Positions 1-64,000 of a stretch of DNA of 64,000 bases are shown piece after piece. Made by a program: the position numbers and the translations under genes. The notes under the pieces are model-generated. The model was not told the DNA's origin, searched no databases, and worked only from the letters and a program-made list of their open reading frames with translations. Every line of letters begins with the position of its first letter. Positions within the stretch are counted from its first letter, which is position 1. Source of the stretch: Balanoglossus misakiensis (taxonomy: Eukaryota; Animalia; Hemichordata); the NCBI GenBank assembly GCA_040954595.2, contig CM082587.2, positions 6,189,705-6,253,704 on the forward strand, written 5' to 3'.

Positions 1-1672
1 CAGAACCGGTTAGTGAAATGGCGTCGTTTATATAATTGAAGTCCTTTGGCGGGAGATTAACTCGATTAACTTTTAGGTATATCACTGAACAGTGCACGAC
101 ACAACTGCAGGGTTAGTAAGTGTGTGAAGCCGTGTGGGTGGTTCGCTGTGGTCCATGGCCGTACGTGGAGTGGTGTGGAAACTGGACAATTTTAGAGAAA
201 TATACCCGTTCTCGCTACCGCATCAGCTAGCAAACCGTTAGCGCGGACTCTGCTCTGGCATATGACATTTACACACATGGCTGACGATAAGGCAACGCAC
301 GTGTTCCATGATCTAACTGCCAATTTGGAGAATTCCTAGTCGCGTACATCATCGCGTGATGACATAATGTCGAGAGAGAGAAAAAAGTCACGCGAGACAT
401 CACGTAGTAAAACGACGACAGGGTCATGAAGAAAGAATCTTCCGGGACGCTGCAGACTGCAAATGAGGCGGATTTGACCAAACGAGTCCTCCCGTGCCGT
501 GACCCCAAAATGAGAAAACGGCAAACATGACGTGATCATAGAGATGTCAAAAATGGCATTTAATTCTACCAATTACACAAAACTTACGCTAACACTGTCT
601 AATCAGATGAAAGAATTCAACGTGAAAGTATTTCGAGGAGGTCGATCCCCGCAAGGAACTAATGATGCTACATTTTAGGACGTTATCAGAAAGCTTGTTG
701 AAAGATATTTCAAACAAAACTTTTTTGGTCATAGATTATCTAATGAAACGTGCAGTAACTTCCATCCCGTTTGTAGGATGTGAGAGTAAAAATCTCGCCG
801 AAATGAACAAGCGGTAAACACCGATTATTCATTTTGGCGAGTGTTTCACTCTCGTGTCTACAAGTGGGATGGAAGTTCTGTGTGGTCAAACATTGATTCA
901 CTATATCCACATGTAGAATAACATAAACGGTGTGTTGTATCAAACATAATTAATGGAAAAACGGCAGCGAGAGAGAGACTTTGTCCCTTTAAATACTGTA
1001 CTGAATACTGAATGGTAATTTTACTACCTAGACGATCTCAGTCTCGGTTCTTTCTGATGCAACAAAAACGATCTGAATACTATTGACTACGAACAATCGT
1101 GCTTGCCAGTGTTCGGTAAGAAAGGACTGGACTTAAAGAGGGATTCTTTGCTATATTTGCATTTCAGAAAACGCTTCGCACGCGGTTTCATGATCCACTT
1201 TGCAGACAACCAACAGAGTGATCATGATGCCCCCGGGGTCCTCACAAGAATGACGTCATGACAAAAATGCTCACACCCCTCACCCAGCCAACAATAGGAC
1301 GATTGCACCCCGAGATATTTTCTCTGTCGGTGTTCACCACTCGAGAAAAGGGGGGCATCGCTGCCAATCATACCGCAAGTTACCGGTATGTCTGTTGCCG
1401 GCTCCAGGAATTGTCCACACACAAACAAAATCTTTCCAATGGAGCGACCCTTCTATACGTATAAAAATCGCAACCTGGATCACCCGTTTTGCTGCACGGA
1501 CGCCAAGTGCCGCCAGATATATGGAGAAAGCTAAGCTGCTGGGAGCGAAGTGTCCACAAGTAGAATGTCGGTCAATGGCACTGCTGATGTGTTCATTCGC
1601 ATACAAGCACTTTGCAGCGGCCGCTTCTGAATGTTAGGTTTAGAGAGAGAGAATGCACTATAACACTCTTAC

Positions 1673-1698
1673 CCTGGTAACTTGAGAGAATTTGCCAT
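1673..1698 (-). CDS. Candidate first coding exon (MANSLKLPG...) of an unidentified minus-strand gene continuing left of the window
   Basis: cagtATGG Kozak-like start, 26 nt ending in GG|GTAAGAG donor (phase 2); TATA-like GGGTATATAC about 90 nt upstream. No downstream exon recognised in the window. Confidence 0.35.
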
Positions 1699-4600
1699 AC
1701 TGCCCGCGTTACGCACTCAGCGAGACTACTGTCTGCACCGAACGGCAAAGATCTGTCTGCGTTTCTCGCGATAACGCGTCGTATATACCCATCTGGACAG
1801 GAGGCTCCCATACGCGCGCGTGTGCACCAACTACACCGGGGCGCCGTGTGAGCTGTGTTGCCGCGGCGACTCCGGACGCATCTGTCTTGCCAACTCAGCT
1901 GCCGCGGTCGCAAGTGGCCAGCCCACTGACGGTGTAGTGGTGACCCGCGGTGTCTGTTTCACCAAATGGTCCGTGAAATGACTGCCGTGTATATCGGTGG
2001 AGGAGAGAAATGGTCTCGGTAACACGAGCACTAAATAACGAGTGGGGTAGCCCGATATGCCCCCAACTAATGCTCTCCACAAAGGCCTCTACCCCCGGCA
2101 ACGAAATTAACCTCAAAATCGAGTCTTTTCTTTCCCAGTCAAATTCCTCAGTTTTGAGAATAACCCTTTTGTGTGCAGGTAATGAGCCGCCAGACATGGT
2201 TGCCGGAGCGTGGCATTCAGAAACTTTTAATACAATGTCCGTATTTTATTAAAAAAATCTAGAAGGAAATTTCAACTGTGTCGATATTGTCTCGGGGAAA
2301 AATCACAAGTATTTCCAGCTACGGACTACTGCCTGTTTGGCTTAACTGTATAAAAGGAACTGTATAAAAGGGGGTTCGTGCTGAGACACCTGCGGCCGGC
2401 TATTGTGCACGCCTTTGACAAACACCAAGTTTAAGGTCTCCCAAGATCGGATGACAGGGGAAGCCGAGAAAGTCCACATTAAACCATTAAGTGGTCTAGT
2501 ACACGGCATCCCGCGACTTCCGTAAATACTTGAAAGGTCAGACCAGGCACTAGAGCCGCCCGGGCAAGCGTTGCACAGAGCGGATTATTGGACAGGTCCC
2601 GTAGTTTACACTGATTGTATATACGGGAACCGGAGATATAAGGCGACAGCTAGTACCGTTTGTTAGATAATCTGTTGTGGAATCACTTCAAAAGATTTCC
2701 GTTACAATGATTCTAAGAGCGGGGAGGTACACAGAGAGGCTACTCTCTCAAGCTATGATTTGCCAAGTACGACTCTGAACGGAAGATTTCGACTCCTAAG
2801 ACGAGGTGATGAAATAAAGTTTACATAGCTCGCGACATATACACACAACCTGTATTACACAAACACAAGATTTCGGCTGTGTTTACGTTAAGTCATTTCT
2901 ATACTAACTCACTTATATTCAATGAAAAGAAATTTAACCGGGGAGATGCAAAATTACCGAATATCGGGGAATGCGGCTCTTTTTATTACCTCGCAACGCG
3001 CAAGTCTCAACGACGATGTGCGAATGATAATTTCCGTTCATACGGTCAACTACATTTATCGGTTGAGATGACTGCTGTTCTGACAGTTGAATTTTACGCC
3101 CCTCGTTACTAACCCTGACCCAATTTCTAACCCTAGCGGCGCAGCACATTACGAGCAGCAGGTTCGTCTGTGATGCAATCTTGCAGCTATACTTACCGCA
3201 TATTTGCAAGAGTCGAGCTTTCCAACCACAGGGTTTTTTTTGTTCTTTCAATCGGCCGTTAACAAATCGTGATAGTCTTGGCAGAACTCCTTGCTCTTCT
3301 TGGAAACAAAAATAATTGCCAACGAAGTCAACTTAGGAATTGCGAGAGCACAGAGTCGAGCAGATGGGCCAATTACAGGGGGCGCATGCGTACGGCAATT
3401 GTCCACTGGGAATGTTCCGCATGGAGACAGATGACAGATAATTGTGGATAGCGGGGGAAAAGTGTAGTACATGTAGTGTCCTGCGAACAGACATGGCGAG
3501 CACCCGAGGTCACTTTCCGTACAAAACAACCTTGCAATAGTGCCGTTTTCCTCCTCGGCTGCAGGTCACACTAAGGGCAAGCAAGTCCCTTTCCTGGCCA
3601 AACTGCACGCCTCATTGCGCACGCCAAAACGAGCTGGCGATCAACTGTCATAAATCAATAGACTAAACAAACTGGACGTAGTAAACGCAAGATCTCCTCG
3701 AGTCAAACCTGCGAGCAACCGTAGCCCGTTGTCGTATAGGTTCTCTGCGCCCTCAGACTGGCTACCTCTTTCCCAAAATGATCTCACATCGAAAACTAGT
3801 CTACAATGACAATAATTCCAGGGATACGCATAGATTCACAAAACTTTTGCCATCTCTGGAAAAGCAGCATTGAAAGTCGACTAAAGCTTACCCATAAATA
3901 TAAGGCTATAACCATCACTGAAGAATCTGTAAAATTCCGACACTGATCAATGTCACATGTGAAATCTTTAAAATGTAAATTGTGCGTTGACAGTTCGTTT
4001 TTGTGAGCGTACAATCCGATGACAAGAAGGCGAAAGGAAAACATACCGGGACAGCTGCGCCCTTCCCGTGTGATTGATGGTTTTGACCAATCACAAATGT
4101 TGTGTCGTACCGGCGCGTGACCGTGTCATGTTTTGCGTTATTGGCCAAAGTCACCATGATTCGTTTTCAGGCAAGTAAGTTCATACTACGCGAATTTCCA
4201 GTCGTCGATGGGCGATACTATATCAAGGAATCAACCGCACACTACTTAGCCTGCATACGCGATTGGAATTCAAAATATCACTATACTAGCCTACTCTAAG
4301 AGATGCACTTTCAAGATCAATAATACACGGAATGTTTGACAAGACGTTTAGCCAAAACATTGGCGCTGATCTCAGCTAGGCATGTTATTTTACGTGTACA
4401 TGTAATTACATTTCATCTCTTACGGCAATACGAAATATTTGCCAGTTGGAATACTCACGCCCACTTGTCAACTTGAATATGAGCGATTGCGCTACTGATT
4501 ACTATCGTGAAAAAAATGGCGCTTGTCGTCATTTGGTGATATTATCCGAGTATAATTAATTTACACTTCAGTGACAGTGGTAGTTGATTCTACGACACCT

Positions 4601-6013
4601 CTTTACACATAAATTAGAAGTTGGCATATCTATTCTGAAACACACTAAATAAATAACATGATCCTGGCTGAAACAAACTGCGATATACCAGGAAAGTTTA
4701 CCAGGAATAACAATTTCGGAAAGATATATACGGTATTAGGGATATATAGAGCCTCAGAGCGTATTTATAAACTGAGGTATGGTACTTATGGCGTCCGAAA
4801 GTCATGAACCAACCACATGCTTGCAGCAATGGTTAGTTTGTTTTCAATTTATCACTTCAATGACAGCAAATATGGTGGCGCTTGTTTGGATTAACTGTCT
4901 GCACATCAGTTACACACGGCAGTGGACAATTTGTTGGTTCTGCGGTCGAGGACAAGAGCTCTGAGTTTTCTCTTCAAGGGCTTACTGACTTTTCATTCCC
5001 ATACGGACGGCCACGCTAACCAGGTTTGATCAACTTGCATTTTAGAATGGCTTTGAAGAAATTCAAGCTGGAAGAATATCCTTCATCAGTTTTACTTAGA
5101 GACGCGCCAGCAACGGTCTCCCCGGTGGTTACCATGGAGCTGGCACTACTGGGAAAATCACGCAGTCGTGTCAAGTGAGGACTTACCCCCGTTAGATTCC
5201 CCGGGAACTTTAGAAGAGCAAGGCTGACATCTTAGCCAGAAATCAAACACAGTTTATTTGCGAAAACAGAACACGATCTCTTCGCAGGCAGGGTGAAATT
5301 AATTTATGAAATTCTGCTTGTGTACAGAACATTTCAGGTCAACAATGCGATCCGGGCACCAATTGCCTGTCAAAATAATCTAATGTTGACCCGAGAAACG
5401 AGGTCGTTGCGCACAAAAGACAGTCATGTGAGATATGTGCTTTTTGGATATAAACACAATATGACTCCATATAGTGTTCTATTAGTCTAGTGTGCAATCG
5501 CAAAAATGAAATTTACGCATTTTGTAGACATTAGTACAATCCTAAAATAATATCAAGCTATTTACAAACAAACAGAAGTTTACTGCAATCGAAGGCGGGC
5601 AAGACACACGTTAAAGGCCGAACAGAGGAAACTCCACAGGATTACAGACAAAACAATAATGAATATAAAAAAATATCGGCAAAATCTAAAATACTAATGA
5701 AATGGTACATCTGTGTCTCGCCTTGCGTTGGATAGAATCCAAAAGTACAGAATTGTTTATATCATCGAGTCGACGTTTATATAATTCTTTCCTCTAAAAG
5801 GTTTAAATTGTGGTCAAGCGTTACGTTGACTGAGAGATAAAGTGGGTGGCCAGTTCTTAGATAATCGTATTTCAAGTTGTAATACTCTGTGTCCCAAAGT
5901 GGCGGTGTTATAGTTTCCACATGGGAGAAGGAGCCATCGAGAATAATTGACGACAAAATAAAGAAACGGGCGACAAGAAACAACTGGACAAAAGCGTTAC
6001 AAAATTAGGGCGA

Positions 6014-7757
6014 TAAGGGACTGGTCAGTTTCTTTGGCCTGAGGGCGGTGGATTTATGGGGGAGGTCACCCTGTTTTGGCATTGGATGAGGAGGGGTCAC
6101 TTTTCCATGTTCAATGAGGGGGAGGGGCCAGCCGGATCACTGACATCATGGATGATTTGATAAAGTGAGCGGATGGCTGGCTTTGACATGGCGACGACAG
6201 TGAGGCGGGTTGGTTAATGATCACACAGGAATAGATATACTGCATGTACTGGCACAATGTAAAGACAGATCATGCCGCAACTAAAGTTGACGTTGATGGA
6301 AAAGGCAGATGCTGCCTAGACTCTTGGAGTTGACCTCTGACAATCATCATGTGGAGATTTCAGTATTGAACATCTCTCGCTACCGCGTGTAATATGTACA
6401 CGGGTCATTTCCATAGAGGATGTGTGTGAATTATGAGGTTGTTGTTTGGATACCGTCAGAAATCTGCATGTATTTCTAATATTTGCAAGTCGCGTTACAG
6501 ATGTAGATACATGCAAAGATATGTACCCTTTCACAATCAGGGCTTGCTCCAAGCTTAAAAGTCCACTGCTGTACATGGTGCAATTGGACCTCTATAGCGT
6601 GGTATAGTTAAACACTAGGACCGATGACGCACGACAAGAGGTGGCTCCGCATCGGATCGTCAAGGATGCATCTGATTCAACAGAGATGCAACTGACTCCG
6701 GCCTCTGTGCAAACACTTCACTGGGACGAAGCGAGGCGTCCACTGATCACCCGGAAGGTCCAATCCACTGATTACTCCAATTACCGTCAAGTGTTTCGTC
6801 CTTGGAGATGTATTAAACCAACCTGTCAAATTGGCGATCAAACACAGCGTTTTCCACAATTGGCTTCTCAAAAAGAACAGTGTTCGGAAGTTACCGAATC
6901 GTTATTCTTTGCGCGAGACGCCGGGAGCAATGCAGCCTTTCATTCGACAGTGGCCCTGGCGAAGACAATCGACGGAGCTCATTGTTACGAAAGAAGACCC
7001 TCGGATTCACGCAAACACGTTATTTTAACATGCCGCGACACAAACATCGCTTTGTGAGAATCCTTGACTCGGGAAAGCCTGGGTAAACGTTATGCTAACA
7101 CGGACAGAACAGTGAGGAGCTTGTTGCTCGTTTTAGTTTATAGAGGTGGCGTGGGCCCACTCGCTGTTTGCCTTCGGGGTGAGCTGGTTGAAATGCCGAT
7201 CGACGTTACTTTGTCGGGAGAGATTTCACCGAGACAGTAGAATACTGCGTCTTACATGCGAGCTGTTCAATAAAACAATCGCCCGTGGACTTTAACATCT
7301 CATGTTCGAAGTAGGATCGACTACAAAGACTTCATTGTAGGCATATGTGAAGTTAGTTACTCCTACTCAAGTCATTCTGGGGATGGAGTCTGGGATAGGG
7401 AACTATCGAATTCAATTCTGATCGGTCGAGCTCAGCTTAGCTCGCGAATCGAAAACAAACAAACAAAGTAATTACGGCCAAGAGATAACCCAGAGCGACC
7501 TATTAGTGGACTGACCATGGATGGATTGTCAATGGCTTGATGCAAATTATGCAGGACGGAGCGACTGCCACGCCAGCATTTTAATTTGTTTTTTCCTCAC
7601 AACTGGTCCTTGACCTCTGACCCGTCTCATCCACTAAGTGTCATACAAGTCAGCTGAAATCCAACAACTATAGTGGTCACTCAAAATAAAAAATGCTGAA
7701 AAAGTACCGAAAGCTGCAAATATTGTCCCTTTTATCCGTAGACCAACGTACAGTAAG

Positions 7758-7817
<60 letters not shown>

Positions 7818-8422
7818 GCATAGCCACAATCACTTAATTTGCCTGTTCCTGCAATCGATGGACATTTTTTTGGAACAGCATGTGGGAGGTTAAAGGGTCG
7901 TAAGGGATTCTGTATTTCAGACAGATGTTTAGCCGTGACATTCTTCAGTACCAACATTTATGTCTGGGACGAAGTGACGTAATAAATCCCGTGGATCAGT
8001 CAGGTTACACGGTGCACTGGAAGAACTGCTTCCGTGCACTGACACTCCCAATGAATGTGTGCTGGACAAAAAATGCGCTCAGCGGACAGAGGTCGGCGCC
8101 TTGCCGAACTCGATCACTAGGCCAGTCTGGAAAACCCAGACTGCATCTATTATGTGCGCTGGTAATGCAAGCGGTGCCCATTCTTCAAGATCAGACGACG
8201 AGAACAACCCGCCACAAAATCACATCCGACTCATGCAAGCCGGCCGACGCTCCATTATATACAGCAGTCGTATACGCATTTACGCAGTCTCCGTGCACTA
8301 AATTGGCTGTGGTGTTTTTGTGCCCCTCCCCTAAATTTGTCATGTAAAATAAATCGATGCCCCCCCCCCTGAAAATCTCCAGGGCCCCCTGGAAGTACTA
8401 GTATATTCTGTTCAGTCCCTTA
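6014..8422. mobile_element. Possible degenerate DNA-transposon termini (TA-AGGGACTG ... CAGTCCCT-TA)
   Basis: Short inverted match TAAGGGACTGnnCAG at 6014 and 8422, with G-rich and C-rich subterminal tracts. May be two independent fragments. Confidence 0.25.
7758..7817. repeat. (ATC)20 microsatellite
   Basis: Perfect trinucleotide run. Confidence 0.97.
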
Positions 8423-10546
8423 GTGGAGCTAAGTGGTCGGTATCTATGAAGGGTCGTGATTTTATCACCGATACCTGGTTATACGAACTCAAAATGACGT
8501 CACACTACCGCAAGGTCGACCCGGGAGCCCCCCGCTGCCGATTAACTCCAGAGCGCTAGTGTTACGTTTTGAAGGTTGTCGGGGGTTGGGACCGCTGGGT
8601 CTGGTCAAATCGTAATTTGCCAGTCGTGGGGCTAATTTAACCGGCAATCACGTAACATACGCTATAATATCTCCTGAACCGAAGAACTCGAGCCAAAAGT
8701 CACATTTCACAGATGCCAACTCAATAGCGAGTGTGTGGGTGCATTGGAAAGAAATATTTCTTGAAGAAGCACAAAAAAACTAATCCAAAAATGCATCATG
8801 TGTTCACTGGACGGCAACACGTCAGACGCAGAACATTGCCAACGACCAAACAGTCGCCATTTTTCCAGTTCCTCGGTCACGGTGAAGAAGCTCGTCTGTA
8901 TTATTTTACAGAGAGACCAAACCACCGTCAATGAAAGTTGCAAAATGGGAAGTTCCGGGCAACTACCGTGCTACACGGTTCCCAGTATCTGTAATACGGT
9001 TTTTTTACTCTCCCATGGCCAACTGTATCACAGGAATTCCTCCAATTATTCCCAAGAATTCCGTCCACTCCGAACACTCGTACACTTGAACTCTTTTGAA
9101 GTGCACGTGACCTTTACGCATGCGTTCCACGCAATGAACGATCCCGAGTCGTTCAACTTCAAGTTCGTGCCTGGACATATTCATCTTTTCCAGCTCTCCG
9201 CGTCCTTCGTCCGTCAGTTTCCATGGCGAGTGCGTGATTGCCGACTTGAATGCGTAGTGGCGCTTTCACCATTGTCAAAATGGTCCCGATTCCCCCGGGA
9301 TGGTTTTAATAAACGGTGCGTTGCACGGGTTTTCTAAAGACGTTCCCGTCGCACACCGATACCCAACCTTGCCGGAGGGCCGTTCAATGACACGGCAAGA
9401 ATGCTCTCCTCCTCCGCGACCGCCACGCACGCAGACAGGCGCGCGAAACCTGATTAGCGCGTCCCTCCCACGGCCATCGCCGCGGTGATTATCGTATCGG
9501 GGTGATGATACCATAGCAACGAGCTGTCCCGTAAATCTGTTACTAGGACGCTCTGCGATTCTTCTGGTGGTAATTACGGGCGTTTCGTGATAGCGGTTAA
9601 CAGACGCGTGTAATCGCCGATCCCACAGGGTGGAAATCGATGCAGGGAACAGCTCCGCTGTTGGTGGTTCTCGACTTACAACTAACGTTCTTGGCGTTTA
9701 ATTTGTTTTGATAAACCATTATAAGGCCAATAAATGTTGGTCAAAGTGTAAACATCTCGCCTCACTCTTCCACGTTTTTACGGCTAATATTTTTCCACTT
9801 TCTCATCGACTTTTCAGCATTCACTTGTGCTCGTTTTATAACAGATCAATATCGCAGATACCTTGATACAAACTCCAACAATGTAAAATGGTCATAACCC
9901 TCAGAAAACGTGCATACAGTAACTCGCGCACTCAGTAATGGCTTAATGGCAATTCTAACTTTTATTGCTCGTTCGTAAACGCGAAACTGTGATTGCATTG
10001 AACAACGGAGGTTTAAGGGAAGTAGCTGTAATTTTTTATGATTATTTTACTATATTTGTCCTATTCAATGGAACCTAGCTGGCGAAGACAATTCTCGGTG
10101 AAACTAACTTTCCTCCTTCAGTCGTAGCACTAGTCTGAAACAGAATCTGGTCGAAAGCTATCTGTCACGTTGATCTGACAATATTTAAATTCGTCCACCA
10201 GCGCAATTAGCCTATTATCCATTTGATTGACCCCTGTAGAATTGTTATCGGATCTAGACAAGTTTTAGCGGTAATTGGTCTGTTGTTTCTGAGCCTACGA
10301 CCCCCACTAGTACGTCGGAATGAGCACGTTAAGTGCAATAACTACGGACTTCACGCCTGAGTAGAAAGCTGTCTGATTGTGTGCTACAATTTCTGTAATC
10401 GTCCTCGTTTTTTTTCCCCCAGACGAGGCTCAGTGGGAGGTCTCGTACTAGGTGATGAGGGCGTGTCCACATCTACGAGATTTCTGGGCGCAAGCATGAC
10501 GGGGGGATTTGCAGCAAATCTGACTGGCCTACGCCGTTATCAAGGC

Positions 10547-10569
10547 GATGATGATGATGATGATGATGA
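10547..10569. repeat. (GAT)n microsatellite
   Basis: About 7 perfect GAT units. Confidence 0.9.
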
Positions 10570-11636
10570 CTTGGAATCGTATGACCCAGTTTAAAAATAG
10601 GCCAGTTAGTAGAATAGACAACATGCCTCAATGTAAATAAATGGCACATCATTCCTACGGACCATACGCTGGCCAGTGATGATGATTTACGGGACAGATG
10701 TTTGCAAAATAGCACTAGTTGGCAAAGAGATCAACATATTTTTTCCAGAAAAAAATTATCATTTATCCGTTAACTCCTGACAGGAGCATATGGAATTGAC
10801 CAGCTTTAGAAAAAGGTACATCAAATTGTCTTCCAGAGCAAGAAGAATTTTTGAACTTTGGAACTGGTCTAGAGTTGGGATAATGTTGCCGACAGCCGCG
10901 CGCGGAATGAAAGTTCAGAGACGTGGGGTTGACGATCAAAGCCGGTACACTGGTAGTTAAACCTAGAACTCGGGGTAAAGTGTTCGGGATCGGGCAAAAC
11001 CTTTGACCTCGATGACCTTAGAGGTGACTGAGAACCACACGTTGAGGTCAGCTCAGCATGGAACATGTTCGTCATCGGCGGCGACTCACAGTCGCGCGAT
11101 CGCTAAAATCTGACAGGATTTCCACCGTGTCATAGTTGGCGACCGCGCGGAGAGCGTCATGAACGTTTTTCATGATCACAAAATGTTGAAAAGCGACTGT
11201 ATGATACGCATGGGAGAATGGGGCCGGCGGGCCACATCTGTGCGTTCATAGTATAAGTCACACGTGCTGGCCTTGGCGCTTTAAAGGCCGGCGTCCATCC
11301 ATGTCTAACAGGATGAGCGCGCATTGTCCAAGTCGTGAGACCGGGACCCTGTTTGGACACCTACGTGTTACGTGATAACAGGAAGCGGTGAGGCCAAATC
11401 CTGTCACACGTTTCATTGTGTACCCACCCCCAAAATGACAACGGAACATGTGACTGTGCAACACTTACAAACATCTCCATGTTGGCATTCAGTGTTGCGC
11501 GCACAGACTCGAATGATTTCGAAGTAATGCCAAGTTTCCCTCGATGTTTCAGCAAAGTTTATCAAGCAACCATCGATTACATTCACAACAATGTTAATTT
11601 GATAATAAGAGTATTAAAGCTAGAGGACGACTCTTC

Positions 11637-11692
11637 TAACTAACTAACTAACTAACTAAATCGAATTAACTATCAATTAACTAACTAACTAA
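11637..11692. repeat. Imperfect (AACT)n microsatellite
   Basis: TAACTAAC runs with interruptions. Confidence 0.8.
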
Positions 11693-14600
11693 AAATAAGT
11701 ATTTAACCAACTACAAAAACAACTTTACGGATAAATAATAATTCGAAACTGAATTAAACACAAGTAACAACATTTTAAAAAGTGACTTTCTTACATCTAC
11801 AGTGGCTAAAATGACCAGAGGAGAAATCCCCCTTTGGAATTTCCGTGAGGTTTGGCTGACGAGCAGAGAGTAGTAACAACCGCCGCGCGAAATTAAGCTT
11901 TTATAGGTGACAACTTTCAACAAATGAAAGAAGTCTTTTATCTGTCCATTCACTCCCATTACATACCTGAGCGTCGGTGTCTTAACGACCGCTGCGTACT
12001 CGCACGGCATAATTAGATCCATTGCCTAACAGTTAAAAGTCATGGTCGACGCGAGCCCCGGGTCGGGCAGGAAAAGGCCGTAGGGGGAATCCATAGCCTG
12101 CCTGCCCTGCACAAAATGGCCGAACAGACAAGAACCAAGAAAATGCCCCGGGTTACCCTTTAAGGATGACAGTACGGCAAACACCAAACGACCCTATCCA
12201 ATGGCGTGTGCTACCGCTGGCCACATCACTCTCAGTAATGAGTATGTGGTGTGGCGGTCTGAAACATTTGCATGGTAGACAGACGTCCAGATTGCAACAC
12301 TACCCCGTCACTGGGACAAGACGTAAATGCAGGGGTACTTACGCAAATGGATTCCATCGCCTTCGGTTGTATCCCACCATTCGTATTTCGTAGTCTTTAC
12401 CGCAACAACCATTTGAAAAGCTGGCGATTCCTTAGAGCACGGATAGCCGTGTAGAGTCAGCCGCGGAGGACGACATTCTCGCGTTTGCTCTCACGCAGTG
12501 TACGGGGCAAGCGTGTTCGAAGTTCCGTGGCGTATCAAATTCAGCCCGCATACTAAAACGTAGAAGTCATTAAAACGCTGCTCAGAGTTCCCACTTCGAG
12601 ACCCGGTCCTATCTGCCCGGCTGCATAAATCTTTCTCGGTGACACTGATCAGACGAGGGCACTTTTTTCCCCAGTCCCTGTACCGAGATCGGCAGAATGG
12701 TGGCGGTGGTCACACGCCGCGCTCCTGAGCGTAACACTATAGCCGCGTAGCTGGGGGTACCACGATCAGCTGTACGCGACGGCGCAGCAGCGTTGCGATG
12801 CCAGTGTCACTCGCATCCGAGGTCAAACTTGAATGATGTTAGGTCTCGGAGCACGAACAAAAACGATAAGTGAAAGTGAATAATTGGCTGTGAATGAATT
12901 ACACAGCCGATGGGTTTTTTTCTTTTCCCCACTGACGTCGTCTTAAATCCCCCGTCTTCTAAAGCCCTCGCGGATTGCTTGCCCTTGATGGTAGTACACG
13001 TACCACGCATCACGTAAATTTAAAATAAAGCTGAGCTGAAAACCGCGGCTTTTGTTTCGCTCCCGAACAATAGCATAAAACGCGAGACAAAATTTGCATT
13101 TTATGGGCTCCCTTCAATTAAGGGTATTTGTCGGAGCTGCGTGGTGAAAATCAAGAGTGACTGTGATCAACTATTGAAAAAAAGAAGACCGAGTTCTTCT
13201 TTCTGTGAGCATTCCCGCTGTTATTTTTTCACAGCGCGGTGATACCTTCAGTGTTCTTTCACATTTTGACGAAAATAAAAAAAAGTTTCTCGCAACACAA
13301 CACGCCGAACAGCTTTTCTCATGCTTTATCTTCCTAGGAATTTCTCAGCACAGGATATAACTGCTTATCGGATTCCAGGGAGAATTCTTTTCTATATAAT
13401 TACATTAAAGACAAAGCAACTATAATTTCCCCCGCCCTTTTCGCATTTCCATTAATTTCGAGTTCTGCGTGAACACCAATGACCCCACTGCTGACCTTTC
13501 GACATTGCCCGTCAATTGCTTTCCGCCCCAATCGTTCCACGCATGACCTCACTGGCGCTCATTAGGGGAGGGGTCGCGTATCGGACGCGGTCGTGCCGGT
13601 AGCAGACTAGAAAATATCCGCCGACACTCGAGAGCCCTTGCGTCTTTAATGTTATTTACATGTGCGTTTTACCACATCAATCCAACTCAACAGTATAGCA
13701 CAACGCGACACAAAACCGAGATGGCTTCCGCTCACAAAACAAAACATAACCGTCCACACCAGGGACCACGTAATCGGTCGGCCAATTGATGAAGACACTG
13801 AGACGACGGAGATGGAGCGGGGTCTGTCAGAGCATGACGAGAAAACTATTACGAGTAATTAATCGATCGTACATTATCATCAGAATGGGACGAGGCGATA
13901 AAATGTGAAACATTATACCGATGGTGGCTTTGGGAGCTGTAAACCTATCACCCCTAATTAAGCCGGGAAACGACCATGTACCAAAACCACGCATTACAAC
14001 CAAAATCCGGCGTAAGCATTCACCAAACACCGACCCCCTTCCCCTCGCCACCCCCATTCCAAGATACATGTACTACATCTTCTATTTTCATTTGCCGGTT
14101 CGGACGTGGTGTTTTTGTCCGGTACTTTGATTTTGTAGAATGATTGAGAAATCGATAAAGTTACCAGGCTTTCGTTAAATTACCGCGAAAGTAGTGTGAC
14201 TCGCATAGTCGATGCCTGTTTTGACAAAGGCGGGCTTTTAATTAGACAATGTTTTCGTCATTTGCCTAAGAGGCTCATCGTATTAAGTAGACGGCAAAAC
14301 GATGGTGTAAAGAGAAAGAGCGGTGTCACAGCGGTATGGAGTAAATCTTTCAATTATGCGGCCCGATACTGGGCAGATCACGAAATCGGTATTGTGCTGT
14401 TCCTCGAAAAATACAATACTGCGCGTGATTGAGGTGCTTCCGATTGTAAAAAAGCAGCTCGGATATGAATCTCTTCCCTGTCCCGCAGCGAAGAAATGCG
14501 TTCCCATGACAATGCATGATGTTACGCAAGGTGTAAGGATATCACTGACCGTTATATGACCTCTAGATGAAAAATATTGACATTTTTATGATGCGAAGAT

Positions 14601-16014
14601 ATATGACATTATTAAACATCTTAATAACTTCTTAACACTGCTGAACGGATTATCTGAGATATATATGTCTGAACGTATGGTATATACATAATCTTTCTGG
14701 TCTTTCAGTTTTTTCTTTTCTCCTGAATTCTTCGGAGTCTTTGGAAATCTCCACAGTCTTGAGAAAGCATCTATGGATGGATTCTTCCAGTGGTATTTAA
14801 GACAAAGAAACTTGCCACTGTCTTGTGGGATCACTATTCATTGAACCCCTGCTATTGTCCACAGACTGTCTGTGCATTGTCTTACGTTTGTTGTAACGTT
14901 TAGCGGCGGCTGTTTGTTGTGAAGTCTTACACTCCACTAATTATGTTTGCCAATTAAGAGTATTTATTCTACAATGACTGCAACTTCTCGTTGTGGGCGG
15001 TCTTTTAACTTCGTCATCGGCAACAATGTGTCTTGTCTTTTGGTGGTACATATGTGGAGTACGCCCCGAAAGCCTGGGGCGTGTTTAGACTATTTTGCTG
15101 GAGCCGGCCAGTGAATGCACAAGCCAACATCACACTGCTACCCTGTCTGTCTGTCTGTCTGTCCGTCCGGCCGTCCATCTACATATGTGGCCGCAGTCTT
15201 CGGACTCGACTCTCAATGCAGTCGGTTGCTTTGTACAGACGGCATCGCATATCTGAGCTCGTCGACTTTTCCAAAACACGGTAGAGTTTCATTTGAAAGC
15301 AAACAAGGCTCCTTAAAGTTGGAGTATAAACACCTCATTGTGGCTGTAAACAAAACTTCCGGTTTAAGTTGCTCGCCGGCTTGTAGTCTGGTCAAGTGGG
15401 TGACGCGCACAATTGTCGATTTATTGAGGTTAAAACTCGACACCTCGTTTCCTTCTCGTTTTATCCATTTCTGTCGGTTTAGCTTTCTCCGTGATTGTTT
15501 AATGGCTCCACCTTACACAGAACATTCTGACGGAACTTGGGCATCGGTGTTAGAATTATACCACCTACATCGACGCCGTCGGTGATACGAACGGTATTCG
15601 ATTTTTTCCGTTCATCCTGCGAGAATCACGGGGGTGCATGCACGCATCAAAGACACAGGGTTAAGGGTGGGTGAGGGGTGTTACCTATGATTATTTAGGT
15701 AATCATAGGTCCGTGCTATTTTACGGCCTTTCCCGACCATGTTGATGAAATTTCCAGCGAGGGTGTGTTACATGTCGAGTATTTTGTTGGGCACGGCAAG
15801 CTGGTTTATCCCGTTTAGTCGAAAACAGGATCATGAGGATAGGAAACTCGTCATGCGTTGTCCAGTCTTGAAAGCTTTGAAAAACAGACACTGCACACGG
15901 AGTGTCGATGCATAAAAACAAAAGGGGCGCATTTTAGTATTCTGAGATGGCGCTACAATGCTAGCAAATGTTGAGGAAACATTCTTTCAACAAACAGACA
16001 CAGATACATACAAA

Positions 16015-17434
16015 ATGGCGGCCTTGTCAGCAGGAACGCAAAGTGGTGGTTTTAGTTTTGACAATTGCAGACGGTAAGAATGACGAGGAACCACCACGGT
16101 TCCCATTAAGTGCTACGGAAGCCATTTAATTCAACATGCTATGTGAACAGCTCCTGGGCTGTCTGCCAACTTACAAAATACGAGACGATTGCAGCGAGTA
16201 CCTTGTCACTGCATGAGTTGCACTTTCTTCTTCACATGTGCCGATTTGTATTTGAATACAGTAATCGGTACGGTATGAGTAGTAGAGTACTAGACTGTAG
16301 AGTACATCTGATCATGACCATGTCTGACCGGGTGTGCTAGGGCTAATGTTACTGTCCATAGTTATCAAATACAGAGCACTGGACGTACATGTATGTATGT
16401 CTGCATTTGGTGGCCTATCCCACACTGACATTACAATAACGGTTATATTTTCTTCTATTCATCAGGAATGCATATATAGAGAAAAATGGGTTGAATGTAT
16501 CCAAAGCCAGGAAGACAGGGACAACAATCGTAGGGATAGTCTTCAAGGTACAGATGGTATAATTTTCAATTTGAAGCACGGTTCTCTATATTTTGTCTAG
16601 GACTGACAGTCAGAAAAATAGTTGTTCACGAAAATTCCGTTTTCAGTGTTATATATATATATTTTTTTCCCCTGTAGGATGGTGTGGTGCTTGGAGCTGA
16701 CACGAGAGCCACAGAAGACACTATAGTAGCTGATAAGAACTGTTCCAAAATTCATTACATTGCACCAAATATTTAGTGAGTAAAATTCATGTCTTTTTCT
16801 TGGTTCTGTAATAGTTGTTGTTTTTGTGTGGTGGTGATTCTTTTGTGAGTTTGCACCACATTAAGACGCATTTACCACTTTTGTTTTCAGTTGCTGTGGG
16901 GCTGGTACAGCGGCAGACACAGAGATGACAACACAGATGATATCGTCTAACATTGAACTTCATCAGCTGTCGACCGGGAGAGTTCCCAGAGTCTGTGTGG
17001 CCAATAGAATGCTTAAACAAATGTTATTCAGGTAAAGAGGCACAGTGAATCACTCGTGACACCTTATCTAATTACTTGTAAATGGTGTGTCCTTCAGCCA
17101 TTACTTATTACTCCCAGGGCCTCTGTTCGTTGTACAGTTAACCTGTCTAAACCAAAACCTCTCTAATCTTTAAACCTGCCATTGACTTGTGACTGTTCTT
17201 TCAGGTACCAAGGTTATATATCGGCAGCGTTGGTGTTGGGAGGTGTTGACTGTACTGGACCACATCTGTACAGTGTCTACCCACATGGCTCTACTGATTC
17301 ACTTCCCTACGTCACCATGGGGTCTGGATCGTTGGCTGCCATGGCTGTCTTTGAAAGCAGATATAAGCCAGATATGGAGGTATGTAGAGAAGAGAGTACA
17401 GACAGATAGATGGATAGACAGACAGACAGACAGG

Positions 17435-17508
<74 letters not shown>

Positions 17509-18058
17509 TACATGTATACATATTGAGAGAGAGATATCAGATGGAGATAAGTAAGATAAAAATTGAGATTTCGGTTTTGTGAGAAAATTTCCTTTCGAAG
17601 GAAGTGTCTGCATTGTATATTTTAATTTACATTATTTATAATTTAAATTATTTATAGAAACAAAAATATGTGGTTTTGTTACTTACAGAGAGACGAGGCA
17701 GCCCAGTTGGTGCGTGATGCCATAGCAGCTGGTATCTTCAATGATTTGGGCTCTGGCAGCAACGTGGATGTGTGTGTCATCACCAAAGATAAAGTGGAGT
17801 ACATCAGGCCATATGATGAAGCCAACAAGAAGGGAGTCAGGTGAGCAAAGGTCATAGGTCATCTGGTGCCATGTTTTAAGAACTCAGAGCATTTTCAGTA
17901 TCATATGTGTATTTCACTTTGGCAATGAATTCCATCTTTTCTTTTCTTATTTCAGACAAGGTGATTACAGATACAAGAAGGGCACAACAGCAGTGCTGTC
18001 AGAATCTGTCCGAAAGTTTGAAATCACGAGCGAAACTACAGAAGCAATGGAAATCTAG
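16015..18058 (+). CDS. PSMB7: Proteasome subunit beta type-7 (beta2), 7 exons, 269 aa
   Basis: Exons 16015-16073, 16466-16547, 16678-16775, 16891-17031, 17205-17379, 17689-17840, 17956-18058; all GT-AG, 810 nt in frame. Propeptide [11 protein letters not shown], cleavage KTG|TTIVG (catalytic Thr at 16521), [30 protein letters not shown]. Confidence 0.97.
17399..17508. repeat. (GACA)/(GATA)n microsatellite in PSMB7 intron 5
   Basis: Long GATA run preceded by GACA units. Confidence 0.97.
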
Positions 18059-18707
18059 TGAAAAAAAATGTATACTGTCTTTTGTACTTGAGTAGTGTCA
18101 TACCGATATTTGTCATGGGTATTTGTTAACTTTAGTTAAACCACCAGAGGATTTATAAAATTACCCTCAAAAACAGACCAATCAGGTGACTTGTACTGTA
18201 TCATTGAAGCCTTGGTTCAAGACCTTATGGTATTTGATCTTGCCAATCAAAGCCAACCTTTGATTGGTCACAGCAAGCTACCACCACAAACATCACTTGA
18301 AATAAGTAAGGCCATGAAAAAAACACCCCATCCAGACTGATTTTGAACAGTTATTTGTGTTTTGGTATTTGTCATGGGACTGTCAGATTGAGAAGGGTTT
18401 GCAATGTACATTTTAAGTTGCGTTGTCTGAATAAATCCGCACATGTTCACTGAATTTTTGTCTTTGACTCTTTCTGCACAAATGTTCACTTGCATGACCC
18501 ATGCATTGTCATGCACCCTGCTAGTTTCATTTTTTAAGTGCCACTTTTTGAGTTTTCATGTTTTGCTTCCTGTGGCAGATGAAAAAAACCCACCCTTTTC
18601 CGAGACAAATCAAAGAGCAATTCAGCATGAAATTTGCACTGATTTCATCAACAGCTCTTGTTTAAGCAAACTGCAGGTTGGATGAAAGTTCTGCGGGGAA
18701 ATGAAAA

Positions 18708-19519
18708 GTAATGGAACTCAGTCTACTATAGATGGTACACTATATTTGCATTTGAGCTCCGCAAACTGAATGACGTCACATATCCAAAGCTTCGATATGC
18801 TAATACCTACGGTTACTCGATGGAAATACTGTAGTAATGGACCTCAGTCTACTATAGATGGTACGCTATATTTGCATTTGAGCTCCGCAAACTGAATGAC
18901 GTCACATATCCAAAGCTTCGATATGCTAATACCTACGGTTACTCGATGGAAATACTGTAGTAATGGACCTCAGTCTACTATAGATGGTACGCTATATTTG
19001 CATTTGAGCTCCGCCCACTGATTGACGTCACATATTAAAAGCTTCCATATGCTAATACCTACGGTTACTCGATGGAAATAGTGATGGACCTCAGTCTACT
19101 ATAGATGGTACGCTGTATTTGCATTTGAGCTCCGCAAACTGAATGACGTCACATATCCAAAGCTTTCATATGCTAATACCTACGGTTACTCGATGGAAAT
19201 AGTGATGGGACTCAGTCTACTATAGATGGTACGATGTATTTGCATTTGAGCTCTGCAAACTGAATTACGTCACATATCCAAAGCTTCGATATGCTGATAC
19301 CTATGGTTACTCGATGGAAATAGTATTAATGGGACTCAGTCTACTATAGATGGTACGCTGTATTTGCATTTGAGCTCCGCCCACTGATAAACGTCACATA
19401 TCCAAAGCTTTGATATGCTAATACCTACGGTTACTCGATGGAAATAGTAATGGGACTCAGTCTACTATAGATGGTACGCTGTATTTGCATTTGAGCTCCG
19501 CAAACTGAATGACGTCACA
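18708..19519. repeat. Tandem array of ~121-126 bp units, ~6.6 copies
   Basis: CTCAGTCTACTATAGATGGTAC recurs at 18717, 18843, 18969, 19090, 19211, 19335, 19456. Confidence 0.97.
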
Positions 19520-22500
19520 CACAAAAAATATATATATATATACATAATGCGAAAGAAGTTGTAGACAGCCGTTCAAAATGAAACACAATACTGGCGGTAC
19601 CTGTACAGTAGAAAAAGGTCGAACAGTACTGAAAGACTTTGACGCCAAACGGAAAAAATATAGCATATAGCCGTCCAGGAAAAAAAACAGAGATAAAAAC
19701 CTCTAACGCAAGGAAAAAACTCTGGGAAACCTGTACCCTTATACAATGCTGATATGCTCACAGGTGAAGGGCAACACCAAAAGAAAAAATCGCACAAAAG
19801 TGAGAACGGTACTTCACGTATGAATGTGCGAAAAAAAAATGACAAAGCTGTAAAAGTTACTAACTATGCAAAATAACATTAGCAACTGCAAAAGCCATAA
19901 AAAAAGTGGGAAAACGTGTCGCTGGGTCGAAGACGCCCGAGTATGGACTACACTCTACTTACAGGCCAAACTAAGCCACCTGTAGCTTTATGGTATCGCC
20001 TACGGTAAGTGTATGGGCGTGGCCAGCGCGTATACAGATCTATTATTTTAACCAGCGACTACAGAGAAACAATTTTACCCGTTAAAAGTATCTCCCTAAA
20101 ATGTCAAAAGTGAGGATTTCGTGAAATGTGCTCCGCTCTGTATGCTGTGCGAGATTTGCCGACAGCGGAGTGAAAAAAAAAGCTCGCCACTGTAAGTGGA
20201 AGCCACCTCCCCTTTGGTTGAATGGTTCAGCCCTCTTAACCTGCTGAGTATTATGGGATAGAAATATATCGGAAGTGCAGTGAATTCCATTCCCATCCGC
20301 GAAGACACTGTGTAGTTGTCGAAATACAGCTGTCAGATAGACTTTGAGGGCTATAACAACATTTGCCAGACGAAGAAGTGGCTGTATCACCCGTCGTCGG
20401 TCTTCGGTTGCCCTGCCGACATCTCGATCTCTTCAAACCAGCGACTCCTGAAGGTGGGTTTTCTTTCTCAGAGCAGTAAGCGTTGTCGGTCGCCATGGTC
20501 ATCACGAGTCACAGGTGACGCTTTTATGCGATGTCAACAACACTGAGCAGCTCGTTCAAATTGTTGGTAGTGGACAGACCCTGGACTTTGATTTTTGGTG
20601 ATCTGGGGAGCGACACTGTCCTTATTGCAAGATCCAGGCTTCAGTGTATTCAGACGGACACTATGCACACACGATCGTCTTGTAAACCGCTAAGTAGGGT
20701 TTTGCATCAATAAATGCATAATTTAAAGGTACCTGTGTCCGGCCTACAATGTCCGGCATACACATGATACAGTGTGGAAGTAATCACCTAGTTCCTGGTT
20801 TAATAACGAACGTGATCATTTCTCTAGCTCACCCTACACCACAACAGTTATACGTGTCATCATCACGAACTTGAAGCGAAGGGACAAGCATTGTAGCATG
20901 GTGTACCACACCTTCTAGCAGAGAATGGAAGGGAGCCTAAAACATGCAACTTCCACAATCGAGTAATTTACAGATTTATTGAGCATTTGTTATGTACTGT
21001 TATATTGACCCGTTGCTGTCGTCAGTGTGTTGTACTGATCCATAGTCGACAGCAGAACTGAACTCGACTGTCTACTGTACTCAAGAAACCCTCAACTCGA
21101 CAACTAGATGTTCCATCAATACGAATTGTCAAAAACTAAAATGACAATGAAATCTGACAATTAGCCTTGGATCGATACATTTAAATGGCGATTCTAATTA
21201 AGTATGAAAATGATCACATACAATTAAGAGGAAAGATCTTAAAGATCTTGACTTTTTGGTTTAAAGTGAAAACAACATGTCCGCTACCTGATCAGGATAA
21301 TGTTACTCCACATAACTTCATAAGTACACAGGAATGGATTAGCCAGAACTGTTTTTCAGCATGACTTGAGATGGTCACTGTACCATGTACAGTGGCATTT
21401 ATTTTTCATTTCACTACCAATGGCAATATTCATTATGTGCGACCTTGTGAAAAGTAAAGAAACACCCACTCTGTTTCTTTCAAAGTGAAACTGTCAATTC
21501 CTTGTGAACAAATATCCCCCAGACACACACCACGTTGCATTCAAATTAGCCCCATGCCGCACCCATATGCTGGCACCCATTTACCTCATATTTTTCCTAC
21601 ACTACCGAAATTAAGCATGGAACTTGTACAGTCCAACGGCACACATGTAATATACATGTTTGTACTTGCAAATACTGGGTGTTCTCATAGTCGTACTACC
21701 ATAACCAAAATTAAAAATATAGCTTGAACACATGTATAATGCACACACACAAAAAAACATCAGTTGTCACCAATGTAAACTGGAACACCAGATAGCGTAT
21801 CAAGTTCAGGTGTCGTCAAAACATTTGCATATTACAGGTGGATCATGGAACATTGATTTAGAAAAAGAAGACAAATCCATCCTTCCTATCTGTAACCCTA
21901 TCTATAGATCTCCCAATGCCAGGCGGACTTTCTCTCTTTTGATAGACGCTAGACTCCATGCAGTGACCGCTTCTATGAACTAATGAACAGATTCAACCAT
22001 TTGTCAACTGTATCCGCACTCGCTCGTTACGGATTTCACAAGGTATACATTCAAGGTGACCGTCACCATGACAACCATTGGCGTATTTGAATCAGCAAGC
22101 TCAGGGTTATACAAATTGGCGTGCTGCACCGAGGTCTTAAGGGTTTTTGAAAGAAGGTTATTGTGTATACATATAGATGAATTTTACTGAGAGGGCTGAC
22201 ATCAAATTTATCCCAGAGAGACGATATAGGATAATTTATACGCGCAAATGCTGCAAGCCTGTTGTCAGGGAGATCTGTTGACATATTTGAAATGGGCATC
22301 ATTAAATCAAAGTGGGGATGACATGAAAAATACATGCACATGTCAGAAAAATAGAAATCTACATTAATTCGAAATTGTACATCATCACTAATCTAAACCA
22401 AGCAACAGACAATAATATAACAAGGTGCTTATTATGTTTTGGAGTCATTTTTGTAGCTGTAGGTTAAATTATGTTTTTTCTAAATTTATTGAATATATGT

Positions 22501-23148
22501 GTACAGTATCTTTAATTTTGACTTTTGGACTGTGGTATCTCAGGTAGTGAGTGACCTCTTCGTGACCTCTGAACAACTGATCCCAAAGTCATTTTTGCAC
22601 ACAGACAAGTCTCAGTTGAACCCAACAACAACAGGCATTGTCCCTGGAGGATATCGGTAACTGCGGCAACCACAACTCATTATTATCTGCCAGAGCTGAT
22701 AAATACAATGTAAAATGGACGAGTGATATCAAATTGATACTCATGTTCTGCATTAATGTCAGTGTAGTGTACATTAAAAATAATACAATTTAAAGAGAAA
22801 ATAAATTGGCATGACTTGACAGGGTACTAAAGATACATGTAAATATTCTGGATTGATGTGTCAGCTTACTCTACACATATTTGACGGACCATCAGAGCCA
22901 TTGAAAACAATAGGGTTATACCAATATGTAAGTAGGGGGTAATTGTGGGTATCTACATACAATTTTCACTGAGGGGGGGGGGTCCCACTTTAAAACCAAA
23001 ATCATGCAGCATTAATGCATGCTGCAAGCATCAACAGAAAATCAATGATTACCCAACAGATCATCGTTAGTGATATTTTAGTAAAATTATATTTTATCTG
23101 TCCTTTCTAAATTGCAGGTTATTCGTTTGGATTATCTGTTAAGACACC

Positions 23149-25536
23149 ATGGAGGATGAACAGCCCATGGAAACGCAGTCTAGCAACTCCGGCAACGATA
23201 TATTTGGAGCGCTGTGCAACTTTAGCATTGAAAAGAAAATTGGCCGTGGTCAGTTCAGTGTGGTCTACAGAGCTACCAACCTTATAGATCATAGTGTAGT
23301 TGCTCTCAAGAAAGTTCAGGTATGATAATATTATGTATCTATGATAATGATTTATATTTGTATACATTAATATTATGTATGCGGAGGAGGAATTGACATT
23401 TGATGAAATCACTTTCCCACTTTTCTAGATTTTTGAAATGATGGATGCCAAAGCCAGGCAAGACTGTATTAAAGAAATTGACCTGCTTAAGGTAAGGATT
23501 TGGTTTTCCCGTTGTACAAAGACAGTGATTATGATTGTATGTATGTGTACTCCGGTGTAGACTTTTTCTTGTGTAATCTCTAAATGGGACCATAGTGTCC
23601 TTGACGCTACTTTTTCTTTCCATTTCTTCCAGCAACTGAATCATCCGAATGTTATCAAATATTTAGCCTCATTTATTGAAGACAATGAATTGAATATTGT
23701 ATTAGAGCTGGCCGATGCCGGTGATCTATCACGAATGATCAAGGTGAGTGGGTACACAATAAAATAACTAGTAGCAATATCTGCAACGCGCACTATGTTG
23801 CACCAGAGTAAGTGAATCTGCGCATGACAATCGAAAATACAGCTGTCCTTCCCCAAACAAAGACAATACAGTAGTACCGTCCGACAGCTACTAAGGATTG
23901 ACACCAACCTCAGGATTGAGTGCATACTGTTTTTACAAATGAGAATGCCATATTCAAGTTTCTTTAACCAAAACCTGGACAACATGCCTTTGAGGGAGGT
24001 GTTTTGAAAAATGATAGCCATGTCTCCATGACAACATATAATAAACGGAGCTTAACAGCTAGGCTGGCTTCGGAGAATGCAACATAATCGCTGCACGATG
24101 TCTGCCTGTAATTATTAATTTAGTGTAATACAGCGTACAGGAAATATTCCCGCGTCACGGTTTTTGGATCAGGGAATAAGACACTCGTCCTGTTTTTTTC
24201 TCTTCCAGCATTTCAAGAAGCAGAAGAGGCTCATTCCGGAGAGGACGATTTGGAAGTATTTTGTTCAGCTGTGTAGCGCCTTAGATCACATGCATTCGCG
24301 GAGGGTGATGCACAGAGGTGGGGATTTTTGTTCGACTTCTGTCGAGTCAGCAACGATTTTGGTGTTTGGTTTTTATTGATGACTCTAAACACCATGTTTT
24401 AATTTTAATCTAACCTCTCGCTATTTACATCTTGCTCTTTTGACAGATATCAAACCTGCCAACGTTTTCATCACAGCAGAAGGGGTGGTCAAACTGGGAG
24501 ATCTGGGACTCGGTCGCTTCTTCAGCTCCAAGACCACGGCTGCCCACTCCTTAGTGGGCACGCCCTATTACATGTCCCCGGAGAGAATTCACGAAAATGG
24601 TTACAATTTCAAATCAGATATTTGGTCCTTAGGGTGTCTTCTCTACGAGGTAGGTGGCGTGAATTTTCACTTTTTTAGAAATAATTTCTTCAAGGATTAT
24701 TGGATCTGGTAGAAAATTTGTTGGAATTTCATAACTTGCAAATTTTACAACTTGATATGGTTATGTTCAACATGAAATACTATGTGTTTGGAGACCATGT
24801 CAATTTGGATAATCTACATGTAATTACCATATTGAACACCAAATTATGATATATATAAAAGGAATGATGGGACCACTTTATACTTGTATTGACAGATGGC
24901 CGCGCTGCAGTCGCCATTCTACGGAGACAAAATGAACCTGTACTCACTGTGTAAAAAGATTGAACAGTGCGACTACCCACCACTGCCAGCGGAACATTAC
25001 TCGGATGAGGTAGGTATAACAGGGTGTGTCGGGGGGGGGGGGGGGGGGGGGGGGGGTCCGTCGCCTCTTTTGTTACTTTGGTGTACAGAGGAAAAGAAGC
25101 ATTTCTTTTTGTATGTTTAATTGCGCATTCAAAGATGCAGGAACAATAAGTATAGTCTGGGAGAGTCACATTCGAAACAAACGTGGGAATATTGGGTTTT
25201 CCGAACTTTCCAAACTACAATGTAATATATATTGTCCCTAGTTATGATAGCTTAGATGTTTTAAGCTAAAAGTTTTGACTGTAATGAATATATAAAATAA
25301 ACAAAATGCTCAGCTGCCTACCGATTATGGAGAATTGAAAAGTGTGTTGAAACGTTAATAATTCAATCTCAACCCCCCCCCCTGATTTCTTTCTCTATTC
25401 ACAGTTGAGGAGTCTAGTGGCAATGTGCATTAACCCGGACCCTGAGCACAGGCCGGACATCACGTATGCCTACGAAGTGGCCAAACAGATGCACGCACAG
25501 AGTCTACAACAGCAGCAGCAACAACAGACCAGTTAA
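23149..25536 (+). CDS. NEK7: NIMA-related kinase NEK6/NEK7 co-orthologue, 7 coding exons, 300 aa
   Basis: Exons 23149-23319, 23429-23491, 23633-23743, 24209-24317, 24447-24649, 24896-25009, 25405-25536 (903 nt). [51 protein letters not shown]; short poly-Q C-terminal tail. Confidence 0.96.
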
Positions 25537-27518
25537 GAAAAAAACCGACCGTGGAGAATACAACCGGACTCTTCATTTACTGCCTTAAAAAGTACCATGC
25601 TCAGTTGCCTATCACTCTACTTAGAGAGCGGTGTCTTTCGCGCCGATCAATGTTAGCTTTGTTTTGGGGTGTTTTTTTTTATTTTTTTAGTTTTCATATG
25701 TAGGCCAATGGACGGCTTTGAAAACGGCTTCAAAAATCCACCTTTGTGATTCTAGTGCATCTGATTGGCTGTTGCCATGGTATTTATGTAAATATTTTGC
25801 TCTGTGTGTGTCTGTCTGTCATTTGTTGTCTGTCTCTGTGCAGTGCCCCCTGGGAAATTTTAGACGAGCTTTTCATCTTCAATTAATTGTAACTTCATGA
25901 ACACGCATCAATTGTCATTCTTATCTCGACTTCTTTGTATTTACAAAAATTGGAGGGAACATTTTTAAAGAGAGATTTTTAAAGCCAATATCCACGAACC
26001 AAAGGTTGTACAGTAGTGAACTGCATAAGTCTGATTCTTTCTGTACATGTACTTAAAATTCTTTTTCAGTGTTAAATTTCTTCATTTGTATATGCTGAGG
26101 CACAAAATCATGTTACTACAGAAATTGTAAAGGGAAAGGGGGTCATTAGTATTCGACAATGCTTTCTCTGCAGGTGCAAAATGCAATATTTCCCGTTCAT
26201 GACTTGATATGTATGTGTTGATGCTTTACAGGGACCAATATTTAGACGAATGCAAGAGCGCTTCGAAAATGCTTCGTTTCATTTTTATCGAATGAAGATT
26301 GTTCTCTAATTATGTGAGAATACACTTTCTACCTTAAAGGTGACCACTTCTTTCACGATTGTTTAATGCTGTTATAGCCAATCACAGTGGACCTTAAAAC
26401 ATTGTGTTGTGACCATGTATCCAATCATAATTAGTCTTGCAAAGTTATATTCAAGACTTCATGAAACACGGTAGTTCATTGGTCTGGGCATTGGAATTAG
26501 TGATGGAATTCTGACTTAATTATTAATTTAACTATATTGTATTTAAGTGTGATTTTGAATTTCTCAAAATCTTTTTAAGAATGTAAATGTATATAATAAG
26601 CTGCAAAAATGGGTAAAAAAAATAGAATTCACTTTGCCAAACTACTGCAAGGCATTTTTCGAGTTCAAATTCATGATGGCTGCATGGGGGCGCTAGACTC
26701 ATGAGAAGGGTGTGTTACCTTGCAAAGACTTTTCCTCCATGCCTGTCCCGTTTTTTGCTCTGTGTGGAACAGTCCTTGTTCTCATCTGCGCAGTGTGTCG
26801 GAAATCGATTGTTAGACACTTCTATGTTCTATCCACTGTGCAGTTTTCATTCAGCGTTTCATAATTACAAAATGTACATTGTGTGAATCTGTAGAGAATT
26901 TTAAAAAGAAGAAATAAAATATCTGTAAAAAAAGAATTTCAAGTTTGTAGTGTTTTACCTCTTTGAATGAACAGTTTGACTTTCATACCATTGAAGGAAA
27001 TTGTTCATATGCACGTGACGTCAACCGCTACCTTAGAAGTTCAAAGGCGCCAGCTGCGATATGTCCGTCAAAACCTCACCCACTATTGTACACACCATGC
27101 ATGTGGGTGGTAAGGACATGACCGAAACATGACCTCCGATCAAGTGACGAACTCATTTGTCCCTTTTAAAAGTCCGACGGTGCAATAATCATGGAAGTTG
27201 TGTTTCTTTTCTTTTTTTCTCAAAACAGCAGTGGAAATGTTTTTAAGGAGCTCACAATATTATTATTATTGCTTTACCACTAATCTTCACTGAAATGGGC
27301 ACGTATCTCAGTACGATTTCATTGAATAATTCCGAATTCAATGTTTCAATCGAGACAACTCAATCTGTGCTTGAAATATATCATTCAGTTCACAAACCAG
27401 TGAATATAGTTATCGATTTTTCATCAACTCAAATGGAAGGGTCGTATACTTAAAACGGTCATTTTCGTCAGGACGCGATTGAGACTCGGAAACGATACGC
27501 AAGGAAGGTCGTTCACCC

Positions 27519-27594
27519 TGTGACGTCACAAACACCTCCTTGGTGCATGAGGTTTCTCATCTGGAGTAGGATATTTGCATATGCATATGCAAAT
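27519..27594 (+). promoter_or_regulatory. Palindromic CRE plus inverted octamer pair upstream of the orphan secreted-protein gene
   Basis: TGTGACGTCACA at 27519-27530 and perfect 22-bp palindrome ATTTGCATATGCATATGCAAAT at 27573-27594, 127-200 bp upstream of the ATG. Confidence 0.55.
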
Positions 27595-27720
27595 CACGAG
27601 TCGATTCCCGAGACGAATCACACCCGGCGCGGCAGCTGAAGAGTGAAGGTGGCTCAGCAATCGCACTGCAAACGCAGCCCAGATTTATCGCTGTTATCAA
27701 GGACCCACATCGATTGAACC

Positions 27721-29094
27721 ATGAGAATTATAGCTTTTGCGCTAGTTTTGGCTTTTGTCGCCACCGTTCTAGCCGAGGACATAGGGAAAGGCGACGAACC
27801 GACAAAGGAGGTAAGGCGCTTTCAGTAAAAAAATAACTCGGACACCACAACAACTAAAGTGCGTAAGACAGTAGCTGGTTGCTCCAAACGCGTACCTCGC
27901 TTGAACCTCATTTCCGGTTTAACTCTCTGTCCAGTGTTTCTACTACAGTAATTAGAACATTTGCAATTTCCTGACTACAAGTTGGAAAGGTTTGTTTTCT
28001 TCGCCGCGACGCGACGTCACAAACGCACCGCGTCTCCATTGTGTACTCCGGCAAGCTGCTATTTGCATTGTTATTCAGACGCTGAACGCATGACGTGTTT
28101 TTTTGTGCTCCACGCCCGTATGGCCTCCATGCATAGAGTAACTGGGCTCCAATCAACAAGTGGGTGACCCTTGTACAACGTTGGCAATTAGCTTTTACCA
28201 AAGAAGCCAGCTTTTTCTATCAAGATTCTGCCGATAGTAACCAAGTCAATGGAAAGGATATAGAAAGAATTGGCACAAGTTTCCTTGTAGGCGTCAAAAC
28301 TGCCGTGGACTAGAGATGTTTTCCTGTCTAACAAATTTGCAAATTATTTTCCCTCGGGGAATTGTGGTTTTATGGAATGTGTTTCCCTCTAGTAACCTTT
28401 GGGAACGATGAATAATTTTCAAAAGATTTCTGTACCTCTTTAAAGTTGTGAATGGCAGGGTGTGAATGGCGAGGGTAGCAACTCAGCCAAAGTTGTCCTG
28501 AGTTGACTGCTAGTATCAGAATGTCTAATTCACTGTACACATGTATACATGTAGCTTATCTAAACGACTCTGCTTCTGGTTCGCTTTGTGTCTTTGCAGG
28601 TTGGTGACGACAAGAAAAAAGAAGTGCATGCGCATCACATGACGGCCGAACGGAAAGAAAAACTGATCCAGCACAAGAAACGGTTCATGAAAGTCCACCC
28701 AGAGAAGAAGGCCGAGGAGGAGCGAACGCACGCCGAGCGCGAACTCATGCGCAGCCTGAAGGACAGGGTCGTCGAGATCAAGAAATCCGACCTGCCCAAG
28801 GAGGAGAAGAAAGCCAAGCTCGACAACCTGAAAAGGGAAATCATCGAAACCAAAGCCAGCATCAAGAGCACCAGAGGCAAAGTGCAGCGGGCCAGGCTGA
28901 CGCCCGACCAGAGGCGCGCGCTCATCGCTCAGAAGAAAAGCGCCGGCGCTGCGAAGGGCACCGCCAACGGTGCTAAGCGTCTCCACTTGTCCGAGAAGAA
29001 AACCCATGGGAAAATCAACCGTGACGGTATGAAGGCTCACCCTCGCCCATTCCCCGCTAAGCGTGGAGAGATGAAGAATATGGAAGACCACTAG
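27721..29094 (+). CDS. Secreted Lys/Arg/Glu-rich helical protein of unknown function, 2 exons, 194 aa
   Basis: Exon 1 27721-27810 (accATG, signal peptide MRIIAFALVLAFVATVLA, GAG|GTAAGG) joined in phase 0 to exon 2 28600-29094 (tctttgcag|, GC3-rich codons, TAG). No family recognised. Confidence 0.85.
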
Positions 29095-29661
29095 AATCAT
29101 AGCCGTAATTCTTAATGTGCTGTCCCCAGTTCTATCTAGATTCTTGTGCCACAGTCCAAACACTGTATTGTCATCTGTCGCAATTTGATTCAAATCACAA
29201 AGATCAAACTAAACACGAATACTTTATGATTTAACATGTTTTACGTTGGAAGAAGATAGCCTTTATATTACATGTATTTTTAAACTGAAGACATTATGGG
29301 GGCTTTCAAAACAAAGGGGAAAGGGGGATCATTATATTTTGCAAAATTGTGTGTCGGAACATCTAGGACCTCATACCAACCTCCACCGCTTTTAAATGAA
29401 TTAATGCTGGGAGTGCTATTTTTAAGTAACGCTGAAACTTGTACCACTTTTTAAAACTAAACGTGTATGTTGAAAAATCTACCATGTACAATAGAGTACG
29501 AGCAAAAGAACTCGAATATTTTTCGACTTTGTCGTGTTCCGTTAAAAAGATATCTGGTTAATTTTTGTAAGCTTTTAAATCTGATCATGTTGAGAGAATT
29601 GTACATTAATACTCGTGATTTCCTCTGTTGATTTGTTTTATCACCATCAAAAATGGATAAT

Positions 29662-32264
29662 CTACTTTCGGTTTCTTTTTATCAAGTTCAAGTACATGTA
29701 CATCCTATTTTTATCACCATATCCTGTGTGGAAGTATATTGTTTTCCTAATGTTTTCATATTTGTACTGACAGACGAATAAAATTGACATGGCAGAAGCA
29801 AAGAGCTGTCGTTGTCCGCTTTGAAAAAAAGTTTGACATCCCTCTTATTTGTTATTTCTTAACCCCATGTCGCGCTATTATCAGGCCCACAAGATTGCTT
29901 CTGATTGGTCGACTCGCTCATCAAAAACAGGTGCACGATCGGAGTTGCAACCAAAGAGAAAAGACCAATCAATGCGTTTGAATCGTTGCAATAAAAAAAT
30001 TAGTTACACGGACCTCTAATCAGACTGGCTTGGTCAATCAGGAAATCTTCTTGCGTGAGCTTCCCTTCAATGGATATCTATAGTAAAATGACACGGGGTA
30101 GATTTAAAGGCTATACTTATTCGGTAAATATAACTTAAATTATACGAAAAGTTCAACTGCCGGTGCGTGACCTTAGTTATTTTTGCGTATTGCGCAGAGG
30201 TCACGAGTTCACTTCACCAAGACGACAAAGTTTTCACACTTGCAGTAGTAAAGTCTCTACGCTAAAATTATTTGAAATAAATACCCCTTACCCCGAAAGA
30301 ATATAATGGTTTATCACTTGCATCGTAAACTGCAGAAAAGTATTTGCGGAACGACATAGTAACCGACTTACCTGTATGTCTTTTAAACTGCTAAATTCAC
30401 AGGTGGCGACGTATGAATTATTCACTGTGCTCGTAACCTTGAAATGAGGATTCAACATCGTGTTGCTCGCTGACATGTATATATTCAAGCTGATTCTGGC
30501 CTGGTCTGTCATTGCTTTGTGGTAGTAGACTTTGGCACAGTATTTTTCAGGAGTGTTAGATGCCAGTGTTTGGAACTCTTCGGGTTGGCGTTTCAAACCT
30601 ACAAGTAAGAGAGGCGGGGTTTAAGCATGGCCTGGTTCTCCGTGTCTGCGCGTGCGCTGTAGGGGAGAAGGATCTTGGATACTGCTGCATGCTGGGGGCA
30701 ATGAAGGTCTGTCGTTTCTCGTGCGGCGCTACAGGTGTATTTGCATAACTTCACATGCAGTACAGAATTTGTCTAGCTGTCAGCCTGCCTGCCTTTCTGT
30801 CCGTGTGTCTGTTTGACTTTCTCTTTATTTGTCTGTTTGTCCTATCTCTCTGACACACTAAACATACCTCCTTTTCTTTGGATGGCGGAGGGCGTGGTTT
30901 CACTATACAAGGACTTGCTAACTGAACTCAGCGGTAAGATAATGTACGATAAAAAATGCTTACCTGCCAAATGCACCGAAAATGCCTCATGTCCTTCATT
31001 TTGCCAAGATAATCTCGGTTCATTTCCCGCCCAATTCCACGATTTCAATATCGCACAAAAGCTCCTGGAGTCACCGACATCGGTACCAAACTTCGCAAGC
31101 AAATCGATGGCATGGCGGGAAAGATTTCCTGACGTGACACAGTCATCATGCACGGCGTTTCTCACCGAACGGAAATCATGCAGATCCCGCTCGAAGTCTG
31201 GTCCGTATTCTTTAATTTTATCCCACAACGTTTTGTTGAACAAGTCGTAAACCTTCACGTCGACGTGGTTCCATTCGCGTATGGCCTGCTTCAGCGCGTC
31301 GTCGAGCGGAACGCGATTTGGCCGCACCTTGGCGGGAATATACAGGACATCTTCCATTTTCCAGCACATGATTCTTTTGAGTAACACGAGGGAGTGGTCG
31401 AAATATTCAGCCACGAGAACCAAATCGAGTTCTTTGCTCAATCCCTCGAAGTATTTGTCGACGATTTTGGGGTCTTCGTGATATTTCCGATCCAAGCCAA
31501 GGTGCCAAGCCTGGCCATTCCGCGCCACCGACACGTGTCTGCGGCCTCCCTGTCGTTGAATCCGCGTGTTGTAATACTCTGGGTCCCGCAAGAACTCTGT
31601 CAGTCTGGCGAGGTCACTTGTGTAATTTTTCTGCTCGAAGAATTGGCCCAGCTCGAAATACTTGAACGCGGATTCAAAATTCTCGGCGGGCTCGCGCACT
31701 GACGCGACATAAACGGTCTTGGGAAATGTTGTCCTGCACTTCAGACCGGTCTCGTCGGCGCCGGCGATGTTCAGTGTTCCGTCCTCTCGCGGTACGTGGA
31801 TGCGATTCCGTCTGTCGATTCCCCGCCGCCGCCCAGGCAGCGTGGCGTCGCGGTTTTCTCCGTTGACGAGGTAGAGATCCATTGTCCCTCCGTAGCCTTC
31901 GCCCTCGTGGTGGATCACTTGGCGCTGCATGGGGAGCCTGTTTTTCCTGGCGAAGCTGGCGATCAGCGCCACCAGCGTCGTGCTGCCTGTCTTGCGATTG
32001 AACACGAGCGCAATGTTATCGCGTCGTTGGCAACCATTCGCGGTGAAATTTGTTGGGTCGATGTTCGCAGCACCACGTTCTTCCGAAGTGACCGCGTCCT
32101 TCCCGGGCGACGTATTAAACCGTTCCGGAAAAATCATGGAAGTCGATATCGATGCGTTTGTGTCGACTTTCGAAGAAATACAGCTGTTGGCAAATGAGAA
32201 AAAAAATAGGAAGATGATGGGACTTTTAATCCGCCAAGATTTCATTGTCAGTAGGCCTACTCTC

Positions 32265-32295
<31 letters not shown>

Positions 32296-32806
32296 GCTGA
32301 TAGGCTACCCACAAAGATTTATTTTATGTTTATCCAATTACTGGAGCTTTGGGGTTCTTCTACTCCCCTCCTAAGTCTTTTGAAACCATGGCAACCGCAA
32401 TGCAGATGTTGTTTACATACCTATATGCCTTCACTGTGGATGTACTTTTAACACCTTGACGTAGGCCAAAAATCGTGGCAGCGACAGTGCAGAACATTAA
32501 GGCCAAGCAGCAGGCTTTTGTCTGAACATAACAAATAATATATATATATGTAACTTGAGCACGTAATACGAACAATATATCAATAAAGTTTTAAAATCGA
32601 ATGTGCGAGGATAGACAGTGGGTTAAGGTTTAGGCCTACAGAACGAAAATCCACAAACGCGCCACATAATTATGATCGGGACTATTCTGACTGATATGAC
32701 ATTGGCATATATTGCTCTGAAGTTTAATTACCTTGTTCGGGCCTAATCGATGTGTGATCAGGAAGCGGGCAGACGGCTTTATATTGATGTGGTTGTAGTC
32801 GTTCAT
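29662..32806 (-). CDS. Galactose-3-O-sulfotransferase (GAL3ST/cerebroside sulfotransferase family), type II membrane protein, ~575 aa
   Basis: Exons 32806-32732, 32521-32421 (TM ACCLALMFCTVAATIFGL), 32183-30964 (catalytic), 30598-30372 and tentative last exon 29766-29662; phases 0,2,1,0 are consistent. 5'-PSB-like FNRKTGSTT, 3'-PB VREP..FESAFKYF, LVLVAEYFDHSLVLLKRIMCW, WNHVDVKVYDLFNKTLW. The last two exons are less certain. Confidence 0.88.
32264..32295. repeat. (CAA)n microsatellite in sulfotransferase intron
   Basis: About 10 CAA units. Confidence 0.93.
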
Positions 32807-35353
32807 CACGTTGGCGCTCAGTGTCGTCTCTGCCCGGGTTTACTACCCTGTCTTTGTGTTGCACTGTTGAAAAGTAAAAGAAATTTGTGGTGAAGGAAAA
32901 AAAACGTTGCACTACAGCGACAGAGTATGAACGATAGTGCGAAATGTGTGGGACAAATCGCTTCGTGGTTTACGCGACATAGAAGCGACGTAATGCCACG
33001 TGACGGAACTGTTTCTGGGGACACGTGTCCATACTGAACACTCTGTCCGCTTTGGCTCTGTTGATTTTTGGTTGTTCAAAGTGTTCACCTTTCACCTTTG
33101 CCCCGCTGATGCAAACATAACCTAGCTGCCCTACCATCCGTCGTTCAGTGGTTGTTTTGAAACCCCGGGCAAACAGAAAATGTGCCATGTTCGCGAAACA
33201 CGCTTCTTTTGAGCACAAATTAAGCCAAACATTATTAGTGCGAGCGGCTCGACTTTTAATGACAAAATTGCAATCTTCGTCTTGGGCTTTTTTAATTAAA
33301 TGCTAATCTCCGAAGTCGTTTTCACATTAATTGATTTCTTACTGTCCCCCGACACTTTTATCTGAAAATGATCTTGGCCTAATTTCCTACTTCTAGACAA
33401 CTTGAAGTTGGTTTGTTTTATTGTTCACGCATCAAGTTGGGAAAACGAAAGAAACTAATAGAACTTTTACATGAGATACTTTGAGTGTAAAACCATGAAA
33501 CCAATGCGATACAGTTCCACACAGTGGGTTTTTGATCCCTATACAGATACAGTCATGCATAGTGACTTTAATTGACAATAGCCAAAGGAATGCCATTAGT
33601 AATTTCGCGCAATCAATCATACCAACAAAATTAAGGGTAATTTTCTTCTCCTATAATGAATTAAACCCCGAAAGATATTTATAACACAAATGTCTTCAGA
33701 CAGTTTCTCTCTGCATTTTATTTTTTTCTATGTTCCTAAGTGAACTCCGCATCACTCGCGAAAATAACTTCTCTGCGGCCGGCACAGATCGCGAGAAGAG
33801 ATCGTGAAATTGTGTCAAATGACTTAGCAACTTTATAATTATTCATTGAGTCTCATGCGATCCAAATGACAGGCGATAGGTCAAGGCGAAGCTGTTTGTC
33901 AGTTTTATCTCAGTACCAGCAAAATAATTAAGGTTATAAATATTCCGTTGAAAACAAAAGAACTAAATAACTCTTTCACTGCCATGGTTTGGCCCAAATC
34001 CATTGTTTTCTATGGTTGAATTGGACCTCTGTAAAGTGAACTGGGGGTGAGAGGGTTTAATAAAGACGGCGCGGCTTGAAGATGTCACTTCTCAAGGTCT
34101 ATAATGTATCTCTTCGGTTTGCGAGAAATCTATCGCCACGGATGCACAAATTTTACTTAGAAGGATAAAGTGCCCCAAAATTGGAATTCCTCACAATCAC
34201 TTAACCATTAGTCTAAATATGATCCCAAAATAACCGTTTTATTTGCCATTGATGTTATTGAAATGAAGTCCAATTAATTTCACTTTGTGTGGGAAACATC
34301 TGTATATTACTGATAAATAGTTTGTTAGCGTTCCAGGATCACATATTACAATAAATCTATTAATAGCGGCGTTTGGCTCAAAGAGAATGGTACATGTATG
34401 AAGGTGTGGGTAATGCTTTTGCGTCGTTTTCAAGCCTTGCGATTACTGGCCGGGGATTGACATTATTTCACTACACGGTGTAATGGTAACGGCAAATGTC
34501 GACGGCACACATTATTGACCGCGATGATTTTCCTCAACAAAAACTCTTCGCTAATTGGACATGATGAATTAATGACGATCAAGAGAGACGGGAGATGGAC
34601 ATTTGAGATGACAGGAAGATTAATTCGAATTAGTATTGACGAAGAAATCGATTATTTATAAGGTGAATCGCTCCGTACGTACTAATGTACACCCCCTGAG
34701 AAAATTTTAATCAAGATATGGATCTATCGATGAAAGGCAATTACCAAAGGTGTTCGGCAAACGCTGGGTGAAAATAGCACTATCGCTCAACATAGGGGGT
34801 ATTGCTCTCACATCTGTACGCTTAATAATTCCCGGGTCTGTATCTACGTGTGGATTACTGCTCGATCTTTGCTTGCTGGAAAGGTGTGTCATTTATTTTC
34901 ATCAATGCCTTTGGTCCGACCTTTTCGCAGTACAGAAAATTAACCTTTGAGGTGAGAAGGGTGACGTCGTTCTTTTACAGATATTTCCAGCTATTGTTGA
35001 AAGCATATCTAATTGTATATTTAATATTAATGTTGTTTATATTGTAAGTGTGCGGGCTGAACACATTACAATAGAGACAGCGAGGTGAACGACGAGGCAT
35101 CTGTCCAGAGAAGATCGTAAAGAAGGGATATTTGTGATATTAATCGCAGTGAGAAAAAGTTCAGCAAAAGCTCATATTGATTTGTTTCCCTATTCGAAGG
35201 TAACTCGGAAAGTAGTCGTGTAGAAGAAATCGTAGGATACGACCACTGGTACAAGGAGACGTCCATGATATGACCAAAATAACAGGTTACATGTCACTGG
35301 CATAGACACAGTAACTCTGTCCGGTGGAGTTTGCCCCGGGTGTTTTGCACACG

Positions 35354-38300
35354 ATGGAACTGCAGACACTGTCAAAACGCGACGACGTCGTCATCTCATC
35401 GCCCGACGACGGGGACGGCGGCGGCGACGCCGAAATCTGCTGTACCCTGGTGACGAAGTTCGGGGAGTCGACGACATGCCACGGCCTCCCGAACATCCTC
35501 GGCGGCGGCAGCGCGTTGCCGAGGAGGCTGGTCTGGCTCGCCGTCTTCCTGACCGCGATGGGGGTGTTCGCTTTCCAAGCGTACGAACTCGTCAAAATGT
35601 TCCTGGCCTACGATGTCAGGGTGAACATTGAAATTGGAACGGCGCCGAGTCTGACTTTCCCGGCGGTGACGATTTGCAACACGAATAAGTTACGACTGTC
35701 TGCAATTGAGGGGAGCCGACACAGCGAACTGGCGAAAACGGATCCCGAGCACCCAGACAGCATTCACAGACTGCTATCTTACGACCGTAAGTTACAATAA
35801 TTGACGATTTTAGTTGTTGTTGCGGATTTCTTTTAAGACTTTCAATACAATGTCATCAGTGTTTTCATTTGACATCTACGATATTCCCTGTATTTCTAAG
35901 TTTTCCCGCCTCTCTGCCACATCTATTCTGTTCTTTCTCCAGTACCCACTCGTTTCGTCAGATCCTCGTTTGCTCTTTTCAGTTCTTTATTTTAGTTTTC
36001 AATCCTGCTCTTTTGTGCACATTTTCCCCTCGAGCATTTTGTTGACAAACTCCATAGACGTTGTTATTGTCTTTTGTGATTTTTTTTATGTCACGCACAG
36101 ATTCCATAAAGCTGGGTAAAGAGCTCACCTGTTTTTGTAATATCTTGGAGTTGCCCATCCAACACCTCACTTCTTGCGCTATCTTGTCCTATTTTCGGAG
36201 ATGTTTCCATTTCATCTTTACGATTCCTTTTGCATGCTTTACATAGCTGCACGTCGTTTTGGGTAAGGCTTACATGCTTGGTTTCGCCACAGTCAGCACA
36301 AGTCCTAGGCATGGTTGCTTGAATAACCGTTGTAACAGGTGTTACTGTAGAAGTAATATGCAAATTCCGTAAGACAATGGCTCGTTGACCAGCTCAGCAT
36401 CAGAACATGCTCGGCGATTTTCAATGTTCTGTTTTTCGTGAAAACAGTGCAAAATCACAAAAAACAATCAACTGGCATGACTCCGGACGTCTTCATAACA
36501 ACCCTTGTCAATTTTCAGTTAAAACTAACCTGGTTTGAAGCGAAAAATTTCGTTCTAACGGAGACGATGTGTCAGCACAACACCTCGCTGTGCAACGCCC
36601 TCTCTCGTCCACCTCAAGCTACAGTGCGGCTGGAATGCCTCCCAGTGTATAATTATGTTCCCCTAGCTTGGTCGCCTACCCTCATTTCTACCACTGGCAG
36701 CACTGTGCCTTACTTTGTAGCACGGCGCAATTATTGGCGGGAACGGGACAGGGGACCAGACGACAAAAAGTGGCGGATTCTATTACTGCCTTTCTGTATT
36801 TTCATCTCACCAGTTCCTTGTCTGCCTGGCGACTACCAATGTGCTGATGGCCAGCGTTGCATTAAGCAACATTTGAGGTGTGACGGATACTTTCACTGTT
36901 GGGATGGTTTTAGCGATGAGACGGACTGTATTTATCGTAAGTATGAAAAATGAGGTGGTGAATACCACGCTTTCTTCTTTGATTTCAAAAGAATTGAAAT
37001 GTTCTGGAGACTATCATTTTTTCTGAACAAAACTGCAGACTCATCACTAATGGTATTATTCAGATTCGCCGATTCTGATAGCAATCATCTCCGCGGCATT
37101 ATTTATAGTTCAAATCAGGTTAATAAACAGTGAACGACTAGTCATTAAGGTCGAGAAAATTAAATTTTGATAGTAATTGAACCTCTCAGAGGAATGTAAC
37201 AATGGATGGCCATCTTTCGGTTGGTGACATGTCAATAGACGGTGTGAATTAGTCCTACTCGGGGGAACAGCGTCATTTAAACTACCACTCTTAATACGCC
37301 CCCGGTTTCTTTTTGTTGACTTCGTATACTGCAGTTCATTATCGTTCTTTTCTTCTCTTTTATTGATTGATGGAATCAATCTCACTTCTCAGTGTACGCA
37401 TTTTGATTGTGCCCTGTGAATCATTTCTTTCACCCTAGCACCATGCGGGAGAGACGAGTTCAACTGTGGCCAGGCCGGTTTCCATGGCATTTGCATCCCT
37501 GAGGAGAAACGATGTGACGGCATCCGCCATTGTTTTGGAGGGGAGGATGAAAAAGACTGTCGTAAGTTTCTTTGTGTTTCTTGTGTCGGCCTCCTGGCTG
37601 GATTACTTCGCTGTCTTAAAATAATGTACAAGTAAATGTAGCACACGATGGAGTACAAAAGAACACAGACCAAATAGGCCTATGTCCGTGAAGCTATAGC
37701 CTAGTTACGGAAAGGGAGGAAAAATACGATCTTAATGTTTTGCAGCCGTTTGCACTGGAGGACACGCATGCGACCCCGCTTTGGAAGGTCGGGGCTACAA
37801 GTGTATACCATTGGACAGCATGTGTGACCGATTCCCAGACTGCGCCGATGGGACAGATGAGGGCCGCTGTGACTTCCGTAAGTACATGTATGACTCCAGT
37901 GTTGCGTCGCCAGGAACTATCTAGAATGATCGCATTGAACAAGGTGCATGGGGATGTCCGACAGAAACGAAAACCAATATATTCTACTATCCAATCTTGC
38001 ATTTTTGTGCTTGCGTATGTAAATCCTCTACAGATGAGTTCTGGTTTTCTTTTTTCACAGTCGATGGATGTGAATTTCCTAGGTTAGTTGTCGAGGCAAC
38101 GCCTTCCATATTATACTCAACGAACTATCCACACGAATACGACAACGATGGCTCGTGTGTCGTGAATCTGACAGTCTCTGGAATGTCTCACGATCCCTGG
38201 GACTGGAATGGCGGCTGGGGCGATAGGCCCCGGGACTGTGTCTTATTGTCCTTCTTGGAGTTAGATATCGAAGCCAGCGAAAGCTGCGAAAATGACTACA

Positions 38301-41300
38301 TCGAGGTCAGTCGAATCGCTCTGATATTTAGTTTAAAATTAATGTATATTTTAGTTTTTTTCGAGGTGTACCATTATTCTGTACATTGATTCCGAAAATG
38401 TCAGATATAGTACTTTACTCACAAGAAACGAAAGAAGTATATTTTGGGTACAACTTGTTCTGTGGACAAAATCCGAAATGCCAATGGAAGAATAAATAAT
38501 GAAATACTCGCTTTTCGGTATCATTTTTCCTCTTCATTATTTCGCTTTATTACTCCGTCGACAACAGATTCGGGATGTTCAAAACCCCAATATTACAGTC
38601 CGCCACTGTGGAAGCAAGATACCGCCATCTTGGGTCTCGTCGTCAAGGGACGTCATGGTTAAATTTGTTAGCAACGACAGGATTACTGGTCGAGGGTATC
38701 GTATTGAATATTCACCAACCTCATGTTCATCCTCGAACTACTGGAATGTTTCACCTTGGAGCGAGGTCAGTGTTTAAGGAAAAGTTTGACTTAAAGGTTT
38801 TAGGATGAAAATGATAGAATTTAGTTGGGAGGGTGTAGAATTACATGTCGACGAGGGCGGTGTTTTAACTATTATGACGCGTGTGCCGATCTGGCAGTGA
38901 ATGTCGTTGACATGCAACTGAGGCGTGTGATCGCGAGATGAACTCAGATATCGCAACAAAGAGACCGCGATCATCGCCCTGTCAAGCTGCCCATTCCACT
39001 TCTACCCTGAAACTATATTTTACCTCCGTAGTGCTCTAGGACCTGCGGTGGCGGAGTGCGAGAGCGACAGGTTGAATGCGCCACTGCTGATGCGACGCCC
39101 GATGCCTCCTCCGAAGCCCGCGCCCGCTCCGAAGATGAAGTCGACTCGTACCCATTCCCGCCGCCCCCTCCTCCGAGTTTTACTGATCCCAACTACGGTG
39201 TCGATTGGACCGACGTCGGTGGTTCACGTGACACCGTCTGCATAGCACCCGGATCGTTACCTGCGACGTCGGAGCCGTGCAAGGCTGAATTCTGTCCAGG
39301 AGGTGAGCACGGACAATGGCTTTCAAGACAATTTCTGTCATGTCACAGTGATTTTGGCGGGAAAGGTCACAGTGATTTTGGCGGGAAAGCTGAAATCAGT
39401 CAAAACAAGTGTCATGCGTTGGAAACAGGAATGAGACATGAGCTTAAGTTGCTTATCGCCACCATTTTCTGTCATTTCAAACATTTTACTCACATATTTC
39501 ACCATATATATGATATTTTTTGCCACGTACAGAGGAACAGTGCAACATGTTTCTGACTGAGTGTTGCATGGAAATCAAGTCCCCGGGTTATCCATTGGAC
39601 TATCCTCCTGATGTTGATTGTGCTGTTCGGATTCTGAACGCCGATGGGTGTATCGCTCTGACTATTCATGACATTGACATGCCGGACAGTGATAGGTGTC
39701 ATAAGGACTATCTTGAGGTAATCCGATATAGTCATGCATGTATCATGTTATTGATTTGATGGAAAAAACACACGATGAAATATGTTGGTATCATCATTTT
39801 CTCACACCCTGGAAGTGTGGGAATAATGGATCCCACACTCTCGCAGACTCAAAAGTGTTATATGACACCAGTGCTGATTGGATAATAAACATTCTTTAAT
39901 TAACACGCACGAACTGTTATCCAATGACACAATGTGTAATACATGGGCAGACGACCGATAGCACGATCAATTATTGAATATTTCTTTACAGATTAGACAA
40001 TTTTTGGTTCTAGTGAGACAATATTGTCGTTTTTATTATTATTTTGTATAGTATGAAGAAATTCGTCAGAGTGAAGAAGTTTATCAACGTCGCTTTTGCG
40101 GTCAACAGTCAGGGTTACGAATGATGTCCTCATCAGCTATGATTAGTCTGATGTTTCATTCAGACAGTGTCATATCTGGCAAAGGATTTAGGGCAAGCTA
40201 CGAATTTGTTGCATGTGGAACTTGGTTCATGTCTCCGTGGAGCGAGGTAGGTACAGATGGTTTCATTCTCTTTAAAGAGGCATTAATGCTTAGGTCTGTT
40301 TGCATTTGTGATTTTTGAACCAGTGGACCATTTTTGTTCAATTAATACTAGAGATCTTCCCATCGTTTGGGAGTGTCTTTTTGTTTTTCATGTGTTCTGT
40401 TTCTCCCCCCTCCCCCTCCAGTGCACCGTTACCTGTGGCTACGGTCAACGAGTTCGACAGGTACACTGCATAAGCCGATCGGAAAACACAGTAATAGAGG
40501 ACAAGTTTTGTGAAGGGGACAAGCCAGATTCTCAGAAACAGTGTGATCAAATTTGTTCGGGTATGTGAAGGAAATATTTCTTAGTCAGTCTTTTGCTGTT
40601 TTGCTTAACAATATCACAGTGTTTTTACTTTTAGATGGATCATGTCTTCATATTTTGTTATGCGGTTTTCAACTGCAATATTAGGAAACAATGTTTTTCT
40701 TGTAGTTGTATATTGTGGGGTTTCTATACCTTGGGCAAATCTCAATCTGCCTGGATAGTTTCTATACGAGGCTATGCATTTTGGCATCTAGAAATTATTT
40801 TGGTCGAAGTCCAGGTGATGTAGTTCACTTTCATTTATTTTCTTGTAGCACCAGGTCCCCCGGGACAAATGTTAGATACTCTCAACTTCTTGTATGGAAA
40901 CCACAAGCATATTTGTGACGATCTGAATGTGTACAGAGACTTCTTGAACAACTACTATAAGCCCAATAACTTCGACCGTGTCGACGTATCTCCATACCCT
41001 AACTGGAAAGGTGAGTGTTATCCAGCTCATTTTCAAGCTTTGCTTTAAGCTCCATTAGCTGCATCTTTTTGCCAAGTTGTAAGCATTTTTATTTTGTCTA
41101 TCTACAGCAGTTTCTTGTTCACATTCCTGAAATATGAAATTCCCAGCATTTTTCTCGATACTCGTATAATAGGTTTTCTAGCGTTCAGTTCCAGTCCAGA
41201 TTACAGTGACCTGCAGAAGGTACTTGATTTAAGCAAAGAAGAAGTTGCCATGTTTGGACACCAGGCTGAAGATTTCATACTGCAGTGTTCCTTTGACGAA

Positions 41301-44300
41301 ATGTACTGTGACTATGGGTGAGTTCCATTTGACACACTAAATTTATAAATATTAAAACATTGTCCTTTGATTATAGGTATGATAATTAATAAGCTCACAT
41401 AAAAGCTTTCATGGTTGTCAAGACAGGGTTAATTCAAGTTTCTTTGAAGTAGAATGTGCTTGTATAGGGCATGCTGACTGGGATTGTACACATAAACACA
41501 GTGGCAATGTTGAATATACACACATGGACTTTGTCAATAAGCCACATACTAGGTATTTCCGTCGTTTACGTGTCATGTTTACCCAATCATATTACACTGT
41601 TTCATTTCCCAGAAATTTCAGCGCATTTGAAAACGACTATTACGGAAATTGCTTCACGTTCAACAGCGGGCATGTAAACAATCAGAGTTTATTGATGTCC
41701 AACCGGCCAGGAAGTAGATATGGTAGGTGGTGCTCGCATAAAATGTAAAGCTTGTCTTTCAAGGCCAGAGACTCTGCGAGAGATCCATTGCATAGGTTAG
41801 CAGTTTACTTGGAAGGACTTTCCCATATGACACAGGACAAACATCACATGGCCCATCGTGTTAAACATTTGTTAAACTCTTCATCTATTCTATTTTCATG
41901 TCTTTATTAATTGGCAAGCAGCCTATTTCTAAGGTCATTAACCAAGTCTCGCGAGATCTTGCAATGGGTGGAAATTCATCGACTGACATATATTAGAATA
42001 TGAGTGAAAACTTTGTAGTGTGTCAAATTAACCGTATTTCTACAGATTGCGGTTGTCACAATAACCACATTCAGGTAATATATTTTGATCACAGGTTTAA
42101 AACTCACTTTGTTCATTGAGCAAAACGAATACATACCGCTGTATGGGCAGGAGGCTGGGGTCCGTGTGTTGATTCATTCACCTGATGTTACACCATTCCC
42201 AGAGGACGATGGTATTACAGTGGCCCCTGGCTCAAAGACTTCCATTGGACTAAGAATGGTTTGCCATATCTTTTACAATTTTACATTTGGTTCTATTCCA
42301 CCTTTGCCAAAGATGAGCTTCACATAATCACATAGCAAGAAAACAGCATTACATGTTGTAACAGTGTCATGCATTCATCGCATCTGAGTGGCTTAGAATG
42401 TGCATGCATCTTGTAGATAGACCCCTTTGGAAAATTAGTTATTAGTTCATGACCACGTATTATTAATTACCTCTGCAGGACACAGTAGAGGGGCTCAGTG
42501 AACCATACACCAATTGCACCAACCAGGAGGAGTTTGATTCTATATATGGACAAGGGTATAGATATTCAGATTTGGTAAGTATTTTTAACACACAGATTTG
42601 GTTATTGTTTGTGTTTCCTTTCATTGAAGAAGTGGGGAATGTCAGTGATCACCATGAAAGATGAGGTGACACAATCATTCTTGTAATAATTAGATACATT
42701 TACCGTCTAGTGTACATGGTTAAAGTTGGTTATTATAGGTCCTAGTCTGTGGACTTACAAGGCCACAGTGGATGATGTCACAAATGCAAAGAAATAGTCA
42801 CCCTCAAGTTATTTTCTCTTTCAACAGGATTGCATGAAGACAAAAATTCAACAGTACATAGAAGAGGAATGTGGGTGTGTGGATACAATGTACATGAGCG
42901 GAATCCCATGTGATATAACTGATTACGAGGAGGGTAAGTGTGACCCATGAAAGTATTTGGTAATGTTGCTTCTGGATTACAGCTTGAACCATGGTTGCTG
43001 GCGTGTGAGCAAGTTACTCTCACTTCTAATGGGACGCTGACAGTGCAAGGAATGAGTTATTGGATTATGTTTTACTTTGAGCATTGATTACAAACATTCC
43101 ACAGCACAAGATACAGGGATATTTACAGAAAAGTGTTTTAACCCCACTATTAATCACAAAATGTGTTAATTATTTAAATAGTGGTTTCTCCTTTAGTTCA
43201 TTTTTAAATAATTCAGAAAAATGTATACAATCTTAAAGAAACATTTGTTTTTCATTTCTTTTTAATAGAAATGTGCCGCCAATTGATGGAATTTTTCTAC
43301 CAACGCGGATTGTTGTCAAATGATTGCAAGGAACCCTGCAAGTAAGTTTTTTTATGGAGATGATGATGATCATGATGATCATTATCATCATGGTGATCTC
43401 GCTGATGATAATAATGATCGTGGTGGTGGTGGGTGGTCCCTCATCTGTCAATAATACAAAATTTAACTTTTCCTTGCTTTACAGAGAGGTCAAATATAGC
43501 AAGACAATGTCACAGTCACAGTGGCCTTCCAATAGTCACGTGGTGAGTAACCATAGAAACAGAAATCTGGACCTGGTAATATATTCTTGTATCATTTATC
43601 ATTCAGTGTTTCCTTATCTACTTAATTCAAAACTATCCCTTTTTAATCTGCTTAAATCCTTTCTAGGGAGGCCTCATAAAAGTGTTGCGTCCACTAAACA
43701 CAAAAGTGCGAGATCATGTCTTTGACGAAAAATCGGCGAGGTAAATCACCCTGGCAATGAAACAGCAGCACCTTTTGCATGTCAATTGAGCATGTACACA
43801 TAAAAGCCGGAACTAGCATTTAATAACACAAAATGAGTTGTCTAATTTTTACCCACAATGCAATTAAAATAACATGACCACAACCCCCAGCATGAACTTA
43901 AACTATTGAAGTTAGCGAGAATTGTTTATACGTACAACACGTGAACAGCAAAAGTCACGCATGAAAATACATTGCACGTCTTCATCAAATCGTGCTTTTA
44001 AAGTCGGTCCATTGGGATTTAAAAGTTGCGATCCAACCTTTATTGCTGTTTTGCAGAGACAACCTAATACGACTTAATGTGTACTACGATGAATTAAACT
44101 ATCAGAAAATCACCAAGTTACCTGCTTATAGGGTACGTTCATTAATTTTATACCACCCAACCATATATTTTAATATATTTATTTATAATTATACACTGAT
44201 CTGTCTATATTTTTATCTACTCGATATTTTATGTCCATACCCACTGTAACACGTCCCGTTATTCCAAACAGATTGAAGAACTACTCGCAGATATCGGCGG

Positions 44301-44433
44301 TATATTGGGACTGTACATTGGGATGTCATTGATAACAGCTGTCGAAATCATTCAGTTCCTTGTGGACCTTGTGCGATATTTTGCGTTTCGGTCAAGGGAC
44401 ACCAAACAGAACCGAACACCATCTCACATTTGA
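35354..44433 (+). CDS. DEG/ENaC (amiloride-sensitive channel family) subunit with inserted LDLa x3, CUB x2, TSP1 x2 domains; 21 exons, ~1089 aa
   Basis: Exons 35354-35786, 36814-36936, 37439-37561, 37746-37877, 38061-38305, 38568-38765, 39032-39302, 39533-39717, 40052-40246, 40422-40560, 40849-41010, 41173-41317, 41613-41722, 42095-42258, 42479-42574, 42828-42933, 43269-43341, 43485-43542, 43667-43740, 44057-44132, 44272-44433; 3270 nt in frame. Channel motifs: STTCHG, TM1, FPAVTICNTN, GHQAEDFILQCSF, YGNCFTFN, GVRVLIH, QWPS, TM2 LADIGGILGLYIGMSLITAVE. Confidence 0.93.
43358..43432. repeat. Imperfect (ATG/ATC)n low-complexity tract in channel intron 17
   Basis: Degenerate GAT/ATC/GGT triplet runs. 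Confidence 0.7.
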
Positions 44434-45140
44434 AGACGAAAACGCGAATAGGCTGAAGGGGTATACATCAACTGTACAAACATTGCAACACAGTTATATA
44501 TATATATAGCTGTAGCCTAATGCAGATATGTTTAATTTTGCTTAGTAGTTAGAATAACTTTTTCGAGAAATGTCCGGACTCAGTGTGAAGCTCTGGAAAA
44601 TTTCAGAATTAATCATTAATGCTGCCGTATATTTTGATGCATTTGATTCTTTGGTTCTTGGCTGGGAACATGTATTCATATTGTGCGGCATCATAGGAAG
44701 AGACCACAGTGAAAAGTAGTCTTCGGATTTCTTTGATCAAATTATAACTCTTGATGTTTTTTCGATACTTGTATGATAACATTGAGTTCACGTATGCCCA
44801 TTGTTATCATTGTGCTCAGTAAATATTTGGCAACATGGAGAAAGTCGTGTACATTCGTTTCAAGATTTTATGTGTAAAATACGAAATAAAAAGCATGTTC
44901 GAATTCGCCCAAACATTTCCATTCTACGCGCCTATCATGCGAGGTGTGATATGTATACCCAGCAAACACTGTTATCGCTTGCACGACGTCACAGCACCAC
45001 CGAGCCGATTCCACCCAGAACAGTCGGCAAGCTACTTTTCCATCGCGGTCAGGTGGAATCGTAGAGTGGTCGTATCACTGGGATCAAACCCGCGAGTATT
45101 TACTTCTCCCTGTTTAACGGAATAATCGACAACCGATGCC

Positions 45141-48100
45141 ATGTATTCACTCCGTCGTGTGCAGTACCTTCTCTTGTGTTTACATCTTTTCACAGTGGCG
45201 TTGCACGGCGAGCCAGTTCGGTTCGACGGGTAAGCGTTTTCGAATTACAATTTACATGTGTAGTTGTATTTCATAATCGCTGCGTGTTCATATATTGATT
45301 GTCTGTGTGGTTACATTGCGAGCTTTGCATCGGCACTGGAAAAGTTTGTATGGAGCTGAAACTAAAAGGAAGACTGTGATTGCGTTTTTGGGGGGAAAGG
45401 GATAGTTGAAAATGAGTGCCGATAAAATGATTGTAAAAACTGAGGTACCAGGCGCATATACAATGGTGCACAATTGTGTTTGAGGTGGAAACCAGACTGG
45501 ACTCGAAATCGACGGAACTGACCACCTGTTAGATTCCCTGCTTTCGACACAAATACATTCGCAAGATTTAAAACATCAGTCTGCAAAGTGTGACCATTCA
45601 ATGTGTTTATTGGAAAGACGACTGGTGTACGTTTTGTGCAAATATTTACCTGTCAACATGTCAAGAAAGTCACACTACTCAACACTGTATTTGATTTTGG
45701 GCGACAGGTACGAAGTTTTAAGGGTCAAAGTTGAAACGGAGAGAGATTTGGACGTCATAAAAGATATCTTGGCATCAGATAGGGTGAGTAAAGTAATCAA
45801 GATTCAGGTGCGGCCGTTTTAGGAGTTAAAACTGTTTGAATGGTGAAATACTGTAGTGCAGAATACTAATGAAATAAAATTATAAGCAAGCGCCTAGGTA
45901 ATCCTAACACGAATAGGTGTGGAACAATAACAAAGTCGTGTCTCAAATGTCCAATTTAATTGACAACGAAAAACAGTATTTTAATCTTGTTGTTTTGGGA
46001 ACGTTTTCATTTATACAGTATGATGCGTGGGACTATCCCAGCGATATCATGACAGCTCCTTCCGACGCTGATTGGTTGAAAACGAGTCTCCATGACGCTG
46101 AAATCCATTACGAAGTTTTGATAGAAGATGTCCAAAAACTTATCGACAGCGAGAGAGTGCGGCCAGGTGTAGGCCATTTTTCTGCCGATGACGTCACCGT
46201 TCAAAATGTCCACAATTTTGATTATTTTGTGTATCATCGGTATTCCGAGGTAAGACGCTACAGGAAAACCTGGTAAGATTCATGCTAAATTTACAGTCAC
46301 TGGGGTAGGACAAAGTCCACATATTTTCGATTACAGCCAAACCTGTGACAGTTGCCACCTCTATTATAGTGGCCACCACTCCAACGCATGGCAACGACTG
46401 AGGGATTTTTTGTCCATTCTCTCCCAGATTGACCAGTGGATCAAAGACACCGCTGCAAAGTATCCTAGTCTCGCCAAAGAGTTTGTTTTGGGAAGATCCT
46501 ACGAGAAGAGGGTTGTGAGAGCCTTGAAGGTGAGATTGTGTAGAACTATGTTACAAAATTTGTTGGGCAACCATATCAGCCACTTGGGCTTGCCTGCACG
46601 ATGTTGTTCGAATCGGATAGTCATAGTCTTGGTATTGTTTTCCTTATCAGCTTGGAAATTCTTCGAGGGGTGACGTCAGAGAAGCCATGTGGATCCACAG
46701 TGGCATCCATGCCAGGGAGTGGATCTCACCTGCCACCAACTTGTGGATGACCAATCAGGTAACACCATCCGCGGCGCACCTGGTCTGCCTGGTATCAGGA
46801 AAATATACATAATTAAATATTCATCACTGTCACTATACTTGCTTATTGGAAAATTTTCCTTTGTGACAGATGAGCACCAGTCCAGGATCCATCCACTTTA
46901 GAATGCAAATAATCCGTAAATTGTTTTGAGAGATTTCCGATTTCATATGCGCAGATGCTGATGGAGTACGGGAACGATGACGTCATCACAGACTTGTTAG
47001 ACAGATTTGATCTGTACATATTGTTCAGTATGAACCCCGACGGTTATGATTACACTTGGAACGAGGTGAGAATCCTCTTGCTGGACAAAATGGGAGAGAT
47101 TGGGGGGGGGGGTAAGTGGGGGAATGGAAGGGTAGTGTTGAGAGACAATGAACGGACAGAACGATTGTCGACGATAAATAAAGGAGCGGCAGAAATGGGT
47201 GTACGTAACGCTGGAATGAAGTGAAGAGTGGAGGGGAGGAATAAAGGAAGATGGCGGTTTGAAATAAATTGCTGTTTTGACATGCCGCGACTAAGTGCTG
47301 ACAAGACAATTTTACGGCCAAATCCCCGAAAACCTGTATCATTAATTCGGCATGCCTAAGTTCTCTCACACTGACATTGAAAATTATCGATTTAATTCTC
47401 TGCAAATACAGAACAGACTATGGAGAAAAACAAGATCCAAGAATCTCGGGAGTGACTGCATGGGAACGGATCCCAACAGGAATTGGGCATTCGAATGGGG
47501 AGGTAACCTCGACAAAAAGTCTTGTCAACGTTTGCTGTCTTTTGCTGTGACGTTTGTAACCTTTCTTACAAACACTTTGAAAGACGCCACGGTCCAAACA
47601 TGTCTGAGGAAACGCATCACACGATCCGTATACTGATATGTGTGGTTAAGAAATCATCACGTCTCCTTCTTTATAGTTTATGGCGCGTAATTACGAGTAA
47701 AATATGTCACCGTTTCTGCTCGCCACCAGGAGACGGAGTAAGCTTCAATCCGTGCAGTAACGTCTTCTGTGGACCGTATCCGAATTCCGAGATCGAGGTG
47801 AAGATCGTGATTGACTTTCTCCAAGACGCCGCCAAGAGGCAAGACTTCAAATTCTTCATGGATATCCACAGCTATTCGAACATGTTCCTGAACGCTTGGG
47901 GGTACACGGCCGAGCTCCCGCCAGATTATGGCGAACACGTGAGTTATTGAAATCTAATGGGCCATTTTCCGAACTGCACGAGACCCTGCGAGATCTCGCG
48001 AGGCTAGGCAGATTATATGGTGGACGGTCTCTTTTTGACACAAACAACACATGGCCGTTGTAATTTTGTTCTTCCCGGTGGTATACTGTCCCAAGACGAC

Positions 48101-48666
48101 AGGTTGAGTGAAAGAAAATCCCGGACTCCTGAAAGTACGGGATAGACCGAGAAGCATGGGCACCATTTTAGCTTCTTCTGAATTGTGTAACCGCATGCTG
48201 GCTTGCTTGTAGACAAGACACAACTGTGAATAAGTTTCTCCATCTTGCAGATGGCCATTGCAAGGGTGTTTGTGGAGGCGTTAAAAGCGGTGAATGGTAT
48301 TGAATATACCTATGGGCCAATACCAGTACTTCTGTGTGAGTATCTTTTTTTTCTGCCACGAGATGTCGTTGGTAGTACTGCTGGTGGACGTGACCGCATT
48401 ACCCGAAGGTTATCTAAAGCTCAGTCTATCATTCTAAGATGAAATCATGACAAACATTGATTATCACTTCCTTTTCAGATCCTTCGTCCGGGTCCAGCAT
48501 CGACTGGGGATATGGTGTTCTGAAAACCAAATTTTCGCACGGGTTGGAACTGAGGGATGACGGTACCTACGGGTTTTTACTTCCGGAGGATCAAATCGAA
48601 CCGACGGCCAGAGAGACCTACGCAGGCATGAAAGCGCTTTACGCTTACATCATGGAAAACGCATGA
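45141..48666 (+). CDS. M14A zinc carboxypeptidase preproprotein (carboxypeptidase A-like specificity), 10 exons, 429 aa
   Basis: Exons 45141-45229, 45708-45783, 46019-46249, 46428-46529, 46651-46758, 46955-47065, 47412-47502, 47730-47938, 48251-48335, 48479-48666 (1290 nt). Signal peptide and prodomain; GIHAREW, NPDGY, RLWRKTR, DPNRNW, DIHSYS, catalytic ELRD; GSSIDW places Ile at the 255 specificity position (CPA-type rather than Asp of CPB). Confidence 0.95.
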
Positions 48667-50129
48667 ACAAATAGATCGGTTGGACAGTTGAGGCGGTTCC
48701 AATGGAGGAGGGGTGGGGGTATAGATTGAAGATCTTTATATGTAGGCCGGCTGGTCCCACACAATGTTACCCTTTCCCCGCTACGGCACTTTGTTTAAGG
48801 ATGTGCGATCTGTAGATTGAAATTGAAATTACTGTGATTTTTTTCATTGTGGGTTATTTTTTGTAAATCCTTTGTGATGAAAATATAAACCTGCTATTCG
48901 TTCTTATTTTTTAACTACAAGGCCGTGAATTTTGTTGATAATGATAACTTTCATCCATGGTTATTACCGGCCGTCACGATATAATACGCATGCGTTGTTT
49001 CCATGGCAAATAAAAACAAGCGTTTTTAATTTCTTTGCTATTTCGTTTCTCTCGGTTTCCCCTGTACTCAAGGGTTTCCCCGTGTATTCAAAGTTTTCGC
49101 CAAATCACAAATATGAAACCTATTCCGCGTTGTTTACTATCTTATATTTTTAATGATTTGTTTAATGAGCATGAAAGACGTTTGTTTTTCGCTAGCTGGT
49201 CCGCTGTCAAGTAAGGATATCATTTTGATGCTTGGTACGAGTTGGGATATATCCTATTTTCGCTGTCAAGTCAGCGTCCATTTCACAATACGTCACTCGC
49301 TGGACGTAAACGGTGACTTGAACAAGAAGATCTGACCCTTTTCCATCAAAATTGTGACGTCTACTGGCAGCAATTTTGCGGGGATCGTAGTGAGACTAGT
49401 AAGACCGACTGGACTGGACCACACACATCGAAAGTCGTTGCTACTTCACAGGTTTCGGGGTGGACACTGCCTGCGTTCAGGCCACCTTCCTGGTAACTGG
49501 TATAAAAATAGGGGTTAATTGCGGAGTAACCAGGCAGGGAAGGTGTGTTATGGTTTCAACCGGAATCCACGGAGATGAACACGCCACACCACCTGGTAGG
49601 GAGTGCGCCTAGTTAATGCAGACATGCGCAGTGGACATCTACAACTATGACACTGACTCTGTCATTTGAGAGGGTGTCACTCGACGGCCTGACTGTTAGG
49701 TCCTCGACTGCATCCACACCTTGAATCGCCAGCGGCTTAACGTTTCATCGTTACTCCGCCAGCCACTGTCTTTTCCCCGTCTCATATAACTGGTGTTTCA
49801 GAGTTATTTTGTGTTCGGGAGACGGAAAAGCGATTCCAAACTGCGCTGTACGCGTTAGAGTAGGGCGGCGGTCTGATTGTCTCTCCTCGGGCGCGAGAAC
49901 CAGGGCAAGGTAAGTAGAACAACGAGCATCCGTAAATTAAAAAGTTTCTAAAGATTCTCGTCATCACTAAAAGCGAACGAAACAACACAGAAAATGTTTT
50001 CGTTGCCGCTAGGTTTACTTGTGGGATCATTGTTTCTGGAAATGGGTTTGCTTTCCTCGATATCGTCGTGTACGCGGTGATTGTTTATTTGAACCGTGCA
50101 GTTTCCTTCTCTTGCTGTAGACGGGTACG

Positions 50130-53100
50130 ATGAATCGCATCATGCCGCACATGACGAGGGCGTCGGGCGGAGACACCCGCCGTAACAGCGACGGCTCCAC
50201 GTCGAGTTACGGATCCATGAGCAACGTCGGCTCGTCGATCCGTGAAGAGCTGGAGGGCCACGACAAGGGACTGTGCCGTGCGACGAATCTGACCCAGATG
50301 GGCAAACGGCGGCAGATGTTGAAAGTGTTGACACTGACCCTTCTGCCAATTATTGTGTTGACTATTCTGGCCATATCGGACTTGGTGAGGGTAAGTAGCG
50401 ACGTCAACGAACACAAATTTAAACTTTTTTGAATTAAAACTGTAAAAGCTTTGAGTTAATATTTAAATTTTGCTTAGATCAAGAGAAATGTGCGTGGTTC
50501 CAACTTGTGGAAACACGGCGCGCTTGGTTTAAGTGGTCAAATACATCTTGAAAAAGATGAAACTTGTCCACCTTCCGACATCGTGAATATTGCTTTTCAA
50601 TGCAGACTATCTATCGAAGTGTCGACGCCGCCGAAATCAGACGAAACGTTCGCTTCAGTCGTCAAGTGGGCGCGTTGGTTCACAGTCTGCAAATCGAACG
50701 CGATATGACGGCGCTGTACATCCAGTCCCAAGAGCAGGCTCGAACCGGACCCGAGCGCAAGATCTTCCTCATCAGCACGTACCCTGTGACAGACGAAGTG
50801 TTGGAAAGTCTAGACGACTGGCCGTCGTTTGGAACGAGGGCGTACCAGCATTTCAAGAACAAGGAGGCGTTTATGTCTTTCCTCTTCGAATACCGATTGA
50901 CTTTGGACGTCCACAATACCACCATCTACGAGGTAAGCTTGTGGGGCGAAGTTATTAACCGGTCTTAAAGAAATGCCCGTGTGTTAAGTCGGAATAAGTT
51001 CAATATCAGCTTGATCGGTAGCCATCTTTTTAAGTGATCGTTTTCGAAAGTTGAAAATACGACTCTTCGAATAGGCCACAATCGGAAATGGAAATCGCCG
51101 GGAATCATGCGGCTTTGAATGTCAGGAATGGAAGGCGAAAGTTGAACATGTGTCTCCGGGTTTGACTGTCAATATTCGGGTTTGACTTTCCATATTCACG
51201 CCGAGTTCTTGTTTTCCGCCCGCAGGTGATCCACTTCTACACCGACGCCACCCAGATATTCATCGACTGGTTGAACGAAGCAGTGGGGAAGTCCGGAGGC
51301 CAGGGATTGTGGGAGACTTTGGTGGCGTATCAGCTGCTGATCATCGGCATGGAGCAGATCGGAATCGAGCGAACGTTAGGGGCGGTGTTCTACACCCAGG
51401 GCGGCTTCGGGCGCCATAAGGACTACTTGTGGTACATGGAAAAATTCCAAGTAAGTTCCCCTTGCTTGCCATTGATGAAAAAGGGGGCTAAAATAACACA
51501 CAAGTTGAGTGCTAATACTTCATTTTCACTTATAAAAGAAAATGCGCACACCAAACAACACCAAAGGACAAAAATCATTACCAATTTCGATAAATTGGCC
51601 AAAGATGCCCTATTAATAAAACAAATCTAAGACGAATTTCCTTCACTGCAGGTTGGTGAAAGAAATATATGGATTTCACAGCAGTACTCGAGGCTCATCG
51701 CCGAGATCTTAGAGTACAAGGTGCAACAGCTGGACTACGATTTCCGCGGCACCATCGAAGAGCTGCGCAGACCCATCCAGCTGAACAATCTTTCCAGGGA
51801 GGCCTCGTGGCAAGAAGGCACGTGGTGGTTCGACAACATGACCATCTACATCGACACCCTGAAGGACAGCCAGCGGCGCATGGCCGAGATCATCCTCTGG
51901 AAGCTGGAAGAGCTACGCACGAAGGACGACACCGAGCTGGGCGTCAGCATCGGCATCATGGTGGTGGTGCTGGTCATGTGCGCCATCATCATCAAGGCGG
52001 CCGAGTCCCTGACGACCAACATACAGAACTACGCGCTCACCCTGGCGACGCAGACCAAGGCGCTGAACAAGGAGCGCAAGCGCACCGACTACCTGCTGTA
52101 CCGGATGCTGCCGAAGAGCGTGGCCGACCAGCTGAAGGTGAACAAGGGCGTCACCGCCGAGTCCTTCTCCGAAGCCACCATATTCTTCTCGGACATCGTC
52201 GGGTTTACTCGGATATGCTCGGACAGCACGCCCATGCAGGTGGTCGAGATGCTGAACACGGTCTACACAAACTTCGACAGCCGCATTGACACATACGACG
52301 TCTATAAAGTAGAAACTATTGGCGATTCGTATATGGTTGTGTCAGGTATCTTTACAGGTGCTATACATGAATATTTACAAAATCTCAGTTATTTTTTAAA
52401 ATATCATTAATACAAATTGCATATATTTAGAGTCCTGCTTCTATCCAGTGGCTGCGTTCGCGCGTTTGAAAAATCCTCGGAACAGCAGGTCTTTTAGCAA
52501 AAAGCTTATCCCTGCTCCTTTAGAATAGAGCTAGCAAATCATCTTTATTGTCCATAATATCATAGACCCATCTCCGAAACAGCAGAAGTATCCACGTAGT
52601 TTTTGCGGATGATAAACGCGTCAGGGTCGTATTGCCATGTGAATTCTACCAAAAAAGTACGTCACAGCGGTGTCGATAAAAATAAGTTCCAATAGCAATT
52701 AATATATGTTTAAAGCTGAAACTAAAAATTGAGCTCGCTCGGACCGGGAAAAACAGAAAAAAAAAACGCAGCGCCCTTAGGCCGAATGATAAAACAGAAC
52801 ATCTTTACGGGTAAATTTGAAGGTTGAATAATATCCGAATTAATGATAGTTATTTTGTTTTCAACTTGCCGCTTTTTTCAATGCTAATCCTGTACATTTT
52901 TAGGTAAGATGTAAATATATTTTTGCACATGCCGTTTCAACTCTTGACAGGCGTTCCGGAGAGGAACGGGAATCGCCACGCGAGCGAGATCGCCATCATG
53001 GCGCTGGACCTGGTCAGCTGCATCGAGGGACTGGTCATACCCCACAAGCCGGGCACGAAGATGACGATTCGCATCGGAATACACACCGGGCCGGTGGTGG

Positions 53101-54073
53101 CGGGCATAGTTGGCGCAAAGATGCCTCGCTACTGTCTCTTCGGTGATACTGTCAACATCGCCTCTCGGTTGGAATCGCACGGATTGCGTAAGTGTTAACC
53201 ATCATCATCGTGCAAAACTATTAATGTAGGGTAACGATTGAATTTTGAAAGTGGTTCAATCAAGGACAATCGCTAAAAAACAAAGATGCGTACCTCTGTT
53301 TGAGAGAATCGCAATTATCCTACTTTTAGCAAAACTCAATGTTTCCAAGTTTTGTTTACGTTTGCATTTAAGCAATCAAGGAATTGATTTACAATCGAAA
53401 CAGCTTCCATACAAACAGGTTGCTTCTTCTCCGAGTCGTTTGTGATCTGAAGAAACTGTCTATTTCATCCTTTTGGAGTGAGTCGGTTCTAAGTCCTTTG
53501 TGTTCGAAAACTATTATATTTAAACCATCACCCACGAAAACCACGCATGATAAGTAATGAATGTTTTTGTTTGTTTGTTAGCTAATCGCATCCACATGGG
53601 AGAAGTGACGTATCACATACTACAGGAAATCGGCTGCTTCGTTATGTCAAGAAGAGGCGAAATATTGATGAAGGTAAGATTTGCCCGTAGGTCCTACTAG
53701 ATAAAATTATCGATGGGTACCACATTACAAAATCTATTCCTTCAATGCTGGGTCCACTTCGACTTCTGCTATTATAGGCCTATAACTGTCTTTCTCTTTC
53801 GTCCAGGGCAAAGGATCAATGGTGACGTACTGGTTGCTGGGGAGACGTTTCCTGGGAGACGAAGACTTCCAGCAAGAGGTGTTGGACGACGGTATGAACG
53901 ACCCGCAGCCAGCGCAAGGTTCCGCCACCGTCGGCCCAGGGGAACTACAGAGCACGATCTCGAGCGATCCGGTGTCCGTTCGCCAGTTGTTCGGCATTAA
54001 CGATCCGAAAGAAGCCAAGAAGGTGAAAATGTCCGCACCACCCGGCACCTATACTTTAGGTGAAGTCGTATAG
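50130..54073 (+). CDS. NIT (nitrate/nitrite-sensing) domain transmembrane guanylyl cyclase (NIT-GC), 7 coding exons, ~700 aa
   Basis: Exons 50130-50390, 50606-50932, 51226-51450, 51652-52345, 52951-53187, 53582-53673, 53807-54073 (2103 nt). TM1, NIT-like [10 protein letters not shown] and IGIERT, TM2, coiled coil, [53 protein letters not shown] (GTP-specifying Glu and Cys). Probable non-coding exon ending at 49908. Confidence 0.92.
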
Positions 54074-54332
54074 AGTGGGGCTGAGATTACCAGCCCCAAA
54101 ATTTCGCCCCCTTGGAACTCAGGTCCTGGCACAAGTCTGTACATGTATCTGCAAAGACGGTCCATGACAATGGCCGCATGCTCTACGCGACTGTCAATGC
54201 TCGGGACAATAGTCTTGTGACAGGATCTGAAATTCCTGCCTGTGCCAGTACCTCTATGAACGCACAGGACTGTATACATTGCTTTGAACACAGTCCAGTG
54301 GACGGGGGGCTTAAGTTTTGTGGCGTAAACAC

Positions 54333-56050
54333 AAAAAAAAATATAGCTGCAAGCAGCAATAGCGGGCCCAAGCCAACATGCACATAGCAACATAGCAATA
54401 AGCATCTCTGCTCTTGATGCCAAGATATGGTAAAGTAGGTCAAAGGTCAACTGAGGTCATGTTATATTTGGGCAAGAAATTTTTACCGTATACTGGTCCA
54501 TGTTCAACAAAAACCAAACCTATAGCCCTATTGGTTAGCCTGGAATTAGGTATGCACATAATTAATGAGATATGCAGGTGCCACAGGTGACCCCCAATTT
54601 TGGCTTTTCACTTTCAGTCCTAACCCTCCAAACGCCAAGTTTGTACCTGCTCTGGATGCCAAGATATGGTAAAGTAGGTCAAAGGTCACCTGAGGTCATG
54701 CAAAATGTGGGCAAGAAATTTTGACCCTATACTGGTCCATCTTCAACAAAAACCAAACCTATAGCCCTATTGGTTAGCCTGGAATTAGGTATGCACATAA
54801 TTAATGAGGTAGGCAGGTGTCACAGGTGACCCCCAATTTTGGCTTTTCAATTTTAGTCCCAACCCTCCAAACGCCAAGTCTGTACCTGCTCTGGATGCCA
54901 AGATCTGGTAAAGTAGGTCAAAGGTCACCTGAGGTCATGCAAAATTTGGGCAAGAAATTTTGACCCTATACTGGTCCATGTTAAGCAAAAACTAAACCTA
55001 TAACCCTATTGGTTAGCCTGGAATTAGGTATGCACATAATTAATAAGGTAGGCAGGTGTCACAGGTGACCCCCAATTTTGGCTTTTCAATTTTAGTCCCA
55101 ACCCTCCAAACACCAAGTCTGTACTTGCTCTGGATGCCAAGATCTGGTAAAGTAGGTCAAAGGTCACCTGAGGTCATGCAAAATTTTGGCAAGCAATGTT
55201 GACCCTATACTGGTCCATATCCAACAAGAACGAAACCTCTAGCCCTCTTAGTTAGCCCAGAATTAGGTATGCACATAATTAATGAGTTAAGCAGGTGTTA
55301 CAGGTGAGCCCAAAATTTTGCCTGTTATTTTGGTCCCATTGTGCTCACTGCCCAATACACAGTCACTGTACAGGACCGTTGCACAGACCAGAATTCCACA
55401 CTAAGACGTGTAGTGTTCATAGCTTAACTATAGAGGTATAAGTAAAAAGGTATAATTTTAATTTAAAAAATTAATATAAAAAAATCGGTCGATTTTTCAT
55501 ATTATTTTTTTTCGCTTAAAATGATTGACAAATGCTAGGCTAGCTGCACACCAAAGTTTGAGATGATCAGCCTAACAGATTTTGAGATATGTAGGCATAT
55601 TTATCCAAAATAATATGTGGTCATAGCTTTACTATGTAAAGTATAGGCCGATGGCTTGGGCGAAAAACATGAAAAATAATACTTAAAAATCTTCTCCTCA
55701 AAATTGACATGGCCTATGGCCTTGACATTTGGCATGTAGAACCCTGGCCATATGGTCCATAAAGTATCTGAACAGAATTGTGATATCTCAATTCATATGC
55801 AAATTAGGGCGATTTAAAAATTTTGCCCATATATGGTCATCAGGTCACGTGACTAATTAAACATTCACGAGGGTACTGCACCAGCTCTCATTGGCCTGCA
55901 CCATTGTGCTAAGTTTGAAATTGGTAGGTTCAGCCGTTCTCCAGATCTAGCTGGACAAAAAAATGACACAAGAAGAAGAAGAAGAAGAAGTAGAAGAAAA
56001 AAGCCAGTAATACCAATAGGGCCCAAGCCTGCTGGGCTTGGGCCCTAAAA
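54333..56050 (-). mobile_element. Non-autonomous Helentron-associated element (HINE/DINE-1-like)
   Basis: On the minus strand: T-run; 5' hairpin with 13-bp arms (56017-56047); (CTT)n microsatellite (~55970-56000); 239-bp tandem core; subterminal copy of GGGCCCAAGCC (54364-54374); short stem-loop GCTGC-TT-GCAGC; T-run. No TSD seen. Confidence 0.85.
54409..55325. repeat. 239-bp tandem repeat, ~3.8 copies, internal to the HINE
   Basis: Units start at 54409, 54648, 54887, 55126. Confidence 0.97.
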
Positions 56051-57669
56051 ACATCATTCTTTCACGTTCAGCCCGAAATGTTTAACCTTTGTTCAAGTTA
56101 TGTTAAAACTTTACGTATTATTCAGCAAAAATACTGATATATCCCATAATTTTGTCTTGAAATTTAATTACATCCTAGTCTAACTATTCATGTGAAGGCA
56201 GGTTCAAACATTCAATGTCCATCACTTCGTGAATAGCTACATGTAAAGTGGGAAAGCGATAAAACATTTTGTCAACTGTGTTAGCTTATGTTGCAGAATT
56301 ATCTATGTGTATTACCAGTGTTCATGTTTCGTGTGATTTCATTTCAGTCGTTAGGTATATTATGTCACGTTTGTTTCGTTGTGTAAAAGTCAATAAAATG
56401 CCTTGGCAGGGCAACCTGTGTGTGTGTGACTAAATTATTTCAATATCAGTGTATGTTGTTGGTGTCCTGAAATCTTGCACTGGTGTAAATGCCACCACTT
56501 ATCTTCAATCAATCAATCAACCAATCACAGGCATTTAAAAGTACATGTATCCAGCAGTCCATGAATACAAATTAGGCCACTAAGCTCCCTAGGTCTACAA
56601 ATCCAAACAGGCCGAAGTACCCCTTAGGTCTATGAATATAAATACCCAACTCAAACCACAAAATAAGATACTATTCTTAGACATTACACTACATGGTTTA
56701 TTAACTATGTAAGCTACACCAGACAATACGTCTTAGGCAATACAGTGCAGAAGAACTTTGCTGTCACAAACGTCGCATTGCACGCGAGATACACGGTCTT
56801 CTCTCATCTTCCAAACTTGCCCCAAACGAGGAGACATCACCTATCACTTAATCAAGCAGTTTTAGTTATTGATGTTCAAAAATTTACGAGCACTGAAGCA
56901 TTCTCTTGTACGACGCTGCTACAGCGAACACTATTTGGACCAGACAAACCATCGATTGGTTGACAAACGCGGCAAGGAACTAGATGACTGGCGGCAACTA
57001 CGAGTAGACAAACATGATGGTGAAAGTTTCTGGGAAATATAAGATGTGCTTGACGAAAACAGTAAGAACTCCTATATCCATCATACCACCACCAGCAACC
57101 CCCTCGGTTATAATGTTGTTGCACTGATAACACAGTCTCATCACTCACAGAAGAGTCCATTACATAACGTATAGGAGGGGCAGATAAATTCAATAATTCA
57201 TCCAACTGATGATTGAACACATTCAGGATTGAAAATTCGTCTCAATAGTAATGTGCACCGGTGATGTACACTAATTTTACGCTTTCTAGATCTCCATTAA
57301 TGAACAATAATCACTAACATACATAGCAAAAGCAATGATTGTAATTTAATAATTTTGATATTAAGCTGTTCCTAAATACTTAATCCCAATTTACCAGTGT
57401 TACAATTCTTTTTTTTCCTATCAGCCATCTTTCCTATCTATCATTTCATAATTCAGCAACTTGTGACACAAGTTTAGTTTGAAAAGCCAAACACAGCCTT
57501 AAAAACATGTTTGAATTGTCCATTCTTTGGCCCGTCATGCAGTGCAAACACAACCATACTTCTATAATGTACTACTAGTTATGTCGGTGATTCATATACT
57601 ACCATCGCTATGACACTAATAAATACGCCGACGTCTAGCGTCAGTATCGTGAGGGAAATGCTAAAAATG

Positions 57670-60600
57670 CTAATTCTGGAACAATGATGTGGTGAAGTCC
57701 ACATAGTCTAGGGCGCCAGGCACCTCCCGACCCTTGCTGTCTTTGTAGGGCTTCATGTGCAAAATACACCACTCCGCCTGTTCTTTTGGTAAATTCTGCA
57801 AAGCAAGCACACGAAATAAGAATGTGAGAAAAGATATAGTTTGATGGTTGTGTGTATGGAAGTGAGCAGGTATCATGTTGTGTTGTTAAGACAGAGTGAT
57901 CAGAAACACGATATAGAATTCTCATCTTCTCTGAAAAGGTAAAGTTATAAACTGGGAACTGCTTTGAACCAATGAAACTGTTTCTTCAAGGACTTGAAAA
58001 ATAGAAGACTCTTTCCACCTGAACAGGTTTTGGGGATGACTATCATCTTCTCTGAAAAGGTAAACTTATAAGCTGGGAACTGCTTTGGTCCAATTTAACA
58101 TTTTTTTTTCAAGGACTTGAAAAACACCTTTCCACCTGAACAGGTTTTGGGGGTGACTATCATCTTTGAACAAATTTCACCATGAACATGAGTTCAGACT
58201 TACCGAATACAATTCCTGCTTGGTGACAAACGGCTTATTCTCAGAGCTGAGGGCACGGAAAGCATTTTCAATCTCTTCGCTGGACTGAACGTTTTCAGTT
58301 TCACGGCTTATCATGAATCCCATGTATTCTTGCAGGGATACAAAACCATCCCTGAGAAGATAAAATGCAAAGTCTAATGAGTCCCCTTCCTATCTCTTCG
58401 TTTAAAATAACATCAAATCATTTCATTGATAAAATCAGGATACCCATGTGTCACACAATTGTGCTTGCTTGAGTAATTCCATTGCCCACAATACACCATG
58501 TGACATCCACATGACACCACATCAATGTCCACATGATGTCACCTATATGCCATGTGGCATCAACATGACACAGAGATGATACCCACATGATACCAACTAT
58601 ATGCCGTCCCATGCTTCACAGCTATGCAATACATTACATGTATGATGTCTGCTTCCGCATCCAAATGAAAGTTGGCCACCTACTTTCAAAAATGAGTACA
58701 GCATAACTATCATAACTAAAATAACAATGAAATGGACACTTCAACATGTTCATAATCCTCACCTGTTGGGATCGACGTTGTCCAGAATATTTTGGAATTC
58801 GGGATCCTCCTGGCCTTCTTCCACCACTGGGAGATCGTAACCCAGAGAACGCAGACACGACTTGAATTCTTGGTGGTCTAACTTTCCAGTCTTGTCCTTG
58901 TCGAAATGTCTGAAGTGGAGAGAGAATTGTGTTCTTGTCAAATAGGAACGGGTGCAAATAACACACATTGTCTGCTTCCATGACTTAATCAAAATTCCTC
59001 AATGGAGACCAATAATCCAAGTTATTCTTTACACTGCAATTTGGCTCTAAACCTACTTTGAATTTACACTGCGGTCAAAGTTCAGCTGCAATACCACGAT
59101 GTGCACTCAAACAAGTGGCAAAAGACCCAGGAATGAAAATGTATGTTCAAAATACTAACAGAACAGACTACACATTTTGTAACAACCACCGAAAATGAAC
59201 AAACATAAACACAATAACTAACCACACAAAAAACTTTAAAGTCTACAACTAGTATATAATTGTTTTTGGACAGGACTAGATGGCACCCCACTCACTTGAA
59301 CATCATGCTGAATTCCTTGAGGGCTTCCTCACTGACGCCGGTGGTGTTGCGCGCCTGGATTTGTTGTTCCAGGTTGTGCTGCATTCTCATTCCCAGCTGA
59401 TCCAACTGATCCCACTGCTGTGCCAGGCCGACAGTGCTGTGCTCCGTGTAGCTGTCACACACAAAAAGGGAATAGAAAGTTCATCTCAGTAACGTGACAA
59501 TGTGGAGGATTTCTGTACATGGCTTTCACATGTACCAGTGATTTGTTGTAATGGAGTTACCTTAAATGGCACATCCGATGTACATTACTTCGGAGAACAC
59601 ATTTAATACACAAGGGAATAAAATTCACTGATTGGGCTTCTTTCGTCTGCTGTCACACTCCGACAATCATTTCCCAGCTCCAGTGACATGACATGACCGA
59701 AAGAGATCCAGTGTCTCATCTTACCGATTATCCAGGATAAGATGCTCTTCCATGGCTGCACCCAAGTCCTCGATCTTCTTCAGTTCGCTGCGGTGAGCAC
59801 GGATTTCAGATAACTTGCGCTGTGAATTAACATACACATGGTGTTAATGGTATACCGTCATTTGCGCAAAATTTAACCAGTGGATAACAAATTTCCAGTT
59901 TGGAGGTCACCCGAAAAAAAAAAGGAACCACCACGTTTAATCTTACCTTCATGGCTTCCAACTGAGTCTCCAAAGTGCCTGTCTCCTCCACAAGCTGGGA
60001 TCTGCGCAGTGTGTGAAAAGGGGGAAAAGACATGAAGTTAAAATATACATTGGAAAAGCAGACCATCACTCCCACTCACAAAGCAATCAACAGCTTCAAA
60101 GGGACACAGTCACTAATTTTTGATATCATATGGTTATTTTGTGCGCGACTGCATGAAGATGCATAATCTTACTCCAATAGTGAAATATTAAAATGTCAGT
60201 CATAATTAAAGTTCTTTTACCCTGCCTGTAGATGCGAGTTGTGCCTGAAGATGTGAATTGTGCCTTAACAATTCAACGTTTCACAAACAATATTCACTCA
60301 AAATGGCCATAATGTAAGAAACAGTGACTGTGTCCCTTTAATACACACTGGCAATCGCTGAACTTAAGACATGCCTTCTATCACTACATAGCGCACAGCA
60401 TGTACTTGCATGCGATGAAAGCCATAATGAAGATGTTGAATCGAGAATAAAATACCCATGCAATGTGAGAAATCATGACAAAATTAGAAACACTGTAACT
60501 GTCCACATATCAATATTTTAGACTGAAACCACTGAGTTCTAACAATGTTAGAAATTAGAAGTTTTTTTTAGTTTTTTTTCGAAAGAAATGAAAACAAATA

Positions 60601-63600
60601 TTAACCCTCCGCCCATGACAATATATTCCCTTGATGTTGGATGTAGCAAATAGAGACAGCGTGAGAACAACGCAGACAGGAATGACAGCCACAGCCGCAA
60701 TAAGGTGATGGGAGACACACCCAGCATTTCAAATGAGGAAAGAAAATAAGAAAAAGAACAGAAATAAAGACGATATGCAAAAAACAGAAATACAAGAGAT
60801 ATTTATGAGAAGCAAATGATCTGCGTTTATAAGCGTGGAGCCTGTTGGCTTCTTGTGAACGGTCGCTACTTATAATGTGATTGATGATTTGGGACCACCG
60901 GGCATGGACAATGTGGACTGTGGAGTGCATAGGTTGAGCTCATATAGGGATCAGTGGTACGGACAACGCTGCGGGCCATATTTGTAACAGCTGGTGTATG
61001 TAAGGCATGGCTGACTTTGAATTCTTGATGGCATGGCCTCGAGAGCTCGTGTTTGGTGGTGCAGATAATGTTGTGATGTGCAGTGTACTTCAGACTTCTA
61101 TCATGGATTCAAACTAGCTCTATGCTAATGTACGGCTCAGATTTGCAGAGTAGCAAGGTCGAAGTTCACACAGTCCATATGAATCAAAATTAGCGACAAA
61201 TATTGGTTCTGCCACATTGAATCAAACAATAATGCTGATGACAGAAAACTTAAAGAAACATACGCTGATTAAAGTAAATAATAATCGCAAAAATGAATGC
61301 TGCACATATATAACTTAGAACTGGAAATGAGAAATTATTTACAACACAATGTCGGCACACAGGAACAAATAAGATCTTGATAAAATCTGATTCTGGGCTT
61401 ATTATTAAAATATATTCAACTTCACAAATACATCCACATGTACACCACACGTTACCTTGTCTCCTGCAGCCAAGCATGGAACGCGTTGGCGTGTTTGGCA
61501 AACTCCTTCCTCAGTTTGTCGTTCTCTTCCTGCCGGCGCATCTCTTTGTTCAGCTCCACTTCCCTCTCCTTGATGATCTTCTGCAGGTTGCGCCAGGTTT
61601 CTTCCAGGGCCTCCATGGTGAACCAGGTGTAGGGGTTGGTTGTCACGTTGTAGCTTTTTATCTGTTTGTCCAAGGAGGCCAACTGCTTGAGGTCGGCTTG
61701 GGCGCTGCTCAGGGAGTCGGTGAAGGCGTTGTGGGCCTCGCGCAGAGCCTTGGGGAGGGAAAAACAAAAAGAATTTGAAATATAGCCTGTAGAGGGAGTG
61801 CAAATTAATCAGCTTGAAGTTATGGAAGAGTCATCTGTCATGGGTACAAACAGCAACGTTACATACAAAATTCACTCTTTTTTGTAACAGACAATATTCA
61901 GAAATGTTGTTCTGGGATGAGTTAGAGTACACAGATTGGTCGACTGTTCAAACTCAAAAGGGCAAACTCATACCAATAAAATGCCAGGATGTAAAGGTCA
62001 CACAGGAGTCAAGAAAGTAGCCTGTTACAGATTCCCCATACCTTGATCTCCTCCACCGAGTTACATCTTACGGGGTCGGTTAAGTCCTCCTCAGCATTTT
62101 CGAACCAGCTGTTGAACGCAGATGCCTTCTTGGCGAAGGTCAAGAACAGCTCCTCCACCTGGCGGTATTGCTCTTGCGCTTTCAACAGACGCTGTTTGCG
62201 GTTGTTTGAGTCGTGCAATAGTTTCTCCCATCTGAAAGAACAACACCAAGACAGAACAACATGTGAGATAGTCTGACAGGAAATGAGTTGATAGCATGCA
62301 CAAGGCTCATGAGCTCGACCCCACTCAAATTTAAGGACTTTACAGACATGTTTTTCCCCCAGTGATTTTTCAAAATCATTGAGACACACCCTCTTACTGA
62401 TATTCACCATTTAAAGACAACATGAGTAGTGGAATAATTTTTCCAGGATTTTCTGATAGTGAATTTCAATATTGCAACACTTTCAACAATGACCAGAAGT
62501 GGTAGAAAATTTTACGATTTTCCGGAAAAAAATATGAACCATGACAGAACTACTTCTGTCAGAAAAAAAGACATGACAACGTTGACTAAATTACTGACCT
62601 GGCCATCAGGGTGGCGTGGCGCTGTTGTATGGCTGGGGTCTGGGCATGGTGGGCAGCAACCAGCTGGTCTTTCAATGTAGTGATCTGTTGGATGCCTTCT
62701 TTTTCAAAGGCATGCAGACCGGCATCAAAAGTTTCCTGCTTTGTCAGCAGGGTCTGTACGGACGACAGATCACGACCATAGTCTTCGGATCTGGCCATTC
62801 CTTCTTTATCAGCTGCGGCAATGAACAAAGAACGAAAGTTAGCATCAGACTTTGATCAAGGCCTCTACAATAATCGTGCTGCTTTAAACTACAGTAAAAC
62901 TCCAATTATCCGAACTGACAGGGGGACATTGATTTTGTTCGGATATGCAGACAGTTCAGTTATTCGGATAACAATCGTAAACAATAGAACTGTTTGGGGG
63001 ACATGACAGCACTGCGGATAACCAAACAATTCGGATAATTGGAGTTCGGATAATTGGTGTTTTACTGTGCTGCCCTTGATCACACACACTGCACATGTAT
63101 CAACAGATGCAACCGTTGATAGGAACGATCTGTCAACTATAACAATCAGTATTGGCACACAGCGCCACTTGTCCCATAAAAACTCACCGATCCAGGACTC
63201 GACCACATCGGCCTTCCAGATGAACTGCAGGAAGGCGGAGTTGTCCTCCAGTTTTCCCTTGCGGTATCCGGCAGCCTGATCCAGGGTGTCCACCTTCTGC
63301 TGAAGAGTGGACAGGCGATTGGCGATCGCGTCGGACTGGTGGTTGCCCTGAGTTTTGGAGGAAAAAAAGACAGTGCTGTTAAAAACATGTAACATTTGAG
63401 TATACACACATAGAAAACAAAGAGTTTGGACTGAACCATTGTGGTGGAAGGGTTAACCCTAATGCTACTGGATGTCATATCTGTTTAGAGTGTCAAGTCC
63501 CTTAAAATACGTATTTGCCACTTTTTCTTCTAAAACGTATTTTGACTGTCTTGACATGGCTCTCATACGTACTTAGACACACTTGGCAGTCTGAGCCCCC

Positions 63601-64000
63601 TGAAAAATGTACCAAATCGTACTGGTTTGTACTGTATTGGTTTGAGGGTCTTGTATAGGCCCTACTGAATAACACACACTTGGCAGCCTAACGGGTCTGG
63701 GAGCCAGGAGTCTAGGCACCCTGGAAATCAAACCAGTTCATACTGACATGACAGCGTTAGGGTTAAACATTACTGTGATGCTCACCTCTGAGATCAGTTT
63801 CTCTCCAGCTCTCTGGATGTCGGCCACGCGCTCCTTGTGCACGCTGAAGTCGGTCTCGAAGGCCTTGTGCTTCTTCATCAGTCCCTGCACGGCGGCCAGG
63901 GTGTCGCCGTAGTCCTCGCTGGACATCAGGTTCTGCTTCTCGTTCAGCCAGGTCTCCTCCTCGTCCACGTTGGCGCTGAACTGCTGGAAGTACAGCGACT
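57670..64000 (-). CDS. SPTAN1: Alpha-spectrin (non-erythroid type), 3' portion; 5' end beyond the window
   Basis: Exons 64000-63786, 63347-63188, 62812-62599, 62231-62042, 61748-61456, 60001-59947, 59819-59725, 59451-59296, 58909-58763, 58351-58204, 57795-57670. Spectrin repeats ([57 protein letters not shown]), EF-hands ([24 protein letters not shown]), C-terminus [15 protein letters not shown]. Confidence 0.97.
57921..58167. repeat. ~120-bp direct tandem duplication in last spectrin intron
   Basis: TCATCTTCTCTGAAAAGGTAAA...TTCCACCTGAACAGGTTTT occurs twice in tandem. Confidence 0.9.
60100..60337. mobile_element. MITE with 15-bp TIRs and TTAA-like flanks (Kolobok/piggyBac-type)
   Basis: AGGGACACAGTCACT (60100-60114) and AGTGACTGTGTCCCT (60323-60337), flanked by TCAA and TTAA. 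Confidence 0.75.
60606..60629 (-). CDS. SPTAN1: Candidate 24-nt alternative microexon of alpha-spectrin (adds EYIVMGGG)
   Basis: AAG|GGAATATATTGTCATGGGCGGAGG|GTTAAT; phase 2-2, stop-free; preceded by ~190 nt lacking AG. Confidence 0.55.
62892..63067. mobile_element. Tc1/mariner-pogo-type MITE
   Basis: 25-bp TIR CAGTAAAACTCCAATTATCCGAACT (one mismatch in right copy), TA on the left flank, internal TCGGATA repeats. Confidence 0.85.

What the first reader, a model, noticed from the sequence alone, without database searches (positions are those of the whole stretch)
35354..44433. Receptor-like DEG/ENaC channel with an LDLa x3-CUB-TSP1-CUB-TSP1 ectodomain cassette
Seen: a complete DEG/ENaC subunit (HG motif, TM1, FPAVTICN, GNCFTFN, thumb, TM2 with GMS filter) is interrupted shortly after FPAVTICNTN. 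Nine exons (36814-40560, 1611 nt, 537 aa) inserted there encode three LDL-receptor class A repeats and two CUB+TSP1 units. All 20 junctions are GT-AG and phase-compatible, and the cassette has no signal peptide or stop of its own, so it reads as one ~1089-aa protein. Known: this position is the variable finger region that handles gating stimuli in ENaC, ASIC and FaNaC, and nematode EGAS proteins (EGF repeats plus a degenerin domain) are a precedent for domain accretion. Inference: a channel gated or tethered by extracellular protein, glycan or matrix ligands. I know of no functional description of this architecture but cannot exclude automated annotations in other invertebrates.
Basis: partly seen in the sequence, partly recalled or inferred. 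Interest (0 to 1): 0.9.

Follow-up and report, generated by a model that had tools for sequence, protein, structure and literature searches.

The report
Sodium channel with built-in receptor arm
This gene encodes an ENaC-type ion channel subunit with a 537-residue chain of protein-binding modules inserted at the spot that controls gating in human ENaC, a layout conserved in acorn worms, so the channel is likely switched by binding extracellular proteins.

Summary
The gene has 21 exons with 20 GT-AG introns and one 1089-aa frame; exons 2-10 (1611 nt) encode LDLa x3-CUB-TSP1-CUB-TSP1. Ten full-length, uncharacterised database gene models from Ptychodera, Glandiceps and Saccoglossus share the layout (41-61% identity where compared), and their channel cores form one clade (99/97). 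A model of the closest homologue closes both channel halves into one ENaC fold (Z 34, rmsd 2.8). The cassette lies between finger helices alpha1 and alpha2, where ENaC's inhibitory GRIP domain sits. The family belongs to a larger acorn-worm/echinoderm clade carrying other modules there (kringle, PAN, SRCR, F5/8, HYR, ShK); amphioxus, acoel, snail and shrimp channels do too, and the snail ones probably arose separately. Nine literature searches found no description, nor had this scan seen it. Missing: RNA reads for this gene, a trimer or docking model, and any functional data. Gating by an extracellular protein is inferred (about 0.5). Verdict: real, apparently undescribed variant of a known family.

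The parts
35354..35786 (+). Exon 1: cytosolic N-terminus, HG motif (H43-G44), TM1, beta1, beta2 (FPAVTICN), alpha1 and a conserved linker; aa 1-145
   Evidence: Pfam ASC 36-125, E 6e-20; borders; linker 74% identical across 10 homologues
36814..36936 (+). Exon 2: LDLa repeat 1 (phase 1-1, 6 Cys)
37439..37561 (+). Exon 3: LDLa repeat 2 (phase 1-1, 6 Cys)
37746..37877 (+). Exon 4: LDLa repeat 3 (phase 1-1, 6 Cys)
38061..39302 (+). Exons 5-7 (38061-38305, 38568-38765, 39032-39302): CUB1 + TSP1-1, a phase 1-1 unit; TSP1-1 holds a variable acidic, proline-rich loop (aa 435-485)
   Evidence: Pfam; phases; loop 5% identical across homologues, pLDDT under 50 in the homologue model
39533..40560 (+). 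Exons 8-10 (39533-39717, 40052-40246, 40422-40560): CUB2 + TSP1-2, second phase 1-1 unit, with internal introns at the same places as in unit 1 (likely internal duplication)
   Evidence: Pfam; unit 1 against unit 2 score 198, 300 shuffles mean 32, max 49; phases
40849..41317 (+). Exons 11-12 (40849-41010, 41173-41317): return to the finger; W734 aligns with the alpha2 tryptophan of ENaC; alpha3 and beta3
   Evidence: profile alignment to alpha- and gamma-ENaC; W734; alignment
41613..42258 (+). Exons 13-14 (41613-41722, 42095-42258): GNCFTFN, beta-ball and palm strands
42479..43341 (+). Exons 15-17 (42479-42574, 42828-42933, 43269-43341): cysteine-rich thumb
43485..44132 (+). Exons 18-20 (43485-43542, 43667-43740, 44057-44132): palm strand, knuckle, last palm strands
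44272..44433 (+). Exon 21: TM2 (A1042-D1043, G-M-S filter 1053-1055), short C-tail, stop codon
   Evidence: Pfam ASC E 3e-8

Best explanation
The 21 exons read as one 1089-aa DEG/ENaC subunit whose finger carries an LDLa x3-CUB-TSP1-CUB-TSP1 arm in the place of ENaC's GRIP domain; the arm likely binds an extracellular protein and would thereby move finger helices alpha1/alpha2 and gate the pore. Shown: exon structure, domains, conservation in three hemichordate genera, position of the insert. Predicted on a 61%-identical homologue: an intact channel fold with separately folded modules. Inferred: (1) a trimer carrying up to three arms; (2) LDLa1-2 rest on the finger as a latch, since identity falls from the linker (74%) through LDLa1 (70%), LDLa2 (63%) and LDLa3 (55%) to the CUBs (40%); (3) the variable, acidic CUB and TSP1 modules set the ligand, probably a basic protein bound with Ca2+; (4) binding releases the latch, as cleavage of GRIP does in ENaC.
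For: Open frame and splice sites. Eight of 53 long ASC relatives carry the same Pfam set; with cluster members there are 10 full-length models, collinear across both junctions. Core-only trees make them one clade (8 of 49 rows, 99/97; 12 of 145 rows, 100), so cassette and core were inherited together. An older gene set in the supplement of PMC10507113 also joins exon 1 to LDLa and TSP1 to the core. Two contig-called proteins, P0185 (848 aa on a 3048-nt contig) and P0052 (732 aa on 4233 nt), hold LDLa and CUB or CUB-like modules ahead of the core, P0185 also with TM1. AlphaFold of P0005: pLDDT 85.6, pTM 0.65; residues 87-1032 align with gamma-ENaC 80-521, Z 34.0, rmsd 2.8 over 344 residues. GRIP lies between alpha1 and alpha2 and acts as an inhibitory wedge (PMC6197857 passages); the segment after the cassette aligns to ENaC alpha2. 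Modules are net acidic. The best non-channel matches of the CUB-TSP1 unit among fetched proteins are unnamed TSP1/CUB arrays, three of them ADAMTS-type proteases; distal TSP1 and CUB domains are proposed to hold ADAMTS13 latent (abstract).
Against: No RNA reads were laid on this gene, and the hemichordate homologues are gene predictions. The skip form is in frame, and the older gene set splits one Saccoglossus gene into two models and drops LDLa exons from two Ptychodera models. No ligand, current or expression data exist here. High conservation of LDLa1-2 could reflect a conserved ligand and not packing on the finger; I had no PAE or coordinates. EGAS-1 to -4, the nearest precedent, gave no currents in oocytes (PMC10424705 passage). 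LDLa1 has His where a Ca2+-binding Asp is usual (role recalled), so it may not be a normal ligand-binding repeat. None of 67 metagenome loci held a cassette.
Confidence: 0.5

Rival explanations
1. The arm is a built-in tether: it anchors the channel to extracellular matrix or mucus so that shear or stretch pulls on the finger and opens the pore.
For: A tether model is proposed for MEC-4/MEC-10 with MEC-1/5/9 and for ENaC through N-glycans (PMC9108448 passages). Both TSP1 modules of the window protein match the C-x-x-S/T-C-x-x-G O-fucosylation pattern (pattern recalled). The cassette is a closed loop, so force would reach both alpha1 and alpha2.
Against: The review marks several of these cases as lacking direct evidence. 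The wide swap of modules among paralogues fits ligand choice better than a generic anchor.
Confidence: 0.2
2. The arm is a fused auxiliary subunit that clusters, traffics or tunes the channel, as the CUB/LDLa proteins NETO, SOL-2 and LEV-10 do for other receptors (recalled); the real stimulus is something else.
For: CUB plus LDLa is the usual make-up of those proteins (recalled, no call). Some paralogues have lost HG or the G-x-S glycine (P0002, P0003, P0011), which hints at heteromers with accessory subunits.
Against: The insert sits at the one site tied to gating in ENaC, and the linker next to it is the second most conserved of 17 regions compared.
Confidence: 0.17
3. The arm is a giant GRIP: it blocks gating until a protease cuts it out or is recruited by it.
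For: Same position as GRIP; an exposed, unstructured loop in TSP1-1; many cassette-free relatives and P0185 carry R-x-K/R-R sites in this gap.
Against: The window protein has no R-x-K/R-R site between residues 111 and 760; 6 of 11 family members lack one, and in the other five it is not in the linker or at the cassette borders. Release would need two cuts.
Confidence: 0.08
4. The cassette exons are skipped or belong to a nested gene, and the fusion is an artefact of gene prediction.
For: The skip form is in frame. A 198-codon open frame runs from intron 1 into exon 2. No RNA check was possible.
Against: Ten collinear models in three genera, one clade by the core alone; 53 of 54 rows of the wider clade carry modules, the exception being a 325-aa fragment; no ATG in intron 1 starts an obvious signal peptide (hydropathy only); no poly(A) hexamer in intron 10; contiguous LDLa-CUB-core frames on short contigs.
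Confidence: 0.05

Closest known systems
Vertebrate ENaC alpha/beta/gamma with the GRIP domain (PDB 6wth, 9blr; PMC6197857)
   Same: Best structural match of the homologue model (Z 34.0, rmsd 2.8, 344 residues) and best profile match. The insert lies between alpha1 and alpha2, and the alpha2 tryptophan is kept.
   Different: GRIP is a small protease-cut beta domain; here 537 aa of seven foreign modules, no furin consensus, no PY motif in the short tail, and one thumb cysteine pair missing.
Uncharacterised hemichordate gene models XP_070582191, XP_070574544, XP_070574541, XP_070532193 (Ptychodera flava), LOC144437595 and LOC144437989 (Glandiceps talaboti), LOC102803109 and LOC100378515 (Saccoglossus kowalevskii)
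   Same: Same domain order, 41-61% identity over the whole length where compared, one clade with the window protein.
   Different: Named only 'uncharacterized protein' by their sources; the best is 61% identical, so the window gene is from another species or is an unlisted paralogue.
[quoted passage not shown]
   Same: Extracellular repeat modules joined to an ASC domain.
   Different: EGF repeats, not LDLa/CUB/TSP1. The cloning primers, read by eye, start with hydrophobic signal-like residues, whereas this protein keeps HG and TM1 and holds its modules inside the finger. EGAS sequences were not fetched.
FaNaC / WaNaC / MGIC peptide-gated channels and ASICs
   Same: Same fold (Z 25-32); gated by extracellular ligands.
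   Different: Their ligands are short peptides or protons bound by the channel core (recalled); none is described with folded receptor modules in the papers checked.
ADAMTS-type proteases with TSP1/CUB arrays (P0069, P0100, P0107; ADAMTS13 as the studied case)
   Same: Among the best non-channel matches of the CUB-TSP1 unit (30-36% identity); a possible donor, and a precedent for TSP1/CUB as a latch (abstract).
   Different: Secreted proteases; the donor was not tested on a tree.

Membership tests
DEG/ENaC superfamily (Pfam ASC PF00858) | Two transmembrane helices around a large extracellular domain | tested here: met
   Hydropathy peaks only near aa 58-80 and 1037-1067; helices 55-84 and 1035-1076 in the homologue model
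DEG/ENaC superfamily (Pfam ASC PF00858) | HG motif, FPAVTxCN, GNCxTFN, G/S-x-S filter | tested here: met
   H43-G44, 102, 795, G1053-M-S1055
DEG/ENaC superfamily (Pfam ASC PF00858) | Palm, beta-ball, finger, thumb and knuckle fold | tested here: met
   On homologue P0005, not on the window protein: pLDDT 85.6; Z 34.0 to 6wth_C
DEG/ENaC superfamily (Pfam ASC PF00858) | Trimer assembly | not tested
   Three copies exceed the size limit of the complex tool
DEG/ENaC superfamily (Pfam ASC PF00858) | Amiloride-sensitive, voltage-independent cation current | not testable with these tools
   Needs electrophysiology
Vertebrate ENaC (SCNN1) | GRIP domain with furin sites between alpha1 and alpha2 | tested here: not met
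   The position is taken by the cassette; no R-x-K/R-R site
Vertebrate ENaC (SCNN1) | C-terminal PY motif | tested here: not met
   Tail after TM2 has none (exon 21 translation; motif recalled)
Vertebrate ENaC (SCNN1) | Orthology on a tree | tested here: inconclusive
   No vertebrate ENaC sequence was in the trees; the family profile ranks ENaC (378 bits) above ASIC1 (354) and FaNaC (338)
EGAS (EGF plus ASC) | EGF repeats | tested here: not met
   No EGF hit in the 19 exon scans or in P0005, P0006
ASIC / FaNaC | Proton or peptide gating | not testable with these tools
   No functional data; gating residues not examined
NETO / LEV-10-type CUB-LDLa auxiliary subunits (recalled) | Separate single-pass protein with a signal peptide | tested here: not met
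   Modules lie inside a two-helix channel chain; no obvious signal peptide ahead of exon 2

The most novel reading that the evidence does not exclude
The alpha1-alpha2 gap of DEG/ENaC channels is a socket into which animals have repeatedly shuffled receptor modules (LDLa, CUB, TSP1, kringle, PAN, SRCR, F5/8, Link, HYR, ShK), making a large overlooked class of ion channels gated directly by folded proteins, glycans or microbial surfaces, with ENaC's protease-cut GRIP as one small case of the same socket.
Probability: 0.35. Interest if true: 0.92.

Novelty: new variant of a known kind. Interest (0 to 1): 0.74.

Why it matters
Described DEG/ENaC stimuli are protons, short peptides, proteases, small molecules and force (PMC9822975 and PMC10507113 passages; partly recalled). 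A channel with its own multi-domain receptor arm at the gating site would turn binding of an extracellular protein into a fast current without a GPCR or kinase. It also offers a clean test of the disputed tether model of DEG/ENaC mechanogating, because the candidate tether is part of the chain and can be removed in frame. The many natural module swaps on one core give a ready comparative series. The sequences already sit in a published DEG/ENaC data set whose text does not mention the modules.

Tried and rejected
No whole genome is held for this window. No sequencing runs could be obtained, so the two junctions remain unchecked against RNA. The complex predictor was not available, so docking of LDLa1-3 on the core is open. 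My first exon borders were wrong in places and were fixed; the acceptor at 41182 was replaced by 41173 after homologues showed three missing residues, which is a homology-guided choice between two valid AG sites. A first AlphaFold run on 11 sequences left the core unfolded (pLDDT 54.4) and was not used. I recalled that Platynereis MGIC might carry LDLa repeats; the preprint has 0 hits for LDL, CUB or lipoprotein, so this was dropped. Metagenome scans: P0185 found nothing; alignment A1 gave 67 loci, none with a cassette hit. One origin for all LDLa-bearing channels: rejected for the snail group (p-AU 5e-6; group named after a first tree was seen), not rejected for acoel + P0185 + P0052 + shrimp (p 0.16) or for the amphioxus type (p 0.42). 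Supplements of PMC9949801 held none of five family motifs. No second DEG/ENaC gene in the window. No long repeat or transposon-like ends around the cassette. Two papers asked for by id were not held.
Full report
OBSERVATION. I read 34500-45500 and rebuilt the gene in scripts. The final model has 21 exons from 35354 to 44433, 20 GT-AG introns and one frame of 1089 aa. Exons 2-10 total 1611 nt. Pfam on single exons confirms LDLa in exons 2-4, CUB in 5-6 and 8-9, TSP1 in 7 and 10, and ASC on both sides. HG, FPAVTICN, GNCFTFN and a G-M-S filter are present, and the degenerin position holds a small residue (A1042). Each LDLa exon is phase 1-1. Each CUB-TSP1 unit is a three-exon 1-1 block with internal phase-0 introns at the same places, and the two units align with score 198 against at most 49 in 300 shuffles. 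This fits exon shuffling followed by an internal duplication (inference). Because both flanking introns are phase 1, skipping the cassette would also keep the frame.

IS IT ONE GENE? Exon 1 alone found 4 proteins among 352 candidates, all Ptychodera flava; three have the full Pfam set and one is a 292-aa fragment. A search with the core of P0005 among proteins of 598-1904 aa gave 53 hits: 8 with the same set, 2 partial, 16 with other extracellular modules (this length window favours long proteins). With cluster members there are 10 full-length models: six Ptychodera, two Glandiceps, two Saccoglossus. Nine were compared by BLAST at 41-61% identity and align straight across both junctions; the tenth was added. 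All are gene predictions. An older gene set, seen in supplement passages of PMC10507113, joins exon 1 to LDLa and TSP1 to the core in separate models, but splits one gene and drops LDLa exons in two others. Two proteins called on short contigs, P0185 (848 aa, 3048 nt) and P0052 (732 aa, 4233 nt), carry LDLa and CUB-type modules ahead of the core in one frame; they belong to another branch and support the principle, not this gene. RNA reads for the window could not be examined. I put the single-gene reading at about 0.93.

WHERE THE CASSETTE SITS. AlphaFold on homologue P0005 (61% identical) with a 104-row alignment gave pLDDT 85.6 and pTM 0.65, low only at the termini, the TSP1-1 loop and the exit linker (alignment checked). 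Residues 87-1032 superpose on gamma-ENaC 80-521 (Z 34.0, rmsd 2.8, 344 residues), with FaNaC and ASIC1 close behind. A profile of the family aligns the motif after the cassette with the alpha2 segment of alpha- and gamma-ENaC, and ENaC's inhibitory tract falls in the gap before it. PMC6197857 (passages) places GRIP between alpha1 and alpha2, names the alpha2 tryptophans as contacts of the inhibitory segment and proposes that its removal moves finger and thumb. The window's W734 is the matching residue; the W-x-x-F/Y/L motif was found in 29 of 43 module-bearing proteins, 9 of which lacked the anchor used.

THE WIDER FAMILY. The representatives search listed 150 proteins. Of 47 long ones that I chose for a Pfam scan, 36 carry extracellular modules with ASC: LDLa with kringle, PAN, CUB, F5/8, HYR or ShK; SRCR and Link came. 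Trees used the C-terminal core only. From 229 sequences, 168 had a long enough core; 23 isoforms or partial cores were dropped, leaving 145. The LDLa3-CUB-TSP1-CUB-TSP1 family is one clade (12 rows, 100) inside a 54-row clade (95) in which 53 rows carry modules; its named rows are all hemichordates or echinoderms, and many rows have no name. A 49-row IQ-TREE run gives 99/97 and 98/96 for these groups. Module-bearing channels also occur in amphioxus, acoels, snails and a shrimp. Snail LDLa channels nest among cassette-free ones and cannot be joined to the acorn-worm clade (p-AU 5e-6); acoel, shrimp and amphioxus types cannot be separated from it. So at least two gains, or one old gain with many losses; the trees are unrooted and lack vertebrate references. 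The window is probably from an acorn worm (inference from nearest rows).

MECHANISM. Identity across 10 homologues falls from the linker (74%) through LDLa1, 2 and 3 (70, 63, 55%) to the CUBs (40-41%), against 81% for palm and beta-ball. Linker plus LDLa1 is also 46-58% identical in the best-matching channels with other cassettes. I read this as a fixed base on the finger and a variable tip. The modules are net acidic, as expected for Ca2+-dependent binding of basic residues (recalled). LDLa1 has His at a usual Asp position in all 11 family members, LDLa2 in 7 of 11, LDLa3 in none. There is no furin consensus in the window cassette. The CUB-TSP1 unit matches TSP1/CUB arrays, three of them ADAMTS-type proteases, better than cubilin-like proteins, and ADAMTS13 is proposed to be held latent by distal TSP1 and CUB domains (abstract; listing). 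Best reading: ligand binding to the arm releases a latch on the finger (0.5). Rivals: matrix tether (0.2), fused auxiliary subunit (0.17), protease release (0.08), artefact (0.05). None was tested functionally, and docking of the arm on the core could not be modelled.

WHAT IS KNOWN. Nine full-text searches combined ENaC or degenerin with CUB, LDL receptor, LDLa, thrombospondin, kringle, SRCR, hemichordate, exon shuffling or EGAS; by listing and abstract start, none returned a paper on this layout. Term searches in five DEG/ENaC phylogeny papers found no mention of LDL or CUB domains in the terms asked (10.1101/261990; PMC9822975; PMC10507113, where CUB was not asked; PMC9234716; PMC9949801, whose four 'cub' hits were not shown); I saw passages, not whole texts. 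PMC10507113 calls the ambulacrarian clade B channels uncharacterised while its data files hold these sequences. Unread: one scanned supplement each of PMC9822975 and PMC10507113, one file too large, and most subscription journals, any of which could mention the modules. EGAS channels are named in PMC10424705 and gave no currents (passages). PMC9108448 (passages) and PMC11526382 (passages) gave background only. NETO, SOL-2, LEV-10, the O-fucosylation pattern and LDLa/CUB calcium chemistry are recalled. Earlier notes of this scan hold nothing with this layout; one describes a different insert at the knuckle.

VERDICT. The feature is real and conserved. [quoted passage not shown] It is a new variant of a known kind, present in databases but, as far as these searches reach, undescribed. 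Interest 0.74.

Noticed in passing
P0002, P0003, P0011 (database homologues): These paralogues have lost the HG motif (RV, HA, HC), and P0002 has S-I-S at the filter; they may be accessory subunits of heteromers.
   Followed up: no
window 42828-43341 (thumb): Two thumb cysteines present in gamma-ENaC are both missing here and in P0005, while P0009 keeps both, which looks like loss of one disulfide.
   Followed up: partly
P0013, P0076, P0026, P0033, P0123, P0103, P0038, P0192, P0150, P0039: DEG/ENaCs with up to 12 LDLa repeats plus kringle, PAN, F5/8, SRCR, HYR, ShK or Link modules; several are named 'LRP2-like' by their sources, which hides them as channels.
   Followed up: partly
P0022, P0028, P0029, P0031 (echinoderms): Module-free relatives carry long inserts at the same site with R-x-K/R-R motifs, closer to a GRIP-like cleavable loop.
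   Followed up: no
P0069, P0100, P0107: Unnamed ADAMTS-type proteases of 3300-3800 aa with 19-30 TSP1 and 8-11 CUB matches; possible source of the CUB-TSP1 unit.
   Followed up: partly
window 36357-36953 (+): A 198-codon open frame runs from intron 1 into exon 2 in the coding frame; no clear signal peptide.
   Followed up: partly
window 39342-39389: Perfect 24-nt tandem duplication in intron 7.
   Followed up: no
window 30842-32323 (-): Long single frame with a galactose-3-O-sulfotransferase domain (Pfam E 2e-38), upstream and divergent.
   Followed up: partly
window about 45500-47950 (+): M14 zinc carboxypeptidase gene about 1 kb downstream (propeptide and peptidase hits).
   Followed up: partly
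window about 50560-52410 (+): Guanylate cyclase with an N-terminal NIT (nitrate/nitrite sensing) domain and HNOBA.
   Followed up: partly
window 28564-29094 (+): 176-codon lysine- and glutamate-rich frame with no Pfam hit.
   Followed up: partly
window about 61400-63450 (-): Exons that look like alpha-spectrin by eye; not scanned.
   Followed up: no
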